Positions 1 through 64,000 of a stretch of 64,000 nt of DNA are shown here, in pieces; the first letter of the stretch is position 1; each line of letters starts with the position of its first letter. A model generated the notes under the pieces. It saw nothing but the letters and a program-made list of their open reading frames with translations. It was not told the DNA's origin and searched no databases. The translations under genes were made by a program, and so were the position numbers. The DNA is taken from positions 32,001-96,000 of the IMG/VR virus record IMGVR_UViG_2890725172_000001; one strand, given 5' to 3'. This DNA is from a virus (Duplodnaviria; Caudoviricetes).

Positions 1-240
1 ATGCTCTACGAGCCGAACTACGCCAACCCCGGTGCCGGGCCGATAAAGCGTCAGGTGGTTCTGATGCTCCCCTGGGATGAGGCGAGTCGCCTCGTCATCG
101 ATATCACACGGCTGATCGTGGAGGATTCGAGTGGCGTCTAGATCTCAGGCGATGTTACTTGATCTGATCGAGAGGATCATCCGGGACATCCTCCGTAGTC
201 GTCAGCGCCGAAATTCCCGACAGAAAAGGAGAGGAGACTC

Positions 241-606
241 ATGAACAGCGTTGAGTTCGAATCTGGTGATGTCGCGAGGTTCTATCTGGGAACGGAGGAG
301 ATTCGCTACACCTTCGTCTCTGACGGGGCGGCCGGAACGATCACCGCCAAGTCCGCGTTCTTCGGCGAGCCCAAAAAGATGGCCGTCATGCTTCAGCTCT
401 CGGACAACACTGAAATTGGCGACTGGGGAATTATGGGGGTCGTCCTCTGTGACGGGCACCAACTCACGGCGCGGCCTCATTTCAACGCGGCCGACAAATA
501 CCCGCTCGACGGCGTCGACAACGAAGAGGCGCGTGCGAGCATTTCGCGCCTCTTCTCCGAAATCGCATGGCATTACTACGAGATCACGAACTGGAGAAGG
601 AGCTAG
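241..606 (+). CDS. hypothetical protein
   Basis: 121-aa ORF with strong RBS (AGGAGAGGAG). Confidence 0.7.
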   Translation: MNSVEFESGDVARFYLGTEEIRYTFVSDGAAGTITAKSAFFGEPKKMAVMLQLSDNTEIGDWGIMGVVLCDGHQLTARPHFNAADKYPLDGVDNEEARASISRLFSEIAWHYYEITNWRRS

Positions 607-607
607 C

Positions 608-901
608 ATGATCGACGAGAGGGAGATTCTTGAGGCCCTTCGCGCGACTGACGAGCGACTGGTGGCGGAGCAGGATCTCACACCCGTTCAGCTGATCCTT
701 CGGGACAGGCCTGAGACGGGTGTCACCGTTCTTCGCCGGGCCTACGAGATGGGCGGCGACATCCTTAACGCGTGGGATGTCCTGGCGTCGGCTCTGACCA
801 TTCAGAAGAGCGTGGAAGCGGTTCTCGAACACCTCGGCCACGACCTCGGAATGACGATCCTCAGGAAGGTCGCTGAGCTCAAGTACAACGCCAAGCTCTA
901 A
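608..901 (+). CDS. hypothetical protein
   Basis: ATG at 608 directly after previous stop; MIDEREILEALR... Confidence 0.65.
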   Translation: MIDEREILEALRATDERLVAEQDLTPVQLILRDRPETGVTVLRRAYEMGGDILNAWDVLASALTIQKSVEAVLEHLGHDLGMTILRKVAELKYNAKL

Positions 902-931
902 CGTCGGACCAACATCAAAGAGGAATAACCC

Positions 932-1495
932 ATGTCAGCGCCGGAGAGATATTTCATCGACTTCGCCACATCGGAAATGGCGTCATGGATCGCCAGCATG
1001 CCGGAACTGGCGGACGTACCTGCCGCCACCGTCGCTGGGTGGCGCGTGACCATGTACAGCGCTGCCCTCGACGTCCTCAAGGAACTGGACAACGAGCACG
1101 ACGGCTTCTACGACGGCACCAGCATCTGGGTTAGCGGTGACGAGTTCACCGTGCATGCCCTCACTGAGACCGTCGACCTGTTAGAGCGGGTTCTCTACGA
1201 CCTCGCTGTGAGGGCGAAGAGTCGCATTTTCCAATTCGGCTCCGATTATCTGGCGCTGCACCCGGAAGACGCCCAGGCCGGGGAGAAAGAAGACGACCCG
1301 TTCGACACGCTTCTGAGCGCGGAGCTGATGCGGATCGAAGGAATCGCAGAGGCCATGGAACTGGTCCTCGGCTTCGACGACAAGGGGCGTCCCTCCCGAG
1401 CGGTCCGGGTCAAAGACCTGATCAATACGTCTGAAGTGACCGCGCTCAAGGAGAGGGTCAACGCCCGAGCAGGCCGACCGATCTTCGACATCTGA
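932..1495 (+). CDS. hypothetical protein
   Basis: 187-aa acidic ORF, RBS AGAGGA. Confidence 0.7.
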   Translation: MSAPERYFIDFATSEMASWIASMPELADVPAATVAGWRVTMYSAALDVLKELDNEHDGFYDGTSIWVSGDEFTVHALTETVDLLERVLYDLAVRAKSRIFQFGSDYLALHPEDAQAGEKEDDPFDTLLSAELMRIEGIAEAMELVLGFDDKGRPSRAVRVKDLINTSEVTALKERVNARAGRPIFDI

Positions 1496-1542
1496 CCTGG
1501 GTCATCGTCCCTTTGAGGGGTGTACCACCAACAGACCCGTAG

Positions 1543-1863
1543 ATGGAGAAACACATGGACATAAGAGACGAGAAGACACTCATCCCGGTCGCCGAGCTTC
1601 TCGCGAAGTGGGCCGTCGCCGATGCTGACGGTCCGGTGGCTCGGCTGACGAGGCTGTACGAGAACACCGAAGAGACGGCGACCTTTCGGACCATCCTCAT
1701 GAACGCCTCGGTCGAGGTGGGCGGCGCGATCTCGGAGGCCGCCTACGACCTGATGTTCAGTACCGACCCCGCCGACGACGAGAGCTGTTCGGTCCGGCGC
1801 GGCTGGGTCGTCAACTCGGCGATCAACCGGGTATCCGAGTCGCACTCATGGATTCGCCCCTGA
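1543..1863 (+). CDS. hypothetical protein
   Basis: ORF; start may be ATG 1555 after GGAG. Confidence 0.6.
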   Translation: MEKHMDIRDEKTLIPVAELLAKWAVADADGPVARLTRLYENTEETATFRTILMNASVEVGGAISEAAYDLMFSTDPADDESCSVRRGWVVNSAINRVSESHSWIRP

Positions 1864-1981
1864 TTCGCTGCGCACTCTCTCACCTCCCGGCTTCGGGGAC
1901 GGAAGGTGAGGGACTCGCTGGAATCAGTCCAGCACAGTTGTAGGGGCCGAAATTCGGAGAGGACATGAGGAAGAGAGACGC

Positions 1982-2647
1982 ATGAGTAAGAGCATCGAGA
2001 TTGGCACCGTTCACATCACCGAGAAGTACGAGGAGAGGGAACGGGCGTTCCAGACGGCATCCTGGTGGCGTGACAACGACGTGGCGCCGCAGTCGGTGGC
2101 ATTGATGGGTGAGTTCTCCGGCGGCCAGCTCATCGACTGGTGGTACACGCTGGACACGGTGATCACGGCCGATTATTTCGCATCGTCCGGGTTCGGTATC
2201 ACGCTGGACTACGACACCGCACAGAACGCGGGCAAGCCCAACAAGATCACGCACCGCACGTACTGCTACATCCTGGCCGAGCTGCTCGCGGTGAAGAAGG
2301 GTGAGCTCAAGCACGGGTTCATCGTGCTCGACCCGAACCTGAAATTCCGGATCAGTACCTTCGAGGGCTCAGGGCATCGCATGTCCCGGCTACACAACCC
2401 GGTCTGCATGGACTGTGCCGCGCCGATCCGTATCGCGACCGAGTACGAGCGCTGGGCCGGAGTCGACCGTCTGAAGAACCCACATGCGTTCCCGGCGCGT
2501 GAGTACATGCACGTCACCGACACGGACGGTGAGCCACACAACGGTCGGCCGACGAAAGAGAGCTGGCTCGACTACACCATCCCCAACGTCCAGTACCGGC
2601 TGCACCTCGTCGAGGACGGGGCCGAAATCAAGGAGAACCAGGCATGA
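1982..2647 (+). CDS. hypothetical phage protein
   Basis: 221-aa ORF, RBS GAGGAAG, ATGA overlap with next gene. Confidence 0.7.
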   Translation: MSKSIEIGTVHITEKYEERERAFQTASWWRDNDVAPQSVALMGEFSGGQLIDWWYTLDTVITADYFASSGFGITLDYDTAQNAGKPNKITHRTYCYILAELLAVKKGELKHGFIVLDPNLKFRISTFEGSGHRMSRLHNPVCMDCAAPIRIATEYERWAGVDRLKNPHAFPAREYMHVTDTDGEPHNGRPTKESWLDYTIPNVQYRLHLVEDGAEIKENQA

Positions 2648-2979
2648 CCGAGTACACGCCCTACGGCTGGGTCATCACCGAGGACCTGATCACCAATGGC
2701 GAGTACAACGGGGTGATGGGGCCGCGCACGATGGACCCCGAACTTGAGGCGCGTCTTGAAGCCGGAGAGGGCACGGAGTTCCGTCTGCTCGACGACGACG
2801 GCGAGCACTACGCCACTGGCCGGATCATCGGCCCGGCCGACCCCGACTGGGGGAAGAAGGCGAAGGAGTACGAGATGGTCGAATGGGAGTTCGCTCCGCT
2901 CCACGAGTTCGGCGCGAGGAACTGGGGCTGCACCGACGTGCAGTACAAGAACGACGCCGGTGAGTGGAAGAACCTGTAG
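2644..2979 (+). CDS. conserved hypothetical phage protein
   Basis: FRLLDDDGEHY...GCTDVQYK motif typical of a small phage family; RBS AAGGAG. Confidence 0.7.
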   Translation: MTEYTPYGWVITEDLITNGEYNGVMGPRTMDPELEARLEAGEGTEFRLLDDDGEHYATGRIIGPADPDWGKKAKEYEMVEWEFAPLHEFGARNWGCTDVQYKNDAGEWKNL

Positions 2980-3027
2980 GACCGTAACGAGAAGCGCAAC
3001 AAGTTAACCAATTAAGGAGACAATCAC

Positions 3028-3561
3028 ATGGACTTCGAGATCACCCTCATCGACCTCAACCCCGAAGGCAACGTCGACCACGTGTTCAACCTGCTCGACG
3101 ACGACCTGATGAACGACGTCAACGCCGCCTTCGGTGACGAGGGCAGCAACGAGGACGCGAAGGAGGGCGTGCATTTCAAAGTCGGCCCGGTCAACGGGAT
3201 GGAGCCGCTGTACGACGAGGGCGAGGTGCCTGATGCCTCCTTCGCCGAGATTCTTCGCGCCGCGCGGCTGGCCGCGCAGGCTAAGGACGAGTCCTGGGAG
3301 GGGTTCCTCGCCTGGGTCGACGACACGGGCGGCGGTCTTCGGTTCTACCCTGACGACGACGAGGCGCTGAAGACCTTCCGGAAGCAGTTCCGGGGCGAGT
3401 ACGAGGACCTGGAAGAGTACGCGAAGGAGTGGGCCGAGGACCAGGGCGCTCCCGAGGCGATGTTCGGCTACATGGACTGGGACGGCTTCGGCGTGTGGCT
3501 CGCGACGGACTACAACGTCATCGACCTGCCGAGCGGTAACATCGCGATCTTCACGAAGTAG
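3028..3561 (+). CDS. ardA: ArdA-like antirestriction (DNA mimic) protein
   Basis: Highly acidic; C-terminal FRGEYEDLEEYAKE...YMDWDGFG...DY motif characteristic of ArdA. Confidence 0.75.
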   Translation: MDFEITLIDLNPEGNVDHVFNLLDDDLMNDVNAAFGDEGSNEDAKEGVHFKVGPVNGMEPLYDEGEVPDASFAEILRAARLAAQAKDESWEGFLAWVDDTGGGLRFYPDDDEALKTFRKQFRGEYEDLEEYAKEWAEDQGAPEAMFGYMDWDGFGVWLATDYNVIDLPSGNIAIFTK

Positions 3562-3630
3562 ATCAGCTCCGCCCGAATTTTCAGGCTCGGCACACACGGT
3601 GTCGGGCCTTCGTCATGTCTGGAGGTACTT

Positions 3631-4167
3631 ATGGACTTCGATCCTTATATCACTCTCGTCAGCCTGGACGGCTGGGCGAGTACGCGGATGCGCCTGCTGG
3701 ATTGGGACGACGAGCGCGCCAAAGAGATCAGGCTGCTGTTCGGCGAGAACGCCAAACAGGGGAGCCACTTCAACATCGAAAGCATCGATGGGATGGAGCC
3801 GCTCTGGCACCCAGTCGGAGACACCTACAGGGATCTGGAGCTGCGTCACATCGTAGTGATCGCTCGGCGAGCGAGGCTGTGCAAATCACCACAGGCGTTC
3901 CTTGCGTGGATCAAGCTGATCCGGTCCGACCTCATCGGGAAAGAAGGCCTTTCCTTCGATGCGGTCACGTCGTACTTCCAGGCGTCCTTCCGAGGCGAGT
4001 TCGCCAGCCTGGCCGGATACGCGCGACAGTGGGCTGACGGTCAGCGGTGGCATCCCTACGTGCGCCTGCACATCGACTGGGACGGGCTCGGCCGGTCGCT
4101 CACAGAGGATGCCGTGGTCGCTGAGCTCCCGAACGGCAAGATCGCGGTACTCACGTACAACACCTGA
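3631..4167 (+). CDS. diverged ArdA-like paralog
   Basis: Colinear similarity to the upstream gene (MDF, GMEPL, FLAW, FRGE, DWDG, LPxGxIA). Confidence 0.65.
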   Translation: MDFDPYITLVSLDGWASTRMRLLDWDDERAKEIRLLFGENAKQGSHFNIESIDGMEPLWHPVGDTYRDLELRHIVVIARRARLCKSPQAFLAWIKLIRSDLIGKEGLSFDAVTSYFQASFRGEFASLAGYARQWADGQRWHPYVRLHIDWDGLGRSLTEDAVVAELPNGKIAVLTYNT

Positions 4168-4246
4168 TCACCACGGCGAGCGGAAGGTCACCGGCGACGG
4201 CGGGATCACCGCTCAGGGAGGATCCGACCAGCATCGGTCGGGCGCA

Positions 4247-4280
4247 GGCCAGTACGGGCTGTGTCCGGCCGTTTTTGTTT
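4247..4280 (+). terminator. probable intrinsic terminator
   Basis: GGCC...GGCC imperfect stem followed by GTTTTTGTTT. Confidence 0.5.
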
Positions 4281-4350
4281 GGCCCCTCACGACGGCTCTC
4301 CACAGCGGGTGGGTGAGCTATACCTACACGAGTAAGAAAGGAGCCTACTC

Positions 4351-4731
4351 ATGGGGACTGCGATCTTGGTCAAACGGAAGCCTGTTCGCATCAACTACTC
4401 GGTGAACACTACGGTGTATGAACGTGCGATTGAGCTGGCCGCCACGATGAACCTGACGGTGCCTCAGGTGCTCACACACCTCATCCCTCAGGTGCTGGCG
4501 CGGCCGGAGCCGCAGTGGCGGCCGACGCTGGCGGTTCTGCGGATGCATGGCCCGCAGAACCGTCAAGAGTTCGCGAACGTGCCTGAGGACCTTCTCAAGG
4601 ACGGAGAGGAGAATTTCCTGCCGGGCGCCGAAACTCCGCTAGAGCGTGGACGGCTGGCGGCGATGGTACTGAACTACTACGTGGCTGGGGTGATCACGCT
4701 CAACGTCAAGGTGGAGCTCAATGAACCGTGA
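4351..4731 (+). CDS. putative ribbon-helix-helix DNA-binding protein
   Basis: N-terminal beta-strand (VRINYSV) followed by two helices; RBS AAAGGAG. Confidence 0.45.
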   Translation: MGTAILVKRKPVRINYSVNTTVYERAIELAATMNLTVPQVLTHLIPQVLARPEPQWRPTLAVLRMHGPQNRQEFANVPEDLLKDGEENFLPGAETPLERGRLAAMVLNYYVAGVITLNVKVELNEP

Positions 4732-5383
4732 AGACGTCCTTCGCCGAATTCGAGCAGCCCTAGATCAGGCTAACCACCGGAGTACACCGCGCGGTCAGGC
4801 CATCTCGGCGCTGGCGGTGGCGACGAAGCTAGCACAGCGCCTCGGTCTCGACGATCCCCGCCAGGCCGTGGTCGACGTCGCCTGGTACGAGATCAGCACA
4901 CGCGGCCAGCATCACCCCGAACGCGGCGAGGCTCTGTGGGAGGTCAGTGAGACTCTCGGCTGCCGTGCCGTGCTACATGGTCACCGGCGCCGGGATCGAC
5001 CGGCGCACCTGGAGCTGATCGGCCAGCCGCCGACGCTGGAATGGCTGTGTGATCGACTGCTTCCCTCGGTCTCCTTTCAGATGGAGATGCGCTTGATGGA
5101 GGAGCTTCTCCAGCGTCGTGGACAATCCCGTACCGACCGTACCGATTTTGTACGAGGATGGTATGGCGGCTGGGGGAGCGAGGTCGCCGAAGTGCTCCGG
5201 CTACGGGGCAGGGCTCGCGAAGTGACCGAGCTTGTCGACGCCGAATTTCGCAGGCGCCACCCACAGCTGCACCCCAACAGAACGATCTATTTCTCCCCCC
5301 AAGGGCATGCCCTCGGCCGACAGGCCGGTCAGGTGGTGGACCTCGGGGATCGAGTTCTCATAGAAGGCGACAACAGTGAGTGA
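4721..5383 (+). CDS. DUF2786-like protein
   Basis: N-terminal VLRRIRAALDQA...A..L..R.GL helix-hairpin, F..GW and G..AG..VDLG motifs. Confidence 0.6.
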   Translation: MNREDVLRRIRAALDQANHRSTPRGQAISALAVATKLAQRLGLDDPRQAVVDVAWYEISTRGQHHPERGEALWEVSETLGCRAVLHGHRRRDRPAHLELIGQPPTLEWLCDRLLPSVSFQMEMRLMEELLQRRGQSRTDRTDFVRGWYGGWGSEVAEVLRLRGRAREVTELVDAEFRRRHPQLHPNRTIYFSPQGHALGRQAGQVVDLGDRVLIEGDNSE

Positions 5384-5780
5384 ATCGGAGCGGGAAAGGC
5401 CCGACGAATACAGGACGCCGATTGATGAGTTCATCGACAAAGCTCGTCGCGCTCAAGGGTTGAGCTGGAACGAACTCGTCGAAAAAGCAAGGATGACAAA
5501 ATCGGGCTTGATGTCCGTCCGCAATGGCGATACTCGATCCATTAGGCCGAAGACCTCTACTGGGCTCGACGATGCACTCGGCCTGCCGCGCGGAACAATC
5601 GAAAAGGTCTTTAAGGGAGACACTGCTATCGACATGAGTCCGAAGATCCTTACCGTACACTCCTCTGCGCGCATCAGCCCCGAAATGGCAATGCAGCTTC
5701 TAGAGCTCGCCAACAAGCACGGTCACGCTCTGATCATCAAGGACAACGCCAACACTGAGGAAGAGGGTCGAAATGAGTGA
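5376..5780 (+). CDS. XRE/Cro-C1 family HTH regulator
   Basis: ARRAQGLSWNELVEKARMTKSGLMSVRNG...LDDALGLPRGTI HTH pattern. Confidence 0.75.
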   Translation: MSESERERPDEYRTPIDEFIDKARRAQGLSWNELVEKARMTKSGLMSVRNGDTRSIRPKTSTGLDDALGLPRGTIEKVFKGDTAIDMSPKILTVHSSARISPEMAMQLLELANKHGHALIIKDNANTEEEGRNE

Positions 5781-6060
5781 CGAGAAGAAGAAGTACACCA
5801 CGGTCGCCGGATCCGAATTCGACATGGCGTTCACGGTGGTGGTCCGCGTCAGGCAGACGGACGTGACGGGAGTCGACCGTCCGCATTACGAGATCGCGCA
5901 AGCGGCCCTGAATCACTTCAAGCACGCCCGGACCCTTCAGGTCGCGGCCCGCGCCGGAGAGAACATGCACCACGCCGGTTTCTACGAGATCGAGACGGTC
6001 GCGGTCCGCGCGGTTCAATTCCTTGATCTTCGGCGCGAGCTCCGAGAGGACGGGATGTAA
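5773..6060 (+). CDS. hypothetical protein
   Basis: ORF overlapping previous stop. Confidence 0.6.
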   Translation: MSDEKKKYTTVAGSEFDMAFTVVVRVRQTDVTGVDRPHYEIAQAALNHFKHARTLQVAARAGENMHHAGFYEIETVAVRAVQFLDLRRELREDGM

Positions 6061-6064
6061 TTAC

Positions 6065-6418
6065 ATGGGTAAGGACCTGAGAAAGGACGCCGACGACTAC
6101 GCCCACGACTTCGTCGCGATCCTGAAGGAACGTATTCCCATTCTTCGTAGCGACGGTGGCTTGGCTCGGACCCTTCGCGATGCGGTGGAGAAGCACTACC
6201 TCGATCCCAACCCTGATCCTGACGCCATTATCGCCCTTCCCGAAGGCGGGTACGGCGTGTGGCAGGTAAGGACATTGCTGGAGGACGACGATAAACGACG
6301 TCTGAAAGTACTGGCTCAGGACTCAGAGGGCTGGCCGGTGCGACATGCTGACGAGCGCTACCTCAACGACGAGCTCGCGTATCTATGGAGCAAGATCCGA
6401 TCGGACGATCCGACGTGA
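6065..6418 (+). CDS. hypothetical protein
   Basis: ORF; start re-called at ATG 6065. Confidence 0.6.
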   Translation: MGKDLRKDADDYAHDFVAILKERIPILRSDGGLARTLRDAVEKHYLDPNPDPDAIIALPEGGYGVWQVRTLLEDDDKRRLKVLAQDSEGWPVRHADERYLNDELAYLWSKIRSDDPT

Positions 6419-6594
6419 GTACCCACGACAAGTGCAAGACGATCGCTGAGAATCCTGAAGGCGGCTATCTGATCTGTTATAAATCGCCTCACCCGAATAA
6501 CCCTGAGCACTATGATCCGAGCGAGGAAAAGCGGTGGACCGACGCCGAGATTCCCCCACTCGTCAAGAAGACAAAGAGACTGAGGAATCGATGA
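6415..6594 (+). CDS. small hypothetical protein (C/H motif)
   Basis: GTGA and ATGA overlaps with neighbours; C...C...H...H. Confidence 0.55.
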   Translation: MSTHDKCKTIAENPEGGYLICYKSPHPNNPEHYDPSEEKRWTDAEIPPLVKKTKRLRNR

Positions 6595-7064
6595 CCGATG
6601 ATCTGAGCCCTGGCTCCCACGCTTTGGCTGAAATTCTCAGCACCATGCCGGACAGCAGCGTTGAGGATGGACACGAGTACGTGTTCGTCTACAAGAAGAG
6701 AGGCCATGACCGGCTGCAACTCCTGGAGTCCGGCGAGAGCGGAGCTCAAGCTGTTTGGGCCCGTAAGGGCCGTAAGGGCCAGGGGCTCATTCTCCGGCGC
6801 CGCAAAACCATCGCCACGGTGTACGGGGAGTGGGAGACCGCTCCCCTAAACGATCTCGGGGAGATCGCCGACGACGAGGCCGCCGACAGGGTCGAGCTGT
6901 TCCTCCAACGACGAGCGGAGATGTCCGAGAGCGGTGCCCTCGACAAGAACCTCATCCACTCCCTCGACGGAAAGCCGGGCGACGACACGATATACGAGCT
7001 GACCATGGAAGATCTGTGGACGCTCGTGAATCGGAGCCGAGGAAATTGGGAGGTGTCTGAATGA
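6591..7064 (+). CDS. hypothetical protein
   Basis: RBS GAGGA, ATGA overlaps. Confidence 0.6.
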   Translation: MTDDLSPGSHALAEILSTMPDSSVEDGHEYVFVYKKRGHDRLQLLESGESGAQAVWARKGRKGQGLILRRRKTIATVYGEWETAPLNDLGEIADDEAADRVELFLQRRAEMSESGALDKNLIHSLDGKPGDDTIYELTMEDLWTLVNRSRGNWEVSE

Positions 7065-7189
7065 TTGGCTGCAAATGCGGCGCCCGAACCTACAAGGGCC
7101 ACCTGAAGAAGTGCGCTGATGGTTACCCGGACCACGTCTACAAGGGAACCGATGTGTTTCGCATCAAGTTCGAGTACAAGGAGGACTAA
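7061..7189 (+). CDS. small Cys/His protein (42 aa, not in ORF track)
   Basis: MIGCKCGARTYKGHLKKCADG...; RBS GGGAGG; ATGA overlap. Confidence 0.5.
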   Translation: MIGCKCGARTYKGHLKKCADGYPDHVYKGTDVFRIKFEYKED

Positions 7190-7193
7190 CCAA

Positions 7194-7670
7194 TTGACTG
7201 AGTGGATCAACGTCAGGGTCGTAACAGACAACAGTGTGGACTCGACGCACAGCTTCGAGCTCGACGTGCATCAGCGCCTCGTCGTTCATCGTGGAGGCAA
7301 ACTGCTGTTCACCATCCACGGCGCCATGCAGCAGCCGATCGTCCCGTTACGGCAGGACGAGAACGCCGGAGAATTCCGCACGATGGAGACCTTGTACCTG
7401 GTCAACCTCGTCACGGCGTTCGCCCTCGGCCTGTGGCGGGAAGAGCTCCAGGCCGCCAAGGCAGAACGGCCTGCCGACGTCAAGCCGACTCTGCTCGCGC
7501 AGGATGTGGTGGACAACCTGGAGCTTCGGCTGATGGAGGTCGCTGAGAAGTCTCAGGACATCGAAGAGGTTCGGCTGGCTTCCCGGATCCTGCCTCTGCT
7601 GGCGCCGAAAACCCGGCTCTACTGGCCCGCCGTCGCCGACGCGTTGGTCACCAACCTCAAGGAGAACTGA
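7194..7670 (+). CDS. hypothetical protein
   Basis: TTG start after AAGGAGG. Confidence 0.6.
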   Translation: MTEWINVRVVTDNSVDSTHSFELDVHQRLVVHRGGKLLFTIHGAMQQPIVPLRQDENAGEFRTMETLYLVNLVTAFALGLWREELQAAKAERPADVKPTLLAQDVVDNLELRLMEVAEKSQDIEEVRLASRILPLLAPKTRLYWPAVADALVTNLKEN

Positions 7671-7671
7671 C

Positions 7672-8037
7672 ATGCATCACAATCACGCCAGCTTCCCTCG
7701 CGACGACAAAGAGCCACTGATCATGCGGACCACCGACAAGGTCTGTGAGGTGCTCACCTGGTACAAGCTCGTCGAGGATTACGTCGAGACCATGAACGAC
7801 ATCTACGACGGCGTACGCGATGAGCACGACGTCCCTCGGTGGACGTACATGGCGCTGTTCCCCGGACCCGACGTCCTGCCGATTCTGTGCACCTTCGAGG
7901 GGCGCGAGCCGGTCGGCGACCACCCGGTCGGCACCCGGGACTTCTATCTGATGGGTCTGGTCGGCGGCCAGCACAAGGAGATGGCCGACCCGAACGGCAA
8001 GCCCATCATGTTCAGCTACATTCCCGCTGACGTCTGA
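7672..8037 (+). CDS. hypothetical protein
   Basis: RBS AAGGAG. Confidence 0.6.
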   Translation: MHHNHASFPRDDKEPLIMRTTDKVCEVLTWYKLVEDYVETMNDIYDGVRDEHDVPRWTYMALFPGPDVLPILCTFEGREPVGDHPVGTRDFYLMGLVGGQHKEMADPNGKPIMFSYIPADV

Positions 8038-8113
8038 TCGCCTGTACCACTCCCGGGGCTTCGGTCCCGGGACACAGTAGAGGGATTCAGCCGGAATTTC
8101 GAAGGGAGGCATT

Positions 8114-9184
8114 GTGCGTGATTTAGCGCTGGCAGCTGCCGAAGCGCGGCATGAACTGATTGTGCAGTACGGCTCCAGAGATGGCGTCTTGGACATGATG
8201 TCTCAGACGGGGGAATTCGTCACCAAGGGTGGCAAGGTCTACATCATGCGGGAGGCGTACGAGGCTGCCGAAAGGCTGGCGAAGGCTTATCTCCAGCATT
8301 TGTCGCTGGCTCAGCTGGTAGTCATCGATGATGACGTGTGCCAGCTTCTTGATCTGGCTGCGGGATCTATGCCCGATCAAGTACTGAACAGGCAGATGCC
8401 ACTCTTCCCGTACGGGTTCGCCTGGTTCGCTGATCCGCTGATCGGGCGCGACATCATCGTCATGGACGTCGAGAAGGAGGTTCCTGTTCGAGGAACAATC
8501 CCCCTTGAGGCGATGTCCTGGTCTTACATCAACGGTGATCACCTGATTACCGCCGCGACCGACTGTGGCCCTTCCATGGTGCTCACGACCTATGCGAGAA
8601 GGTCGGCCGTTGAGGCGATTCTGGATTCGGTTCCTGGCGCGAATACTCCGGTTGATGAGTACGCGGATGGTCTTCAGAGCGTGTCCACAACCGTCTGGTC
8701 GTTCGGTACGCCGACCGGGACTGCGTTCGGGAAGCGTCTTTCTGAGCTAAGCCACAATTTGACTATCGAGGAGCTGAGGGAGTCCGACATGGCCTTCACT
8801 CAGCGCCTGGCAGCAGCCATCTGGGCGCTTGGAAAGCAGCCGATCACCAGCACTGAAGAGGAAGTGCTGCCGCGTCACATGCGACGGCGGGCAGCACGAA
8901 TCGGCGTGACGGAATCCGAACGCCCCGTACAGATTCTCAAGCTTCGACAAAAGATGCCTGCGAAGGGTCCACGAACAGAGGGCAAACGCCACGTCGACTG
9001 GAAATCGCGCTGGCCGGTCAGCCTGCACTGGCGCAAACCGCGCGAAAACCAGAAGATTCAGGAGCCGACACTGATCTGGCCTTACATCAAGGGGCCGGAG
9101 GGTCTACCCATCAAGGGCTCTAGAAGGACTTTCGTACTGGACAACCCAGACGGCCTGACATTAGAAGATCTCAACGCAGAATGA
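8114..9184 (+). CDS. conserved hypothetical phage protein
   Basis: 356 aa; C-terminal RWPVSLHWR...IWPYIKGPEGLPIK motif seen in phage hypotheticals. Confidence 0.7.
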   Translation: MRDLALAAAEARHELIVQYGSRDGVLDMMSQTGEFVTKGGKVYIMREAYEAAERLAKAYLQHLSLAQLVVIDDDVCQLLDLAAGSMPDQVLNRQMPLFPYGFAWFADPLIGRDIIVMDVEKEVPVRGTIPLEAMSWSYINGDHLITAATDCGPSMVLTTYARRSAVEAILDSVPGANTPVDEYADGLQSVSTTVWSFGTPTGTAFGKRLSELSHNLTIEELRESDMAFTQRLAAAIWALGKQPITSTEEEVLPRHMRRRAARIGVTESERPVQILKLRQKMPAKGPRTEGKRHVDWKSRWPVSLHWRKPRENQKIQEPTLIWPYIKGPEGLPIKGSRRTFVLDNPDGLTLEDLNAE

Positions 9185-9969
9185 GTAGAAAGGTAGTTTC
9201 GGTGACCGATCCGAAAGATAATCCGACCCACGATAAGGACGTCGTCGTCCCCGTGGTCATGTCCAGCCGGGACTTCGAACTCCTGACCATGCAGTCCACA
9301 CTGTGGGCGACGAGTTACGAGGACACGTGGGCTGATCAGATCGAAGATGGTCGCTTCGAGGTCGTGATGGCTGAGGGGGAGGAGCCGCAGGCGCATTGGG
9401 AGACGGCCTTCTGGGTCGAGAACAACTGGGCCAATGTGCTGCTCGCCAAGTCGTGGCTGGCAGCCAACGGGTACGGCTATGAGGTCCTGGGGGACCTCAG
9501 GGATATCGACGAGGGGCATGCGCCGTTCGTCATCCTGTCGGACTTTGTGCCGGAGATCTGGCGCGAGGACCTGGCAAAGGTCAAGTCGGATCCGGTGCAA
9601 CAGTTCAAGGTCACCTACGTTCTCATCGACGGCCGAGAGAAAGCTCATGGAGTTCGCCGCCAGACCATCGAGGCCAAGGAATCGAAAGTCCCCTCGACGT
9701 TCTGGGATCAGTCGGACGAAACTCCAAACTCGGCTCGGCTCGTGGCGTGGCAGCCGGTCACGGACGGTGCTTTCCCTAGCGACCAGGATGTCTTCCAGAT
9801 CGCCTTCTCCTTCAAACAGGGCGGTCAGTTCGCGTGCGGGCATCCGAAGGTGAGTCATCTGTGGATGCTCGGCGACAATCCTGACGACGCCCTGGGAGCC
9901 TTCTGGCAGAAGGTGCGTACGGATCCGGCGCATGTCGAGATCCATGAGGTTTCTCGTGTCGGCGCCTAG
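9181..9969 (+). CDS. hypothetical protein
   Basis: 262-aa ORF, ATGA overlap. Confidence 0.65.
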   Translation: MSRKVVSVTDPKDNPTHDKDVVVPVVMSSRDFELLTMQSTLWATSYEDTWADQIEDGRFEVVMAEGEEPQAHWETAFWVENNWANVLLAKSWLAANGYGYEVLGDLRDIDEGHAPFVILSDFVPEIWREDLAKVKSDPVQQFKVTYVLIDGREKAHGVRRQTIEAKESKVPSTFWDQSDETPNSARLVAWQPVTDGAFPSDQDVFQIAFSFKQGGQFACGHPKVSHLWMLGDNPDDALGAFWQKVRTDPAHVEIHEVSRVGA

Positions 9970-10387
9970 TGCGCGGCAAGCGCCGAAGACTGCTGATGAC
10001 GTACGCCGGGTGCTGAACCAGCTTGTCGAGGATGCGCCGGAACGGACGGACTTCCGGCCGCCTGGCGCCTTGAGTGCTCGCTACGTAGACAACTCACGGC
10101 CTCACTCATTAGTGGGGCGCATCCTCCATTCGCTGGGTGTCTCGATCTCGACTCTGCGGCAGCTCGACCGCGAGCGAGAGGGCAACGACGTGACGCTGGT
10201 GGAGTCGAGGCACGCGATCAAGAACCACTTCACGCGGAGCGCCTGGCTGCTGCTGGTGCATCTCCAGCGGCTCAGCGACCAGGGCCTCAGGTGGGTCAAC
10301 ATCAAGGACGAGGCGCTCCAGCAGTTACCTGCCTCGGTCGGCGCCTCGACCATCGCGATCACGAGGCCGTGGCTGGTCGAGCCGTAG
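9944..10387 (+). CDS. hypothetical phage protein
   Basis: ORF with YV..RPHSLVGRIL..LGV and Q..SDQG..W motifs. Confidence 0.55.
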   Translation: MRFLVSAPSARQAPKTADDVRRVLNQLVEDAPERTDFRPPGALSARYVDNSRPHSLVGRILHSLGVSISTLRQLDREREGNDVTLVESRHAIKNHFTRSAWLLLVHLQRLSDQGLRWVNIKDEALQQLPASVGASTIAITRPWLVEP

Positions 10388-10414
10388 CAATCGTGATCTA
10401 AGGGACATACCCTG

Positions 10415-10448
10415 AGCGCCCCCTGACCATATATGGTCAGGGGGCGCT
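10415..10448. repeat. perfect 34-bp palindrome (terminator or recombinase site)
   Basis: AGCGCCCCCTGACCATATATGGTCAGGGGGCGCT followed by TGGTTTTT. Confidence 0.9.
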
Positions 10449-10479
10449 TGGTTTTTCACAGATGCTGAGGAGGCTTCTG

Positions 10480-11466
10480 ATGAGCGACCTTGCCGTTGTG
10501 ACGGAACCCGGGATCAGGATCACCGCGAGTCCGGCGCGGCTGTACCTCGCCAACCTGAACACCTACCAGTCCAGGCGGACCATGGAGGGGTGTCTTGAGG
10601 CGCTGGTGCGGATCTTCTCCGATGGCCAGCCGGTCGTGTACACGATCGATGACTTCCCGTGGGCTGATCTGGGTTACCAGGAGACCACGGCGGTGCGGGC
10701 TCGTCTGATCGAGCTCGGCCTGAGTCCCTCGACGGTGAACAAGTACCTGTCGGCACTGAGAGGAGTTTTGAAACAAGTCACGCTTCTCAATCCGAAGTCG
10801 CCTCAGGTCGCGGTGATCTCGGCGGCCCGTGAGGTCAAGAGCCTCCCGGTCAAGAAGCTCCCGGTCGGCCGTTACGTGCCGGTCGAGGAGATGGCGCTGC
10901 TGCTGGGGTCGTTCCTCGCTGAAAAGCGCCGGAAGGCTGTGCGAGATCTCGCTCTGGTCTCTCTGCTGTACGCGACAGGGGCGCGAGCAGCCGAGGGCGC
11001 CGGTATCGAGCTCGACGACTACGACCCTGCGACCGGCCACTTGCTGATTAATGGCAAGGGCGGCAAGGAGCGTGAGGTTCGTCTCCATCCGACCGCTATG
11101 GAGTACGTCGGCACGTGGCTGGAATTGCGCGGGGACATGCCTGGGGCATTGTTCCCGCAGGTGACCTACCACGGTGCCGTGGAGCTCTCCAGAGGCCGCG
11201 CTTTGGCATTCACGGGTCAGACGACCTGGGATATCGTGTCGAAGCGCAGCAGGCGTCTGGGCATCTACATGACGCCTCACGATATTCGGCGGACGCGGAT
11301 CAGCGACTTGTTCTTCCAGGGGGTTGACCCGGCGCTGATTATGAAGATCGTCGGTCACGACGACTTCAAGACGCTGATGGGTTACGACATGAGGCCGTTC
11401 GAAGCGGCGGCCGAGGCGATGGCGCAGCAGATCTGGGTCACGCCGATTCTGCCGATCGCGGCTTAG
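10480..11466 (+). CDS. tyrosine recombinase (XerD/Cre-like)
   Basis: R (TGARAAE), K (GKGGK), HxxR (HDIRR), GH and Y (GYD) catalytic residues; RBS GAGGAGG before ATG 10480. Confidence 0.9.
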   Translation: MSDLAVVTEPGIRITASPARLYLANLNTYQSRRTMEGCLEALVRIFSDGQPVVYTIDDFPWADLGYQETTAVRARLIELGLSPSTVNKYLSALRGVLKQVTLLNPKSPQVAVISAAREVKSLPVKKLPVGRYVPVEEMALLLGSFLAEKRRKAVRDLALVSLLYATGARAAEGAGIELDDYDPATGHLLINGKGGKEREVRLHPTAMEYVGTWLELRGDMPGALFPQVTYHGAVELSRGRALAFTGQTTWDIVSKRSRRLGIYMTPHDIRRTRISDLFFQGVDPALIMKIVGHDDFKTLMGYDMRPFEAAAEAMAQQIWVTPILPIAA

Positions 11467-11473
11467 GGGAGAA

Positions 11474-11626
11474 GTGGACAAGGAAGAAGGTGAGCCAGCC
11501 GTGGAACCGGATGATGAAGTCCACGGCTGTGGCCCGCAAGGCTGTCCAGAGTGCTACCGCAAATGGGAAGCATCCATCTACACGAAACGTGCAGTAAAGG
11601 AAAGCAGTACAGATGAAGGCTGTTAA
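11474..11626 (+). CDS. small putative Zn-binding protein (50 aa, not in ORF track)
   Basis: GTG after GGGGAG; HGCGPQGCPECY. Confidence 0.45.
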   Translation: MDKEEGEPAVEPDDEVHGCGPQGCPECYRKWEASIYTKRAVKESSTDEGC

Positions 11627-11650
11627 GGCGGCTTTAGCGATCTGAGACGC

Positions 11651-11705
11651 AAAAAGGCCCACTGTCTGACCCTTGTTTCGGCAAGGACGGACAGTGGGCC
11701 TTTTT
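11651..11705. terminator. bidirectional intrinsic terminator
   Basis: AAAAAGGCCCACTGTC...GACAGTGGGCCTTTTT between convergent genes. Confidence 0.85.
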
Positions 11706-11733
11706 GTGTTTCGGAGTCTTTCCGCGCGGAATT

Positions 11734-13197
11734 TCAGGCGGCGTATTTGATATCCTCGCCGACCACTTCGCCGTCGACGATACCGAGCTGTGCGGCCACG
11801 TCCTCGTCGCGGACGGGTTCGATCGCGCGGGTGGCGGCGGCGGCCTTCTCGCCGAACATACGGCTGAAGTAGCCTGCCTCGGCCGTGGCGCTCGGCATAT
11901 CGCCCTCGATGGTGATCTTGAAGGTGCTGCGGGCCTTGAGCATTCGCTGGAGCCGGTCGATCTCCGCGCTCACGTTCGGGTCGGGGTATCCGCCACCTGC
12001 GACTTCTTCGGTGAATCGGCCGTAGAGGACACGCTGGGTCTGTATTTCGATAAGGACGTCCTGGATCCGCGTGAGCTGTTCCTTGGTGCGCGCCGACACC
12101 GGGAGGTCGAAAGCGCATGTGCTGTCCGGCTCGTACTCGGGGCACTTCTCGCGCAGGAAGCAGGTGTCGCACTGGCGTTGCGATTCCGCTCGGTTGGAGA
12201 TGAGCGGAAGCGGCTGGAAGGTCTTGTTGCCGTCCTCGTCGAATGTCGAGATTTCCCGTGTTTCGACGCCGATTCCGGGGAGCAGACGGGTCTTCTCGCG
12301 ACGCTTGAGAGCGACGACATTTCCGTGTTCCGGCGCCGTCGTATCAAACGACTCAGAGGCGTTTTCCGTGTTAGCGCGTTGCGGGCTTTTCGGGGGTGTA
12401 TTTGATACACCGTTGATGCTGTTCATGTATTGGGTCCAGCTCCAGATGGAGAGCTTGAGGACCTCGGTCGTGTCGTCGGCGTTGATGAGCTCTGGGTCGA
12501 GGCCGAGGTCGAGGAAGAGGGCGCGATGGCGGGTTCGGGCCTGGTCCTTGTACTTGCGGGGGTAGCGCTTCAACTCTCCGGCGGCCCACACGATCGTGTC
12601 TCCGTACTGGCTGGGGCTTAGCCAGCTGGTCGAGGAGATCGACGACCAGGGGAGCGCGGCGATCGTCGTCGGCTTGGTCATGGCCAGGCCGTGAAGCTGT
12701 GTGTGGGCGGCGAGGGTGCGCAGCCTGTGCGTGATGTCCTGGCCATTGACGACCGTCGCGGTGACGCCGACACGCTGATGCTGCTCGGCGAGCTCGTAGA
12801 GCTTGTCCAGGCCGTCTTCGGGATGCCACACCGGCATGAACCGGTCCCCGGCGATCTGACGGAGGTTGGCGCTGGTTTGAGGCACGGAAGGAACGTCGAA
12901 ATCGACGACGATCTGTAGGTCGCCGACGTTCTTGGTGACGAAGTCGGTGTAGCCGATGGCGAGGTCGAGGACCTGCTGCTCGGTGTAGGCGTCGGGGTTC
13001 TTCCGGATGGTGTAGCCGCCGGAGTCGAGCAGGACCATGGTTTCGGCCGAGTATTTGTCAGCAACCAGCCAGGGCTTCTTGAAGGTGACGCGGCGGGCCA
13101 GGCCGAGGTAGCTGAGCGCCTGGTGGCGCACTCCCTGGTCAGTCAAGAGAGTGCGCCACGCGTTGAGTTCGGTGCCGCTGTAGTACAGGTCGGTCAC
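11734..13197 (-). CDS. TGT/DpdA-like (queuine tRNA-ribosyltransferase fold) protein with C-terminal Cys cluster
   Basis: LLDSGGYT, DFD, FMPVWH, LHGLA, SSTSW motifs; CDTC..C..C; GTG start overlaps upstream TGA. Confidence 0.7.
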   Translation of the reverse strand: MTDLYYSGTELNAWRTLLTDQGVRHQALSYLGLARRVTFKKPWLVADKYSAETMVLLDSGGYTIRKNPDAYTEQQVLDLAIGYTDFVTKNVGDLQIVVDFDVPSVPQTSANLRQIAGDRFMPVWHPEDGLDKLYELAEQHQRVGVTATVVNGQDITHRLRTLAAHTQLHGLAMTKPTTIAALPWSSISSTSWLSPSQYGDTIVWAAGELKRYPRKYKDQARTRHRALFLDLGLDPELINADDTTEVLKLSIWSWTQYMNSINGVSNTPPKSPQRANTENASESFDTTAPEHGNVVALKRREKTRLLPGIGVETREISTFDEDGNKTFQPLPLISNRAESQRQCDTCFLREKCPEYEPDSTCAFDLPVSARTKEQLTRIQDVLIEIQTQRVLYGRFTEEVAGGGYPDPNVSAEIDRLQRMLKARSTFKITIEGDMPSATAEAGYFSRMFGEKAAAATRAIEPVRDEDVAAQLGIVDGEVVGEDIKYAA

Positions 13198-14486
13198 GGA
13201 GTAGTGCCTCGGCGCTGCTTGATCCGGGCCGAATCTTCCTCGCGGGTCGGGATGCGCTCGCCTGGCAGACGGTCCATGCTGCGCTGGGCGACGGAGCGCT
13301 TGTCCCAAGACGCCCGCGCGGAAACGTGTTCGTGGTTCTCTGACGCGGGGACGTAGACGCCACGTGGCGAGTCGGTGGCTCGGGGGAGTGGACGGATGTT
13401 CCCTGCACGTCCCTGTGGCGCAGGCGCCGGGCTGGCGCTCTTCGCGGCAGCAGGCTGATTGACCTGTGGTGCCTGTACAGCTGCTGGGGTGGCGGCTGGC
13501 GCGGCCGAGGCGGCGACAGGCGGAGGCGAGGCGGACGGCGCGGCCTTGGCGACCGAGGGCTTCCGCTGGGCCCGCGCAGGTGCGGCCTTGGTCGTCGCTG
13601 GTGCGGCTGGCGGAGTGGCTGCGGGCGTATCGGTGTAGTTGGAGGGGTCGGTGAGGAAGGCCATCGCGCCCGCGATACCACTTGCTGGTGGGGTTTTCTT
13701 GGGTGTTCTGGCTGGTGTGGGGGCTGGTGCGGCTGTCTGAGGAACGGAGGCTGGCGTGGCGACATTGCCCGCACGAGCTCGGCTGGCTGGCGCCTTGGGG
13801 GCGGCGGCCGGTGGGTTGTACGGCTGGCCGTATGGCGAGTCGTACCAGTCGGGGAGGTGGGCGCCCGGCTTGGGTACGCTCATGCCGGAGTCGACCCGAT
13901 CCCAGTGGTGCCTAATCTTCTGCCGGTTGGCTTCGTCCGCCAGGCGCATGCTCTGCTGGTGTGTGTCGACCTCTCGCTGACGATCCTGGTTGTCCCAGGC
14001 CGTCAGGTTGCTCCGGCGGTAGTTCTCGCCGACGACCTTTCCTCGCGCGGCGCCTTCCTCTTTGGCGTACGCCGCCTTACCGGCGGCCGAGGCCGCGTCG
14101 TCGCCGATCCGCTTCTTGGCCGCCTCGTCGACATCGGACATGTCTCTGTGTAGAGCCAGCTTCACCTTCGAGGCCCTGGTGGCTTCGTTGATACGCTCGT
14201 CAGTCCGGGCTACCGCCTCTCGGCGGTTGGCGTTGTAGCGGGAGTCGTTGCGGTAGTCGGTGATGGCCTTCTGGCGGTCGTGCCGGGCGATCTCCTTACC
14301 GAGCTGTGTATCGGTGGCAACCTTGTGGCGGCGGTCCCACTCGGCGTTGCGCCGTTCGAACTCGGTGTTCCGCTGGCGGTTCTGAATGGTGGTGTCGACG
14401 ACGCGGGCCAACACGTCGAACATGCCGGTGCGGCTGCCGCTGCTTTGGTTGATCGCGGCAGAGATATTGCTGAACTGGATACTCAC
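13194..14486 (-). CDS. hypothetical protein, charged helical N-terminus and Ala/Pro-rich C-terminus
   Basis: GTGA overlaps at both ends; RBS GAGGA. Confidence 0.65.
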   Translation of the reverse strand: MSIQFSNISAAINQSSGSRTGMFDVLARVVDTTIQNRQRNTEFERRNAEWDRRHKVATDTQLGKEIARHDRQKAITDYRNDSRYNANRREAVARTDERINEATRASKVKLALHRDMSDVDEAAKKRIGDDAASAAGKAAYAKEEGAARGKVVGENYRRSNLTAWDNQDRQREVDTHQQSMRLADEANRQKIRHHWDRVDSGMSVPKPGAHLPDWYDSPYGQPYNPPAAAPKAPASRARAGNVATPASVPQTAAPAPTPARTPKKTPPASGIAGAMAFLTDPSNYTDTPAATPPAAPATTKAAPARAQRKPSVAKAAPSASPPPVAASAAPAATPAAVQAPQVNQPAAAKSASPAPAPQGRAGNIRPLPRATDSPRGVYVPASENHEHVSARASWDKRSVAQRSMDRLPGERIPTREEDSARIKQRRGTTP

Positions 14487-14938
14487 GAGTCCTCGATCTC
14501 GTCTGGCAAATGGGCAAGCGCACGGTCGTGATCGGCTTCGATCGCCGCGACGAGCTCGGCCCACTGAGGTGCTGGGGGGAGGGGTGTGTAGGCGCGGGGG
14601 TTGATCCACAGCAGGTGGGATTGGCCGATGCTGAACAGCGGATGGGCCAAGCTGGGATCCCCGATGACGACGAGGTCGAGGGCTCCGGTAGCGCGCAAGG
14701 TGCGGATCTGCTGAAGCCGGTCAATGTCCGGCGTGGGGTTGTAGGTGACGTTCGCGTGGCGGTGGAAGCCTTCACGAGTCAGCCAACTAGTCGTGAAACT
14801 CTTGTCGTGGTCGGCAAGGATGGTGACCCGGTAGTTGTTGACGAGGGCGTTGTAGAGGGCCTTGCCGTCGTCGTCGGGCAAGCCAGTGAGGGTGTCCCGG
14901 AGGATGCCGTCGAGGACGAGCGCGATGTGTCGGCTCAT
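14483..14938 (-). CDS. HAD-fold protein (motif I degenerate)
   Basis: IALVLDGIL resembles DxDGxL; T.SWL..EGF as in 5'-nucleotidase-like HADs. Confidence 0.55.
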   Translation of the reverse strand: MSRHIALVLDGILRDTLTGLPDDDGKALYNALVNNYRVTILADHDKSFTTSWLTREGFHRHANVTYNPTPDIDRLQQIRTLRATGALDLVVIGDPSLAHPLFSIGQSHLLWINPRAYTPLPPAPQWAELVAAIEADHDRALAHLPDEIEDS

Positions 14939-15918
14939 GTGGTTGCTCCGTGTGTGAGTTGGGCCGAAATCCGTGAAGCGGCGGCGTCCGGGAGGATGTG
15001 GCCGTAGACGTTGCGCTGGTACATGGCGTTCGCGTCGGCGCCGATTTTGGTGATCTTCTGGAGTGCGCCGACGACGCCGTTGGCCTTGTGGCTCTGCCAC
15101 CTGTAGTTGTGCCAGTCGCCGTAGCCCTGGCCGCCCTCGGCGAAGGCGTTGCGGCGGCCGAGATGGATACCCTCGTACAGGCTCTCGGCCTGGGCGACGG
15201 CGAGCTTGGCGATCGACAAGGCGTTGGTCCAGGCGCCGGAGCCGGGGACGGCTCGGCTGGCCTGAGTCGCGGCAGTGTTGTAGCGGTCGACGACGTCCTG
15301 GGCGAAGCGCTGCTCGCGGACGATCTGGGATCGCCAGTCGGCCGGGTAGAGCTTGGCCGGGTCGTGCGGCAACTTCGGCGGCCGAACGGTCCAGGTGTCA
15401 GAGATCAGGTCGTACGCGGCGTACGGGTGGATTGTTCGGATGTCAGTGGAGTTCTGGTTGAGGTAGTAAGTGACCTCGTAGGATTGGCCGTGGAAACGCG
15501 TCAGCGCGGTTTGCGGCCACAGGTGGTCGCGCAGCTCGGTGTTGATCACCGTGGCGATGTCGGCGTTGTCCATGTCGCTGAAGACCGGATTGAGCTTGCG
15601 CAGCTGAACCCAATCGGCGCCGAGCAGAACGTCGAGGTCACCGTTTCCACGGCTGGCCGACCATTGGTAGGTGATACCCGAACCGGCCAACCAGCAGCGA
15701 GCCCAGGAATGAGGGGCGTGCCAGCGGGTTGCCATGAAGGCGAAGAGAGTGCTAACCAGGTGTACCCGGACGTCACCCTTGAGCCTGTCACCGTTGAAGA
15801 GGTGAGGGTCAAGAGTTTTCTCAGGGGCCGAGAAATAGCCGGAAGCTCCCGTTTCGATTCGAATGGGGTCGTGCCCCATCGACTTGCGGAGATAGAAATT
15901 CGCGGCGCTTTCTGGCAT
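14935..15918 (-). CDS. Pol-beta superfamily nucleotidyltransferase
   Basis: LAGSG-x-DLDVL signature; AAYDL..D.W. Confidence 0.75.
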   Translation of the reverse strand: MPESAANFYLRKSMGHDPIRIETGASGYFSAPEKTLDPHLFNGDRLKGDVRVHLVSTLFAFMATRWHAPHSWARCWLAGSGITYQWSASRGNGDLDVLLGADWVQLRKLNPVFSDMDNADIATVINTELRDHLWPQTALTRFHGQSYEVTYYLNQNSTDIRTIHPYAAYDLISDTWTVRPPKLPHDPAKLYPADWRSQIVREQRFAQDVVDRYNTAATQASRAVPGSGAWTNALSIAKLAVAQAESLYEGIHLGRRNAFAEGGQGYGDWHNYRWQSHKANGVVGALQKITKIGADANAMYQRNVYGHILPDAAASRISAQLTHGATT

Positions 15919-15991
15919 AACTCCAGAATATCGTCGCTGTGATCAGTAATCAGAATGCTAGTGAATCAGCACCGGAAAGGGCTGTCAATAG

Positions 15992-16300
15992 ATGCTCACG
16001 ACCACCGTTATCGTCGCGCTAGTCGTCCTCTGGACCTCGATTGCGTTTTGGCACGCACACCTGAGCCTCGTGGATTCGAAGAAGCTACAAGCCGCAGACC
16101 CGTTAACTCTCTGCGATACCTGCCGAAAGCATCGACGGGACACATACCCCCTTACCAAGATGTCGCCGACATTCGTCGCCCTATGGTTTTATCTCACGAG
16201 CATCTTCGTATGGTGGGTCGATGCGGTCCCTAGGGCCATCGAATACATGCGAGGAATACCGCAACACTCATGTGGTCGTAGCAGGAGGAGGAGCTCATGA
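15992..16300 (+). CDS. putative membrane protein
   Basis: Two hydrophobic segments; CxxC. Confidence 0.55.
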   Translation: MLTTTVIVALVVLWTSIAFWHAHLSLVDSKKLQAADPLTLCDTCRKHRRDTYPLTKMSPTFVALWFYLTSIFVWWVDAVPRAIEYMRGIPQHSCGRSRRRSS

Positions 16301-16575
16301 AGATCAAACAGCGTAAGACCAAGCACCCTGCCGCCTATGACCTCGTCACTGAGGATGGGGATGTCTGGTACTGCTTTCAATTCGCCTACGAAGGTCTGAT
16401 CAATCGTGGTGACCGGAAGGACGTTCCCACCTGGTACTGGGATCACCGCCGTGAGATCGATCTGTATGACTTCTGGCATCTCATGCGTCCTGATGGCAAG
16501 TGGGAGAAGTCTTTCACGCACCTCTCCAAGGCGAAGCAGTACCTGGCCGAAAAACTAGGAGGACAAGCGAAGTGA
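16297..16575 (+). CDS. hypothetical protein
   Basis: RBS AGGAGGAG, ATGA overlap. Confidence 0.65.
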   Translation: MKIKQRKTKHPAAYDLVTEDGDVWYCFQFAYEGLINRGDRKDVPTWYWDHRREIDLYDFWHLMRPDGKWEKSFTHLSKAKQYLAEKLGGQAK

Positions 16576-17303
16576 CCACCGAAAAGCGAGCAGAAGAGAT
16601 TGGTAAGGTCCTCGCCGCCCACATCGAAAAGCTGTCGGCGGACCCGATGCAGCTGCTTTCGAAGCAGGATGCCCTCAGGAGGGTAGCCCGGAGGTACAAG
16701 GCGAGGATGCACGAAGTGGAGACCCCTCTCTACGACGCCGTCTACTACGGGCACCTGGTCATGCTTCAAAGTGCGGTGCAGGGGCGCCATCTCTCACGCC
16801 TCCGCCGCCACCCAAAGCCGGAAATCCATCGATTCCAGTGGGACGGCTTGGTGGACGACGAAAACGACGCTCCAAAAAACGCTGACTTCATCCTGGATAG
16901 CACCGGGTACATTCATCGGGGAAAGGAGACCCGACTAACTTATGATCTTCCAGACGGGCATGTTCATGCCGACGAAGACTCCGTGTGGGTCACCACTCCC
17001 GCAAGGTTCCAAGAGATCCTTCAGGCTCTCCGTGAGATGGGCTGGGATCGATCGGTCCGTCAGGGTGCTGAGCGGCTTACTCGCAATGCCTTGATCGAAG
17101 CCCTCAGCGACGACATCGATCAGATTGCCGGACTGCTGTGGCTGGCGGGCATCAAGAATCCGGGGTCGGTGTGGGTATGGGCCAACGAAAAGGGAGTTCA
17201 GGTGGATCTCAGCACGAAGGGTGAAGAGCAGATTCGCGCTCTCGCCGAGATCCTGCGTAAGGCCGGAATTCCGACCGACACCAACTGGCGTAAGTTCGTC
17301 TAG
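16572..17303 (+). CDS. hypothetical protein
   Basis: GTGA overlap, RBS GGAGG. Confidence 0.65.
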   Translation: MTTEKRAEEIGKVLAAHIEKLSADPMQLLSKQDALRRVARRYKARMHEVETPLYDAVYYGHLVMLQSAVQGRHLSRLRRHPKPEIHRFQWDGLVDDENDAPKNADFILDSTGYIHRGKETRLTYDLPDGHVHADEDSVWVTTPARFQEILQALREMGWDRSVRQGAERLTRNALIEALSDDIDQIAGLLWLAGIKNPGSVWVWANEKGVQVDLSTKGEEQIRALAEILRKAGIPTDTNWRKFV

Positions 17304-17359
17304 GAGGCCCGACATGGATGGGTTGGAACTTCCGCCGCTTGAAGGAAAGGAGAATCGAA

Positions 17360-17647
17360 ATGGATTTCACGGATCTTGAAACATCTCTCCAGATGGAGAA
17401 GGTCAAGTACACCAAGGAAGAACTCAGGGACGGCACTCAGCTCACGGTGCCCGCGCGAGACGACGTGGACATCATCATCACGGCGTACGACCGGCACGCA
17501 GAGGAAGGGCTGAAGTACCACATCGCCTGCTTCTGGGACGGCGGGGTGGAAGCGGTACCAGTAGCGATCATGAGCAATGTGAAGATGCTGGCCCGCTACG
17601 TGAGCAGCCTGATCGACGACGACACCCTCGACCACTGGATGGACTAG
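17360..17647 (+). CDS. hypothetical protein
   Basis: ATG 17360 after AAAGGAG. Confidence 0.6.
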   Translation: MDFTDLETSLQMEKVKYTKEELRDGTQLTVPARDDVDIIITAYDRHAEEGLKYHIACFWDGGVEAVPVAIMSNVKMLARYVSSLIDDDTLDHWMD

Positions 17648-17649
17648 CC

Positions 17650-17952
17650 ATGGAAACTGACTACAAACCCGGCGACGAGCCGATTCCCATCGGCTCTGTC
17701 GTCGAGTACTTCGGCAGTCCAAGCCCTGGTCGATATCGGGTCGACGACCACGCCGACCCGGCCAAGCATCCCTTCCCTCAAGTCTTCAGGGAAACGGACA
17801 TGGACAAGGCCTATCCGGACAGGACTGCCTACCATCTGTGGCCAGTTGGAGTACCACACAAGATAGGTAATCGACACCGCTCGGTTAGCTGGGTGCGGCG
17901 CACGTCCTTCACCGTGATCTCACGGCCGACAAAAAGCAGCAGCACTTCTTGA
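17650..17952 (+). CDS. hypothetical protein
   Basis: 100-aa ORF ending just before the terminator. Confidence 0.6.
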   Translation: METDYKPGDEPIPIGSVVEYFGSPSPGRYRVDDHADPAKHPFPQVFRETDMDKAYPDRTAYHLWPVGVPHKIGNRHRSVSWVRRTSFTVISRPTKSSSTS

Positions 17953-17957
17953 GATGT

Positions 17958-17999
17958 AAAAGCCCCCTCTCCAGCCAATTGGCTGGAGAGGGGGCTTTT
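17958..17999. terminator. bidirectional terminator, perfect 42-bp palindrome
   Basis: AAAAGCCCCCTCTCCAGCCAATTGGCTGGAGAGGGGGCTTTT between convergent units. Confidence 0.9.
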
Positions 18000-18093
18000 T
18001 GTGTTTCTGGCGTACGGCGCCAACGCAGTGATCGCCATCGTGCTGTACCTTTTGTCCGGCTCAAGGGACAGAAAGGTGAGTCGAACTATACAG

Positions 18094-18167
18094 TACCGAC
18101 GCAGGGACTTGAACCCTGAACCTCCCGATTTTGAGTCGGGCACCTCTGCCAGTTGGGCTACGTCGGC
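18094..18167 (-). tRNA. tRNA-Leu(CAA), short variable loop
   Basis: Cloverleaf, loop CT CAA AA, T-loop TTCAAGT. Confidence 0.85.
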
Positions 18168-18171
18168 CGGG

Positions 18172-18243
18172 CTCCCCATGGAGGGTTCGAACCTCCATTA
18201 CCAGAGCCAAAATCTGGCGTCCTGCCGATTGGACGAACGGGGA
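18172..18243 (-). tRNA. tRNA-Gln(TTG)
   Basis: Cloverleaf, loop TT TTG GC. Confidence 0.9.
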
Positions 18244-18244
18244 A

Positions 18245-18320
18245 TGGCTGACCATCCTGGACTCGAACCAGGGATGGGCGGATTAACAGTCCGCTGCTCT
18301 GCCAGCTGAGCTAATGGTCA
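18245..18320 (-). tRNA. tRNA-Asn(GTT)
   Basis: Loop CT GTT AA; encoded CCA. Confidence 0.9.
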
Positions 18321-18325
18321 TTGCG

Positions 18326-18399
18326 TGCCGGTGCGAGGACTCGAACCCCGACTGGCCCGATCCTAAGTCAGGTGCCTCTTCCAATTGGGCTACACCGGC
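18326..18399 (-). tRNA. tRNA-Leu(TAG), short variable loop
   Basis: Loop CT TAG GA. Confidence 0.85.
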
Positions 18400-18400
18400 G

Positions 18401-18475
18401 TGCCGACACAGGGACTCGAACCCCGGACCCGCGCGATTAAAAGTCGGCTGCTCTAACCAGCTGAGCTATGTCGGC
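18401..18475 (-). tRNA. tRNA-Lys(TTT)
   Basis: Loop CT TTT AA; bulged anticodon stem. Confidence 0.9.
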
Positions 18476-18593
18476 AAATTTTGTGGCGCAGAAACCTATT
18501 GAGAATGCTTCCCCTCAGGGGGCCTCGACACGATTTCTACCTACTGCGCATCAGTTAAAGGTGTCATAAGCCTACTCAAGTAAGTCGAACACG

Positions 18594-18665
18594 TACCGAC
18601 GCGGGGATTCGAACCCCGATTTTCCTGACCCCATGCCAGGCGCCTCTACCATTGGGCACATCGGA
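18594..18665 (-). tRNA. atypical tRNA, apparent TGG anticodon on a Leu-like body
   Basis: Good T arm and acceptor stem, loop CA TGG GG (no U33), U1:U72 mismatch. Confidence 0.6.
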
Positions 18666-18666
18666 G

Positions 18667-18742
18667 TACCGCCAGCGGGAATCGAACCCGCGCCTTCGAG
18701 ATTGAAAGTCTCGCGACCCTAACCAACAGAGTCCATGGCGGC
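18667..18742 (-). tRNA. tRNA-Glu(TTC)
   Basis: Loop CT TTC AA. Confidence 0.85.
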
Positions 18743-18743
18743 T

Positions 18744-18819
18744 TGGAGCCGTAGGGGGGATTCGAACCCCCAACATGCTGCTTGGAAGGCAGCCACTCTA
18801 CCAATTGAGTTACTACAGC
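18744..18819 (-). tRNA. tRNA-Gly(TCC)
   Basis: Loop CT TCC AA; U73-CCA. Confidence 0.9.
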
Positions 18820-18820
18820 T

Positions 18821-18897
18821 TGGAGCCGGGACGGGGATTTGAACCCCGAACCTGCCGCTTACAAGGCGGCTGCTCTATCCAGTTGAGCTATCCCGGC
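18821..18897 (-). tRNA. tRNA-Thr(TGT)
   Basis: Loop CT TGT AA; CCA. Confidence 0.9.
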
Positions 18898-18898
18898 G

Positions 18899-18971
18899 TG
18901 CCAACGCGAGGAATCGAACCTCGGACCTGTCCCTTTTCAGGGGACCGCTCTTCCATCTGAGCTACGATGAC
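18899..18971 (-). tRNA. tRNA-Phe(GAA)
   Basis: Loop CT GAA AA. Confidence 0.9.
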
Positions 18972-18972
18972 G

Positions 18973-19045
18973 CACTAGCGACGGGACTTGAACCCTCATC
19001 AATCTCATCGACAATGAGCCTCCCAGCCAATTGGGCGACGCTAGC
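18973..19045 (-). tRNA. tRNA-Asp(GTC)
   Basis: Loop TT GTC GA; G73. Confidence 0.8.
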
Positions 19046-19046
19046 T

Positions 19047-19124
19047 TGGTTGCGGGTGCCGGATTTGAACCGGCGATCCCGGACTTATGAGGCCCGTGAG
19101 GACTCCGAACTCCTCTAACCCGCA
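19047..19124 (-). tRNA. tRNA-Met(CAT), initiator-like body
   Basis: Loop CT CAT AA; CCA. Confidence 0.85.
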
Positions 19125-19125
19125 G

Positions 19126-19198
19126 TGTGAACGAGCGGAATCGAACCGCCTCAAAGGGAGTCACATTCCCTTGTGCTAACCATTACACCACATTCACC
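19126..19198 (-). tRNA. tRNA-His(GTG)
   Basis: Loop AT GTG AC; G-1 present. Confidence 0.85.
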
Positions 19199-19199
19199 A

Positions 19200-19275
19200 T
19201 GGATAGTCGGCGGGATTCGAACCCGCGTTTCCGCTTTTGCAGAGCGGCGTTCTTGGCCTCTGAACTAGCGACTAC
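19200..19275 (-). tRNA. tRNA-Cys(GCA)
   Basis: Loop CT GCA AA; U-CCA end; irregular acceptor stem. Confidence 0.8.
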
Positions 19276-19322
19276 GTAAAACTTAGCAGGCGTCGATCAT
19301 CCGACGCATCTGATTTACGGCG

Positions 19323-19336
19323 AGGTATCGATACCT
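19323..19336. promoter_or_regulatory. palindromic motif AGGTATCGATACCT (copy 1)
   Basis: Also at 40383-40396 (exact) and 47284-47297 (1 mismatch). Confidence 0.6.
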
Positions 19337-19667
19337 AGTCGACGACGTACCAGTCCTCTTCCAGGAGGTCGGTCTGGGAGACGACCCAGGGGACGAACGA
19401 ACCGTCCGCCGTCCGCATCATGAGGTAGGACCTGAAGACACAGACGGTGCCCTCGGCGAGGCCTGTGGCCTCGGCCGTGTTCTTGTTGATGGCGATGCCG
19501 TCCGGGTAGCCGTTCTGGTGGACGATGAACATGTTCACGCCGTTCCAGCCCTCGCGGGCCAGCTTCTCGCCGTCCTTGAGGTACTGAAGAGCTTCGCTGA
19601 AGGTCAGCTGGATTCGATCGTCGCAGCCGCAGGAGCAGGCTTCTTGGATCCACTCGTCGTCTTCCAT
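19335..19667 (-). CDS. DUF2829 / Tad2-like anti-defence sponge protein
   Basis: F.EAL..LK.G.KLAR.GWNG...PW..SQTDLL.EDW signature. Confidence 0.8.
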   Translation of the reverse strand: MEDDEWIQEACSCGCDDRIQLTFSEALQYLKDGEKLAREGWNGVNMFIVHQNGYPDGIAINKNTAEATGLAEGTVCVFRSYLMMRTADGSFVPWVVSQTDLLEEDWYVVD

Positions 19668-20005
19668 CAGGAGCCCCTCAGGCCGGTCGCGGCGAGGATC
19701 TGGGCGTTGCGCTGCTGCTCGGCGGCGGCCTGGGCGGCGCGGATCATGATCGCATGGGTTGTCATGGCGATCTCCTGGGCTTGGATCCGGCCGATGCCGA
19801 TGTGCATGGAGGACAGGACCTCTTCTGGGGTGACGTCGCGCTCGGTGATGATGGCGTTGGAGTCGAGCAGGCGCCGGTCGGAAGTGGTGACGGCGTGACC
19901 GTCGTGGTCGATGTAGGTGACGTAGGCGGTTCTGGCGACGACGGGACCGTGGTCGCCGGTGCCGAGGTCGCTCTGACCGAGGTCAGTTGCGCCGGAGGCG
20001 TTCAA
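19667..20005 (-). CDS. hypothetical protein
   Basis: TGATG coupling to next gene. Confidence 0.6.
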   Translation of the reverse strand: MNASGATDLGQSDLGTGDHGPVVARTAYVTYIDHDGHAVTTSDRRLLDSNAIITERDVTPEEVLSSMHIGIGRIQAQEIAMTTHAIMIRAAQAAAEQQRNAQILAATGLRGS

Positions 20006-20015
20006 GTTCGTGTTC

Positions 20016-20537
20016 CTAGTTGGTGTAGTCGTATGTGCCAGCTGCGGCGCGTTGGCGCTGCATGACGATCGAGTGGTAGGGGCAGAAATCGCACAGGAAG
20101 GTGTTGGAGACTGGCCGGGTCGATAGCCCGGCTTCCTTGCGCAATTCCTTGGTGTCGGGGATGAGCTTCTTGCGGTCGGATCGGTAATCGCCGCAGTTCT
20201 TTGTCCGGCCGTGGTATTTCCAGCAGGAGTGGGCGTCGGCCGAGAATGTGTTGCGGGTGTCGTAGAACTTCGTGCCGAGTCCGTCGCTACCGCCCGCTGC
20301 CATTACCTTGTTGGCCTCGTCGAGAATGGCCTTGCGGTAGGTGGGGTTTTCCCACTCGCTCTTGGCGATGATCCCGAGCGGCAGGGCGGCGATGTGTGTC
20401 TGTCCGCTCTCGGTGGTGTGCCGGGAGGAGATCAGGTATTCGAGTGTGGTGTCGTATTCGGCGGGACCGTCGTAAAAGGGGAGTTCATCGACGGTCCCGC
20501 AGGTGCCACAGAAAAGAAGCCGGATTTTCTCGCTCAT
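20016..20537 (-). CDS. Cys-rich putative Zn-binding protein
   Basis: CGTC...H; C..H....C; CDFC. Confidence 0.65.
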   Translation of the reverse strand: MSEKIRLLFCGTCGTVDELPFYDGPAEYDTTLEYLISSRHTTESGQTHIAALPLGIIAKSEWENPTYRKAILDEANKVMAAGGSDGLGTKFYDTRNTFSADAHSCWKYHGRTKNCGDYRSDRKKLIPDTKELRKEAGLSTRPVSNTFLCDFCPYHSIVMQRQRAAAGTYDYTN

Positions 20538-21343
20538 AGGGTGAGAGCCGCCCAGGTGATGATTCCGGCTTCGCCGTCCGCGACGATTCCGGCCTTCGTC
20601 TGGAAGTCGATGACGGCCTGCTTGGTCTTGGCTCCGTAGATGCCGTCGACGGTGAGCTTGGCTCCGGCGGTGTTCAGCAGCTGCTGGAGCTGCTTGATCT
20701 TGAGCTGGTCGTCGGGGTTGGTGCCGGAGTGGTTGCGCGGGTCGTCGGACTTGATGCCGAACCAGTGGTCGGGCGCCAGCGGGAACTTCGGCCGGGTGCT
20801 GCCGGGCTTGGTCGGCTTGGATGGCGTGGTCGGTGCCGGGGTCGCCTTGGTGGCCCAGCGTGGGTAGCCGAAGCCGACGAAGACGTTGTCGTACCTGGCG
20901 CAGACGGTGACCTTGTTGGAGATGTTGCCGTCAATGGTGACGACGCGGCCTTGCTTGTCGCGGCCGAGGACGACGCCGACGTGGTCGACTCCCGCGACGG
21001 TGTCGGTGCGCTGGTAGTCGACGAAGGCGATGCTGCCCCGGGTGGCGGTGTTGCCGAGGCGGCCGTTGCTGGCGAACCATCGGGCGTGGGATGGCGTCCA
21101 GGCGAAGCAGCCGACCTGTGCGAGCGCGGCTTCGGCGGCGTCCAGGCCGCCCTTCTTGCGTCCGGCTTCCCAGGCGGCCCAGCCGGTGAACACGTCGCAC
21201 CAGGCGGCCTTGTCGAATCCGCTGTCCTTGACGCGGTCGCCGTACCAGATGCCGTAGGTGCTGGCGCCGTTCTTTTCGCCCTTGCCTTCTTGTGAGAGAA
21301 GGACGGCGATGTATTCCTCGGCGGTGATGATCAGGTCGCTCAC
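20534..21343 (-). CDS. endolysin (CHAP amidase plus peptidoglycan-binding domain)
   Basis: AWCD.F, DHVGVV, TIDGN; C-terminal DGIYGAKT..AV..FQ...DG..G..TW. Confidence 0.85.
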   Translation of the reverse strand: MSDLIITAEEYIAVLLSQEGKGEKNGASTYGIWYGDRVKDSGFDKAAWCDVFTGWAAWEAGRKKGGLDAAEAALAQVGCFAWTPSHARWFASNGRLGNTATRGSIAFVDYQRTDTVAGVDHVGVVLGRDKQGRVVTIDGNISNKVTVCARYDNVFVGFGYPRWATKATPAPTTPSKPTKPGSTRPKFPLAPDHWFGIKSDDPRNHSGTNPDDQLKIKQLQQLLNTAGAKLTVDGIYGAKTKQAVIDFQTKAGIVADGEAGIITWAALTL

Positions 21344-21456
21344 CGGATCTCCTCGAACTCCGGGAGCTCTACGAGCTCGACCTCGGCGAGGCTGGCGGGC
21401 TGCGGACCGTCTTCGGGGCGGATGGCTCCGCCTACGGGTGGGGTGGGGTAGCTCAC
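21340..21456 (-). CDS. small hypothetical protein (38 aa)
   Basis: GTG after AGGA; GTGA overlap with endolysin. Confidence 0.35.
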   Translation of the reverse strand: MSYPTPPVGGAIRPEDGPQPASLAEVELVELPEFEEIR

Positions 21457-21474
21457 GTGCGAAGTCCTGATGGG

Positions 21475-21630
21475 TTAGCGGAGGGATTCGGCGCGGCGGG
21501 CGGCGCGGAATTCGGGCGCGGTGGGGGCCGAGACGTTTCCGCCGCGATCTGGGGTGTCTGTGCGGACGCCCTTTTCGGTCATTCCCTTGCGGAGGTCCGC
21601 GTTCATTGACCGTGGGGCTGGTAGAGCCAT
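21475..21630 (-). CDS. small hypothetical protein
   Basis: ATG after AGGAG. Confidence 0.55.
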   Translation of the reverse strand: MALPAPRSMNADLRKGMTEKGVRTDTPDRGGNVSAPTAPEFRAARRAESLR

Positions 21631-21643
21631 GGGGGGTCTCCTG

Positions 21644-22147
21644 TTAGCGCCAGGAAGGCAGTAGCTTGCGTGCCTGCCCGGCTGCGATATTGAGGGGTTC
21701 GCTCGATCGGACGCCGTATTTGACGGCGAGGTCGGTGAGCTCTTCAGGGGACATGTCGATGTTCTTGCCGTCATTCACCAGACGTTCGGCCGGAATTCCC
21801 TTGGGCGCGAAGCGCTTCCCTTGGGCTTGGAGCCGAAGTGAGGTCTGCGGGTTGAAATCTTCAGGCCATGAATAGTCCTCGGATGGGACTCGTTCGCCGA
21901 CGTGGACTCCACGCTGGTAGCTGCGCTTGTTGAGGCTTTGCTTGACCGCGTTGAGCAGCCGGTCTTCGCGCCGCGATCGGACGGTGCCGAGATATCCGTC
22001 TGGGTATTCGGCGTATGGCGCCGCGTTTCCTGTGCGGCGGGCGTCCAGTTGGTTTCGCCACGGCACGACCGGGACATTGGGGGAGCTGCCGATCGTGCCG
22101 GGCTGGCCTTGGGGGGCGTTGTAGGACCAGTCGCTGTATCCGGGCAT
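21644..22147 (-). CDS. conserved hypothetical protein
   Basis: EYPDGYLGTVRSRREDRLL...YQRGVH.GER motif. Confidence 0.65.
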   Translation of the reverse strand: MPGYSDWSYNAPQGQPGTIGSSPNVPVVPWRNQLDARRTGNAAPYAEYPDGYLGTVRSRREDRLLNAVKQSLNKRSYQRGVHVGERVPSEDYSWPEDFNPQTSLRLQAQGKRFAPKGIPAERLVNDGKNIDMSPEELTDLAVKYGVRSSEPLNIAAGQARKLLPSWR

Positions 22148-22153
22148 GACGTC

Positions 22154-22372
22154 CTACAGGGAGACGGTGGTGGGGTTCCGTCGCGGTTCGTTGTCGACGG
22201 CGACCGGTTGGCGGTCTTGGGTTGCTCGGTTGGCCAGGGCTCCGCCGACAAAGGCTCCGTAACGGCCTGCTGTCCCTGCGCTCGCGGCGCTGGCGCCCAG
22301 CTCGGTGGCAGCGCCGCGAGCGACGGCGCTACCGGCGGCGCGGGCGGCGACGCCCAGCAGGAGGGGGAGCAT
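22154..22372 (-). CDS. small Ala/Gly-rich protein
   Basis: TAATG coupling; RBS GGAGG. Confidence 0.55.
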   Translation of the reverse strand: MLPLLLGVAARAAGSAVARGAATELGASAASAGTAGRYGAFVGGALANRATQDRQPVAVDNEPRRNPTTVSL

Positions 22373-22683
22373 TAGTTGCCTCCGCCGAGCCGACGCCGGG
22401 CGTCGAGGAACTCGCCGGTTCCCTTGGCGCTGGGGACGCGCCGGGTGTTGCGGAGATTGGCCGAGGCGGCTGGGTCCTCCATGGGGGCCCATCGCGAGCT
22501 CGGGGCGTAGCAGGCGCCCAGGCGCTCGTTGACGTTCCGCTTGTGGCCGCCGGTGAGGTCGACCATGGCCGAGCCCTTAGGCCCGCCCTTGGGGCGAGAG
22601 GCAGTCGAGGGCTTGCCGGAGGTGTTGGTGGCCGTCGCGTGAGCGGTGCCGACCTTCGGGAACGTGGTTGTGGTCTTGTCCAC
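22372..22683 (-). CDS. hypothetical basic protein
   Basis: RBS AAAGGA. Confidence 0.6.
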   Translation of the reverse strand: MDKTTTTFPKVGTAHATATNTSGKPSTASRPKGGPKGSAMVDLTGGHKRNVNERLGACYAPSSRWAPMEDPAASANLRNTRRVPSAKGTGEFLDARRRLGGGN

Positions 22684-22733
22684 TGGGTTTCCTTTATTGT
22701 GGCCGGGGCCGAATTAAGTCCAGTGGCGCGTGT

Positions 22734-23015
22734 TTAGTAAAAGACTTGGAAGACGAGGCCGGTTACTTCGCCGTCGTCCATTTGGATGATGGTGAATGCC
22801 GGTCGGAAGGTGAGCGAAAGTCCTCGTGGGCCGACGTAGCCTTGTGCGATGGCCATGGCCTTGCAGGTCTGGTTGACCGCTCCGGCGCCGATGGCGCGGA
22901 TGAAGACTTCCTTGCCCTCGTAGATGGCGTGGCTGATGGCCGATGCCAGCTTTGGTGCGTCGCTTTTGCCTGAGACCTTCAAAAGCATGGTGTTTGAGGC
23001 GGTCTCGGTATCCAA
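22734..23015 (-). CDS. spoVS: SpoVS-family protein
   Basis: LKVS.KS...LASAI...IRAIGAGAVNQ.CKA.AIA.G.V.P.G..L...PAF. Confidence 0.9.
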   Translation of the reverse strand: MDTETASNTMLLKVSGKSDAPKLASAISHAIYEGKEVFIRAIGAGAVNQTCKAMAIAQGYVGPRGLSLTFRPAFTIIQMDDGEVTGLVFQVFY

Positions 23016-23091
23016 TGGTTCCCCTAATTACGTGTCTAGTTCCGGTAGTTTTCCGGGTTCTATTTCACGTTAAGGGAATTGCGTCCTGAGT

Positions 23092-23688
23092 TTATAATGC
23101 CGGGACCGGTATGGATGATTTCCAGTGCGCGGGGAGGTCCGTGTGCTTGGTCAGGCCCTGAATAACCTTGAATTCCTCGGGAAGATCGCTTCTTCCCCTA
23201 TGTAAGTCACAGGCCATTCGTGCCAACACGTAGGCGTCTGCCTCGTTGTCATTCTTTGTGACGAATCCCCACTTTTCCTTGCAGAACTTCATCACCTTCT
23301 TCTTGTCGGCGTTTCCCTTACCGGTCGCGTACTGTTTCAGTTCGCTTGGGCTGACGATCGTCGGATATCCGGCCTGACTGGTGTAATAGCTCAGCAGGCG
23401 CAGCCGTACGGCGGCCGATATCTCCCCGACTTCCTCGCGGCGGAAAGCCCGTCCTCGCGCATACCCTTCCATTGCGATGTGCATGACCGATGCCGGGGGG
23501 TGAATTCCACCCCAGCGGCCGAAGAGCTCGTCGAGCCATTCCTGCACGGCGATCAGGCGTCCCACACCCTTACCGAACTTGGCTGGCGGGAAGGCCTTGC
23601 GGTGGACCGCCGGAGCTTCTCCAGGTGCGTAGGCGACTACCGCGAACCCGGAGAAGCTCTGGTCGATGCCGATGTACCGGCCGATCAC
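23092..23688 (-). CDS. RuvC-like Holliday junction resolvase
   Basis: IGID, MEGY, P..LK.YATGKGNADK, NDNEADA. Confidence 0.85.
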   Translation of the reverse strand: MIGRYIGIDQSFSGFAVVAYAPGEAPAVHRKAFPPAKFGKGVGRLIAVQEWLDELFGRWGGIHPPASVMHIAMEGYARGRAFRREEVGEISAAVRLRLLSYYTSQAGYPTIVSPSELKQYATGKGNADKKKVMKFCKEKWGFVTKNDNEADAYVLARMACDLHRGRSDLPEEFKVIQGLTKHTDLPAHWKSSIPVPAL

Positions 23689-24392
23689 TGCTCTCCTGAG
23701 AGGTGCTTCCAGGCCCCTCGCTGCGCAGATGCCATCGCCGCGACCGCTCCGGGAGAGTAGTTGGTTCCCATGACCTTGGCCGCGACCTTGAGCGCGCTCT
23801 CCTTCTCGATCTGGTTGGCACGGTCGCGCCAGTGCCTCTCTGCCCGATCGACCAGTTCAGCCGCGACCTTAGGCATGCCCTCAAGGGAACACTCACTGAG
23901 GTCGATCACGATGTCGGGCACCCAGTCGGCTGCCTTCTCAGAGATGTGCTGGTTGACCGGCCCGACACCTTCGCGGATGACATGAACGGACACGACATGG
24001 GAGTGTGCGTCGACCAGGGCCTTGAGCTCGTTGGGATAGCGCAGGTCGGTGATGACGACCTTCTCCCGGTTGTTGGCGATCTTGAGGGGCTGTGTGAGCC
24101 ACACGTCCTGGTCGATGACCGTGCGTGCGCCTTCGCCGAGATCTTGGAGCAGTTTGCGGACCTCGGGGAACATGCGCTTGGCCAGGTCCCAGCCCAGCTC
24201 ATAGACCACTTCATTGAGGTGGATCGACTTGCCGTCCGCGTCCTCGATGACCCGTGGGTTCACGGCCTTGGCGAGCTCGCGAACCTGATTGGCGAAAGCG
24301 ATGCGGTGGTATCCGTGCTGGAGCTTCAGCAGGGAGGCGAGGGTGTCCTTTCCGACGCCTCCGTAGCCGTAGAGCGCGAGGACCTTGCTCAA
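23685..24392 (-). CDS. deoxynucleoside monophosphate kinase
   Basis: GYGGVGKDT P-loop; R.LLQ.LG; ITDLRYPNE; HISE. Confidence 0.85.
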   Translation of the reverse strand: MSKVLALYGYGGVGKDTLASLLKLQHGYHRIAFANQVRELAKAVNPRVIEDADGKSIHLNEVVYELGWDLAKRMFPEVRKLLQDLGEGARTVIDQDVWLTQPLKIANNREKVVITDLRYPNELKALVDAHSHVVSVHVIREGVGPVNQHISEKAADWVPDIVIDLSECSLEGMPKVAAELVDRAERHWRDRANQIEKESALKVAAKVMGTNYSPGAVAAMASAQRGAWKHLSGEQ

Positions 24393-24661
24393 GCCGTGAC
24401 CTTGACGATGTTGTTCCAGCGCCGGATGGTGACGGTCTTTCCGAGCAGCTGGGGGAACTCAGGGGCGATCACCCGGAGATCGACGAGGTAGCTGTGTCGC
24501 CAGTGGGTCTGGACGATGCGGACGACCTTGCCGACGAGCTGCTCGGTGGTGTTGCCGACGCGGAAGGGGAAGACGACGGTGTCCCCCTCGGTCACGACCT
24601 TGCCGAAGATGTCGGTGAGACGAATCTCGATAGCCGGGGTGACCGTCTGAATGGTGGTCAT
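24389..24661 (-). CDS. hypothetical protein
   Basis: RBS GGAG; overlap with next gene. Confidence 0.6.
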   Translation of the reverse strand: MTTIQTVTPAIEIRLTDIFGKVVTEGDTVVFPFRVGNTTEQLVGKVVRIVQTHWRHSYLVDLRVIAPEFPQLLGKTVTIRRWNNIVKVTA

Positions 24662-24684
24662 TTGTTGTTCTCCGTGTAGGGGAT

Positions 24685-25863
24685 TCAGGCGGAACGACGG
24701 ATCGTGTCGTTTCCGAATGGCTGGTTGGGAAAGTCGCTGAAGCTGTTGGGGGCGACCCGGCGGAGGATTGTGAGGAGTTCTCCGGCGAGTTCCCGGATTT
24801 CCGCGTCGGCGGCGATGTGGTAGCGCTTGGTCAGCACTTCGCGCCAGGCCCGGAGATTTCCGGTGACGACCATGGAGACCGGCTGAGAATTGAGCAGGAC
24901 GCTGCGGGCGGCCTCGCGGATTTCCTTCTTGGTGAGCTTGTCGCCGTCCGCCTGCCGCGCCATGAGCGCGGTGATGATCTCCTCGTAGTCGCCGATGGAG
25001 GCCTTGTGTGCGCAGATCAGGACGTCCGTGATGGCGGGGTACTTACGCAGCAGCGGAGGGATGACCGGTTCACCTTCGTCTTGAGGGACGTAGCGCTGGC
25101 TCTCGACACTGAGTGACAGGTGCCGGTGGCGGGAGAGTTCGGCCAGGAGGCTCCGGGAGACGCCGGTGATCAGGAACGTCGCGCTGGCGTGTTCTAGAAC
25201 ACTGAAGTGTTGGTGGTCGATCACATTGCGCAGGTATCCGGCGTTGGTTGCCGTCTCCGGGTTGGGCTTCGACCAGCTCTGGTAGCACGTGCGACCGGCG
25301 TACTCGGCCAGGATGTCAGCGTCCATGTAGCCGACGTTGGTCGGGTCGTCCTGGTGGTCGAGCTTGTCGTACACCTCGGCCGAGACGAAGGTCCAGGCGA
25401 TCAGCTGCACCCGCGAGGGGGTCTCGTCGACGGTGACGGTGCTGGCCTGCGGAGGCGGAGGGAAGACGGTGTCCTCGGAGACGATCGTCAGCTTGGGCCG
25501 TGGGATGCAGCAGCCATCACAGTCGTGCTCCTGCCACTGGTCGGCGTCGCTGTACTGGTCGATGAAGTAGGCGAGGCTGTCAGGGTCGGTGTGGGCCTGG
25601 TTGTGCTGGCAGATCCGGTAGCCGAGGTAATGCCGGTCGCTCCGGAAGACCAGCGGCCACTCGATCATGTGATGGTTGGACGGGTTGTGCAGGACGCAGA
25701 TCTCTCCGGCGCCGCGAATGGTGTTTCCGCACACGAGAGCGCTGTGGGTGCGGAGGACCTTGTCGTCCCCGAGGGAGTGGTGTTCAGTCTGGCGTGCGGC
25801 GAGCTTCCGCAGTTCGTCTTCGAACTCCTGGAAGAGGTCACTGGTGGCGATCATGTTGTCCAT
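24685..25863 (-). CDS. thyX: flavin-dependent thymidylate synthase with N-terminal Cys/His domain
   Basis: [42 protein letters not shown]. Confidence 0.9.
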
Positions 25864-26372
25864 CGATGTCTCCGGTTGAGGTCGGGTGTGTCAGTGCGGC
25901 GGGTGAGCTCGCGGGAGAGGTAGGCGGCCCGGCCGGAAGCCGATTTCGCGATGGGCTCGATCAACTTCCGCAGGGCGTAGCACTCGGTCTGGAGTGCGGT
26001 GGCCTCGGCTACGAGAGGGTCGTCGGCCGCTCCGGCTTTGAGCGCCGTGGCGGTCTTGCCGGTGCCCTTGACGATCGCGGCGGCGCGGCGGCGGCCGAGC
26101 TCTTCCTGAACCCACTGCTCGCGGATTTCCGCGAGGGCGAGCTGTCCGCTGGCGTACTCGCTCCAGGCGATCATTTGCTGATAAAGCGACATCAGCTCCG
26201 GGCCGTCGAGCTCGGTGACGTCGTCGGGGAGGCCGGGGAGTGATTCGGCTGGCCGGTCAGGTGGGGCGATCCCGCTCCGGCGCAGCTGGCTGACGGTCGC
26301 GTCGACGAAGTCTTCGAGTTCCGTCTTGAGGGTGGGCTTGGAGGTCAGTGACCTGCGGTGCAGGGTTCGCAT
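25851..26372 (-). CDS. hypothetical coiled-coil protein
   Basis: LP.DVTELD...L; SRELTRR. Confidence 0.6.
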
Positions 26373-27303
26373 CAGGTTCGGGCCAGCAGGTGGAGAGGAA
26401 ATGGCATGAGGTACATGCCTTGGAGGTGAAGACGTGGGCGCGGTCCGGTGGCGGGGCGTCGTGGTGGATCGCGTTGAAGATCTGGGTGGCCTTGTTCAGC
26501 AGATCGTCGAGAATTAACCGGGTCGCTTTATCGAGGCGAAGGCTGAATTCCTTTGTTTGCTGATTGGCCTTGAACTCGTACAGGAAGACGATCCTGCTGA
26601 CCTCGTAGCCGAGCTGCTGTGCCATCCACAGGTAGATGGCCCCCTGCTTTACGTGTGAGGGAAGTGGCGCCTCTAGCTGCCGCCAAATCTCGTCGAGGTC
26701 TGGGATCTTCTTACCGTCCGGCCTTTCGGCCGTGTATTTCCGCACCAACGATGGTGCGTCGATCCGGATGGTCCCAAGCCCGATGCTCTTGATCTCGATC
26801 AGACAGTGTTTGCTGGGGACGAATCCGTCTGTGTGGCCTGCGATCAAATGTGAGTCTTCGGCCGATAGCGGAAGCTCCGCATACTCAAAGGTGCGGGTTT
26901 CACAGAACGGGCACCAATGGGGTTCGGGGCCGACTTCTGTGGTGACGATGCACTTACATACCAAGCAGCGCCAATGGCCGGACAATAGACCAAGCTCGGC
27001 GAGCCAACCCTGCCACTTGCTGTGGATCGAATGACCTTCGGCGAAGATGTTCTCCGTGACCCACGAGTGGACCTCCGGCGGGATTGTTTCGCCGCGTCGA
27101 ACTGCGTCGATGCGGTAGTAGGTCTGCCGGGGGCACCAGTCGTCGTGGGCCATTTCGGAGGGGTGAATGATGTCCTGGCGCCGGTCGTCGGGGAGGCTGG
27201 CCTTGTGCTGAACGTGACCGACGATCGTGCCCAGGAGAACCGTGGGCTGCTTGGTCGCGGCGGCGATCTCCGCGAGTGAGCCGGTCAGTTTAACGTTGGC
27301 CAT
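26257..27303 (-). CDS. Cas4/PD-(D/E)xK exonuclease with Fe-S/Zn cysteines
   Basis: HPSE...WCPR, G..IH, GHTDG, IEIKS, Q..IY, C..C....C. Confidence 0.8.
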   Translation of the reverse strand: MANVKLTGSLAEIAAATKQPTVLLGTIVGHVQHKASLPDDRRQDIIHPSEMAHDDWCPRQTYYRIDAVRRGETIPPEVHSWVTENIFAEGHSIHSKWQGWLAELGLLSGHWRCLVCKCIVTTEVGPEPHWCPFCETRTFEYAELPLSAEDSHLIAGHTDGFVPSKHCLIEIKSIGLGTIRIDAPSLVRKYTAERPDGKKIPDLDEIWRQLEAPLPSHVKQGAIYLWMAQQLGYEVSRIVFLYEFKANQQTKEFSLRLDKATRLILDDLLNKATQIFNAIHHDAPPPDRAHVFTSKACTSCHFLSTCWPEPDANPAPQVTDLQAHPQDGTRRLRRRDRQPAAPERDRPT

Positions 27304-27617
27304 TGCCATTCCGATCGGGGCGCCAGGTCCGGCCGGAGCCGGTATCGGTGTTTGACTTCCTGGCGCATTGCGTGTCGTTCTTCGGGGGTCTTTCCACCCC
27401 ATACGCCGTCGCTTTCGTTGTTGACGGCGGCGTATTCGAGGCATTTATCGCGGGTCGGGCAGACCACGCCGTCCCAAGTGCCGTTGCAGATGTCAACGCA
27501 GTCCTGCTCGTCGGCTGGCGTGAACCAGGGGTCACAGTCGCGTCGAGGTTCGAACTTGATGCACTTGGCTCCCCGGGCTATCCAATCGGGGGCGTGCAGG
27601 CGTAGGTGCATGACCAT
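27285..27617 (-). CDS. whiB: WhiB family transcription factor
   Basis: Conserved Cys pattern, CLEYA and GVWGG.T.EER. Confidence 0.9.
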   Translation of the reverse strand: MVMHLRLHAPDWIARGAKCIKFEPRRDCDPWFTPADEQDCVDICNGTWDGVVCPTRDKCLEYAAVNNESDGVWGGKTPEERHAMRQEVKHRYRLRPDLAPRSEWQWPTLN

Positions 27618-27931
27618 TACTGAGGGTCTTCCTCCAAATCGAGTTCGGCGATGAAATCCTCTTCGGCGAGGAGGATCCAGTTGCGTCCGCCGATTTCGAT
27701 TCCGAAGAGCATCGTCCGTCCGTCGAGGAGTGCGTGCTTTTCGGCTTGGAGTAGTTCGTCTTTGGTGATGCGGTAGCTCTTGGCGCCGGTGGTTTTGTAT
27801 TCGATGCTGAACTTTTTGCTGCGGACGTCATTTTTTCTCCGCCACTGGTTCCCGCTTCCGGCGTTCACGGTGCCGCCGAAGAGCTTGGCACCGCGTTTCT
27901 CCTGTCGGCGGGAATCCTTGTAGCCACTCAT
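27617..27931 (-). CDS. PD-(D/E)xK nuclease, Holliday junction resolvase-like
   Basis: QE...AK..GG....GSG....K.DV.....IEYK.T. Confidence 0.7.
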   Translation of the reverse strand: MSGYKDSRRQEKRGAKLFGGTVNAGSGNQWRRKNDVRSKKFSIEYKTTGAKSYRITKDELLQAEKHALLDGRTMLFGIEIGGRNWILLAEEDFIAELDLEEDPQ

Positions 27932-28107
27932 TAAGGGACGAGTGCCATGGTGTACTTCGCGGAGTGCCAGCGGCCGGAGGTGAAGACGCCGAGGAGCTCG
28001 TCCTTCTCGCCAAGAATGTGCAGGGTGCCTATGTTGACCACCTCGAACCTTTCTCCGATGAAGAGATCGTGGCTGCCACCGGGCAGGTCAACCTTGATTA
28101 CGCGCAT
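27931..28107 (-). CDS. small hypothetical protein
   Basis: ATG 28107; TAATG coupling to next gene. Confidence 0.5.
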   Translation of the reverse strand: MRVIKVDLPGGSHDLFIGERFEVVNIGTLHILGEKDELLGVFTSGRWHSAKYTMALVP

Positions 28108-28108
28108 T

Positions 28109-28693
28109 TCATGCCGCCAATGCTGTGGTGTCGTCGATGACGTGGGCGTCGGGGGTTTTGTCGAGGATGACTTTGTAGATGCGTCGGTCTGCTCGTCCGA
28201 AGATGCAGATGCCTTCCGGCTTGTCGAAACCCGGTGCCGCAACTGATCCATCACGACGCAGATTTTCAAGTGCAGAAGCCACAGCACGGTCGCTCCAGAT
28301 GCCGTCGTAGAGTTTGGGGACGACGCCCAGCTCCGGGAGAGGGCTGTCGAACTCCAGAAAGCCGAATCTATCGACATTGAAAAGCGAGAAGCGCTTGTCG
28401 CCGTTCTTGAGACCGTAGCCTCGCTGGATTCCGTTTCCCCACCATTCTCCGAAATGGTGGCCGGGGCCGAGGACTTCGATCAGGGTTTCGTAGTTCTGTT
28501 CGACCCAGCGGGCGAAGCCGTGGTTGTCGGCGTCGGGGGTGATGAGCCTCTTACGGGACTGTGCGCCTACCTGCCCGTCGTCGGTGATAATGACGGCGGC
28601 ATTTGTTCCGTCGAGCTTCTCGGTGATGCAATAGCCCTTGGGGTCGTACAGCCGGGGGGTTTTCGGCCAGGGCAAGAAGGTGATGTTGTCCAT
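28109..28693 (-). CDS. Rnl2-like RNA ligase (adenylation domain only)
   Basis: ITEKLDGTN, SR, GEWWG.GIQ, F.LF, PEG. Confidence 0.85.
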   Translation of the reverse strand: MDNITFLPWPKTPRLYDPKGYCITEKLDGTNAAVIITDDGQVGAQSRKRLITPDADNHGFARWVEQNYETLIEVLGPGHHFGEWWGNGIQRGYGLKNGDKRFSLFNVDRFGFLEFDSPLPELGVVPKLYDGIWSDRAVASALENLRRDGSVAAPGFDKPEGICIFGRADRRIYKVILDKTPDAHVIDDTTALAA

Positions 28694-29598
28694 TAGAAGT
28701 TTCCTTCGGCGACCTGGAAGCAGGTCAATCCGAGCGTGCGCCACATCTGAACAACTTGATCGCGGTCGTCGAATACGCCGAGGATGTTGTAGTGGTTGCG
28801 GATTTCGTTGTCGAAGATTTCGGACTTGACGATCCAATCGGTCCGGAAATCTCCGTGCTTTCGCATGTGAAGGGCGATGGGTTCGAAGTCGAGGTGCTCG
28901 ACGAGCCAGGTCCAGGTTTCGCGCTGGCAGGAGTCGTCTCGGCCGGAGACGAAGATCAGGTCGTTGCCGGTGCGGTAGAGGTCGTTGAGGACCCTGATCA
29001 CCGGCCAGTTGGGGCGGTCCTCGACGACGCGGGTCATGTCGAAGGGGCTCCGGTCGCCGCGTAGGGCCACGGTGCCGTCGATGTCGACGATGTAGGCCTG
29101 CGGCTTGGACTCGTCGGCGAGGTAGTAGTGGAGTAGGTCAGGGGCCGGTTCCCACGGCAGCTCCGGCACGGGGAGCGGGGAGCCCTTACCGCGCACGTAG
29201 CGGTCGTGGTAGTCGCGGATGGTGGGTCCGCCGACCGGATTCGGCCGGGCGGCGTCACGGGCGATGCAGACCTCAAGGGGGATGTGAGTGAGGTCGACGA
29301 TCCTGACTTCGGCCTTGTGCCGCTTGGCCAGGGCCTTGAGCTCGCGGACGGTGCGGGAGGGGAGGTTGGTGTCGTCGACGACGACGCTGACGCCGCGTCC
29401 AAGCAGGTCGGAGATGATGGCGTCGCGGAGGAAGATGACGCGGCGCTCCACGTCGCCGTGGTAGCCGGAGTGGGCCATGGCGCGGATGTCGTCGCGATTG
29501 ACGCGGGCTCGGTGCTGAACGTCTTCCGAGACCCAGCCGTGGGCCCAGGTGGACTTGCCGGAGCCTTGGATGCCTCGGAGGATAACGAGAGTGATCAT
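28693..29598 (-). CDS. pseT: polynucleotide kinase/3'-phosphatase (T4 PseT-like)
   Basis: GIQGSGKST, NRDDIR, DDTN; DIDGT, SGR, D.IVK, DDR.QV..MW. Confidence 0.9.
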   Translation of the reverse strand: MITLVILRGIQGSGKSTWAHGWVSEDVQHRARVNRDDIRAMAHSGYHGDVERRVIFLRDAIISDLLGRGVSVVVDDTNLPSRTVRELKALAKRHKAEVRIVDLTHIPLEVCIARDAARPNPVGGPTIRDYHDRYVRGKGSPLPVPELPWEPAPDLLHYYLADESKPQAYIVDIDGTVALRGDRSPFDMTRVVEDRPNWPVIRVLNDLYRTGNDLIFVSGRDDSCQRETWTWLVEHLDFEPIALHMRKHGDFRTDWIVKSEIFDNEIRNHYNILGVFDDRDQVVQMWRTLGLTCFQVAEGNF

Positions 29599-30278
29599 TC
29601 GGGCTTGAGCATTCTGGTTCGGGTGCGGATTAGCCATTGCTCTACGAGCGCGGCGTCCGGCTGTTGTGGAATGGCCGGGGTTGCGGTGTCGAAAATGTCG
29701 CGAGCGCGGGCGATGAGGTATTCCGCCTTGACGATCTGCCCACTGGCGATGTCTTCGCCGAATTGCAGGTAGTTCTCCGGGTTCTTCAGCCGGACGGGAA
29801 GAAAACCGGTGGTGTAGAGCGTGGTTCCTTGATGGACCAGGCGCATGAGGTGCCTGGCGTGTTTGGCGGTTCTCTTGCGGGTATCGGCGCTGAATGAGCC
29901 GTCACCGCGACGCTTCAGCTTGTTGAACTGCTGGACGGCGTAGCCGAGATAGGCGTCACGGACGCGTTCCGCAGAGAGGAATGCTGTGCGAATGTCAATC
30001 AGCTCTTGGCCGAGTTCGGTCTTCTCGGTGTAGAGGTCATCGGGCAGCCACATGAGTTCTTGGAGTGTGGGGTTGCCGTTGAGGGCCAGGCCGACGTATT
30101 TACGGACCTCATGGATGGTGCAGTCGAGATCTGTGGCGTTGATCGTCGCCGGAGGCGAGCTGAGGCCGAAAAACGTGCTGGGGTGTGCGGCGTAGACGCC
30201 GAGGTAGTCCAGATCGCTGTCCGGCCCTGCCAGGCCGTAGGCCGTGGAGCCGACGACACCCTTAAGCAGAATGTTCAT
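29595..30278 (-). CDS. RlaP-like RNA-repair nucleotidyltransferase
   Basis: GSTAYGL..PDSDLD, HE..K...L...GNP...E, Y.GYA..Q, H..RL. Confidence 0.8.
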   Translation of the reverse strand: MNILLKGVVGSTAYGLAGPDSDLDYLGVYAAHPSTFFGLSSPPATINATDLDCTIHEVRKYVGLALNGNPTLQELMWLPDDLYTEKTELGQELIDIRTAFLSAERVRDAYLGYAVQQFNKLKRRGDGSFSADTRKRTAKHARHLMRLVHQGTTLYTTGFLPVRLKNPENYLQFGEDIASGQIVKAEYLIARARDIFDTATPAIPQQPDAALVEQWLIRTRTRMLKPE

Positions 30279-31468
30279 TCGGTGCTAGCCCACGCGCGGC
30301 TGGCAGGCGGGTAAACGGCCTTCCAGCAGTACGGGAGGAGGTTCTTGTCGTCGAGGGAGGCGAAAATCCCGGCCTTGTGCGGGTGGTCCTTGATCTCCTC
30401 GGCGATCTCGGCTCGGGTCTTTCCGGAGCCGAAGTATCCGGCCTCGACATCGTCGATTTCGTCCCAGACGGCGAACATCTGCGCTTGCAGGCTCCTGGCG
30501 GTGTCGCACAGCCAGTCGGAGAAGTCCTTCGGCATACTCTGCACGAAGATCTCCAGCCAGTTGGGGCCGGTCGCGAGAATCCCTGCTGCGCGCTTGGGGT
30601 CGATTCCGAGTTTCGATCCCCAGTGCTTGGGGTCGTGGATGATGTGCTGGCAGGAATTGACGGCCAGATACTCCCAGATGACTCGCGGATTGGTCCGGGT
30701 GACAATCCGATGTTTTGCGACGTAGTCCTGCTGCTTGATCTTCACCTGCTGATTGGAGAAGAGGTCGAGCACGACCACTCCTTCAGCGTTTTGCCGGTCG
30801 ACGAGCGCGAGGGCGTCAGCGAAGGTGTCGGCCGGAAGTGTGGCGGCTACAGGTCCGGTCCACTCGGGGATGGCTTCTTGGCTGAAGATCAGGCCGCTGA
30901 AGTTGGCGACCGCGCCGAGAAGGATCAGGTCGTCCAGCGCCCCGTAGTCGACGACGATGCGGTTCTGCGGGTAAACGATTTCCACCAGGACGGTAACCCC
31001 GTCCGGAGGCCGGAAAGTCGGGTACTTCTCCCGCAGAACCTTCGTCGCGTGGATAGCCTGGGCGGAGACGAAGCTGCCTCGGGTGGCGATGTATGTTTCG
31101 CCTTCCCAGACATAGATAACGCCTAACGAGCCGTCGAGCTTATCCGTGACACGCACAGTGTTCGCAGGATGAATGCTCGGGGCGTGCGCCTCGTTGTGGT
31201 TGAAGAACTTGGGGAAGGGCCGGGCGATAACTCGACCGGTGTTGTCGATGATGAGTCCCCTAGACGCGCGAACCGCCGGGCTCCACGCAGCGTCCTGCAC
31301 CGCCTTCTCGGTGTAGTTGAAAATGGCCAGAGGAAATTCGGGGTGGTAGCTGACTCTCACATAGCCTTGGCTGATGGCCTCGACGAGCTCGTCGAGCTTG
31401 ACGACCTTGTTCTGGTAGGTCTCCAGCAGCTCAGTGACGTGTGCGAGCTCGGTAATCTGCATGGTCAT
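30275..31468 (-). CDS. T4 Rnl1-like RNA ligase
   Basis: FNY, RGLI, ARPFPKFFN, KLDGSL, TRGSF, EG.V, K.K...Y. Confidence 0.9.
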   Translation of the reverse strand: MTMQITELAHVTELLETYQNKVVKLDELVEAISQGYVRVSYHPEFPLAIFNYTEKAVQDAAWSPAVRASRGLIIDNTGRVIARPFPKFFNHNEAHAPSIHPANTVRVTDKLDGSLGVIYVWEGETYIATRGSFVSAQAIHATKVLREKYPTFRPPDGVTVLVEIVYPQNRIVVDYGALDDLILLGAVANFSGLIFSQEAIPEWTGPVAATLPADTFADALALVDRQNAEGVVVLDLFSNQQVKIKQQDYVAKHRIVTRTNPRVIWEYLAVNSCQHIIHDPKHWGSKLGIDPKRAAGILATGPNWLEIFVQSMPKDFSDWLCDTARSLQAQMFAVWDEIDDVEAGYFGSGKTRAEIAEEIKDHPHKAGIFASLDDKNLLPYCWKAVYPPASRAWASTE

Positions 31469-31704
31469 CGCTTGGTGCTCTTCGGGGGGCTGTAGGGGAT
31501 CGGCTTGGGGTTCGGGTAGGCGGTTCGGGGTCGAGGGGGGATGTATCGGGTGACGTTCTTACCGGGGTCCGGGATTTTGATCTCGATCTGCACCGGCCGG
31601 TTACGCCAGGTCCCCATGTTGTGTATGGCGTTGTAGGCGATCAGGCCGAAGACGATGAGAACCGCGATGACGATGGTGATTTCCATGAGCTTGATGCGGT
31701 TCAT
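31465..31704 (-). CDS. small membrane protein
   Basis: Single TM segment, Pro-rich tail. Confidence 0.55.
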   Translation of the reverse strand: MNRIKLMEITIVIAVLIVFGLIAYNAIHNMGTWRNRPVQIEIKIPDPGKNVTRYIPPRPRTAYPNPKPIPYSPPKSTKR

Positions 31705-31835
31705 CAGAAGCCCAGGAACAAGCCGATGGTCTGCCCGAGAGCGAAGGCGAAGAGCCAGAGGCCTATGACGATGAAGACCGCGCCGAGCAGTTTCGGCCAG
31801 GAGATGTTGTAAAAGTCGTTGTTGTTCTTACTCAT
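31704..31835 (-). CDS. small membrane protein
   Basis: ATGA overlap with recA; hydrophobic. Confidence 0.5.
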   Translation of the reverse strand: MSKNNNDFYNISWPKLLGAVFIVIGLWLFAFALGQTIGLFLGF

Positions 31836-32893
31836 GCGGCGTCTCGCAGTCGTTCGCTGTCCGGGCGGCTCGCCTCGGCGAGGATCCTTTCCCGGAGTTC
31901 TTCTTGGAGGTCGACTTCTTCGCGAAGGCTGGCCAGGAGTTCTTCCTTGCCCTTCCACTTGCGGTCGCCGTAGCTGTAGATGGAGCCGCCACGGCGGATG
32001 ATGTCGAAGTGGATCGCGTAAATCATGTACTCCTTCGCCAGGTCGTAGTCGCCCTGCTGGAAACCCAGGTACGGGGCGTCGGCGAAGTAATAGTCGGTGG
32101 TAGCCACCCGCTGCGGCGGAGCGGATTTGTTCTTAACGGTTTTCACCTTGATGACTTGCCCGACGCGGGTTTTTCCCTTTCCCGGACGCGGTTCGTCGAT
32201 AAATTCATCGCGGGTGACTTCCACACGGACGTAAAAAGCGTAATTCTTGGCCTTTCCCCCCGGGGTGATCTGTGGGATCCCTCGGGGGGAGAAGCCGCCG
32301 ATCTGGTCGCGCCACTGGTTGATAAAGAAGCAGGTAACGGGTCGTTCGGACCCATCCATGGCGCGCGTCATGTGCGCGCCGACCTTTCTGAAAAACTTTC
32401 CTGTGAGCCGGGCCCCGATCGCGACGACGCTTTCCCCGATGCTCTTATCGGCCTCTTCGCTTGGTGTGAGCGCCGGATAGGAATCGAGGACGATGCAGTC
32501 GACGGACCGGGACCCGGCAAACTCCAGGATGGTGTCGTACGCCATCTCCATTTCCTGGGTGTTCAACACGATGACGCGTGTGTTGTCGACTCCCAGGGCG
32601 GTGGCGTACTCCCAGTCGTAATGCTCGGCGGCGACCCACAGAGTGGTGAATTCAGGATCGCGCTGTTGATTGGCCGCTACAGTCTTGTAGACAACGGTGG
32701 TCTTTCCGTTCGATTCGCGGCCGATAATTTCGATCCACTGGTTGACCGGCCAGCCGCCGCCGAGCGCTACATCAATGGCGAGGCTTCCACTGGTGATGCG
32801 GTCACTGTTGGAGAGGGCTGACGCCGTGATAAGCGCGTCGCGCCCGAGCCCCTTGTTGACTTTCGCGACTAGCGCGAGTGCATCGGTGTTCAC
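31832..32893 (-). CDS. recA: RecA recombinase
   Basis: SGSLAID.ALGGG.P, GRESNGKTT, AEH, FINQ.R, TPGG.A..Y. Confidence 0.95.
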   Translation of the reverse strand: MNTDALALVAKVNKGLGRDALITASALSNSDRITSGSLAIDVALGGGWPVNQWIEIIGRESNGKTTVVYKTVAANQQRDPEFTTLWVAAEHYDWEYATALGVDNTRVIVLNTQEMEMAYDTILEFAGSRSVDCIVLDSYPALTPSEEADKSIGESVVAIGARLTGKFFRKVGAHMTRAMDGSERPVTCFFINQWRDQIGGFSPRGIPQITPGGKAKNYAFYVRVEVTRDEFIDEPRPGKGKTRVGQVIKVKTVKNKSAPPQRVATTDYYFADAPYLGFQQGDYDLAKEYMIYAIHFDIIRRGGSIYSYGDRKWKGKEELLASLREEVDLQEELRERILAEASRPDSERLRDAA

Positions 32894-33010
32894 TTACTTC
32901 CTCGCCGGTGTTGTTGTCCTTGTGGTGACAACGCTAGGCGGTGCGCAAGGGGTACTTCCACTGTCGTATCAAATACCTGTTGGGACAAATTTCTGGGCAG
33001 GCTTCCGGGG

Positions 33011-33040
33011 TTGTGAATTGTGGGGGTGATGCTGTAATGT
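33011..33040 (+). promoter_or_regulatory. putative sigma70-type promoter for sRNA/tRNA-Pro
   Basis: TTGTGA-18 nt-TAATGT. Confidence 0.45.
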
Positions 33041-33046
33041 CGAACA

Positions 33047-33115
33047 CAGCATCACCTCCTCTCGTTCTACGGTGCTAAACCTCCCGAGCTGAGACTAGGC
33101 GGCTCGGGAGGACCA
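33047..33115 (+). ncRNA. candidate sRNA: anti-SD loop plus 12-bp hairpin ending ACCA
   Basis: AGCATC/GGTGCT stem enclosing ACCTCCTCTC; CCTCCCGAGCTG/CGGCTCGGGAGG followed by ACCA. Confidence 0.4.
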
Positions 33116-33116
33116 T

Positions 33117-33193
33117 CCGGGTGTAGCGTAATTTGGTTGAGCGCGCCTGCTTTGGGAGCAGGAGATTTGCAGGTTCAAATCCTGCCGTCCGGA
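33117..33193 (+). tRNA. tRNA-Pro(TGG)
   Basis: C1:G72, A73, loop TT TGG GA, T-loop TTCAAAT. Confidence 0.9.
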
Positions 33194-33196
33194 CGG

Positions 33197-33226
33197 GAAG
33201 CCCCCGTGCAATTGCACGGGGGCTTC
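33197..33226. terminator. perfect 30-bp palindrome, convergent terminator
   Basis: GAAGCCCCCGTGCAATTGCACGGGGGCTTC between tRNA-Pro and RNR stop. Confidence 0.8.
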
Positions 33227-33238
33227 ATCTATTTCCGG

Positions 33239-35173
33239 TCAGATTTCGCATCCGGCGGCGGTGCACGCCAATGTCTGCGCTCCCTCTGTCTGGTCGGTGA
33301 GCTCGTAGAAGGTCAGGTCCTCCCAGCGCACCTCTGGCATGGCGGCTAGCGCCTCTTCGTACATGTCCTGTGTGCACTCGGTGTACGGGGCCTGCTTATA
33401 GACGTGGTCGCTGTAGGGCAGGAAGGCCACGCCGCTCAGCGAGTCGAGGTGCTCCCAGACCCATTCCTTGACGTCGTCCCACTCCTTGTCGCGGATGCTG
33501 ACGGTCACGGACGGCTTGTGCTCGCACCAGTGGTTCTGAAGGTCGAGCCACAGGTCCAGGTGTTCGATCGCGGTCAGGTCCTCCCGGGTGATGGCGCCCT
33601 TGGGAGCGGCGATCGGGAAGTAGAAGACCTGGTTGGTGTCGCTGGTGACGTCCGGCTCGTTGGGGACGCCGGAGTCGATCATGAGGCGGGTCAGCGGGTC
33701 CTTGCTGTCCTGGCGGATCGCGCGGATGTAGTAGGGCGAGTGCCGGGGGTGCATGCCGGAGGCCGAGTCGACGAGCTGACTGGAAGTTCCCTCCGGCTTG
33801 ACCGTGGTCACGGCGGCGCTGGCGTTGATGCCGAGTTTCTCGGCCATGCGCTCGTTGGTGGCGACGGCGACCTCCCGCAACCACTCCTGAGCGTCCTCGC
33901 GGAGCATGCCCGCCGGGTCATGTCCCGTCAGGATGGCGTTGTCGTAGATTCCGTTGAGGCTGACGCCGAGGAGTCGTTCCTGTTCGCCGTTCTGGCGCCA
34001 GCGGTCCCGGAGCAGAGGGAAGTCAGTGAGTGTGCTCTGCCAGGTACCAAGAATGGTGGCGAGACGAACCTTCCGGCCGAGATCCAAAAGTGAATCTCCA
34101 GGTCGGGCGATAACCGATGTCAGGTTACAGAATTCGTATTTGCGCAGAATGATTTCGTTACATGGATTACTTCCGTATTCCATGTCCAATTCTCGCCTGC
34201 CGCTATTCATAGCCTGGCGCCGGGCGGCGTCGCGGTTGAAGATGCCGCGCTCACCGCTGCCTGACAGGTAAAGATTGCCCCACTCGACGTCGAACGCTTC
34301 GCGGGTGGTTCCGTCGTGGTAGACCGCGCTGATGTTGGCCAGGGCGCGGTGCGGGTGAGTCCGCCACCAGTCGCCTGACTTTGCGAGGGACATCTCATAG
34401 TCGTCGAGGTCGGACAGCGAAATCATCGCGCTGCGTCGGACACCACCGACGACGACGACCGAGGCGACCTTGCAGACGAGGTCATGCACCTCGACGGTCG
34501 TGAGCCTGCGGCCCTGGGCTGTCTTGGCGAGGTCGACGGTGTAGCTGAACAGCTCGTTGAGCGGGCCGGGGCCGGAGGCGCGTCCGCCGAAGGTCTTCAA
34601 CCGGCTCCCGGCCGGGCGGATGGCCGACAGATCCCAGTCGGGGATCACCCCGTGATCGAAGATGTCGTGCAGCAGCGTCTTGTAGGCCAGGGCCCAACCC
34701 TCCTTGGAGTCGACGACTCCAATCATCCGGGCGTGGGGCTGGATAAGCCGGGGAGGCACCATGGGGAGCTTTTCGACGTAGCGCTTTTCGACGCTGTAGC
34801 CGAATCCGGTCCCATTCATGAGGATGTAGAGCGCCTCCCACAACGTGTCTACATCCTCAATAGGTGCGTAGGCGCAATTGTAGGCCGCGATATTACTGCG
34901 TTCGAGGGCGGGTCCGGCGGTCATCAGAGCGCGCATGGAGGGGAGGACTTCGTGTTCACGGATCGCGTGTTCGATTTGAGCGCCGAGTTCGGGATCGATG
35001 TGGTAGTCGAAGTTCTCCAACAGGTGGTTGTACATGAAGTCCATGTACCGGCTGACGGTTTCCCCCCACGTCTCGCGCCGATTTTCCGCGTCCAACCAGC
35101 GGGCGTAGCGGGAGAGCGCGATGAAATTGCGATACGGATCCTTGATGGATCCTTCGGGGGTCAAGATCGACAC
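33239..35173 (-). CDS. nrdJ: class II (B12-dependent) ribonucleotide reductase
   Basis: PSMR, YNCA, GGRASGP, GGVRRSA, NPCNEI, VKPEGT.S, EHKPS, C-terminal CxxxxC. Confidence 0.9.
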   Translation of the reverse strand: MSILTPEGSIKDPYRNFIALSRYARWLDAENRRETWGETVSRYMDFMYNHLLENFDYHIDPELGAQIEHAIREHEVLPSMRALMTAGPALERSNIAAYNCAYAPIEDVDTLWEALYILMNGTGFGYSVEKRYVEKLPMVPPRLIQPHARMIGVVDSKEGWALAYKTLLHDIFDHGVIPDWDLSAIRPAGSRLKTFGGRASGPGPLNELFSYTVDLAKTAQGRRLTTVEVHDLVCKVASVVVVGGVRRSAMISLSDLDDYEMSLAKSGDWWRTHPHRALANISAVYHDGTTREAFDVEWGNLYLSGSGERGIFNRDAARRQAMNSGRRELDMEYGSNPCNEIILRKYEFCNLTSVIARPGDSLLDLGRKVRLATILGTWQSTLTDFPLLRDRWRQNGEQERLLGVSLNGIYDNAILTGHDPAGMLREDAQEWLREVAVATNERMAEKLGINASAAVTTVKPEGTSSQLVDSASGMHPRHSPYYIRAIRQDSKDPLTRLMIDSGVPNEPDVTSDTNQVFYFPIAAPKGAITREDLTAIEHLDLWLDLQNHWCEHKPSVTVSIRDKEWDDVKEWVWEHLDSLSGVAFLPYSDHVYKQAPYTECTQDMYEEALAAMPEVRWEDLTFYELTDQTEGAQTLACTAAGCEI

Positions 35174-35201
35174 AAGCTGGGGCTTTCTTTATATGGAGGT
35201 G

Positions 35202-35612
35202 CTAGAGCTTTTCTTGGATGGCCCAGGAGAATTCGCGCTGACCATGTGCCGTCTGGCGGGCGGCCAGGGGCTTTTCTGAGGTCACGACGGATCCCAGTGG
35301 CTGGAGAGTGGCGGCACGTGCCTCGGTGTATCCGCACTGGTAGCAGCGGGGGACGACGTCTTTCCTGGCCGAGAAATAGTCGGAGCCGCCGCAGGATGGG
35401 CAGTGACCTGTCGTCTGGCGCAGGCTCTCGGCCGACCGTGGCTGAGCGGTCGCCCCGTAGGGGGCTTGATGCTGCTGCGGGGGTTCTGGCTGCGCAGGTG
35501 GCGGGGGATCCTGCCACCACTGGTTTCCGTACTGCGGTGGTGGCTGGGGCGGTGCTACGAGGCCTGGACGAATGCCTTGGCGCTGTGCGAGCTGCCTTGC
35601 GTAAAAACTCAC
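35202..35612 (-). CDS. Zn-ribbon protein
   Basis: CPSCG..DY...RCYQCGY. Confidence 0.7.
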   Translation of the reverse strand: MSFYARQLAQRQGIRPGLVAPPQPPPQYGNQWWQDPPPPAQPEPPQQHQAPYGATAQPRSAESLRQTTGHCPSCGGSDYFSARKDVVPRCYQCGYTEARAATLQPLGSVVTSEKPLAARQTAHGQREFSWAIQEKL

Positions 35613-36028
35613 CAGGGCGTCAACCCTTCTGAATCGAGGTAGTCGTAGGTGTTCTGCGCGTGAATAGCGGCTGCACCGGCGAAGATTGCGGCAGCCGTTT
35701 GCTCGGTCATTTGAGCGGCGACTTCCGGAGGAATGGATGCCGCTTCGTTGGCCGGTGAATTCAGGATAACTGCGGCGCAGATTTGGGCTGCAATTTGCGA
35801 GAGAGCCATGAGGTGCTCTTCGGTCTTCTTGATGTAGAGCCGCCGGAAACGGGACTGTTCTTCGGCGAGGTCGCGGCCTTCTTCGCTGGGTGGCGTCATT
35901 CCCAGGGCCGAGTAAATCGCTGGGATGCGCTCGGGGACGCCGAAGGTGTGCGCCATGTCGTAAATCATCCGGCTCGCGTACGCGGTGTAGATGATCTGCG
36001 GGTCCTGCTCTTCGATCTCGTTATGCAC
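35609..36028 (-). CDS. hypothetical protein
   Basis: ORF adjacent to the polymerase. Confidence 0.6.
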   Translation of the reverse strand: MHNEIEEQDPQIIYTAYASRMIYDMAHTFGVPERIPAIYSALGMTPPSEEGRDLAEEQSRFRRLYIKKTEEHLMALSQIAAQICAAVILNSPANEAASIPPEVAAQMTEQTAAAIFAGAAAIHAQNTYDYLDSEGLTPW

Positions 36029-38038
36029 TTACTTGGCTTCATTCCAGGATTGGACGATGTGAATGTCGACGGTGAGAGGGACACTGATCCGCTCTTGGAT
36101 GCCGGGGCCGATCATGGCGTCGCGCAGCAGCTCGGCGACCATGTCGGCGACCTCGTCGCGGGCCTCGATTACCAGCTCGTCGTGGATGGTGAGGATGAGG
36201 CGGGCGGAGTCGTCCAGGCCGCGCTCGCGCAGGGCGCGACGGATGCGGATCATGGCGAGCTTGATGAGGTCGGCCGCGCTGCCTTGGATGAGGCTGTTGA
36301 CGGCCTGGCGCTCGGCGCGGGAGCGGTATTCGCTGTCGTAGGAGTTGAGATCGCGTAGACGGCGCTTGCGGCCGATCAGGGTCCGGATGAAGGGGACGGG
36401 GCCCCGGCTGCGAGCGACCTTGAGGATCTTGGCCTTGAGCTTGTGGACCTCGGGGAACTGCTGACCATGCTCGGCGAGCATTTGCTTGGCGAAGGTCAGA
36501 GAGATGCCCGCCTGGGTGGCGACGGTCTTGGGGCCCGCTCCGAAAACGATCGCGAAGTTGATCGTTTTGCCGATGGTTCTCTGTTCTTTGGTGACCTGGT
36601 CGAGCGGAACGCCGAAGATGGCGGCGGCGGTGATCGTGTGCGGATCGTGGCCTTCGTGGAAGCCTTCGAAGAGTTTGCCGCCTCCGGCGAAGTGCGCCAG
36701 CACGACCAACTCAATTTGGCCGAGGTCGCCCACCACGAGCTTCCAGCCGTCCGGCGCGGTGTAGATTCCTCGGATCTTCTTGCCGGATTCGCTGCGGGTG
36801 GGGATGTTCTGAAGGTTGGGGCCGTAGCTGCTCCACCGGCCGGTGACGGTGCCGTGGGGGTCGAGCGTGGTGTAGACGCGGGGGCCGGTCTCCGACTCAA
36901 AGATGATGCAAGGCTTCTTCGGGTCGTCCTCGATCCCGAGGTAGCCGTCCACGTAGGTGGACAGGAGTTTGACCGACTCCTGGTAGCGGAGGATGGCCTG
37001 GGCGACCTTGTTGCTCGGGTATTCCTTGAGCGTGTCGGCGTCGGTGCTGTAGTCGGTGATCAGCAGCGGTTCGCCGCGTTTGGCCTTCTTCTCGCCGCCG
37101 TCCGTCAACTTCTTAGGTCTCAGGCCCTGGCAGCCCTCGGCCTTGGGACCGAAAAGGATGTTGGCCTTCTGCTGGCTGCTGCCGACGTTGAACAGTTGCC
37201 CGGCGGCGGCGTAGACGGCGGCCTCACGCTCTTCCACCTCAATGGCCAGGTCGACGCGCAGCTGCTGGAGCCAGGGCACCAGGACGGGTGCTCCATGGCT
37301 GAGCATGTCGATGATGACCTGCTCAAGCAGGTCGTTCTCCATGCGCTGGGCGTCGTCGAGGCGTTCGTGGGCGATGGCGTCTCGCCAGCGCCGGTACAGC
37401 AGCCAGGTGAACTTGGAGTCCAGGCGGGCGTACTCGGCGACCTTGGAGAAGGGGAACTTCTCCACGCACTTACCGACGCCTTCCTTGTCGTAGTCGACGC
37501 GGTAGACGCGCTTGGTGGTGGGTTTGAGGCCGGTGCGCTCGTTCTCGTCGAGCAGCCAGGCGATCTGCCTGGTGTCGGCGTACGGCGGTGCTGCCGGGGC
37601 GGGCAGGTACTTCGCGGTTGAGATGACGTCGAAGGGGAGGTTGTGCGCGACCTTGGTGTGGTCGGGGCTGTTGAACAGGGGCCAGAGCTTCTCGAAAACC
37701 ACGTGTCGGCGGAGCTGCGGTGGCGGAGGTTCCCAGATGGGGTGGCGGTAGTGACGGGTCTTACCGTCTTTGCCGACCTTGGGGATCTTCTCTTCGCCGA
37801 TGATCTTGTCGCCGATGGGGTGGCCCATGGGGATCGCGACGGCCATGCCGTGGCTGGCCAGTGATAGCCAGGTCACCTCGTTCTGGGTGGGCACGCCTCG
37901 GTGGTCGCCTGTGGTTTCGACATCGAAGGCGAAGGCGTCTTGCCGCTTCAGATAGGAGACGACGTCGTCGAGCTGGCCCTCCGTCAGAATCGTGGAGGAG
38001 GGGAACACGTGATCTCTTGTGACGTGAGCCCCGGTCAC
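36029..38038 (-). CDS. polA: family A DNA polymerase with 3'-5' exonuclease
   Basis: FDVET, HN..FD, TGR.SS..PNLQNIP, D.GQIEL..LAH, K..NF...FG, N..IQGSAAD, IHDEL; exact start uncertain. Confidence 0.95.
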   Translation of the reverse strand: MTGAHVTRDHVFPSSTILTEGQLDDVVSYLKRQDAFAFDVETTGDHRGVPTQNEVTWLSLASHGMAVAIPMGHPIGDKIIGEEKIPKVGKDGKTRHYRHPIWEPPPPQLRRHVVFEKLWPLFNSPDHTKVAHNLPFDVISTAKYLPAPAAPPYADTRQIAWLLDENERTGLKPTTKRVYRVDYDKEGVGKCVEKFPFSKVAEYARLDSKFTWLLYRRWRDAIAHERLDDAQRMENDLLEQVIIDMLSHGAPVLVPWLQQLRVDLAIEVEEREAAVYAAAGQLFNVGSSQQKANILFGPKAEGCQGLRPKKLTDGGEKKAKRGEPLLITDYSTDADTLKEYPSNKVAQAILRYQESVKLLSTYVDGYLGIEDDPKKPCIIFESETGPRVYTTLDPHGTVTGRWSSYGPNLQNIPTRSESGKKIRGIYTAPDGWKLVVGDLGQIELVVLAHFAGGGKLFEGFHEGHDPHTITAAAIFGVPLDQVTKEQRTIGKTINFAIVFGAGPKTVATQAGISLTFAKQMLAEHGQQFPEVHKLKAKILKVARSRGPVPFIRTLIGRKRRLRDLNSYDSEYRSRAERQAVNSLIQGSAADLIKLAMIRIRRALRERGLDDSARLILTIHDELVIEARDEVADMVAELLRDAMIGPGIQERISVPLTVDIHIVQSWNEAK

Positions 38039-38076
38039 GGGGCGGGGGGCAGGACCCGTGACCGGGGCTCGTTTTT
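38026..38076 (+). terminator. 16-bp inverted repeat with T-tract on + strand
   Basis: GAGCCCCGGTCACGGG/CCCGTGACCGGGGCTC then GTTTTT. Confidence 0.6.
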
Positions 38077-38087
38077 CCGGAGGTGGT

Positions 38088-38987
38088 CTAGGCGGCGCGG
38101 CGGCGAGCGCGGGGGGAGGTCAGCTCGTCGACGATCTCCTGGAGCGTGTCGTGGTCGTCGACCGTGACGCAGGACTCGTCGTAGAGGTTCTCCAGCAGCT
38201 CGGCGTACTGCTCGGCCGTGATCTCCTCGTACACCTGCTCGTCATCGAAGTCCGCCAGGGCGTCTCGCGAGACAGGGCTCAGGTTGAAGGTGTAGTCATC
38301 TCGGCCGCCGACCTTCTTGACGTGGCGGGAGACCGCCCAGTACAGGACGGGGACGCCGTCACGGTTCTTGTTGATCGGGCTGGTGCGGGACTGCTCGCTC
38401 CACGACAGAATGATGTCGAACAGCTTCTGTCCGATCTCCAGCCGCTTGACCTCAGGCTCGCCGCCCGGTGTCAGCAAGGCGACGTTGAAGAACGCCTTGA
38501 ACGCCGGACGCGGGTGGTACTTGCGGCCTTCGGGGAGCGGCTTGCTTTCCTCGTAGGCGCACAACGGGCACTCGTCCTCGGCCGTGAGGCAGACGTAGGA
38601 CTTCCGGCCTTCCTTCTCCTGAAGGAAGTGCTGCCGGAAGGCCACGAAGCAGTCGCTCTCCAAGAACGCGATCACCTGCTCTTCGGGGCCGAGGGTGATG
38701 CGCTCGGCGTCGAAGTCCCGGCCGCCGGAGTTGCCGACACCTTCGGAGACGGCTTTGAGGCCACCGCCATCGGTGCGGTGCCGGGACAGCAAGGTGTTGG
38801 AGCTGTTGGTGCGGGTGGCACGGCCGGAGGGACGGCGCTGGGGGATCTCGTCCTCGACGGCGTCTTCCTCATCGGGGACGACGCTGAGGCGGCGCGTGGT
38901 GGGGGCGGCAAAGTCGTCTTCGAACTCCTCATCCTCGCGGGTCTCGGGGTTCACCGGGCGCTCACGCCGGGCGATGGTACGGGTCAT
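38088..38987 (-). CDS. single-stranded DNA-binding protein (gp32-like)
   Basis: I.FL......FRQHF...SYVC....CPLC; next to polymerase. Confidence 0.7.
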   Translation of the reverse strand: MTRTIARRERPVNPETREDEEFEDDFAAPTTRRLSVVPDEEDAVEDEIPQRRPSGRATRTNSSNTLLSRHRTDGGGLKAVSEGVGNSGGRDFDAERITLGPEEQVIAFLESDCFVAFRQHFLQEKEGRKSYVCLTAEDECPLCAYEESKPLPEGRKYHPRPAFKAFFNVALLTPGGEPEVKRLEIGQKLFDIILSWSEQSRTSPINKNRDGVPVLYWAVSRHVKKVGGRDDYTFNLSPVSRDALADFDDEQVYEEITAEQYAELLENLYDESCVTVDDHDTLQEIVDELTSPRARRRAA

Positions 38988-39235
38988 GCAGGTGGTGCTC
39001 CTGTAACAGTGATTCTGTGGACGACGGAATACGAGGGTGCGATTCTTCGCAGCTCGGCGATGTCGAGGCTGAGGACGCGGCGGACCACTTCACGGGCCTG
39101 CTGAAGGAGGAGTTCGGGTGCGTAGTCGCCGGTGTCGCCGAAGTCCTCATCGGTGAAGGTGGCGGAGGCCGCGATCTCGACCTTCTCCACCCCGCCGAAG
39201 TCGACGATGACCTTGCGGGCGTAGTTGACCTCCAT
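38984..39235 (-). CDS. hypothetical protein
   Basis: Coupled ORF. Confidence 0.6.
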   Translation of the reverse strand: MEVNYARKVIVDFGGVEKVEIAASATFTDEDFGDTGDYAPELLLQQAREVVRRVLSLDIAELRRIAPSYSVVHRITVTGAPPA

Positions 39236-39729
39236 CAGGCAGCCTGGCCCGTCAGGTCGACGTCGCCGCTCTGGTTGATCAGCAGCTGGTCGAACAGCTC
39301 CTTGGCCCGCTCGCGGAAGCGAGTCTTGTAAATGGGGATGCCGTACTGAATGAGGATCTTCTCCTCGCGGGCCAGGTTGACCAGGCCGAGGATCATCTCC
39401 TCGGAATACAGCCGGATGGCGCCGAGCCGCTTTTCGTGCTTGAGGGTGTACGGGGTCTTGGGGATGTATCCGAGGCGTTCCAGCTTGCGCATGGTGACGC
39501 TCTCGCGGCCGAGCATGCTGGCCAGGACGCCGATCCGGTACAGCACCAGGGGGCGGCCGTTGACCATGTAGGTGTGGTCTTCAAGGACCATGCGGCTCTT
39601 GATCTCGTCCATGCGGACTTGATCGAACCGAGGTTCGAACAGCCGGACGTCGTCAGAGTTCAGCTTGTTCAGCCGTTCGCGACGTTCAACGACCGGAACG
39701 CCTGCCACGTCGTGACTGATCTTGGTCAA
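39235..39729 (-). CDS. MerR-like HTH DNA-binding protein
   Basis: YRIGVLASMLGRESVTMRKLE..G.IP...RLYS. Confidence 0.7.
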   Translation of the reverse strand: MTKISHDVAGVPVVERRERLNKLNSDDVRLFEPRFDQVRMDEIKSRMVLEDHTYMVNGRPLVLYRIGVLASMLGRESVTMRKLERLGYIPKTPYTLKHEKRLGAIRLYSEEMILGLVNLAREEKILIQYGIPIYKTRFRERAKELFDQLLINQSGDVDLTGQAA

Positions 39730-39730
39730 G

Positions 39731-40192
39731 TCACAGCCCCCTGATGCTATAGGTGTAGTCGCGGTCCATGCACGCGTCGATGTCTTGCCGCGTGATGGCC
39801 CCTTCTTGGAGAGCGACCCAGAGCTCGTCGGGGTCGATGACCTCGACCTCTCTGGTCTTCACTATTCGGTTGGTCAGACCCTTCCGCCGGGCCAGCCTCA
39901 GGACGTCCGCTTCGTTCAGCCGCGTACTTACGCTGCGTGATCGACGGTAGCCAGAAGGTGCGCCGGGCAGGTTTGACAACTCCTCCGGAAGTACAACTCG
40001 CTGCCCACCCTTGCTGTCTCGCGTACCCTCCCGGAGGGCGATCTCGTGCAGCTCCTCGACCACCTTCGCGCGGCGTTTTGTGTCGCGGGCGAGCCGGTCG
40101 TCGAGGAGTTTCTTCTCCGTTAGGAGGGCGAGAATACGCTGGTGAGAGGTATCAACGCGCGCCAAAGGCGTGCGTGTCAGAACGCGGGGCAT
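39731..40192 (-). CDS. hypothetical protein
   Basis: 153-aa ORF. Confidence 0.6.
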   Translation of the reverse strand: MPRVLTRTPLARVDTSHQRILALLTEKKLLDDRLARDTKRRAKVVEELHEIALREGTRDSKGGQRVVLPEELSNLPGAPSGYRRSRSVSTRLNEADVLRLARRKGLTNRIVKTREVEVIDPDELWVALQEGAITRQDIDACMDRDYTYSIRGL

Positions 40193-40311
40193 GTGGGGGT
40201 GGATCTTCCGGAAGTAGGTACCGGATCGGTAACGCCGACCCTACCCCAGTTTAGGGCGGTGGTATCGGGCGCACCTAGGGCAACATCGGTAACAATCGGG
40301 CGCACGCCGTA

Positions 40312-41910
40312 TCAACTACTCTCTGTGAGAGCGCCTCTGACGTGCGCGGATAGGCTGATTACGTCGTTGTCGAGGCCTCCGGAGGTATCGATACCTTCGC
40401 CGTCGATCGATGCATCGGCTACACGAGTTTTAAAACTCAGGGCGTCGAAGGCCCTCTCCTCGATCGTCCCGGGGGTGACGAGGTCGATCACAGCCACCTG
40501 ATCGTGCTTGGACGACGCCCGTACGTGACGGGCTGAGATCTGGACATACTGCCCGTGCGATCTTGGGGCGTCGTAGTGGATCAGGTGTGTCGCCTCGGGC
40601 AGGTCGAGGCCGTAGGCGCCCGCGTGGCTCATCAGCAGCAGGCGGCAGTCCGGGTCGAACTTGAACTCGTCGATGAGCTGCTGGCGCTTGGCCAGCGACG
40701 TGATCTCGCCGGAGTAGATGACCGACCGGTGCGAGGGGAAGGCCCCGGCAATCAGGTCCAGCATGTGGACATACCTGGACACGATGATGATTTTGTGCTC
40801 AGGCATGTCCAGTAGCGGGATGACCCGGCGCCGGAGCTCGTCGAGCTTGGGCTGCATGTGAAGGTCGGTTACCGGCGCCAACCGGCCGCTGGCGACGATC
40901 TTGAGGGCGTAGGCGTTGGTGCCGCGCTCGGCCGCCCGGACCACCAGCAGAGGGTGGCAGAGCAGCATGCTGATCGTGGTATGGATCGCCTGCACCTTTC
41001 CGGCCCCGACCGCGTCCGACTCGCCGCCGTAGTAGGCCTCCGGGTCGAAATCGCCTGGGTCGGCGAGGTTGTTCAGCTCGGCGGCAAGGTCATGGAGGAC
41101 GTCCTCGTAGACCGTGCGCAGGGCGGGGGTTATGGGGGCCAGCCAGCGTTCGTGGACAACGGAGGGCATGTACGGGGCCACGTCCGGGTCTGACTGGCGT
41201 TTGCGGTAGGAGATCTCCAGCCACTTGCGCCGGAACGTCGCCAGGTTCACGTACCGCAGGACCCTGCCCCAGCGGTTGCGGCGGACGAAGCTGTCTTCGA
41301 AGTCCCGGTAAGTGCCGAAATGACCGGGGGCGACCCACTCGCTGATGGCCAGCGCTTCTTCGAGCCGGTTTTCCACGGGGGTTCCTGTCAGGCCGATCCG
41401 GTAGGGCGTCTGAAGCCTGCGTAAGGCCTTGGCGCGCTTGGACTTCCAGCCCTTGAGCACGCTCACCTCGTCGATGATCAGCAAGGCGTCGGGGATGCCT
41501 TTCTTGATCTTCCGGGCGTTGCTGGCCACGAAGTCGTGGGTGGCCAGGATGTAGTCGGTCTGGTTGGTGATGGCCTCGTCCAGCAGCCGGGCCTTGACCG
41601 TGGGCGAGCCGTCGATGATGACGCCCCACTCCTTGTCAGGCCACAGGGTCCTCTTGCCATCGCGGCTGACGCGGACGCTGCATGAGACGTCGGTGGTCTC
41701 GGCGATGGCCTGACCCCACTGGGTGAGCAGGGCCTTGGGGACGGCGATGATGACGGTGGTGACCAGGCCCTCGGCCAGCAGGTATTCGGCGCACGCCAGT
41801 GCGGTGACGGTCTTGCCGACTCCCATCTCCATGGTGAGCAGCAGTCGGCCGTGGGCGGTGAACTGTGCGAGTGCGGGGGTTTGGTAGTCGCGTAGATCAA
41901 CAGTGAGCAA
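40312..41910 (-). CDS. SNF2-family helicase
   Basis: EMGVGKT, IIDE, LTGTPVEN, GAYGLDL, TIEE. Confidence 0.85.
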   Translation of the reverse strand: MLTVDLRDYQTPALAQFTAHGRLLLTMEMGVGKTVTALACAEYLLAEGLVTTVIIAVPKALLTQWGQAIAETTDVSCSVRVSRDGKRTLWPDKEWGVIIDGSPTVKARLLDEAITNQTDYILATHDFVASNARKIKKGIPDALLIIDEVSVLKGWKSKRAKALRRLQTPYRIGLTGTPVENRLEEALAISEWVAPGHFGTYRDFEDSFVRRNRWGRVLRYVNLATFRRKWLEISYRKRQSDPDVAPYMPSVVHERWLAPITPALRTVYEDVLHDLAAELNNLADPGDFDPEAYYGGESDAVGAGKVQAIHTTISMLLCHPLLVVRAAERGTNAYALKIVASGRLAPVTDLHMQPKLDELRRRVIPLLDMPEHKIIIVSRYVHMLDLIAGAFPSHRSVIYSGEITSLAKRQQLIDEFKFDPDCRLLLMSHAGAYGLDLPEATHLIHYDAPRSHGQYVQISARHVRASSKHDQVAVIDLVTPGTIEERAFDALSFKTRVADASIDGEGIDTSGGLDNDVISLSAHVRGALTESS

Positions 41911-41913
41911 GGG

Positions 41914-42924
41914 TCATCGGATCAGGTAGGAGGGGATGGCCTCGGTGATGAGCTCTGCGAGCTCGTCGAGGGGGAACAGGTAGCCGGTGCCTCGGTGGGT
42001 GTAGCCTCCGGGGTCGGTACCTCTGGGCAGGCCGCTCCAGGTCACGGTGCGGATCAGCGGGACGCGTCCGCGCAGGCCTCGGATGAGGGAGCTGGTCGCC
42101 TGCCATCCGGCTTCGTCGTTGTCGAGCATGGTGATCACCTCGCCGGTGGCACGGTCGGCGATCAGGTCGATGTGGGTGTCGGAGATCTTGCTGCCCCAGG
42201 TGGCCACCGCGCCGGGGGCGACCTCACCGACGATCGCGGCGTCGAGCGGCGATTCGACGACCACCAGCGGTCCCGGTGGCGGCGGCAGGTGGACGCCGAA
42301 AAGGGTCTCGTTCCTCTTGGCCAATCCCTTGGGGTAGTTGCGGACCCGGGAGCCTCGCTTCTCCTGCCAGCCGATCAAGGCCGTGGAATCGGGGTCCCAC
42401 ATAGGCAGCACCCAGGAGTCGGTGGCCGGGTCCCACATGACGCGGTAGTCGGCGGCGATGTCGGGGTTGATGCCCCGGCGTCTCAGCTCCCGCTCCGGCG
42501 CAGCTGTACACAGCGCCAGCGACGCCCGGGAGATCGGCCGAAGGACCGGCTCCTTGGGGAGACCGGCCCGCTCCAGCATGCGGATGGTGGCGCCGATGGT
42601 GCCCTGGGCGCGGACCCACGCGGTGGCCATGTCGAGGTCGACGGCCAGCATGTCCCGCGCCAGGTGAACGAACGCTCCGGCGTAGCCGCAACTCCAGCAC
42701 AGGAACAGGCCGGTGTCGGAGTTGATGGAGAAGCTCGGGTTGCGGTCGGGCTTGTTGAGCCGGGCCTCATGCGCGGGGCAGCGGCAGGTGATCTCGTCGC
42801 CGTCCTCGCGGATGATCTCCAGGCCGAGTTTCTCGACCGCCGAGAGCACGTCGCCGGGGACCACGAGAGGCTCATCGCGCAGGCGGCGGGCCTCGCTTCC
42901 CCGGCCGCACATGATGATCGACAT
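41914..42924 (-). CDS. DNA primase (CHC2 Zn finger plus TOPRIM)
   Basis: CPAH...D..PS...CWSC; VVESPLD; DNDEAG. Confidence 0.85.
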   Translation of the reverse strand: MSIIMCGRGSEARRLRDEPLVVPGDVLSAVEKLGLEIIREDGDEITCRCPAHEARLNKPDRNPSFSINSDTGLFLCWSCGYAGAFVHLARDMLAVDLDMATAWVRAQGTIGATIRMLERAGLPKEPVLRPISRASLALCTAAPERELRRRGINPDIAADYRVMWDPATDSWVLPMWDPDSTALIGWQEKRGSRVRNYPKGLAKRNETLFGVHLPPPPGPLVVVESPLDAAIVGEVAPGAVATWGSKISDTHIDLIADRATGEVITMLDNDEAGWQATSSLIRGLRGRVPLIRTVTWSGLPRGTDPGGYTHRGTGYLFPLDELAELITEAIPSYLIR

Positions 42925-44192
42925 CAGAACATGTCCACGTCATCGTCGTCGTCACCGAGGTCGTCGGTGTCGCCGAACGGGTCGTAGGCGAGCTCGGTCA
43001 TGGTGCCGTGGTCCCAGTCGCGCCGAATCCAGAATTCGAACGGTGCGACGGTCCGGCCGACCAGAGACTTCATCTTGGTGATGTCGTGGTCGCTGGTCGG
43101 CTGGGCAGCGATGATCAAGTCGGCGTCCTCTGCGAAGGACGGCCCGTAGCCGATGGACGCGGCGGTGATCTCGCCACCGTGGATCTTGGAGAGCCGGACC
43201 TGCGTGCTGATGATGATCGGGATGCCCAGCGACTTGGCAGCCCTCTTCAGGCCTCGCGTGATGTTGGCGATGGCCTTCCAATCGCCGGGCTTCTCCCCAT
43301 GGTCGTCGCTCATCAGGTAAACGCCGTCGATGAACAGGATGTCGGGCTTGAGCCGCTGCGCCTTGGCGACGATCTGACTGACCGTCGAGGCCGAGGACGC
43401 GTCCTCGGTGAGCCAGTAGGACGGCCGGAGCTCCATGGATCGGAGCCGTTTCTCGACGCGGTCGAGGTCGGCCTTGGTGAGGGTGCCGTCGCGCAGGCCG
43501 TTGGGGGAGACCTTGGATTCGAGGGCGTCGAGCCGTTCTTCCATCTCGCGGGCGGTCATCTCGAATGTCACAAACATCGGACGTTTCGGGGCTGACCAGG
43601 CTGCGAGCGAGGAGAGCAGGAGGTAGGTGGATTTGCCCGCCTTGGGCGGGCCGACCAAGGCCACCAGCCATCCGGGACGCCAGCCGCCGGTCAGCTGGTC
43701 GACGGCGTCGAATCCGGTCGGGATGCCGTGCATCCGCAGTTCCTGACCGGCGCGCTCCCGGTAGGCGGCGGCGCGCTTGAGCGCCGTGGTGGTGATGTCG
43801 ACGTCGACCGTCGAGGGGACTTCGGCCTCAAGCTCGGCCAGCGCGGCGGCCAGCTCCCTGGCCGTGGCCTCCGGGTCGCCGGTGGTGAACCTCTGAGTGG
43901 CGCGGCCGAGGGCCGCCTCCAAGATCGACATCTTGCGCTGTTCACGCAGCTTGTCCAGGACGTAGTCGAGGGGTTCAGGCTGCTTGGCGAGCTTGTAGGT
44001 CGGGAATTCGGCCTTGAGGGCTTCGGTGGTGGGGGCTTTGCCGTGGCGGATCTGGAACTCGGTGAGGAACTGCCACACCTGGAGTGCCTTGGGGTCGGCG
44101 AGCCACTCGCTGGTGACTCCGGCGTCGAGGGCCTGGGAGAGGTCGCCGCCGGTGACGATCTGGGTGATCAGGTGGCGGGGAAGGTCCATCAC
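42924..44192 (-). CDS. dnaB: DnaB-like replicative helicase
   Basis: GIPTGF..VD..TGG, GPPKAGKS, FEM, IDG.YLM, DAD. Confidence 0.9.
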   Translation of the reverse strand: MMDLPRHLITQIVTGGDLSQALDAGVTSEWLADPKALQVWQFLTEFQIRHGKAPTTEALKAEFPTYKLAKQPEPLDYVLDKLREQRKMSILEAALGRATQRFTTGDPEATARELAAALAELEAEVPSTVDVDITTTALKRAAAYRERAGQELRMHGIPTGFDAVDQLTGGWRPGWLVALVGPPKAGKSTYLLLSSLAAWSAPKRPMFVTFEMTAREMEERLDALESKVSPNGLRDGTLTKADLDRVEKRLRSMELRPSYWLTEDASSASTVSQIVAKAQRLKPDILFIDGVYLMSDDHGEKPGDWKAIANITRGLKRAAKSLGIPIIISTQVRLSKIHGGEITAASIGYGPSFAEDADLIIAAQPTSDHDITKMKSLVGRTVAPFEFWIRRDWDHGTMTELAYDPFGDTDDLGDDDDDVDMF

Positions 44193-44234
44193 ACCGCCCT
44201 GAGGGCGCGCAGCAAACGCTCTCTCGCGCGCTGA

Positions 44235-44933
44235 CTACGCCGCACGGGCCTCTGCCCGGAAGTCGATCCCCGCCACGATGTACTCAGGGAAGGCCTGCTT
44301 GGCGAAGCTCGGGAGTGACAGTTCGTAGCGGTGCCAGTCGGTCTGGGGGTGGTTGGATGTGATGATGGTCGGCCGGGCCCTGTGGAACCGGCGGCGGAAC
44401 AACTGCGTGAGCAGGTTCTGGGAGTAGCCTCGCGGGCCGGTGTACTCCTGGCCGAGGTCATCGACCACCAGGAGGCTGACGCGGCCGACCCGGATCCGCT
44501 CATTGAGCAGGGACTGGTACAGCTCCGGGTTGGCCTCCCGCTTGTCGCGGTCGGACTCCAGGTCGAGCAGCTTGTGGGCGTGGGAGACGTAGTCGGCTGC
44601 CCGAAGGAAGTGAATGCTCGCGCCGTGGATACGGTGCGCGGTGGTGAGTGCGCTGACCGCCAGCTGGGTCTTGCCGGTCCCAGGAGGGCCGCACAGGCTC
44701 ACGCCGACGCCCACGAGGGATCTCTGCCGCCGCGTTGGGTTTTCGGGCGTCTTACGCCGTTCTGGGAGCTCTCCGACCAGATCGTGGACGGCGTTCCAGG
44801 CGACGTCGGTCCGCGTGTTGTAGGGGACCCATTCGCCGAGCTCCACTCCGTACAGGGCCTGGGGGATGTTGGCGGTCTCCCAGCGGAGGCGGTAGTCGAT
44901 CTCTGTCTCGACCGGCAGGGTGATTCGATTCAT
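44235..44933 (-). CDS. dnaC: DnaC/IstB-like helicase loader ATPase
   Basis: GPPGTGKT, LLVVDDLG.E, R......PTIITSN; ATG 44933. Confidence 0.85.
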   Translation of the reverse strand: MNRITLPVETEIDYRLRWETANIPQALYGVELGEWVPYNTRTDVAWNAVHDLVGELPERRKTPENPTRRQRSLVGVGVSLCGPPGTGKTQLAVSALTTAHRIHGASIHFLRAADYVSHAHKLLDLESDRDKREANPELYQSLLNERIRVGRVSLLVVDDLGQEYTGPRGYSQNLLTQLFRRRFHRARPTIITSNHPQTDWHRYELSLPSFAKQAFPEYIVAGIDFRAEARAA

Positions 44934-45919
44934 GTGTTTTTGTCCTGATTTGATGCTTTGTCGTAGAGGGTGAGATCCTCGGCTGTGACACCCCATCGAT
45001 CGAGGGCTGCCTGGCTGAAGGGGTCTTCGCGGGAGACCAGCGCCTTGGAGGCCAGCTGCATCAGCGGGGCACGCCGGTAGATGAAGTCCACCCAGGGAAC
45101 GAAGCCGGGCCTGGGGCCTTCCTTCACGTAGGCGTTGATCATGGCTTTGATCTGCGCGGCGGTGAGGGGGTGCTCTCCAGACATCCACGAGCGCAACTTC
45201 TTCACCATGGCGGTGAACACGATTGCGTCGGGGACCTTCAGGGCTTCGCGGCCAGCCGGGGTGAGCAGGAGCTGCTCTTTGAAGTAGAAGACCAGATGCC
45301 CGGCGTCGTTCTGCGGGGCCGGAGTCGGCTCAGGATCTTCACGGAAGGCGTCGGCGGCATCAAGGCCGTCATCGTCGTTCTTCCGCTGTGTTGACGATCG
45401 GCGGGCCTGAGTTCTGGGGGTGGTTCTTGCCGAGTTCTTTTCAGCCGCCGGAGGCGCGCTGAAAAATTGGTTAGAAGGTAGTTGGTTATATGTATTTGGT
45501 TCGGGCGACATTTTGTCCCCCTCATCCCGGACAAATTGTCCCCCCTCTTCCGGACAATTTGTCCTGGGGGGGCGACAATTTGTCTGGACGACATCCTCGC
45601 CCGTCTCCTGATCGAAGATCAGCTTCCACTCCTCCCGGGGGAGGATTCGCCGGGAGACGGAGGGGTACTTGCGGGTGCGCTCTGGCACCTCGTCCTCCGG
45701 GACCGTCTCGATGATGTTGAGTCCTTCGAGCGCCTTGATGGCCCGCTGGACGCTCTTCTCAGACGATCGAGTGTCTCTGGACATCCGATGATTCGACAGG
45801 CAGACGATGCGGTCGTCATGGTTGGCGCTGTCGGCCAGGTCGCGCAGGAGTAGGAGGGTGACGGCGGTCAGGGCCGCAGGCGCGTAGCGGCGCACCTCGG
45901 CTTCGATCTCTCTGGCCAT
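44930..45919 (-). CDS. replication initiator (N-terminal HTH, lambda O-like)
   Basis: LAD.AN......S..RMS.....SEKSVQRAIKALE; upstream of dnaC-dnaB-primase; contains iterons. Confidence 0.75.
   Translation of the reverse strand: MAREIEAEVRRYAPAALTAVTLLLLRDLADSANHDDRIVCLSNHRMSRDTRSSEKSVQRAIKALEGLNIIETVPEDEVPERTRKYPSVSRRILPREEWKLIFDQETGEDVVQTNCRPPRTNCPEEGGQFVRDEGDKMSPEPNTYNQLPSNQFFSAPPAAEKNSARTTPRTQARRSSTQRKNDDDGLDAADAFREDPEPTPAPQNDAGHLVFYFKEQLLLTPAGREALKVPDAIVFTAMVKKLRSWMSGEHPLTAAQIKAMINAYVKEGPRPGFVPWVDFIYRRAPLMQLASKALVSREDPFSQAALDRWGVTAEDLTLYDKASNQDKNT
45507..45584. repeat. four iterons GACAWWTTGTC (putative origin)
   Basis: Copies at 45507, 45530, 45553, 45574; AT-rich tract 45461-45500. Confidence 0.8.
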
Positions 45920-45971
45920 TGAGCTCCGTGATGGGTTGTTGAACTAGTTAAGGAACTGCTAGCGTTCATCG

Positions 45972-46089
45972 CGCATCACCCAAACGCGACAAGTCATCTT
46001 GGCCGCGTCCCCGAGGGTCGGATGCATGCTGGAGATGTGCCCCGGAGATCGTTAACCGTCGTCGCGTTCACTCCGGGGCACATCTTTTT
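45972..46089 (+). ncRNA. candidate antisense (counter-transcribed) RNA in initiator leader
   Basis: TTGTTG-18-TAGCGT promoter with TGn extension, two hairpins, second a perfect 15-bp stem with T-tract. Confidence 0.5.
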
Positions 46090-46096
46090 CCCCAGG

Positions 46097-47215
46097 TCAG
46101 GACGCCAGAAGGTGCTCGGCCTGCTCCTTGGGGACGATCTTCCGCGTCAGCCCACGGCCGGGCTTGCCCTTCCCCGCGAGCTTCACGATCTCACCGAGTT
46201 CATTGACTAGTACGGAAACCTCTCCAGCCTTCGCGCGGGTGCGGCCGACCGGCTTGGGGGGCTCGGTCTCGGCGCTGGCGGATTCGATGGTGAGCTGCTC
46301 CGGCTCCGGCTCCGGCGTCACCTTCTCCCGCCACTCCTGCGCGATGTCGCGGAGGTCCACCACGTCGCGGTAGTGACCGAGCCAGTGGGTCAGCGGGCGC
46401 AGACGAGTCGGCTGGCCATGCGCGGAAGCGTTGGCGATGTCGGTGTGCAGGAAGTGGTCGTGGGCCAGTCGGAGCACTTCTGCCAGCTTGGGGATCTCGT
46501 CGGGTTCCCGCGTGGTGATGACGGCGGCGGGCAGGGCCTGGGCCTCGTCGGCGACCGGCTCGGCGGGCATGTCAGGGAGTGTCTGCTGAACGGCTTTTCC
46601 CGCCGGGTGTCTGTCCATGGCCTCGGCCAGGGCGGCGTCACGAGCCTCTTTGGTGATCTCTTCGGCGACGTTGATCTCCTCTTCGGGAGCGTCCTCCAAG
46701 TCGAAGACCAGCTCGTCGAGGCCGAGGGCGGCCAGTTCCAGGATCGTGATCCCAGCCTCCTGGGCGGCCAGCAGGAGGTCCTCGGTGTTGTCGTCCGGGG
46801 CCTCGTCGTCGGCGCCGAACGCCAGGATCACGTACGGAGTTCTTCCGTAGGTCTCCTGGTCCTCCTGGAGCAGGGCGATGAGGTTGTCGGTCATTCCGGC
46901 CTTGTCGGAGGTGATGCCCTCCTTGGCGCCCGCGATGAGCTGCTTGACCTTGCGGCTCTGGGTGGTGTGATCGGTGACGACGGAGTAGCCGGGGCCCTCG
47001 CTGCCGAGGTCGACGAGCAGATCGGCGGTGTACAGGACGGCCTTGGTGACCCAGTCGTCGGCGGCGGGCAGGTAGACCCAGGCGTCGGCCGGGTTGTCGG
47101 TGTTGACGCGCAGCCAGTCTTCGAGAAGGTCGTTCACCAGGTCGGTGCTGACAGCAGCGCCTCCGGCGACGACGACAGAGATCGGACCGGAGGCGGGCAT
47201 AGCTGAAGAAGACAC
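46097..47215 (-). CDS. acidic hypothetical protein
   Basis: 372-aa ORF, RBS GGAG. Confidence 0.7.
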   Translation of the reverse strand: MSSSAMPASGPISVVVAGGAAVSTDLVNDLLEDWLRVNTDNPADAWVYLPAADDWVTKAVLYTADLLVDLGSEGPGYSVVTDHTTQSRKVKQLIAGAKEGITSDKAGMTDNLIALLQEDQETYGRTPYVILAFGADDEAPDDNTEDLLLAAQEAGITILELAALGLDELVFDLEDAPEEEINVAEEITKEARDAALAEAMDRHPAGKAVQQTLPDMPAEPVADEAQALPAAVITTREPDEIPKLAEVLRLAHDHFLHTDIANASAHGQPTRLRPLTHWLGHYRDVVDLRDIAQEWREKVTPEPEPEQLTIESASAETEPPKPVGRTRAKAGEVSVLVNELGEIVKLAGKGKPGRGLTRKIVPKEQAEHLLAS

Positions 47216-47319
47216 AGTTGCTCCAGGGGAGGATGAGGTCGGTAACTGGTATTTAACCGACCCGAAAGCCTCGCTCCTAGGAGAGGTATCGATACTTGCT
47301 TAACTAGTTGAGGAACTCG

Positions 47320-47586
47320 TCACGGCCGTGAGGTGAGCGAGATGATGAGCGCGCGGATCAGTGTCGCGGCTCCGCCGATCCCCAGGGCCAGCACCACCCA
47401 GTCGAGCGAGGCCCACGCCAGCAGCGCCGCGCTCGCAGAGCACAGGGCTGGCCGGAGCCAGTCGGGGGTCCGGCGGCCGAGCGGCGACATGGCCCACATC
47501 TCGTACATCACGTAGGAACCGAAGACGAGCAGGACCACGTCGGCCAGGACGCCGTACGGGTGCAGGAGTCCCAGGAGATTCGGCAC
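47320..47586 (-). CDS. membrane protein (holin-associated)
   Basis: Three hydrophobic segments. Confidence 0.6.
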   Translation of the reverse strand: MPNLLGLLHPYGVLADVVLLVFGSYVMYEMWAMSPLGRRTPDWLRPALCSASAALLAWASLDWVVLALGIGGAATLIRALIISLTSRP

Positions 47587-47592
47587 GTCAGG

Positions 47593-47901
47593 TTAGTCCT
47601 TGACCAGCGTGTTCTTGACCGCCGTGGAGATGCCGGTGGGCTTGAGGAAGCCGAGATGGACGCCGACACCGGTCAGCGCGACCAGCAGCCAGGTCAGCAG
47701 CGCGGCGGTGAGATCGAAGGACGTGTTGAGGTCGAACGACCCCTTGAGTTCGGTGAGAAAGCCGGTCGCTCCGGACAGCACGGCCAGAACAAAGGCTCGG
47801 AATCCCGCGCCCCAGGACTGTTTGGTGACGAGGCCAGTAAGGATGGGAAGAACGGTTCCAATGGCAATCGCCAAAGCCATTGAGGCGTGAAGGGTAACCA
47901 C
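47593..47901 (-). CDS. holin-like protein
   Basis: Three TM segments, VLPILTGLVTK...H.G.LKPTG motif. Confidence 0.7.
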   Translation of the reverse strand: MVTLHASMALAIAIGTVLPILTGLVTKQSWGAGFRAFVLAVLSGATGFLTELKGSFDLNTSFDLTAALLTWLLVALTGVGVHLGFLKPTGISTAVKNTLVKD

Positions 47902-47921
47902 AACGAGACTCCTATACGGGG

Positions 47922-50534
47922 CTATACATCGATATGAGGAATTGTGAAGAACTCGGCTTCTTCGATGCCGATACCTGTCGGCCGCTGGTCTTCCAGGGCC
48001 TCTTTCAAAATATAGGCGCGGCGTAGCCGGTCGTTGTAATAGAAGATGCCGCCGGTGGCGTCGGAGAAACCATTCCGGTAGCCGATGTCGGGGCCAGGTC
48101 CGTCCGGCCAGAAATACGGGTTGAGGTTGATACCAGATTCGACCAGCATTCCCGCGACGTCGAACGATTCATCGGCGACCTGATCGGGTGCGACCGGCGT
48201 GAGAACAAGGACCGCAGTTCCTGTTTCCGGCGCCGCGAATTTCACGTGGATCCGGCGCCAGCCTTCGTCGAGGTCCTCGACCTGGACGGCGTCCGACCAC
48301 GCGGATTCCTGCGAGATCGGGACTCCGGAGACGCTGGTGTAGGCGGCCAGGAGGATGTCGGTGATCGTGCCGGACGGCTTGAGATACATGCTGGCCGTGT
48401 ACATGGTGCCGGGGATCAGCCAGTCCAGCGCTGTGCTGATCGTCAGCGTGTTCCCGGCCAGCACCTCGACATTGAGGCCGCCGGTCGTGTCACCGTCCAG
48501 CGGGCTGGTGATCGGTGTTCCGGCGTAGTCGGCCGCCGGGTCGGCCGCGACCGTGACGGCGTGTGGGTGGACGTTGAGCCGGTCGGGGTAGACCAGAGGG
48601 CGCAAAGACGCGCCGTTGCTGAACGCACTCGGCCCGGAAGGGCCGGAGATCTCCAGCTGCACATAAGTGAACTCCTGCCAGTCCCCGGCGGCGACGCCGG
48701 AGAACTGAATGCCCGGAATGGCGAACGCCGCCCTTCCCCATTGTTTGTTTCCCTGCGGCGCGGCGAACTCTCCGTACACGCGCGTCCATTCAGCGCCGGT
48801 CGCGCCAGAGTTGATGCCTCCGTTGCTGCCGGAGGTGATAGACCTCAGCGGGTCGGTCTCGGTCGTCGCGAAGATCGCGAAGTCGGCGAAGGACCCGGCG
48901 GGGATGAGCTGCACCACGTCCAGCGTGCCGGTGAAGCTCATTTCCCCACGGGATGAGGTCTGACCGGCGATCGAGGATTCCAGCGTTCCGCCGAAACCGA
49001 TGTCGCCCGACATTTCCATGTCTGGCGGGAGGCTCATCTCCAGGGTGCCAGTGAAGCCGACACCGCCGATGATGGTCTCGCTCATGATCGCGATGTCGGT
49101 CTCGACCGTGCCGGAGAAGCCGATGCCGCCGCTCATCTCGACCGGAAGCAGGGCGGCCAGCTCGATCGTGCCAGAGAAGGACGCTCCGGCCTCGGCCGAG
49201 ACAGGACCGTAGGGCCAGACGTCCAGCGCTCCGCTGAAGGAGGTGTGGCCGGTGGAACTGGTCGAGCTCAGGAAGCTGATCAGGCTGCCGTTGAACCCGA
49301 TCCCGCCGGAGGCGACCAGGTAGGTCTCCAGGCGGGTTTCCAGGGTGCCGGTGAATCCGGTCTGGCCGGTCGACTGCAACGGCGAGGTCGAGATGGTGAA
49401 GGCGCTGTTGGCCGCGCCGCGCCAGGTGTAGCCGGGAGTGGAGCCGTCGAGATAGTCAGTTTCAGTGGCGCTGGTGAGGCGGATGTAGTCGATCGTGGCC
49501 GACACCGCGTGGCTGGCGCTGGTGAATCCGGTCTGCGTGAGGATCTGAAGAGCGACACGGGCGTAGACGACATTGGCCGGGACGGTGACCGCGCCGCCGG
49601 AACGCCCTCCGGCCGTGGGCATGGTGATGGAAGACGAGCTGCCCAGATTCACCATGTTGCCGTCGAACCAGGCGATCAGCAGCCGGATAGCGTCGCCGGT
49701 ACCCAGCCCGGACACGCTGCTGACGGTCGCCGACAGGTAGGCCGTGCTGCCGGACATCTGGCCGACAAGCAACGTCTGGGACAGGCCGACGTCGCGGTAG
49801 GTGCTGCTGTTGGTCCGGGAGATGTTGCCCGACACACTGCGAGCGCCTGGTCCCGAGGTAACCGTCATGCCGCCGGAGGTCTGGCCGGAGGCCTCCCAGT
49901 AGGGCACCCATGCCGTTGTCAGGGAGCCGGTGGTGCGCGGCTGACGCCACCAGTTGGCGATGACGGAGTCGGACTCGTCTATCGTGGTGGACCGCAGTTC
50001 GGTGCCCGACCAGCCATAGCCGTAGGAGGTGCCGTCCAGCGCCGTAGTGGAGTTCTGCGTGCTGACGCGGATCCGGTCGATGGAGAAGGTCACCGACCGG
50101 CTGGACGCGGCGTTCATCGACGCGAAGACGAAGAACTTGATGAACGCGGTCCCGGCGGGAGGTGCCCCGGTCCTGGTCCGGCGTCCGCTGCTGCTCACGG
50201 AGATCGCGCCGTGGCTGCTGATGAGTTCGGCGTCGGCGTCAAAGAAGTTGATGCCCCACCAGTATTCGACGCCGCCGCTGGTGCTGCCGATGGTGTGGTC
50301 GAAGCTGATGTACAGCGGGACGCCGGTCGGGACGGGGATCAGGCCCGGACCGGGTTCGGGGCCACCGTTGAAACCGGCCGACTGGTAGCTGCCTGTGGAC
50401 GTGAACGTCGCCGTACACGACAATGCCGAGCTGCCGTAGGTCAGGGAAGGGAACGGCGCGCTGTTGCGCTCGGTGCTCCAGACAGCGTCACCCAGGCCGG
50501 GCCGTGGGAACGGACAGAGGTTGTAGGTAGCCAT
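47922..50534 (-). CDS. tail fibre / receptor-binding protein
   Basis: Beta-rich repeated CBM-like domains; G/FxG repeats; tail module context. Confidence 0.65.
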   Translation of the reverse strand: MATYNLCPFPRPGLGDAVWSTERNSAPFPSLTYGSSALSCTATFTSTGSYQSAGFNGGPEPGPGLIPVPTGVPLYISFDHTIGSTSGGVEYWWGINFFDADAELISSHGAISVSSSGRRTRTGAPPAGTAFIKFFVFASMNAASSRSVTFSIDRIRVSTQNSTTALDGTSYGYGWSGTELRSTTIDESDSVIANWWRQPRTTGSLTTAWVPYWEASGQTSGGMTVTSGPGARSVSGNISRTNSSTYRDVGLSQTLLVGQMSGSTAYLSATVSSVSGLGTGDAIRLLIAWFDGNMVNLGSSSSITMPTAGGRSGGAVTVPANVVYARVALQILTQTGFTSASHAVSATIDYIRLTSATETDYLDGSTPGYTWRGAANSAFTISTSPLQSTGQTGFTGTLETRLETYLVASGGIGFNGSLISFLSSTSSTGHTSFSGALDVWPYGPVSAEAGASFSGTIELAALLPVEMSGGIGFSGTVETDIAIMSETIIGGVGFTGTLEMSLPPDMEMSGDIGFGGTLESSIAGQTSSRGEMSFTGTLDVVQLIPAGSFADFAIFATTETDPLRSITSGSNGGINSGATGAEWTRVYGEFAAPQGNKQWGRAAFAIPGIQFSGVAAGDWQEFTYVQLEISGPSGPSAFSNGASLRPLVYPDRLNVHPHAVTVAADPAADYAGTPITSPLDGDTTGGLNVEVLAGNTLTISTALDWLIPGTMYTASMYLKPSGTITDILLAAYTSVSGVPISQESAWSDAVQVEDLDEGWRRIHVKFAAPETGTAVLVLTPVAPDQVADESFDVAGMLVESGINLNPYFWPDGPGPDIGYRNGFSDATGGIFYYNDRLRRAYILKEALEDQRPTGIGIEEAEFFTIPHIDV

Positions 50535-50537
50535 GTG

Positions 50538-52529
50538 TTATGCCTCCACGGCGAGGCCGAAATTAGTCGCCGAGCTGTTGAAAGAGCTGGTTGCGGTTCC
50601 GACCTGCGTGCCGTTGCGCAGGATCGTGTAGTTGTTACCGGTCACGGTCACGGTCAGCCGGTCGCCGTCGCCGATAGGTGTGCCATAGGTGACCAGGTCG
50701 GTGACGGTCGCGCCGGAGACGGTCTGGAGCTTGGTACGGGTCGCCCGGACGTAGCTGGTCGAGGACGACTGCCGCAGGATGATCGCCTGCTGCTTGCCGC
50801 CGTCCGGGACGGCCACGAACGTGCTGGCGACGGTGGCGTTGGCGGAGCCGTAGTTGATCACGCTCATGGAGCGGGTGTCGCCTGCGTTGGGCTTGACCAC
50901 GCCGTACTGGTAGGAGTCGCGGACCAGGGAGCCGACCGGTGAGCTCCAGGTCTTGGCGCCGTATTCGGTGGTGCGGCTGGTGATCGCGGAGGTCGCCGAG
51001 CCGGAGTAGGTGGTGAAGGTGTCCAGGACGCGGGTGTCTGTGGGGTTGCCGAATTCGCGTCCGATCAAAACACCGCGATCGTCGTACCAGTCGATGAACA
51101 CCGTGGCGGCGTCGACCGGCTTACCGCTGTTGGTGTGCGGCTGGTGGGTGTAGGCCGACAGGGTGACCTTGATCCGGTTGTCGGTGCCGACGACCTGCCA
51201 GCGGTCGCTGTTGTCCCGGGGGTTGACGCCGAGTTTGGATGGCCGGATCGCGTGGTAGCACCTGCCCTGGAAGGACACCAGGTCACCGGCGTCGTAGCGC
51301 CGGGTAGGACTCCAGTCGTACAGGACCGGCAGCGGGACACCATTCTGAATCGCCGCCAGGGGGTCGGTGGTCGCGACCGCCGGGTTGGTCGGCACGCAGC
51401 GCGCCGCGACGGTGATCGCGCTGGAGTGGTTGTTGTGCAGGATGACGCCGTTGGTGCTGTGCAGCGAGTCCAGCGGGCGCGGCGCACCCAAGATCATCTT
51501 GGTGAGGACCTTGTCGTTACCGACGCCGCCGGTCAGGGACAGCGGATGCCAGGTGTGCTGCGCCTGGGCGGCCGAGTCCCACGCCACGGTGCGGTCGTCG
51601 ACCGCGAGCAGCGCCTGCCACCAGGTGTTGGAGACGCGCTCACCTTCGGGACACTGCTCATAACCCAGTGCGGCGGTGACGCAGACGTAGGCCGCGTCGA
51701 AGAACGTGACGCGGCTGCCGACCGGGTAGTAGACCGCCGGGTCCCACTCCAGCGGCTTGGGATTGATCATCGCCGCGCGGTCGGTGCTCAGCATCCGGTT
51801 GCGTGTCGGACGGAGCACGACGTCCCAGCCGGAGATGATTCGACCGGCCGCCTGCGCGGTCTCCGTCGCCCCTCGCTCGGCCAGCAGCGGCGTCGCGTTG
51901 GCGGTCAAGCTGCGCTGGCGGATGCCGGGCAGGCCGCCGTAGCGGGGGAGGCCGAGCTGGTCGGCGATCAGCTCCACGATGCCGATGTGGCTGTAGTAGA
52001 CGTCGGCCCGGTAGGTGGCGGCCTCGGTCGCGGTACGGATCCGGTCCACACCCCAGCCGATGACGGCCATATACCTGGCCAGGTCATAGTTGTAGTCAGC
52101 CTCAAGCGTCAGCTGGTTGCTGCGCAGCATCTGGTAGTGGATCGGCAGACGGTCCCACAGCCAGCGGTCGCTGTGCTTGTTGCGGATGTGCAGTGCGCTG
52201 CATGTCGAGGCCAGCAGCCAGACGCCGTTGATCCGCAGGAAGATGCTGTAGTAGACGAACCTGGCCGCGCCCAGATCGGTGTCGTCGTATCCGGTGTCGG
52301 CCACGTCGGAGTCGATCAGGATCTGACCGTCGTTCTCGTTGGCCGGGAATCCGAAGATGCCCTTGACCAGACGGAACCTGTCGAACTCCCCGGTCGGGGA
52401 GTTCCACGTGACGTGCATCGTCTGGTAGTCGACCGAGTACGCCTTGAACGACGTGACATCAAATGTCGGCAGATCCGGCTCAGGGCCGTAGAACCGTTCA
52501 CCATATCGGTGGACTACATAGATGGCCAT
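50538..52529 (-). CDS. baseplate wedge/tail protein with carbohydrate-binding repeats
   Basis: FN3-like N-terminus, L...LP.HY, W.P...Y..G..V....Y repeats. Confidence 0.65.
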   Translation of the reverse strand: MAIYVVHRYGERFYGPEPDLPTFDVTSFKAYSVDYQTMHVTWNSPTGEFDRFRLVKGIFGFPANENDGQILIDSDVADTGYDDTDLGAARFVYYSIFLRINGVWLLASTCSALHIRNKHSDRWLWDRLPIHYQMLRSNQLTLEADYNYDLARYMAVIGWGVDRIRTATEAATYRADVYYSHIGIVELIADQLGLPRYGGLPGIRQRSLTANATPLLAERGATETAQAAGRIISGWDVVLRPTRNRMLSTDRAAMINPKPLEWDPAVYYPVGSRVTFFDAAYVCVTAALGYEQCPEGERVSNTWWQALLAVDDRTVAWDSAAQAQHTWHPLSLTGGVGNDKVLTKMILGAPRPLDSLHSTNGVILHNNHSSAITVAARCVPTNPAVATTDPLAAIQNGVPLPVLYDWSPTRRYDAGDLVSFQGRCYHAIRPSKLGVNPRDNSDRWQVVGTDNRIKVTLSAYTHQPHTNSGKPVDAATVFIDWYDDRGVLIGREFGNPTDTRVLDTFTTYSGSATSAITSRTTEYGAKTWSSPVGSLVRDSYQYGVVKPNAGDTRSMSVINYGSANATVASTFVAVPDGGKQQAIILRQSSSTSYVRATRTKLQTVSGATVTDLVTYGTPIGDGDRLTVTVTGNNYTILRNGTQVGTATSSFNSSATNFGLAVEA

Positions 52530-53533
52530 TCGAATCCTGTAATTACGCTGCGAGCATCGTCTTGCCAGTCGCGCTCTTCATGGTCGGGACGCAACTGCAT
52601 CCACAGCTCCTGCCGGAATTCGGCGGCCTCATCAAAGGTCTCAAATTCCGGATAAGGGTTGTCGGTGAAGAACCGGCTGGTGTTGTCGATGATGCAAATG
52701 TCGAGAGGGGAAAACGCCTGCCTGCCGGTCCGCGTCAGATAGCCGACGATGCCTCCCCGGGGCAGGCAGTAGGGCTTGTACCGGCGGCGCGGGTTCGGCC
52801 GTGGCTCCGGATCTGGGCAGCTGGTCCCGGGCCCTCCCGGATCGTCATCCGGGATTTGCTCAAAAGGGACCGAACCACCTTCCCCCGTGTATGGCGCACT
52901 GCGGACCCAGTGGGCTCGCAGATAGGCGTGCAGCGCCAGCTGACGGCTGGCCCCGGTCATGTTGGTGCGGACACCGATGGAGATCGTGGTTCCGGACGGA
53001 TAGGTGTCCGACCAGGTGATGTGGTTGTGCAACGTCGCCCGGTTGGCGGTCGATTCCACGACCGAGTCGCGGACGCCGATGTCGTTTCCGTTGATCTCCA
53101 GCCGGAGCATGCGTGTCGCTTCCCGGCTGGTGGTCTCGGTGTAGGCAGCCCAGTCAGCCTTGATGCTGAAAGACCAGTAGCCGCTTTCGTTCAAGGTGAG
53201 TCCCGAGCCGGTATACATACCGAACGGATCGTCGTCGGCGCGCAGGCTCGGCCGGAACCAGCCGTTCGGGGTGATCTTGTACTCGCGGATTGAGCCGCGA
53301 AAATACGGGACATGTTCACCGCGCGCCACGCTCTGAATACGGGCGGCCACGGTACCGTGATCAGGAGTGCGATTCCCCGGGTTGTTCGTCGCCCGCTGAG
53401 GAATGACTCCAAGCGTCCGCTGAGTGCCTTCGATTTCCTCCTGGACGCGATTCATGTGATCGGCCCAGACAATGTCGAGATAATTGCGCTTGGTGGACCA
53501 TGTAGGAATCGCGGCGGGATAAGACGCGACCAT
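52514..53533 (-). CDS. minor tail protein
   Basis: Paralog of 53545-54435. Confidence 0.65.
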   Translation of the reverse strand: MVASYPAAIPTWSTKRNYLDIVWADHMNRVQEEIEGTQRTLGVIPQRATNNPGNRTPDHGTVAARIQSVARGEHVPYFRGSIREYKITPNGWFRPSLRADDDPFGMYTGSGLTLNESGYWSFSIKADWAAYTETTSREATRMLRLEINGNDIGVRDSVVESTANRATLHNHITWSDTYPSGTTISIGVRTNMTGASRQLALHAYLRAHWVRSAPYTGEGGSVPFEQIPDDDPGGPGTSCPDPEPRPNPRRRYKPYCLPRGGIVGYLTRTGRQAFSPLDICIIDNTSRFFTDNPYPEFETFDEAAEFRQELWMQLRPDHEERDWQDDARSVITGFEWPSM

Positions 53534-53544
53534 TAACTATATAC

Positions 53545-54435
53545 CTATCGATTCCAGGGCCAAGCACTCGGATCAACGTCAGACGGCCAGTTGTACGGGT
53601 TGTGGTTGGTGCTGGTGACGTGACCGCCTTCGTCATAGGTGACGATGCCCAGGCCGACGCCGTCACCTGAGGAGACGGGCCTGCTGGGTGGACGGTCCGG
53701 TGGTCGTGGTTCCGGCCGTGGGCCGGGAGGAGGCTCTTCCGGCGGCGGCGGCTCGGGCTCGAATTCCGGTGTGGGAATACCAGGCCCGCCACGGTCCAGG
53801 CAGCGCACCAGGTGGGCCCGCAAGTAGACGTGGGCGACCGCGTCCGGCGCCGGGGTGTTGGGGTTGACGACGGTCAGCGCGACCGAGATGGTCGTCCCCT
53901 TCTCCAGCGTCTCTTGCCAGGTGACCATCGTGGTCATGTCGTCGATGATGTCGACGCTCTGGGTGATGACGTCGCGGATACCGCAGTCCTCACCGTCGAT
54001 CTCCAGGGAGATCATCCGGATGATCGGCTTGTCGGTCACCGACTCGACCGGCAGCCAGTCGGCCTTGGCGGTGAAGACCCAGAAGCCGGTCTGAGGGATC
54101 CGGTAGCCCGTGGTGATCGCACCGTTGTGGGTGTCTTCGCTGGCGGTCAGCGTCGGCCGGAAGTACTCATTGGCCTCGATCTGTGCGACCTCGTGGATGC
54201 CCCGGTAGGCGATCATCGGCTGCGCGCGGGCCATCTGGCTGATGCGGTTGGCGACCGTGGTGTAGTTCGGCGTGCGCTCGGCGGGATCGTTGGTGGCGAT
54301 CTGAGGACGGATCCCAATCGTCCGCTGGGTGGCCGAGATTTCGTCCTGGCTCTGGTTGAAGTGCAGAGCGAAGATCGGGTCGATCCAGTCCCTCTTGGTC
54401 GCCCAGGGACGCAGGGAATTGGGGTAGGAGGCCAT
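53545..54435 (-). CDS. minor tail protein
   Basis: ASYP...W.TKR...H.N..Q.EI...QRT.G N-terminus. Confidence 0.65.
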   Translation of the reverse strand: MASYPNSLRPWATKRDWIDPIFALHFNQSQDEISATQRTIGIRPQIATNDPAERTPNYTTVANRISQMARAQPMIAYRGIHEVAQIEANEYFRPTLTASEDTHNGAITTGYRIPQTGFWVFTAKADWLPVESVTDKPIIRMISLEIDGEDCGIRDVITQSVDIIDDMTTMVTWQETLEKGTTISVALTVVNPNTPAPDAVAHVYLRAHLVRCLDRGGPGIPTPEFEPEPPPPEEPPPGPRPEPRPPDRPPSRPVSSGDGVGLGIVTYDEGGHVTSTNHNPYNWPSDVDPSAWPWNR

Positions 54436-55901
54436 CAGGTCACTCCGCCGACCGTCTCGATCGTCGCCGTCCCCATCACCGGGATCTCCCAGGGCTGGAG
54501 AACGATGTCGGCCACACCGGTCTGCGGGGAGTCGGCGCGGGCCATCACCGGGATCGTCACGTTGACCACGCCGGGGATCGCGGCCAGCGCGCCGTACACC
54601 TCGCCCACCGAGATCCGGGACCCGAAGGCGTTGTCCGCACTGGCGACGATCGTGTTGAGCTGGGTGCGAACCAACGTCTCCACGACGCTGCGCCGGTAGG
54701 TCGGCGCGACGGTCAGCCGCATCGGCGTGGACACCGACCCGAAGTTGACGCTGATGATCGTCGGCCCGGACACCGTCACCCGGGTCCCGGCGGCCGAGGC
54801 CGAGGCCAGCTGGTCGATGACCGACACCACCAGCTCATCAGCCGGGACGGTTCGGCCGGGACCGGCGATGTAGACGATCACCGAGCTGGCCACCGACGAG
54901 ATGGCGTTCGCCGCGACGACACCGGGAACGGTCAACGCGATCTTGGCGAAGTCCGCCGTGGTGACCGCACGCCCGTACGCGCTGTAGGCCAGCGCCGCGT
55001 TACGCCGGATCTCCTCGATACTCTCCCTGTCGGCGCCGCCGTCCAACGCGGTCACCATCGGCTTGCCCGCCGAGTCGACCTGAATGGTCACGCCACTGAC
55101 GGGCGAGGAGATGACCGGCAGCGAACCGGCCGGAAGATTACCCGCGCCGCCCAGGCCGACGCGATAGGTCGCATAGATCTTGGCACCCAGCGGCGGGACG
55201 GCGCCGGTGACGCCGTCACCAAAACTGATGATCGTCGCGCCGGAGGCGTCCGGACGGGAGGTGAAGACCAGGTCGCTTCCGGAGGCGTAGGTCAGCCGGG
55301 GAATCCACAGCCACTCCAGGTCGGCGTGTTCGTCCTGCACGTAGATGCGGACCGACCCATGGAGGATGCGCTGCTGGGGGATGACGATGCGCTGCGCCTG
55401 CTGGCCGGTGCTCATGCCGATTTCGGCCTTGACCACGGTCCGGCCCTCGACGATGTCGACGTCCAGCTCCGCGCCGTCAGCGGGGACGGTCACCGTCTCG
55501 ACCGTCTCGTAGTAGATCGGCTGGTCAATGGCGTCGATGTAGTCGGACACGAACACGGTCCCGGCCGGAATCTCGACCTCGGGACCGCCAGGATCGGACA
55601 CCAGCGTGATCTGTCCTTGCGCTGGCACCGGGCCGTGCGGGATGTAGCCCAACATCTCGGCGAGCAACAACACATTGGTCAATGTCGAGGCGGTCGGCAG
55701 GAACGATTCCCGCAGCAACCGGTCGATTCCATAGTTGTTGAGGTCGGCCGTGTGGGCGAACAGCTCGGCCATGACGACGCCGAAATCGGCCTCTGACCGG
55801 GAGGTCCATTCCGGAATCAGCCGTTCAGCACGCCGGAGGACGTCCGCCCGGATATCGGCGTAGTCGGCCGCCGTATAGTCGACCGGAATAAGATCAGCCA
55901 C
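54435..55901 (-). CDS. baseplate J-like wedge protein
   Basis: DYT..DY..IR...IPEWT, FGDG..G..P, GG.D.ESIEEIR, RAVT..DF. Confidence 0.9.
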   Translation of the reverse strand: MADLIPVDYTAADYADIRADVLRRAERLIPEWTSRSEADFGVVMAELFAHTADLNNYGIDRLLRESFLPTASTLTNVLLLAEMLGYIPHGPVPAQGQITLVSDPGGPEVEIPAGTVFVSDYIDAIDQPIYYETVETVTVPADGAELDVDIVEGRTVVKAEIGMSTGQQAQRIVIPQQRILHGSVRIYVQDEHADLEWLWIPRLTYASGSDLVFTSRPDASGATIISFGDGVTGAVPPLGAKIYATYRVGLGGAGNLPAGSLPVISSPVSGVTIQVDSAGKPMVTALDGGADRESIEEIRRNAALAYSAYGRAVTTADFAKIALTVPGVVAANAISSVASSVIVYIAGPGRTVPADELVVSVIDQLASASAAGTRVTVSGPTIISVNFGSVSTPMRLTVAPTYRRSVVETLVRTQLNTIVASADNAFGSRISVGEVYGALAAIPGVVNVTIPVMARADSPQTGVADIVLQPWEIPVMGTATIETVGGVT

Positions 55902-56319
55902 GAATTACCTCGCGCTCGATACCACGCGGGCCGAACGAGGCGACATGCACATAACGCGCACGTGACGTCGGGGCGGACGGGTCGTCCGTACGCTCATACT
56001 TGACGTCGACGATCGCCGTCTTACCGGTGTCGTCATGTTCGGGAACAACCGCGATCACATTCAATCCGGGTTCCCACATCGCCGTCTGCTCCTCGGTCAG
56101 GCCACGAAGCTCAACGGCGACTAAGGTCGCATCCGGTTCGAAAACATACGACGCGGCGGGGACGCCGAATTGCGGCAGCATCACACGCTCGGTCGGCTCC
56201 GTGCCGACAATGCTGGTCAGACGCTGAATGATCTGACGATGCACCTGACGTGTCGCGGCGACGCCCCCGTCCGCGCCGAATCGGAAAGGCAGATCGATCG
56301 CGATGGGAGTGGCCGTCAC
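55894..56319 (-). CDS. gp25/GPW baseplate wedge protein
   Basis: LPFRF, T.P.ERVM.P.FG, WEP. Confidence 0.85.
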   Translation of the reverse strand: MTATPIAIDLPFRFGADGGVAATRQVHRQIIQRLTSIVGTEPTERVMLPQFGVPAASYVFEPDATLVAVELRGLTEEQTAMWEPGLNVIAVVPEHDDTGKTAIVDVKYERTDDPSAPTSRARYVHVASFGPRGIEREVIRG

Positions 56320-56594
56320 AGTTCCCGCGCCTTCTTGCCCCGGGCCAGCTCATCGGCAATGGCTTGCCCAAAGGCGGCGGGGTCGACGTTCCCAAAATGA
56401 ATCGTCGCCGCATTCTCGGGAGGACTGGCTAGAATCAGCTCATTCTCCAGCTCGCGGATACGTTCATGGGCAGCACGAAGTCGCGCTTCCGAGATAACCA
56501 GCTGATCTTGCGCAGCCGTTCGGAAGTCACGATTGGCTTCCACCAGCCTCCGCAAATGCTGGATTTCCTCAAGTGTCACGAAACACCAAGCCAA
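56316..56594 (-). CDS. small coiled-coil hypothetical protein
   Basis: GTGA overlap with gp25; start uncertain. Confidence 0.45.
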   Translation of the reverse strand: MAWCFVTLEEIQHLRRLVEANRDFRTAAQDQLVISEARLRAAHERIRELENELILASPPENAATIHFGNVDPAAFGQAIADELARGKKAREL

Positions 56595-56637
56595 ATTGCC
56601 GACAATAATTAATTCAAGTGTATTGTCGGGCGCCTAG

Positions 56638-57357
56638 TTATTCTGTGTTCGTGCTCTTCGGCCCGTAAAGTCTATTCTCCAGCAGCTCAACGCGGATCGA
56701 GAGGTCGTGAACGGCCTCCCACAGAACGCTGACAAGGGCTTGAGGATCCAGATTGTCGCCCGATCGGAATTCCTCGGGAAGCTGTTCGAGCAGTGGTCCC
56801 ATATGGTCCCGCTGATCAGCGGAATACTCGGGAACGTATTTCCAGACCTTCACCGGCGCGTTCTTGATGACTTGGAACGGATCGAAGTCGTGATCGCGGA
56901 TATCGTGCTTCAGACTCACCGAAGAGGCGATTTCATGAACGGTCGCCACGCACGGAACATAGCCGGAGGCATCCTTGCCCATGCAATGGACCTTGCCGCC
57001 GGACATGACCACGCTGCTGGTGTTTCCGCTCATGTACGCTGTGTCGTTCTCGGCCCGGACGGTCACCGGCCCGACCGGATGGGTGAGGTCGACGAAATCC
57101 GTGGCGTTGCGCAGGTGGGCGCGCTTTTTGTCCCACGGGACGTGGTAGACCATGTGCCGGGTGTCGCCGTCCAGGCAGCGGACCCAGACGCGGTCCCCGA
57201 CCTTGAAGACCGACACGGCCAGGGAGTCGGGCTCGACCCAGTCGGTGACCTCTTCGCCCATCATCCTCGGGATGCGGATCTTGAGCCGGTCACGCTGCTC
57301 GGGGTCGTTGGTCGACATGACGATGCCCCAGTGGGAGCCTTCGCGTAGTTTCGTCAT
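56638..57357 (-). CDS. gpV-like baseplate spike with C-terminal S74 chaperone domain
   Basis: G.V...NDPE.R.RLKI..P, GD.VWV...GD; SS..LK.DI...W.Y...GP..E. Confidence 0.7.
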   Translation of the reverse strand: MTKLREGSHWGIVMSTNDPEQRDRLKIRIPRMMGEEVTDWVEPDSLAVSVFKVGDRVWVRCLDGDTRHMVYHVPWDKKRAHLRNATDFVDLTHPVGPVTVRAENDTAYMSGNTSSVVMSGGKVHCMGKDASGYVPCVATVHEIASSVSLKHDIRDHDFDPFQVIKNAPVKVWKYVPEYSADQRDHMGPLLEQLPEEFRSGDNLDPQALVSVLWEAVHDLSIRVELLENRLYGPKSTNTE

Positions 57358-58499
57358 AGTGTGATGTCCTGCATCGATGCGGCCTTCCAGCCGTCCGAAC
57401 CGGGGACGCATTTCTGGTTGAGGCGGGGCATGGTGGTGTCGGAGGTGGCGTAGTCCTCGCGGGCGTTGCGGGCGAGCTTGACGTCGGTGAGGAACATGGA
57501 GTTGCCCACGGCGGCCGAGCCGTAGGAACGCAGCCGGTGGTCGGCCGCGACGATCATCCAGACTCCGTGCGCGTCCTTGGGGACGGCGCGGCCCTTGATC
57601 TTGATGGGCTGGCCGGGGGTCAGGATGATGTCACCGGCGAGCGTGGCGCTGGCCCCGACCCATTCCGAGGTCGAGATGGTGTGCGCGTCGAGCTGGTAGT
57701 TGAGGTCTTCCATGTTGTCGGCGCGGGTGTAGCCCAGCACGTCGTGCCGGGCCTTACTGTCGTCGGCGTTCTTGCTCTTGATCATCTTTCCGGTCTGGTG
57801 GTCGACGCCGTGGATCGCCCGCCGGTACTGCCGTCCCTGCTGGGGCATGTCGGCGCCGACGTCGGCCTGGAACCGCAGCACGTCAGTGGGCAGGTTCGGG
57901 TCCTTGTGCACGTCGTATTCCGGCATCACGATGCCCTTACCGGCGCTCCACGCGGCGACGTCGACGAAATAGAGGACGGCGTTTTCGACCCAGAACTTCC
58001 GGCCGGACTCCTTGGCGCGGCGGGTGAGGAACGCCATGTCGCTCTCGCCGTCCTGGAGCAGCCACTCGTGGACCTTGGACGTCTTGTGCACCACGCTGGA
58101 CAGGCCGTACTGCTTGGCGATCTCGCGGGCGATGGCTGAGTCGGACATCTTGAGCCACGTCTTGCGCCGCTGGTCGGTCAGCAGGTGCCCGGTCCCCACC
58201 ATCAGGTAGTTGATTTCCACGTTGCCGTTACGGTCCGGCGCGCTGGAATCGAATTGCGGGTGGTGGATATAGCCGAACCAGGTCTCATTGCCGGTCGGCT
58301 TGGTTCCCCAGTTCACCTGAATTAAGGAATCCTCTTTGAGGATCTTGGGGTTCTTCACCTGATGGTAGGCATGGTGGACGCGCGCCGACATGATGGTGTT
58401 CTCACCGAGGCGCTGCTGTACCCGCAGATCCATCGGCCCGGGATTGATGATCCTGCCCTGCGCGTCCCGCAGCTCGAAAAATACCCTACGCCAATACAT
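57354..58499 (-). CDS. baseplate hub (gpD/VgrG-like)
   Basis: SDS.IA..IA..YGL, Q.GESD..FL.R.A, G.W.I....H. Confidence 0.85.
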   Translation of the reverse strand: MYWRRVFFELRDAQGRIINPGPMDLRVQQRLGENTIMSARVHHAYHQVKNPKILKEDSLIQVNWGTKPTGNETWFGYIHHPQFDSSAPDRNGNVEINYLMVGTGHLLTDQRRKTWLKMSDSAIAREIAKQYGLSSVVHKTSKVHEWLLQDGESDMAFLTRRAKESGRKFWVENAVLYFVDVAAWSAGKGIVMPEYDVHKDPNLPTDVLRFQADVGADMPQQGRQYRRAIHGVDHQTGKMIKSKNADDSKARHDVLGYTRADNMEDLNYQLDAHTISTSEWVGASATLAGDIILTPGQPIKIKGRAVPKDAHGVWMIVAADHRLRSYGSAAVGNSMFLTDVKLARNAREDYATSDTTMPRLNQKCVPGSDGWKAASMQDITL

Positions 58500-58755
58500 A
58501 TGGCAGCCGGATGACTTGGCCCGGACGGATGTCGAACGGGTCGAGGATTTCGGGATTGGCGTCGAGGATCATCCACCAAAGGGTGACGTCCTTCAGGTAC
58601 TCCGACGCCAGCGTGTCCCACCGGTCCTTCTCCGACATCTGGTGGAACGTGAACCGGATGACGCCTTCCGGCGGGGTGCGCAGATCCCGGCCGTACAGGA
58701 TTCCCGGCCGGAAGGACGTCTTGACCGGCTGCATGTTCTCGTAACGCGATGCCAT
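58486..58755 (-). CDS. LysM/gpX-like tail protein
   Basis: SRY...DR.D.LA..YL.D..LWW.I.DANP...DP. Confidence 0.8.
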   Translation of the reverse strand: MASRYENMQPVKTSFRPGILYGRDLRTPPEGVIRFTFHQMSEKDRWDTLASEYLKDVTLWWMILDANPEILDPFDIRPGQVIRLPYVLA

Positions 58756-58757
58756 GG

Positions 58758-59435
58758 TCAGTCCCTCCGGGTCCGGAGAATGAAGAGGTCGTCGAGAATT
58801 CCGCCCGGATTACTCTGAACTCCCGGCTGGAGAACACCGCCGCCACCGGTGTCCACACCTGCGCCATTGAAAACCGTTTTCGGCATGAGCTTGATGCCGA
58901 CGTCCAGCTGGGCGCGAATCGGAACCTGGGCGTAATTGAAAATGGTGTAGTTCATCGACAGGGACTCGATGACGCCGAAGAACTTCAAAGGGCTCGTCGT
59001 GGCCAGCACGATGTCCACCGGCGCGAAAAGCATGATGCCCGTCGTCGACCCGGACAGGGTTCCGCCGGAAACCGTCTCGTACAATCCGACGACGGCTTTG
59101 GCCACTTCCATGTCAATCTCGACACCCTTGGGAATGGATCCCTCGTACACCTCATAGGTGCGGTCGAACAGCAGACTCAGGTTCAGATGCTGATTCGGGA
59201 GAACACGCATCCGTCCCTGGTCCCGCTGGTCCCACGCGTTCATGATGTTGAACGACAGATTGGTTTCCAGCCCATAGGAAGTCGACAGACCACCCGGGTT
59301 GAACAGAAAGTTGAGCTTGTACTTGCCGTCCTCGTTGCGGATATATCCGCGCCGAACGGTGATGCTGCGCCCATCGGGACCGATCGTGGCGGCCAACTTG
59401 GGGTGAATGGGGGGATTGGTTGACGGTGGCGCCAT
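58758..59435 (-). CDS. tail tube initiator-like protein
   Basis: FLFNP..L, L.FDR, F.G.I.SL...YT.F....P.RA. Confidence 0.7.
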   Translation of the reverse strand: MAPPSTNPPIHPKLAATIGPDGRSITVRRGYIRNEDGKYKLNFLFNPGGLSTSYGLETNLSFNIMNAWDQRDQGRMRVLPNQHLNLSLLFDRTYEVYEGSIPKGVEIDMEVAKAVVGLYETVSGGTLSGSTTGIMLFAPVDIVLATTSPLKFFGVIESLSMNYTIFNYAQVPIRAQLDVGIKLMPKTVFNGAGVDTGGGGVLQPGVQSNPGGILDDLFILRTRRD

Positions 59436-62400
59436 TACACGCCAGCCTGAATCTTGCGGTGCACGGTAATCCTGTCGAGCTCTTCGAAGAAACGCGCGGC
59501 CAGCGCCTTCCCGGCCTGTTCGTCAACGCCGGGGCCTAGCTGGATCTGCACGCTGCCGGGGCCGAAAACGATGCCGCCACCGCCGGTGGCGGCCGAGGTC
59601 GGGACGTTCTCCCGCAGCAGCGCGTCGCGGATGGTTTCGGCCTGCTTGGCGGGCACGACCATCTCGCCCTTATGGACGACCGCCGGTTGATCAGCGGGGA
59701 CGTCCCAGGCGCCCTTGTCGTACCAGCCAACCTGCTGGCTGTGGCCCCAGGCCTTGACCGGGTTGCCGTAGCGGTCGCCGATGTAACCCAGGCCCCATTT
59801 GATCTGGGTGGCCGGGTTGGTCCGCCAGTCGGATCCGGCGCTGGCCATCTTGTCGGCGGGCAGCGACTGCGGGATGCCGTAAGCGCCCGACGACTTGTTC
59901 TTGGCCAGGTGGTTCCAGTTGGACTCGCGCTCCCACAGCTTGTCCAGAGCGGTCCATTCGCCGTCGTCCCAGCCCCGGGCGGCGGCCATCCGCTTGCCCA
60001 GGGCCCGGTTCGCCGACCTGCTGGTGTTCTTCGGCTGGGGGTTCCTGCCCTTGGTCTTCTTGCTCTTGTTGTTCTTGTTGGCCGATGCGACCCATCCGGC
60101 GCCGCCGGTGTCCGGTGCGCTGACGGACTTGTCGCCCTCGATCGCGACACCGCGCACGGCAGGCCCGTCGTCCCGGGAGGATCCTTCACCCGAGCCGGAT
60201 GAGGCGATGTCATCGCCGAGCAGCCCGATGAGGACGTCCAGCTCACTGGACCAGCCGCCCATGCTTCCGGCCAGACCTTGCAGACCTCCCGCTGTGCCGG
60301 GACCGCCGGAGCTTCCGCTGCCATCGGCCGTACCAGCCGCAGAGGAATCGGCCGAACCGGTCGAGCCGGTCGACACGCCCCGGGGCCCGGCAGAGGAGTT
60401 GTCCCACACGTCATCACCGAGAGACGTCTCACCGCCGCCGCCACCGAGGAACCGGCGGGCGCGGAACGCCTTGGACGGCATGCCCTTGACGGTCTGGATA
60501 CGCGAGCCGGTGCGCGGGGCGTGAACGTATCCGTCGCCCAGCCACATCACCACGTGAGATCCACCGGAGCTGAAGATGAGGTCGCCCGGCTGAACATTCT
60601 TCAGCGGAACGTCGCGCCCGTTCTTATTCCGCATCTGCGTCCACGTGGTGCGGCTGATGTCAATTCCAGCACCCTGCCAGTACGCATATTGCATAAGTGA
60701 CGAGCAGTCAAAGCCGAAAATGTCCTTGCCCTGCTCGATTCCGTAGCTGGGGCCCTTCTTGCCTCCGCCACCCCACGAATAAGGGAGACCCTTCTGGGAA
60801 AGCGCAGCCGCGATGACAGCACTAGCGCTTCCGCGTGCTGTCTCGGTGTTCTGCTTACCCTTGGCGTCCTTACCCTTGGTGTCTTTCTTACCGCCGGGCT
60901 TCTGGCCGTCCTTCTTCGGCGGGACGATCGGCCCGGTCACCTTGGGCACGTTCAGAGGGGAAACCGACGACGGGGAGGCCGGGGTACCTCCCTGAGTTGT
61001 AGAATGCTGCTGCGACATCCCACCGACAGGGTCGCTGCCCGGTCCCGCCTGGAACCTGTTGAACGAATTCAACGCCTCGGTGCCGAACGTCTTCGGACGC
61101 TTGGCGATGTCCACGGGATCACCGAGCCACCAGCCGAGAATCGATTTACCGGGATTGGACCAGAACTTGTCCCAGGCGCCGGACACCTCTCCCAGATCGC
61201 GGACGGGCCACCGGTCGATCAACTCCTTCCAGTGCTTGTTGCCGTCCGTCAGGAGTTCGTTCTGCTCCTTGAGCAGGCGAACGTATTCGGCCTGCAATTC
61301 CTTGTCCCAGCCACGTTCCTGGGCCGAGAGTTCCTTCTCGAAAGAAAGGTTGCTGTACTTGATGCCCATTCCGTCGAGGCGCTTTTTCGCCTCTTCGTGC
61401 ATCGGCTTGGACGGGTCACCGGCGGCTTGCAGCCAGTATTCGGCCGTCAGGCCCTCGAAGCCCTGCTGCTGCATCTGGACGTAGGCGCGCATCGTCTCGG
61501 TGAGCGCTGCCTGTCCCTTGGCAGACAGATTGAACTGGCTCAGGTTGACGAAGCCGGATTGGCCGCGCGCCATCGACGCCTGGAAATCCTCCGGCGTGAT
61601 GCTGCTCGCCTTGTCGCCATAGGTGTGCTTCAGGAACCTCTTGGTGAATTCACCCGTGCCGATGAACGACCCGTCCTCATTGAACAGGTCGCCCATGCCC
61701 AGGCCGATGGCCGTCTGCTGGTTGACCGGCGCGGTGAGGTAGCTGATCGTCTCGGCCGAGTCTTCTGCGGTCATCCATGGGTTGGCCGTGGCCAGCGCAC
61801 GCCAGGACCGGTCGAAGCTCTTGTCGCGAGGGTTGTCCAGGACGATGCCGCCGGAGACCTGAATACGTGCCATCTCGGCAGCCAGGGCATCTTGCGTTGA
61901 AAAGGCGCTCGCCGAGCGAGGGGCGCCGGGGTTGCCGAACGTCTGGTCGAGGAAGGCCTTGTTGCCCACCGCCGGATCACTGGTCCCCAGTCCGGCGCTA
62001 TTGGCGGCGATCTCCATCAGATGCTGATTGACGCGCTGCTCGTTGCCGTATTGCGCCAAGACCTTGCCACCGGCCAGCATCCAGCTCGTGCCGGTCAGGG
62101 CCCGTGTCGACATGGCGCTGCTGGAAAATCCCGGAGACGACGGCGCTGACCCCGACGAGGCCGGAGGCATGCCGCCGTTACCACGGCCCCCGTATTGAGC
62201 ACTTGGAGATGGCGGGGGAGTGGTGCCGGATCCTCCGGACGGTGGTGGTGGTGTGGACCCGCCGCTGGGGGTGCTACCGCCGGACGTGTTGTGGCCACCG
62301 TTGCTGCGACCTCCGTACTGTGAGCGGGGATTTACGCGGCTCCACCAGCTACCGCTCTTGCTTTTGCCCGAACCGCCAGCTGTCGTGCCTGGGAACGCGT

Positions 62401-62743
62401 GGTCCGTCCACGGGTCGTCCTCCTCAGGCCAAAGGCCCGGAAAGTCCCGATGGCCGCCGTTACCACGCCCCCCGTACTGCCAGGCGGAATGGGTTATGGA
62501 CCCAACACCACCCGAGCGACCAGCCGCGAAGGTGGCCTTGCCGCCCTGAGCGGTGCTCTTGCCGAGCTGACTGGTGAGCGTGGTCAGCGCCTTGGTCAGC
62601 CCTTGCAGGTCCTTGGTGAGCGATCCGGAGATCACCCGGCCGAGGCTGGAGACACCGGAGTGCAGCACCTTCCAGCCGACCGCGCCACCGGCCGAGCCGG
62701 ACATAGAGCCGCCGCCGAGGCTGCCGCTGAGGGCGACGCTCAA
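59435..62743 (-). CDS. tape measure protein with NlpC/P60 and lytic transglycosylase domains
   Basis: G.PYSWGG, FDCSSL, PGDL, HV; ESNW...AYGIPQ.LP..KM..NP.TQI.WG..YI..RYG. Confidence 0.85.
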   Translation of the reverse strand: MSVALSGSLGGGSMSGSAGGAVGWKVLHSGVSSLGRVISGSLTKDLQGLTKALTTLTSQLGKSTAQGGKATFAAGRSGGVGSITHSAWQYGGRGNGGHRDFPGLWPEEDDPWTDHAFPGTTAGGSGKSKSGSWWSRVNPRSQYGGRSNGGHNTSGGSTPSGGSTPPPPSGGSGTTPPPSPSAQYGGRGNGGMPPASSGSAPSSPGFSSSAMSTRALTGTSWMLAGGKVLAQYGNEQRVNQHLMEIAANSAGLGTSDPAVGNKAFLDQTFGNPGAPRSASAFSTQDALAAEMARIQVSGGIVLDNPRDKSFDRSWRALATANPWMTAEDSAETISYLTAPVNQQTAIGLGMGDLFNEDGSFIGTGEFTKRFLKHTYGDKASSITPEDFQASMARGQSGFVNLSQFNLSAKGQAALTETMRAYVQMQQQGFEGLTAEYWLQAAGDPSKPMHEEAKKRLDGMGIKYSNLSFEKELSAQERGWDKELQAEYVRLLKEQNELLTDGNKHWKELIDRWPVRDLGEVSGAWDKFWSNPGKSILGWWLGDPVDIAKRPKTFGTEALNSFNRFQAGPGSDPVGGMSQQHSTTQGGTPASPSSVSPLNVPKVTGPIVPPKKDGQKPGGKKDTKGKDAKGKQNTETARGSASAVIAAALSQKGLPYSWGGGGKKGPSYGIEQGKDIFGFDCSSLMQYAYWQGAGIDISRTTWTQMRNKNGRDVPLKNVQPGDLIFSSGGSHVVMWLGDGYVHAPRTGSRIQTVKGMPSKAFRARRFLGGGGGETSLGDDVWDNSSAGPRGVSTGSTGSADSSAAGTADGSGSSGGPGTAGGLQGLAGSMGGWSSELDVLIGLLGDDIASSGSGEGSSRDDGPAVRGVAIEGDKSVSAPDTGGAGWVASANKNNKSKKTKGRNPQPKNTSRSANRALGKRMAAARGWDDGEWTALDKLWERESNWNHLAKNKSSGAYGIPQSLPADKMASAGSDWRTNPATQIKWGLGYIGDRYGNPVKAWGHSQQVGWYDKGAWDVPADQPAVVHKGEMVVPAKQAETIRDALLRENVPTSAATGGGGIVFGPGSVQIQLGPGVDEQAGKALAARFFEELDRITVHRKIQAGV

Positions 62744-62904
62744 GAGGTCACCGGCCTTTCCAAACGCAGCCGCCAGGCGGCGGCGTCCAAGTAGAACTGG
62801 CGTTCACGCGGGGTCATCTCCCTCACGTCAGCCAGCCGCCACCCGTCGTAGAAATGGATCAACGTCTCGTAGGTGGCGTGCAAGGAGGGGTAATCAGGAC
62901 TGAA
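62740..62904 (-). CDS. tail assembly chaperone extension (possibly frameshift-expressed)
   Basis: YE.L..FY.GW.L.DV..M...ER motif; no clear RBS. Confidence 0.55.
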   Translation of the reverse strand, partial: FSPDYPSLHATYETLIHFYDGWRLADVREMTPRERQFYLDAAAWRLRLERPVTS

Positions 62905-63736
62905 ACAGGGCGTCCAACGTGACGGTGATCTCCTTGGACTCACCGCAGTCGGGGCAGGTCACCTTCACCTCGTCCAGGCGGGGGCCAGGACGCTGCTTGC
63001 GGATCGCCTTGAGGATGGAGGCACGGTCGGCCATGCTCATCTGCTCGCGGACGGCCTGGCGGTTCCCGACCGTGCTGTGCTCGTTGCCGTTCACGTCGGT
63101 GACCGACATCACCGTCCGCATCAGCAGCTCGGTGTCGATCTCGGCGCCGGTCTTGGCCTTGGTCTGGGAGATGGCGTCCTGGTCGGCGCCGGTCGCCATC
63201 CGCACGGTCGCCGTCCGGCCCTTGCGCAGCGGCACAGTGAGGGTGTTCTTGCCAGGCTCGTCGGAGGTGACCACGGGGATGTCGTCCAGGGACACCGACA
63301 GTTCGAACTCGCCCTGGCACTCCGGACACACCCAGCGCTCGTACTCGATCGTGTCGCCGTAGGTCATCCGGCGGATCTCCAGGACCAAGCAGTCGCGGTC
63401 GCCGATCGTCAGCTGGTTGAGCAGCTTGTCGGTGGCCTCCAAACGGCCGAGCTTGACCACGCCGTGCTCCAGCAGCGCCGCCAGCGCTCGCTCACCCCGG
63501 CCGGAACTGGTGGCCGCCCGCGCGATGGCTTCCTCGGCCAAGCCGGTGAGCTCACGTACCTGCGCCGTGGTGATGACCGCCTCGCCGGGAACCATCAGCC
63601 CGCAAGGCAGGGTGACGACGTCAGCGGGAGGTGCCTGCATGACGGGCTGCTCGATCTGCTCGTCGAGAACCGAGCTGATGGCCGCCATGGTCCGCTGAGC
63701 GCCGAAATCCTCAGCCTCGTAAAAAGTGCCGTGCAT
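62894..63736 (-). CDS. tail assembly chaperone (T4 gp26/gp51-like, Zn-binding)
   Basis: VRELTG..EE, GDRD.L...IR..TYG, CPEC, CPDC. Confidence 0.7.
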   Translation of the reverse strand: MHGTFYEAEDFGAQRTMAAISSVLDEQIEQPVMQAPPADVVTLPCGLMVPGEAVITTAQVRELTGLAEEAIARAATSSGRGERALAALLEHGVVKLGRLEATDKLLNQLTIGDRDCLVLEIRRMTYGDTIEYERWVCPECQGEFELSVSLDDIPVVTSDEPGKNTLTVPLRKGRTATVRMATGADQDAISQTKAKTGAEIDTELLMRTVMSVTDVNGNEHSTVGNRQAVREQMSMADRASILKAIRKQRPGPRLDEVKVTCPDCGESKEITVTLDALFQS

Positions 63737-63751
63737 TGTCTCTAAAAGTCT

Positions 63752-63800
63752 CCGGGTCGATAATCGATACCTATAAGAAAGGTACCGACTATCGACCCGG
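63752..63800. repeat. long inverted repeat between tube and chaperone genes
   Basis: CCGGGTCGATA...TATCGACCCGG with inner GATACCT/AGGTACC. Confidence 0.7.
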
Positions 63801-63815
63801 ATTTATGAAGCCGAA

Positions 63816-64000
63816 TTAGGCGGCCAGCTTCACGCCGCTGTTGTTCAGGTTGTCCGCGAGAGCGAACTGGAACCCTTCGTGGACCACGGTCATCTGCTGC
63901 ACGACAACCGCGTTCGCGCCAGCGTCCAAGTCGGAGAACGCGATGCTCGTAGGCCACGCGTGGTGCAACTTGAAAATCGCCATCGGCACGCCCAGACCAC
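63816..64000 (-). CDS. tail tube protein (T4 gp19-like), 3' part
   Basis: FKLHHAWPTSIAFSDLDAGANAVVVQQMTVVHEGF. Confidence 0.9.
   Translation of the reverse strand, partial: GLGVPMAIFKLHHAWPTSIAFSDLDAGANAVVVQQMTVVHEGFQFALADNLNNSGVKLAA

Follow-up and report, generated by a model that had tools for sequence, protein, structure and literature searches.

The locus described here lies in a 64,000-nucleotide window of a Caudoviricetes record (IMG/VR IMGVR_UViG_2890725172_000001, positions 32,001 to 96,000) and consists of four minus-strand genes, A, B, C and D (Table 1). Successive genes overlap by ATGA or GTGA, and the coupling proposed in an original prediction, made from the sequence alone, can be read at all three junctions. 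The operon was also held to be closed by a terminator, and a strong hairpin with A/T runs on either side indeed separates gene D from a convergent tyrosine integrase gene, while the divergent 16-kb block placed upstream of A, judging from composition and putative ORFs, probably shrinks to a plus-strand stretch of only about 2 kb. Fifteen tRNAs are encoded in the window, and the three G34U35 species listed earlier are present as tRNA-Asn(GTT), tRNA-Asp(GTC) and tRNA-His(GTG) in a 14-gene array.

Table 1. Features of the four-gene locus and its flanks (positions in the window)
Feature	Position	Strand	Description
Tyrosine integrase gene	10462-11466	+	convergent with gene D
Hairpin (terminator)	11701-11655	.	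dG -36.3 kcal/mol, z -5.9 against shuffles; TTTTT follows
Gene D	13197-11734	-	487 residues: barrel, linker and C-terminal domain
Gene D linker and C-terminal domain, residues 263-487	11734..12411	-	
Gene D Cys cluster C343-x2-C346-x5-C352-x8-C361	12115-12171	-	
Gene D N-terminal domain, residues 1-262	12412..13197	-	predicted DpdA/TGT-type TIM barrel, pLDDT >95
Gene D D200 (Y198-G-D200)	12598-12600	-	
Gene D SISSTSW (S186-W192)	12622-12642	-	
Gene D Ser188 (TCC)	12634-12636	-	at nucleophile position (hhalign against DpdA Asp)
Gene D D58-S59-G60 motif	13024-13026	-	
Gene C/D junction	13197-13194	-	shared GTGA
Gene C	13194..14486	-	430 aa; charged helix-prone N-terminal half, Pro/Ala-rich low-complexity C-terminal half
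Gene B/C junction	14486-14483	-	shared GTGA
Gene B	14483..14938	-	151 aa; HAD-fold protein without HAD nucleophile
Gene B motif I ALVLDGIL	about 14900-14923	-	Val8 replaces nucleophile Asp
Gene A/B junction	14938-14935	-	shared ATGA
Gene A	14935..15918	-	327 aa; Pol-beta-superfamily NTase-like with C-terminal helical bundle
Gene A catalytic motif G79-S80...D94-L95-D96...E148	about 15475-15684	-	invariant in 30 homologues
Plus-strand block upstream of gene A	15955-17952	+	suggested by composition and putative ORFs
Bidirectional terminator closing this block	17958-17999		

DpdA is a DNA guanine transglycosylase that puts 7-deazaguanines into phage DNA. The barrel of D, whose start agrees with the N-termini of its homologues (MxLYFxGxE), was matched by hhalign to Bacillus phage BCD7 gp021 (99.8%, E 1e-28, 258 columns), to the DpdA of Bacteroides phage BS162P1 (97.8%) and to that of Enterobacteria phage 9g (97.2%, E 4e-11), and its model aligns with TGTs at Z 16.7 over about 255 residues (VIA-align). 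The expected TGT/DpdA fold is thereby upheld, and profile alignment together with the predicted structure shows D to be a true homologue of phage DpdA with a DpdA barrel. Relatives of D at E <= 1e-30 form 474 clusters (50% identity), a breadth taken, together with the intein found in some members, as a sign of purifying selection and importance.

The retention of DSGG in D, and the reading SISSTSW where an Asp is expected, were noted at the outset and hold: hhalign sets Ser188 opposite the nucleophile Asp of 9g (SCDSSSW), BS162P1 (SVDSVTW), BCD7 (TGDSTTW) and the Rosebush-type phage Calamitous (SVDSSGW). In this column Asp occurs in 1 of 257 relatives, the others having Ser (100), Gly (53), Ala (48), Thr (21), His (13) or other residues, and the alignment shows that the actinophage D lineage as a whole lacks the covalent nucleophile Asp. 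Elsewhere the pocket is largely kept. Among 258 relatives, position 58 is Asp in 193 and Glu in 19, with His, Tyr, Asn or Gly replacing the DSG Asp in more divergent members; E/D99 and D101 on beta4, followed by H169-G170, are conserved as E99 in 226, D101 in 220 and H169 in 209; and beyond the nucleophile site W192 is found in 257, Y/F198 in 211, G199 in 249 and D/E200, the best-conserved acidic residue of the family, in 252. Phe265 of Salmonella Montevideo DpdA, nine residues past the nucleophile in the helix opening Ins8, is the base-flipping wedge required after DNA binding (PMC10164549). The aromatic Y/F198 aligns with it, and the model of D has the element order of the Salmonella enzyme (beta8, two-turn helix, hairpin, helical subdomain).

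Beyond the barrel, a disordered linker leads in D to a beta-hairpin, the Cys cluster and then a helical region bearing the motif GGY.DPN.S.E.DRL. Even with a cutoff of E <= 1, no Pfam or PHROG terminase family fits this C-terminal domain, and no other family was hit. The four Cys are kept in at least 246 of the approximately 248 relatives covering this region, some members having an intein inserted ahead of the fourth. By hhalign the domain corresponds (99.4%) to a separate protein beside the DpdA barrel in BS162P1, and the C-terminus of BCD7 gp021 bears the same cluster. Since it is fused in gp021 and encoded by an adjacent separate gene in BS162P1, both Asp-bearing and both in queC/queE clusters, the Cys/helical domain is, on sequence comparison, ancestral to this DpdA subgroup; its presence had been correctly recognized, but it is not the extra element it was taken for.

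Gene B has no match among HAD Pfam models, and its predicted structure resembles HAD phosphatase domains of the PNKP and NIF types (Atlas; TM 0.61-0.66 over about 117 residues). The reading VLDG for DxDG extends to the whole family: the nucleophile column holds V, T, A, S, F or P and Asp in 0 of 84 homologues, the position of the second Asp is occupied by D, E or N, and E92 and D94, the acidic residues of motif IV, are mostly retained. The suggestion that the active sites of B and D were repurposed thus applies family-wide (nucleophile Asp 0/84 in B, 1/257 in D). For A, the nucleotidyltransferase (NTase) motif GS...DLD proves as intact as had been claimed, and A is shown to be the sole component of the module with a complete catalytic centre. 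Its AF2 model has pLDDT 90, and the core (residues ~40-175) aligns with the minimal NTases 1ylq and 1no5, the MNT antitoxin and cGAS/CD-NTases at Z 5-6.6 only; A has no family match in Pfam, PHROG, NCBIfam or PADLOC, so that its predicted NTase fold rests on motifs and middling structural scores.

A census of 97 D loci placed B ahead of D in 95 and recorded A in 76, B and D being unaccompanied by A in 19. Conversely, 78 of 80 loci seeded with A contain B and D, the remaining two being truncated contigs, and A was never found without B and D where the contig extends far enough. B is thus shown to be a HAD-fold protein without nucleophile and a near-obligate partner of D. BRock-like Streptomyces phages, Streptomyces, Nonomuraea and Terracoccus prophages and about 100 IMG/VR contigs all show the order A-B-(x)-D, an arrangement far beyond chance. 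The co-conservation expected of the operon therefore holds for A, B and D but fails for C. The N-terminal half of C has a GC3 of 0.85, consistent with coding, and jackhmmer and blastp found no homologue of C in the 97 related loci; an insert of more than 700 bp lies between B and D in 48 of 95 loci, while B directly abuts D in 37. By this distribution C is a facultative, lineage-specific insert outside the conserved unit. The module follows the endolysin gene in BRock, which is reported to have no lysogeny genes (PMC7453282), and in GiJojo; in the window, as in a prophage of Streptomyces diastatochromogenes, it has an integrase gene as its neighbour. PADLOC gave no match for it.

The absence of que genes near the operon, stated from the window, reaches further: QueC, QueD and TGT were not found in the entire 8.3-Mb assembly containing the window, nor were QueC and QueD in four related complete phage genomes (BRock, GiJojo and two from IMG/VR), while the same search recovered both from BS162P1. 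These searches show that preQ0 synthesis would be beyond both phage and host. In BCD7, folE, queC, queE and queD adjoin gp021, and both Asp-bearing relatives (BCD7 and BS162P1) are located in queC/D/E clusters.

We favour, at a probability of roughly 0.4, the reading that this is a module conserved among actinophages and descended from a two-domain DpdA, in which 7-deazaguanine insertion into DNA has been abandoned for a putative DNA-directed, non-canonical modification or masking. Since nucleophile and base sources are lost, and D is nearly always found with a disabled HAD partner and usually with an intact NTase, the module probably does a different job on DNA than DpdA. D complexed with B would bind double-stranded DNA and flip guanine (or another base) into its pocket; being unable to make a covalent ribosyl-enzyme intermediate, it would serve as the sequence- or base-recognition subunit. 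A would supply the chemistry through nucleotidyl transfer to the exposed nucleotide or a bound ligand, and phages without A would rely on masking alone. Phage DNA would thereby be shielded from host restriction or defence, an outcome that fits the location of the module, which closes the late/lysis operon of lytic BRock-like phages and adjoins the integrase in prophages; such a role predicts a target motif. The 19 of 97 loci without A count against this reading, since they mean that the chemistry cannot come from A alone unless some other enzyme takes its place. So does the replacement of the DSG Asp in divergent D members, a point in favour of binding over catalysis. From the original interpretation, a modification or signalling complex with repurposed sites, the fold, the sites and the A-B-D linkage stand; nothing indicates signalling, and C drops out.

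The near-invariant E99, D101 and D/E200 could instead make a new catalytic centre. It is unlikely, though conceivable, that D is still an enzyme in which these residues, on the catalytic face of the barrel, replace the lost Asp, acting as a hydrolytic DNA glycosylase or as an exchanger of a queuosine-independent base, with B and A processing or supplying substrates. Their conservation, the position of D/E200 two residues past the wedge-aligned aromatic, the non-acidic residues at position 200 in 9g (A), BS162P1 (T) and Calamitous (R), and the resemblance in structure noted between DpdA and Endo IV, a metal-dependent TIM-barrel nuclease (PMC10164549), all suit this idea. However, BCD7 gp021 combines the canonical Asp with a Glu at 200 (YGE), so the position-200 carboxylate is older than the loss of Asp and no simple replacement; base-synthesis genes are not linked, swapping G for an ordinary base would cause mutations, and the phage's own DNA would suffer from abasic sites. 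Also doubtful is a role for B and D as pseudoenzyme binders (host-defence decoy or inhibitor, prophage exclusion factor or regulator), the dead active sites being ligand or nucleic-acid pockets and A an accessory effector. The family-wide loss of both nucleophiles, the further decay of DSG, the moron-like integrase-adjacent position in prophages and the retention of the module with or without A are in keeping with this, but PADLOC gives no match, pocket and wedge conservation exceeds what a decoy needs, and virulent BRock-type phages (for BRock, PMC7453282) also keep the module after their lysis genes.

An action on tRNA is quite improbable. Here D, in the manner of a TGT, would bind the anticodon loops that have G34-U35 (Asn, Asp, His, Tyr), with A as a tRNA nucleotidyltransferase and B as a PNKP-like end-binding partner, to protect or repair phage and host tRNAs hit by anticodon nucleases. 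The 15 tRNAs in the window, the approximately 30 tRNAs, Ro-like protein, RNA ligase and phosphoesterase of GiJojo, the similarity of B to the PNKP phosphatase domain and the weak similarity of A to tRNA-processing NTases speak for it. The G34U35 tRNAs, adduced originally as the TGT substrate class, are nevertheless a weak argument, since D is homologous to DNA-acting phage DpdAs (99.8% and 97%) and a single-sequence hhalign comparison with E. coli tRNA TGT aligned the DSGG motif alone (probability 0.6%); its nearest relatives with the Asp are encoded in DNA-modification clusters, D retains Ins8 elements of the DpdA type as well as the wedge aromatic, and neither a PUA nor another tRNA-binding domain was found in it. 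It is very improbable indeed that D is a small-terminase-like packaging subunit recognizing DNA through its C-terminal helical domain. GiJojo is annotated with one terminase gene and no small subunit, and a weak Atlas feature neighbour (score 0.76, under the lead threshold) is annotated as T5 small terminase; against this, the domain lacks any terminase match in Pfam or PHROGs, some 75 kb separate gene D from the terminase gene in GiJojo, and the same domain partners Asp-bearing DpdA in the que clusters of BS162P1 and BCD7.

Among known systems, PNKP/NIF-type HAD phosphatases have the fold predicted for B, with the motif-IV acids partly retained, but carry the DxDG nucleophile Asp where all 84 members of the B family have a hydrophobic or small residue. 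A shares with MNT, KNTase/ANT, cGAS/CdnE and CCA-adding enzymes the motif hG[GS]-x13-DxD and a third-strand Glu, invariant in A, while for its N-terminal extension and C-terminal four-helix bundle (invariant IHxGR...GYxDxxNxRWQxxK) no counterpart was identified. The best structural matches of the D barrel are TGTs (bacterial TGT, archaeal ArcTGT and eukaryotic QTRT1; Z 16-16.7, rmsd 3.4-3.8 A, about 250 residues, 8-14% identity), but D has no Pfam TGT match and lacks their nucleophile, zinc site, N-terminal lid and PUA domain. Homologous TIM barrels occur in phage DpdA1 (9g, CAjan, Iggy) and in Salmonella Montevideo DpdA (PDB 7UI4). Like D, these enzymes have an Asp as general acid/base in DSG, an Asp and a His in the base pocket, and a wedge aromatic after the Ins8 helix. 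The nucleophile Asp256 of 7UI4, whose Ala mutant is inactive (PMC10164549), has no equivalent in D, and the CxCx2Cx22H zinc site of the DpdA barrel is missing (no Cys in residues 200-262), the four-Cys cluster of D being different and in a separate domain; nor was a preQ0 source or a DpdB/ParB-like partner found for the D module. The DpdAs of BCD7 (gp021, two-domain) and BS162P1 (genes 00087 and 00088, split) share with D the barrel, the CxxC-x5-C-x8-C and helical domain, and the DSG, E/D-x-D, HG and [ST]-x-S-T-[ST]-W motifs, and the YGE of gp021 is the counterpart of Y198-G-D200; gp015, an NTase encoded nearby in BCD7, shows no detectable relationship to A. Both retain the nucleophile Asp and lie among folE, queC, queD and queE, whereas the actinophage clade has S, G or A at that position, lacks que genes and has gained the pseudo-HAD B and the NTase A.

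The four genes of the operon are transcribed from the minus strand and encode a predicted nucleotidyltransferase (A), a pseudo-HAD protein (B), a low-complexity protein (C) and a DpdA/TGT-like protein (D), with ATGA, GTGA and GTGA overlaps at the A/B, B/C and C/D junctions, respectively. The window is part of contig C45 (G000:C45), a 110,447-bp contig within an 8.3-Mb actinomycete assembly. The palindromic terminator listed in the table lies between the points where the short plus-strand block ends and the minus-strand tRNA array has its 3' end, and could stop transcription arriving from either direction. A consensus promoter scan found no sigma-70-type promoter, and the long terminator, missed by the consensus scan, was confirmed by folding. 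The sequence statements of the original prediction all stood, apart from the status of gene C and a divergent 16-kb block, in place of which only the short plus-strand block is suggested.

Features of the operon and its surroundings (window coordinates)
Feature	Position	Strand	Details
Gene A	15918-14935	minus	327 aa
Gene B	14938-14483	minus	151 aa
Gene C	14486-13194	minus	430 aa
Gene D	13197-11734	minus	487 aa
Hairpin, 47 nt	11701-11655		downstream of D; dG -36.3 kcal/mol, z -5.9; flanking A/T runs
Tyrosine integrase gene	10462-11466		convergent with the operon; separated from D by the hairpin
Short plus-strand block	15955-17952	plus	upstream of A; suggested by composition and ORFs
Palindromic terminator	17958-17999		perfect 19-bp stem, AAAAGCCCCC…GGGGGCTTTT
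14-tRNA array	18093-19275	minus	almost spacer-free; single gap of 118 nt (18476-18593)
Fifteenth tRNA, Pro(TGG)	33117-33194	plus	Pro(TGG) thus present twice

Conservation of the gene neighborhood was assessed by a census with profile HMMs on six-frame ORFs, covering 97 D-seeded loci (15 genome contigs, 80 IMG/VR contigs, and the Streptomyces phages BRock and GiJojo). B lies on the same strand upstream of D in 95 of these loci, and A in 76; conversely, 78 of 80 A-seeded loci hold both B and D, the remaining two being truncated contigs. Nineteen of the D-seeded loci (e.g. L061, L070, L042 and L005) contain B-D without an A homolog in the 6-8 kb of upstream sequence fetched. The interval between B and D contains no gene in 37/95 loci and an insert of >700 bp in 48/95, the inserts belonging to several unrelated groups. 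Gene C is coding, as indicated by a GC3 of 0.85 in its N-terminal half, and jackhmmer and blastp searches found no homolog of it in the 97 related loci. These counts define the conserved unit as B-D, usually with a preceding A and with a variable slot at the position of C; the predicted co-conservation is thus borne out for A, B and D, while C drops out of the unit.

The module is placed after the endolysin in BRock and GiJojo, and its end adjoins a large serine recombinase in the Streptomyces diastatochromogenes chromosome and the tyrosine integrase in the window. In GiJojo, the region at 10028-22989 (L021) combines ~30 tRNA genes with genes for a Ro-like RNA-binding protein, an RNA ligase, a phosphoesterase, a CobT-like protein and MazG, a set reminiscent of a toolkit for RNA repair and tRNA. 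The window phage forms a separate contig in the bacterial assembly and carries a tyrosine recombinase; its proteins are only ~40% identical to those of virulent BRock-like phages, no phage in the collection matches it at the nucleotide level, and a megablast search of phage records with the operon gave no match. Possible identities are an extrachromosomal, plasmid-like prophage and a carried lytic phage.

Searches of A, B, C and D against Pfam, NCBIfam and PADLOC returned nothing meaningful, and no Pfam model, including TGT (PF01702), matched D at E<=1. D was the sole protein of the four with a match in PHROGs, to phrog_887 ('queuine tRNA-ribosyltransferase'), over its full length (E 8e-63). 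In an AlphaFold2 model built from 32 homologs, residues 1-262 of D have pLDDT >95, and their best structural matches are tRNA-guanine transglycosylases (Foldseek E 1e-5; VIA-align Z 16.0-16.7, rmsd 3.4-3.8 Å over ~250 residues). Profile comparison connects D to the DpdA of Enterobacteria phage 9g (hhalign 97.2%, E 4e-11), the barrel protein of Bacteroides phage BS162P1 (97.8%) and gp021 of Bacillus phage BCD7 (hhalign 99.8%, E 1e-28, 258 columns). Single-sequence hhalign of E. coli TGT with D aligned the DSGG motif alone, and a search of PDB sequences with the D-family HMM retrieved no TGT, giving chance matches only. The TGT-type fold proposed from the sequence is therefore supported by the Z score of 16.7 to TGT structures and by the 97.2% and 99.8% matches to DpdAs, and, by the measure of profile comparison, D is homologous to the DNA enzymes. 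The family comprises 474 representatives (50% identity clusters) at a cut-off of E<=1e-30, rising to 1871 at E<=1e-10.

In Salmonella Montevideo DpdA (7UI4), general acid/base catalysis falls to Asp95, recognition of the base to Asp130 and His181, and covalent nucleophilic attack to Asp256. The D95A and D256A substitutions each abolish activity, and all three Asp are reported to be invariant in TGTs and DpdAs (PMC10164549). Asp58 (of the DSG motif), Asp101 and His169 of D align with Asp95, Asp130 and His181, and the nucleophile column is occupied by Ser188 (SISSTSW). Opposite Ser188 lies an Asp in 9g (SCDSSSW), BS162P1 (SVDSVTW), BCD7 (TGDSTTW) and the Rosebush-type phage Calamitous (SVDSSGW). 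Column statistics were obtained from 258 distinct relatives of D, collected in two database searches and aligned to the family profile. At the nucleophile column, 257 relatives carry Ser (100), Gly (53), Ala (48), Thr (21), His (13) or other residues, and Asp just once, which bears out the predicted repurposing of the active site. The acid/base column is better kept (D 193, E 19, other ~22), with DSG present in the window protein and its Asp also substituted in the most divergent relatives. The zinc site that pins insertion 8 to the barrel in DpdA (CxCx2Cx22H) is missing from D, in which residues 200-262 contain no Cys.

Other positions of the barrel are strongly conserved among the 258 relatives, including W192 (257), G199 (249) and Tyr/Phe198 (211). 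Residue 198 aligns with Phe265 of 7UI4, a solvent-exposed aromatic residue on the helix opening insertion 8, which is needed after DNA binding and has been proposed to stabilize the flipped base. The predicted model of D has the same order of elements as 7UI4 in this region (beta8, two-turn helix, hairpin, helical subdomain). The C-terminal domain carries a separate Cx2Cx5Cx8C cluster, common to BCD7 gp021, whose four Cys are kept across relatives, and it matches the Cys/helical-domain protein of BS162P1 at 99.4%. The pocket, the wedge aromatic, the partner domain and, in most members, the acid/base Asp are still under strong constraint.

Insertions occur in some D relatives. The metagenomic D homolog P0049 (814 aa) contains a ~316-aa LAGLIDADG intein directly before the fourth Cys (…ESGAN|CFHGDT…LTGN|CAYDIPI). 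Such insertion sites are favored by inteins in proteins important to phages, and an intein in a DpdA-like protein seems not to have been reported before. The homologous proteins P0263, P0265, P0310 and P0377 (~850 aa) each match the D profile in two separate stretches. In P0124, a 620-aa homolog, an Endonuclease VII domain (PF02945) lies within the disordered linker between barrel and Cys domain, probably representing a homing endonuclease or a merged gene call.

The two conserved partners differ in the state of their active sites. B had no family match; its predicted model is similar to HAD phosphatase domains of the PNKP and NIF types (Atlas, TM 0.61-0.66, predicted model only). The motif I nucleophile is replaced by Val8 in the window protein, and by V (39), T (20), A (10), S, F or P, but never Asp, in 84 homologs; these homologs have E, D or N at the second position of motif I and have mostly retained the acidic residues of motif IV. 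In A, no variation was seen at G79, S80, D94, D96 or E148 across 30 sequences. The reading of B as a HAD protein without its nucleophile (Asp in 0/84) and of A as a nucleotidyltransferase with all five motif residues unchanged thus extends from the window proteins to their families. The model of A (pLDDT 90) has a core followed by a C-terminal helical bundle. The core (residues ~40-175) reaches Z values of only 5-6.6, with Foldseek E >0.05, to 1ylq, 1no5, MNT antitoxins, cGAS/CD-NTases (CdnE) and tRNA-processing nucleotidyltransferases. No Pfam model matched the 30 A members, and the A HMM gave chance matches only against PDB sequences. A is taken to be a predicted active nucleotidyltransferase of the Pol-beta type. 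The neighboring nucleotidyltransferase gp015 of BCD7, and likewise gp020, were considered as relatives of A but showed no detectable relationship to it.

The supply of a replacement base was addressed by genome searches. Pfam models for TGT, QueC and QueD (PTPS) found none of these three in the whole 8.3-Mb assembly, whose marker-gene completeness is 100%; the same models detect 10-14 of 14 control genomes. QueC and QueD are also absent from BRock, GiJojo and two complete IMG/VR genomes with the module. Canonical DpdA chemistry proceeds by double displacement, with an Asp-ribosyl intermediate, and ends with the insertion of preQ0. The absent nucleophile and the absent replacement base are two independent lines that exclude this chemistry.

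Because canonical chemistry is excluded while the pocket, wedge and partner domain remain constrained, we favor a reading, with a probability of about 0.4, in which D and B would form a recognition unit that binds DNA and flips bases but has lost its own covalent chemistry, whatever chemistry is left would likely come from A, and the purpose would be to shield the phage DNA. A more specific version, a new phage DNA modification in which the disarmed DpdA and the pseudo-HAD protein flip a target guanine out of the helix and the exposed base or sugar receives from A a nucleotide or a group derived from one, is decidedly unlikely; if true, base-flipping from one enzyme lineage would be joined to chemistry from another. 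It is doubtful that D instead has a catalytic centre remodelled from E99, D101 and D/E200, acidic residues kept in 226, 220 and 252 of the 258 relatives, respectively. No acidic residue occupies position 200 in three of the Asp-bearing DpdAs, but BCD7 gp021, the exception, already has a Glu there beside its nucleophile Asp, and 'nucleophile hopping', in which D/E200 replaces the lost Asp, is accordingly kept as a rival only, although it looked attractive initially.

Alternatively, B and D, both devoid of the nucleophile Asp, may be pseudoenzymes that only bind, serving as a decoy, an exclusion factor or a regulator, which we consider unlikely. A tRNA-directed role is very unlikely for a module whose D protein has DNA enzymes as its profile relatives. 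A packaging role, which would draw on a terminase-like C-terminal tail in D, is most improbable: for a small-terminase link, Pfam and PHROGs gave nothing at E<=1, the Atlas only a weak feature neighbor (0.76, below threshold), and the search for short stand-alone C-terminal homologs two fragments only. Base-flipping recognition by D and B, with A as the source of chemistry, remains our preferred reading.

DpdA is at present regarded as a signature protein for 7-deazaguanine DNA (PMC10516641), and 'singleton' DpdAs in phages of hosts without queuosine genes have already raised the question of functional divergence (Hutinet et al. 2019). Literature searches found no paper on the function of the D family or its partners, and databases label the family 'queuine tRNA-ribosyltransferase' or 'DpdA-like transglycosylase', a label that is probably functionally wrong, since nucleophile and substrate supply are both lost. 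Deazaguanine modification in Streptomyces phages should therefore not be predicted from annotation alone. The module, consisting of two disabled enzymes and one intact nucleotidyltransferase kept in lytic and temperate actinophages, is a culturable test case for new DNA chemistry or pseudoenzyme reuse, with BRock, GiJojo, LuckySocke and Alone3 as isolated phages.

D differs from the tRNA-guanine transglycosylases in lacking a PF01702 match, the nucleophile Asp and the barrel zinc site. Among the DpdAs, the closest comparison is with BS162P1 and BCD7. In BS162P1 (L020:3851-5483), a phrog_887-type DpdA is split into adjacent genes for the barrel and the Cys/helical domain, which lie between a queC-like and a queE-like gene, and queD is located at a separate site in the genome; the split pair and the flanking que-like genes are all annotated as hypothetical in the record. 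In BCD7, the fused 757-aa gp021, which carries CxxC-x5-C-x8-C, follows queD, queE, queC and folE. The occurrence of both forms within que clusters identifies the two-domain architecture as ancestral and as belonging to genuine deazaguanine systems. By contrast with these two phages, which have kept both the Asp and the que genes, the window-type actinophage clade has neither, and the nucleophile Asp and the deazaguanine pathway were lost together in this clade.

Follow-up and report, generated by a model that had tools for sequence, protein, structure and literature searches.

Small, highly structured counter-transcribed RNAs that lie opposite the upstream region of a replication initiator gene and end in a terminator hairpin are familiar from plasmids, with R1 CopA, pMV158 RNAII and the pT181/pIP501 type as examples. 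Temperate actinophages are known for repressor sites that occur in many copies, such as the conserved inverted repeats of phiC31 and the stoperators of L5. Small RNAs of actinophages have, to our knowledge, hardly been studied. In phage lambda, the promoter pO directs a short leftward RNA, oop, which starts just upstream of the initiator gene O, ends at the tO hairpin, is antisense to the upstream message and exerts an RNase III-dependent control (PMC5869508). The same promoter interferes with the rightward transcription that supplies O and P and activates the origin (PMC3985674).

A candidate for a comparable arrangement was examined in a 64,000-nt stretch of phage DNA, here called the window, which corresponds to positions 32001-96000 of the phage contig C45 (110,447 bp, 62 % GC). 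The genome carrying this contig has 8.3 Mb and a GC content of 70.6 %, and the host is taken to be a Herbidospora, of the actinomycete family Streptosporangiaceae, because a protein on the adjoining host contig is 84-92 % identical to Herbidospora species. A tyrosine integrase gene lies at the end of the element, assembly overlaps of 127 nt join both ends of C45 to host-like contigs (C73 and C106; 72-73 % GC), and GC content steps at both junctions. Taken together, these features indicate a temperate phage that is integrated, at least mostly, rather than a plasmid-like element. The preliminary description of this locus had likened it to a plasmid control region and had suggested looking for an extrachromosomal form; that check, once run, spoke for integration. 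The contig breaks at the ends of C45 may mean that the culture used for sequencing contained both integrated and excised copies. No tRNA was found at either junction (L005 1-1413; L007 14300-14447).

The element encodes a tail sheath, baseplate wedge and hub, major head protein, portal and terminase, which indicates a 110-kb sheath-bearing phage of the myovirus type, and its earlier designation as a large myovirus is borne out by the sheath and baseplate genes. Between about position 17,600 of the window and the right end of C45, the genes lie essentially all on the minus strand, in the order structural genes, lysis genes with a holin, ORF372, a non-coding gap, the initiator gene (rep), a DnaC-like loader, DnaB and primase. 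The coordinates of all features are collected in Table 1.

Table 1. Positions of features in and around the gap upstream of the initiator gene and of related features elsewhere in the phage; numbering is that of the window unless C45, L005, L006 or L007 is named
Feature	Position	Strand	Details
Tyrosine integrase	C45 145-1413		End of the element
Holin	47593-47901	-	Lysis genes
ORF372 (346 aa in the protein collection)	46097-47215	-	Stop codon 46097-46099, 8 nt past the T run
Gap	45920-46096		Between ORF372 and the initiator gene
Replication initiator (rep), lambda O-like, 329 aa	44930-45919	-	GGAG ribosome site 45924-45927
Four iterons, GACAWWTTGTCY	45507-45585		Inside the initiator gene; spacing 23, 23 and 21 bp
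Promoter-like site	45936-45965	+	Points away from rep; TTGTTG 45936-45941, 18-nt spacer, TG 45957-45958, TAGCGT 45960-45965; extended -10 TGCTAGCGT
Predicted small RNA, ~118 nt	45972-46089	+	5' end placed from the -10, 3' end from the T run
Hairpin 1	45973-46025		Arms GCAUC/GAUGC, ACCC/GGGU, ACGCG/CGCGU and CAAG/CUUG
Hairpin 2 and T run	46033-46089	+	Perfect 15-bp stem 46033-46047/46071-46085, 23-nt loop; T run 46085-46089
Loop/arm complement	46061-46068; 45983-45990		GTCGCGTT (hairpin 2 loop) and AACGCGAC (hairpin 1), exact reverse complements
29-codon frame	45995-46084	-	Behind GGGGA
Box copy at rep	45934-45957		Outer arms ~45928-45963; GGTT-GTTG-AACT / AGTT-AAGG-AACT; 1 mismatch to consensus
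Second box copy	47294-47317		Head of ORF372
Third box copy, weaker	46197-46220		Inside ORF372
Other box copies	C45 8954 (L005 8954-8977); C45 11131 (L005 11131-11154); C45 20873 (L006 873-896); 14777-14800		As the three copies above, <=3 mismatches
12-bp palindrome, GGTATCGATACC	19324-19335; 40384-40395; 47285-47296; L005 ~17738-17749		Four copies, one ending in T
Candidate early promoter	L006 1275-1283 (C45 21275)	+	Extended -10 TGTTATGGT
Late-promoter family, TGAnnTCTAnnnT	L007 2636-2648, 11526-11538 and 13157-13169	-	Follows an AT-rich tract
tRNA-Pro unit	33011-33236	+	Promoter-like match 33011-33040; tRNA-Pro 33117-33194
Three tandem units	L007 ~5790-6260	+	Extended -10 motifs TGCTAGGGT, TGGTAGAGT and TGATAAGTT
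Reversed-tail hairpin	38026-38070		16-bp stem; GTTTTT on the + strand

The gene next to the gap had been named a replication initiator from the sequence alone, and this assignment held. The protein matched PHROG 270/345 and other families of replication-initiation and O-like proteins, with a weak HTH_36 match at residues 17-70 that falls below the Pfam cut-off, and the loader, helicase and primase genes downstream were identified by Pfam and PHROG matches. The four iterons lie 334-412 nt into the gene, compared with 348-432 nt for the four iterons of lambda in O, and they are read as the origin. The gene thus has an N-terminal DNA-binding domain, mid-gene iterons and a loader and helicase downstream, as expected of a lambda O-like initiator with an in-gene origin. 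An origin inside the 177-base gap was ruled out, since the iterons sit within rep. The gap might still act in replication at the level of DNA, as a single-strand initiation site or primosome-loading hairpin or as a cruciform by the origin; it is ~350 bp from the iterons, and its hairpins fold equally well as either strand. With the iteron signature inside rep, similar hairpins far from the origin, and a T run and promoter-like site that such an element would leave unexplained, this role is regarded as very improbable.

On the plus strand of the gap, the promoter motifs given in the preliminary description (TTGTTG and TAGCGT at 18-nt spacing, with a TGn extension) could be read directly, hairpin 1 and its arms were reproduced by folding, and the perfect stem of hairpin 2, followed by a T run, was confirmed as an inverted repeat. 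The predicted RNA would fold into these two hairpins with a minimum free energy of -54.6 kcal/mol (z -4.7), and none of 200 dinucleotide shuffles was as stable. Hairpin 2 alone gave -33.3 kcal/mol (z -5.9 against dinucleotide shuffles). Perfect stems of >=15 bp number six across the 110-kb element, and every one of them is intergenic. The first T of the T run closes its stem, leaving a free TTTT that is followed by CCCC. Read on the minus strand, hairpin 2 has A5 before it and UCCAGCAU, without a U tract, after it, so that a GC-rich hairpin with an immediate U tract, as in canonical intrinsic terminators, is present on the plus strand only, with an atypical 23-nt loop. A simple scanner for sigma-70 promoters and terminators gave no match at the gap, owing to the weak -35 and to a hairpin 2 loop longer than its 8-nt limit. 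No Rfam family matched the gap region. A plus-strand ORF at 46022-46210 was considered as a gene and rejected on account of its flat codon-position GC.

In vitro, a hairpin without a U tract does not bring mycobacterial RNA polymerase to termination, even when NusA and NusG are present, but this polymerase copes with imperfect U tracts better than that of E. coli (PMC3993855). Given this rule and the one-sided U tail, minus-strand transcription would be expected to read through hairpin 2 into rep, and plus-strand transcription to stop at it. The orientation of hairpin tails was surveyed over C45 for perfect stems of >=9 bp. Tails follow the direction of the genes in both the left minus-strand block and the plus-strand block. 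Among the intergenic hairpins of the long right minus-strand block, five were scored as having a tail on the plus side only, one of which (at 17958) is bidirectional on inspection, as flanking A and T runs lengthen its stem; none had a tail on the minus side only, and two further hairpins were bidirectional. The survey indicates that tail orientation is not noise but carries meaning in this phage, and a plus-strand unit of promoter, hairpins and terminator is the most economical reading of it at the gap.

The same hairpins also bear on a rival explanation, that no functional plus-strand RNA exists and that all features serve the minus strand. Hairpin 2 would then be a 3' stabiliser, a processing site or a leaky stop for the ORF372 message that also blocks stray antisense transcription, while hairpin 1 would be a 5' or intercistronic stem in the rep mRNA and the AT-rich box upstream of rep the operator and promoter of that gene. 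Hairpin 2 lies 11 nt beyond the ORF372 stop, and the other strong hairpins of the block likewise follow minus-strand stops, at 10-18 nt. Hairpin 1 gains stability as minus-strand RNA (-23.4 kcal/mol, compared with -19.5 as plus-strand RNA, three G-U pairs becoming C-A mismatches; z -2.7 and -2.05, respectively, against dinucleotide shuffles), which hints that the mRNA strand is under selection. The hairpin at 38026-38070, in a 49-nt gap between two minus-strand genes, has the shape of a counter-oriented terminator with the same reversed tail and leaves no room for a promoter. The last two points, as well as the large loop of hairpin 2 and its tail of four free U, count against a functional counter-oriented unit. 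The minus-strand explanation, for its part, does not account for a T5 run that adjoins the stem precisely on the opposite strand, and hairpins without U tracts failed to halt an actinobacterial polymerase in vitro (PMC3993855). Further evidence on both sides comes from the promoter-like site and its surroundings.

Overall counts of promoter motifs were not above shuffle expectation, and the evidence lies in their placement. On the plus strand of the 60-kb minus-strand block, the extended -10 pattern TGnTAnnnT occurs four times (45957, 69793, 69997 and 70147), and all four matches sit in two non-coding stretches, each followed by hairpins with a T tail. The pattern TTGNNN-16..18-TANNNT occurs twice on this strand of the block, at the rep site and 77 nt upstream of a genuine plus-strand tRNA-Pro gene with its own hairpin. 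From the tRNA-Pro unit and the placement of the motifs it follows that counter-oriented RNA genes with their own signals exist in the phage. The second non-coding stretch, a non-coding insert, holds three plus-strand extended -10 motifs, each followed by hairpins and a T-tailed hairpin. An extended -10 at 19280-19288 beside a tRNA array was rejected as support for this promoter class, its predicted start lying inside the first tRNA.

The phage's own units resemble the one at rep in having an extended -10 or a -35/-10 pair, then hairpins and a T-tailed hairpin on the plus strand; they differ from it in sharing no sequence, in not lying beside an initiator and in having no operator box over the promoter. 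This raises the question of whether the unit at rep has nothing to do with that gene and is a moron-like small-RNA gene in its own right, acting in trans on host or phage messages; it would then belong to a set of at least five counter-oriented RNA units of the phage. The like-built units at the insert and around tRNA-Pro speak for it. Within the phage, however, the predicted RNA shows no complementarity beyond chance (best 17 nt, E 0.15), and its position at the initiator and the shared operator box would have to be coincidence. A purely trans-acting role is accordingly given little credence.

The promoter-like site overlaps a second element. A box with the consensus AGTT-N4-AACTAGTT-N4-AACT, that is, two abutting AGTT-N4-AACT units, forms a double palindrome of 24-36 bp whose outer arms are GTGAYGAGTT / AACTCRTCAC, and the copy at rep abuts the Shine-Dalgarno sequence (GGAG). 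Seven copies with <=3 mismatches were found in the 110-kb element, compared with ~1 in shuffles even at <=4 mismatches, and the 16-nt core gave seven matches where 0.38 were expected. ACTAGT sites were intergenic in eight of 10 cases, and most box copies precede a start codon by 0-80 nt, in one orientation or the other. The recurrent palindrome looks like an operator family and is probably bound by a phage regulator. It resembles the phiC31 and L5 sites as a short motif at many intergenic sites near gene starts in a temperate actinophage, and differs from them in sequence and in consisting of palindromic double sites. Scanning the operator pattern in public collections returned chance matches in unrelated genomes only.

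Several further observations concern the boxes. Two of the genes behind box copies would be nearly leaderless. A 12-bp palindrome, GGTATCGATACC, is present in four copies. Two of these lie between genes, the first next to the operator box ahead of ORF372 and the second ahead of the tRNA array. The operator box at L006 873-896 lies ~400 bp upstream of the plus-strand extended -10 TGTTATGGT, which, in a long gene-free stretch before the plus-strand early operon, is a candidate early promoter.

Since the late genes precede the replication genes on one and the same strand, the latter would need their own promoters near boxes, and the boxes may mark the early or middle promoters that these genes require. 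Both this requirement and the recurrence of the box directly upstream of other gene starts fit the explanation in which every feature serves the minus strand; the box itself could be the rep promoter, in which case the rep mRNA would not contain the hairpins, a possibility that weighs against the counter-oriented unit. Since the -35 and spacer of the plus-strand site are also a copy of a recurrent palindrome, they are not free evidence for a promoter, and part of the 'promoter' thus exists for another reason. The palindromic box occurs elsewhere without an adjacent -10, and at rep its outer arm on the side away from the gene leaves the consensus exactly at TGCTAGCGT. The minus-strand explanation gives no account of an extended -10 at precisely this point. 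A predicted operator covering the -35 and spacer of an outward promoter is the usual geometry for repression, and for the same reason the RNA unit would be switched by the regulator that binds the box.

On the minus strand of the gap, no TANNNT -10 hexamer is present, a further difficulty for an explanation that places the rep promoter there. A late-promoter family was recognized in the phage as TGAnnTCTAnnnT after an AT-rich tract; its three copies are all intergenic, ahead of late gene blocks, and are the only minus-strand matches in the element. The minus-strand sequence TGAACGCTAGCAG in the gap was considered as a further member and rejected, two conserved positions being wrong and the AT tract missing. 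With neither a TANNNT hexamer nor a late-promoter match in the gap, co-transcription of rep with ORF372 is favoured. Weighing these points with those from the hairpins and the box, an exclusively minus-strand function is considered a serious competitor, although an unlikely one.

ORF372 has good coding statistics (codon-position GC 0.73/0.43/0.86) and encodes an acidic orphan protein for which no Pfam or PHROG match and no homologue was found. Its N-terminal 160 residues resemble SLOG/YpsA/DprA-like phage proteins in language-model and structure look-ups, with low scores, so that a SLOG/DprA-like fold is offered as a lead only. ORF372 is probably the first gene of the replication module, not the last of the lysis cassette.

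In the preliminary description, the RNA was held to control the initiator in the manner of plasmids, by a switch in the rep leader. Such a plasmid-type RNA would set initiator level and copy number through attenuation, block of a leader peptide or an 8-nt pairing between AACGCGAC and GTCGCGTT. The RNA would indeed be antisense to any read-through leader, and the two 8-mers were verified as an exact complement, with a duplex energy of -11.3 kcal/mol and a chance of 1-3 % in controls; having been picked after the fact, the pairing is suggestive only. A 29-codon minus-strand frame begins 13 nt past the ORF372 stop; it extends from the 5' arm of hairpin 2 as far as the apical loop of hairpin 1, and the predicted RNA would cover all of it. 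Other results do not agree with this model. The predicted RNA starts ~45 nt upstream of the rep Shine-Dalgarno sequence, so that neither an overlap with the ribosome site nor a coupling to the rep start region is seen. The leader switch likewise found no support, as no U-tailed hairpin that could act as an attenuator was found on the minus strand before rep, and the region between the box and the rep start codon lacks structure (z +1.1) and does not hide the ribosome site. The 29-codon frame ends 75 nt before rep, has a third-position GC of ~0.66 (hand count) compared with 0.75-0.89 in real minus-strand genes, and is probably not a gene. The locus resembles plasmid counter-transcribed RNAs in the predicted small structured RNA opposite the initiator's upstream region and its terminator hairpin; it differs in lying in an integrated prophage with an integrase at its end, in lacking a rep-start overlap, an attenuator and a coupled leader peptide, and in having no evident copy-number setting. 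Control of the plasmid type is judged improbable.

Relatives that might have tested these predictions by covariation or conservation were sought, and none close enough was present in the collections searched. Phage records held no similar DNA and no similar initiator, and nothing was found in a one-genome-per-species set, IMG/VR, JGI metagenomes or 60 relatives. In 400 genomes of the host family, only weak N-terminal matches were obtained. An exhaustive protein search returned 45 distant initiator relatives, the best with 39 % identity, the best two being from run assemblies. The gene upstream of one distant relative (L251/L252; 40 % identity over the N-terminus) is divergent, and a counter-oriented terminator is missing there. 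BRock-like Streptomyces phages, in which DnaB is ~31 % identical, have a different local gene order.

The preferred reading, held tentatively, is a functional counter-oriented unit like lambda pO/oop. A regulator-bound double-palindrome operator would sit against the rep ribosome site, and an extended -10 promoter overlapping it and directed away from rep would give rise to the two-hairpin RNA, ending at hairpin 2 in its U-tailed orientation. The target would be minus-strand transcripts that begin on the ORF372 side and cross the gap to enter rep. By pairing with the read-through transcript, the RNA could form a long duplex open to RNase III; alternatively, its synthesis could collide with oncoming polymerase. 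Either action would be expected to damp initiator expression and transcription into the origin.

In both phages, a counter-oriented unit, here with predicted transcription, lies just upstream of an O-type initiator gene with four in-gene iterons, points back at the preceding gene and is closed by a hairpin terminator. The two appear to share no sequence similarity, and the predicted RNA of ~118 nt is longer than oop, which has ~77 nt. The oop RNA overlaps cII by 52 nt, whereas the RNA described here would stop 8 nt before the upstream coding region and cover the untranslated gap alone. Moreover, the promoter-like site falls in the gap, under an operator box, rather than within the initiator gene, ORF372 does not resemble cII, and the setting is a 110-kb myovirus of an actinomycete.

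A wider proposal can be built on the preferred reading: an operator-controlled counter-transcript may gate a lambda-type initiator in an integrated actinobacterial myovirus, giving a plasmid-like negative feedback, as one of at least five units that form an antisense layer over the late and replication operon. This is put forward as speculation with a low probability. If the RNA is not real, the region would be an ordinary operator and hairpin boundary between two genes. Several candidate RNA units and a clear operator family are available for study in this phage. Should the RNA prove real, a large actinobacterial myovirus would repeat, without apparent sequence similarity, the lambda pO/oop arrangement, in which a small counter-transcript stands guard before an initiator gene with the origin inside it. 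A link between replication and transcription of this kind would then seem to be either convergent or very old.
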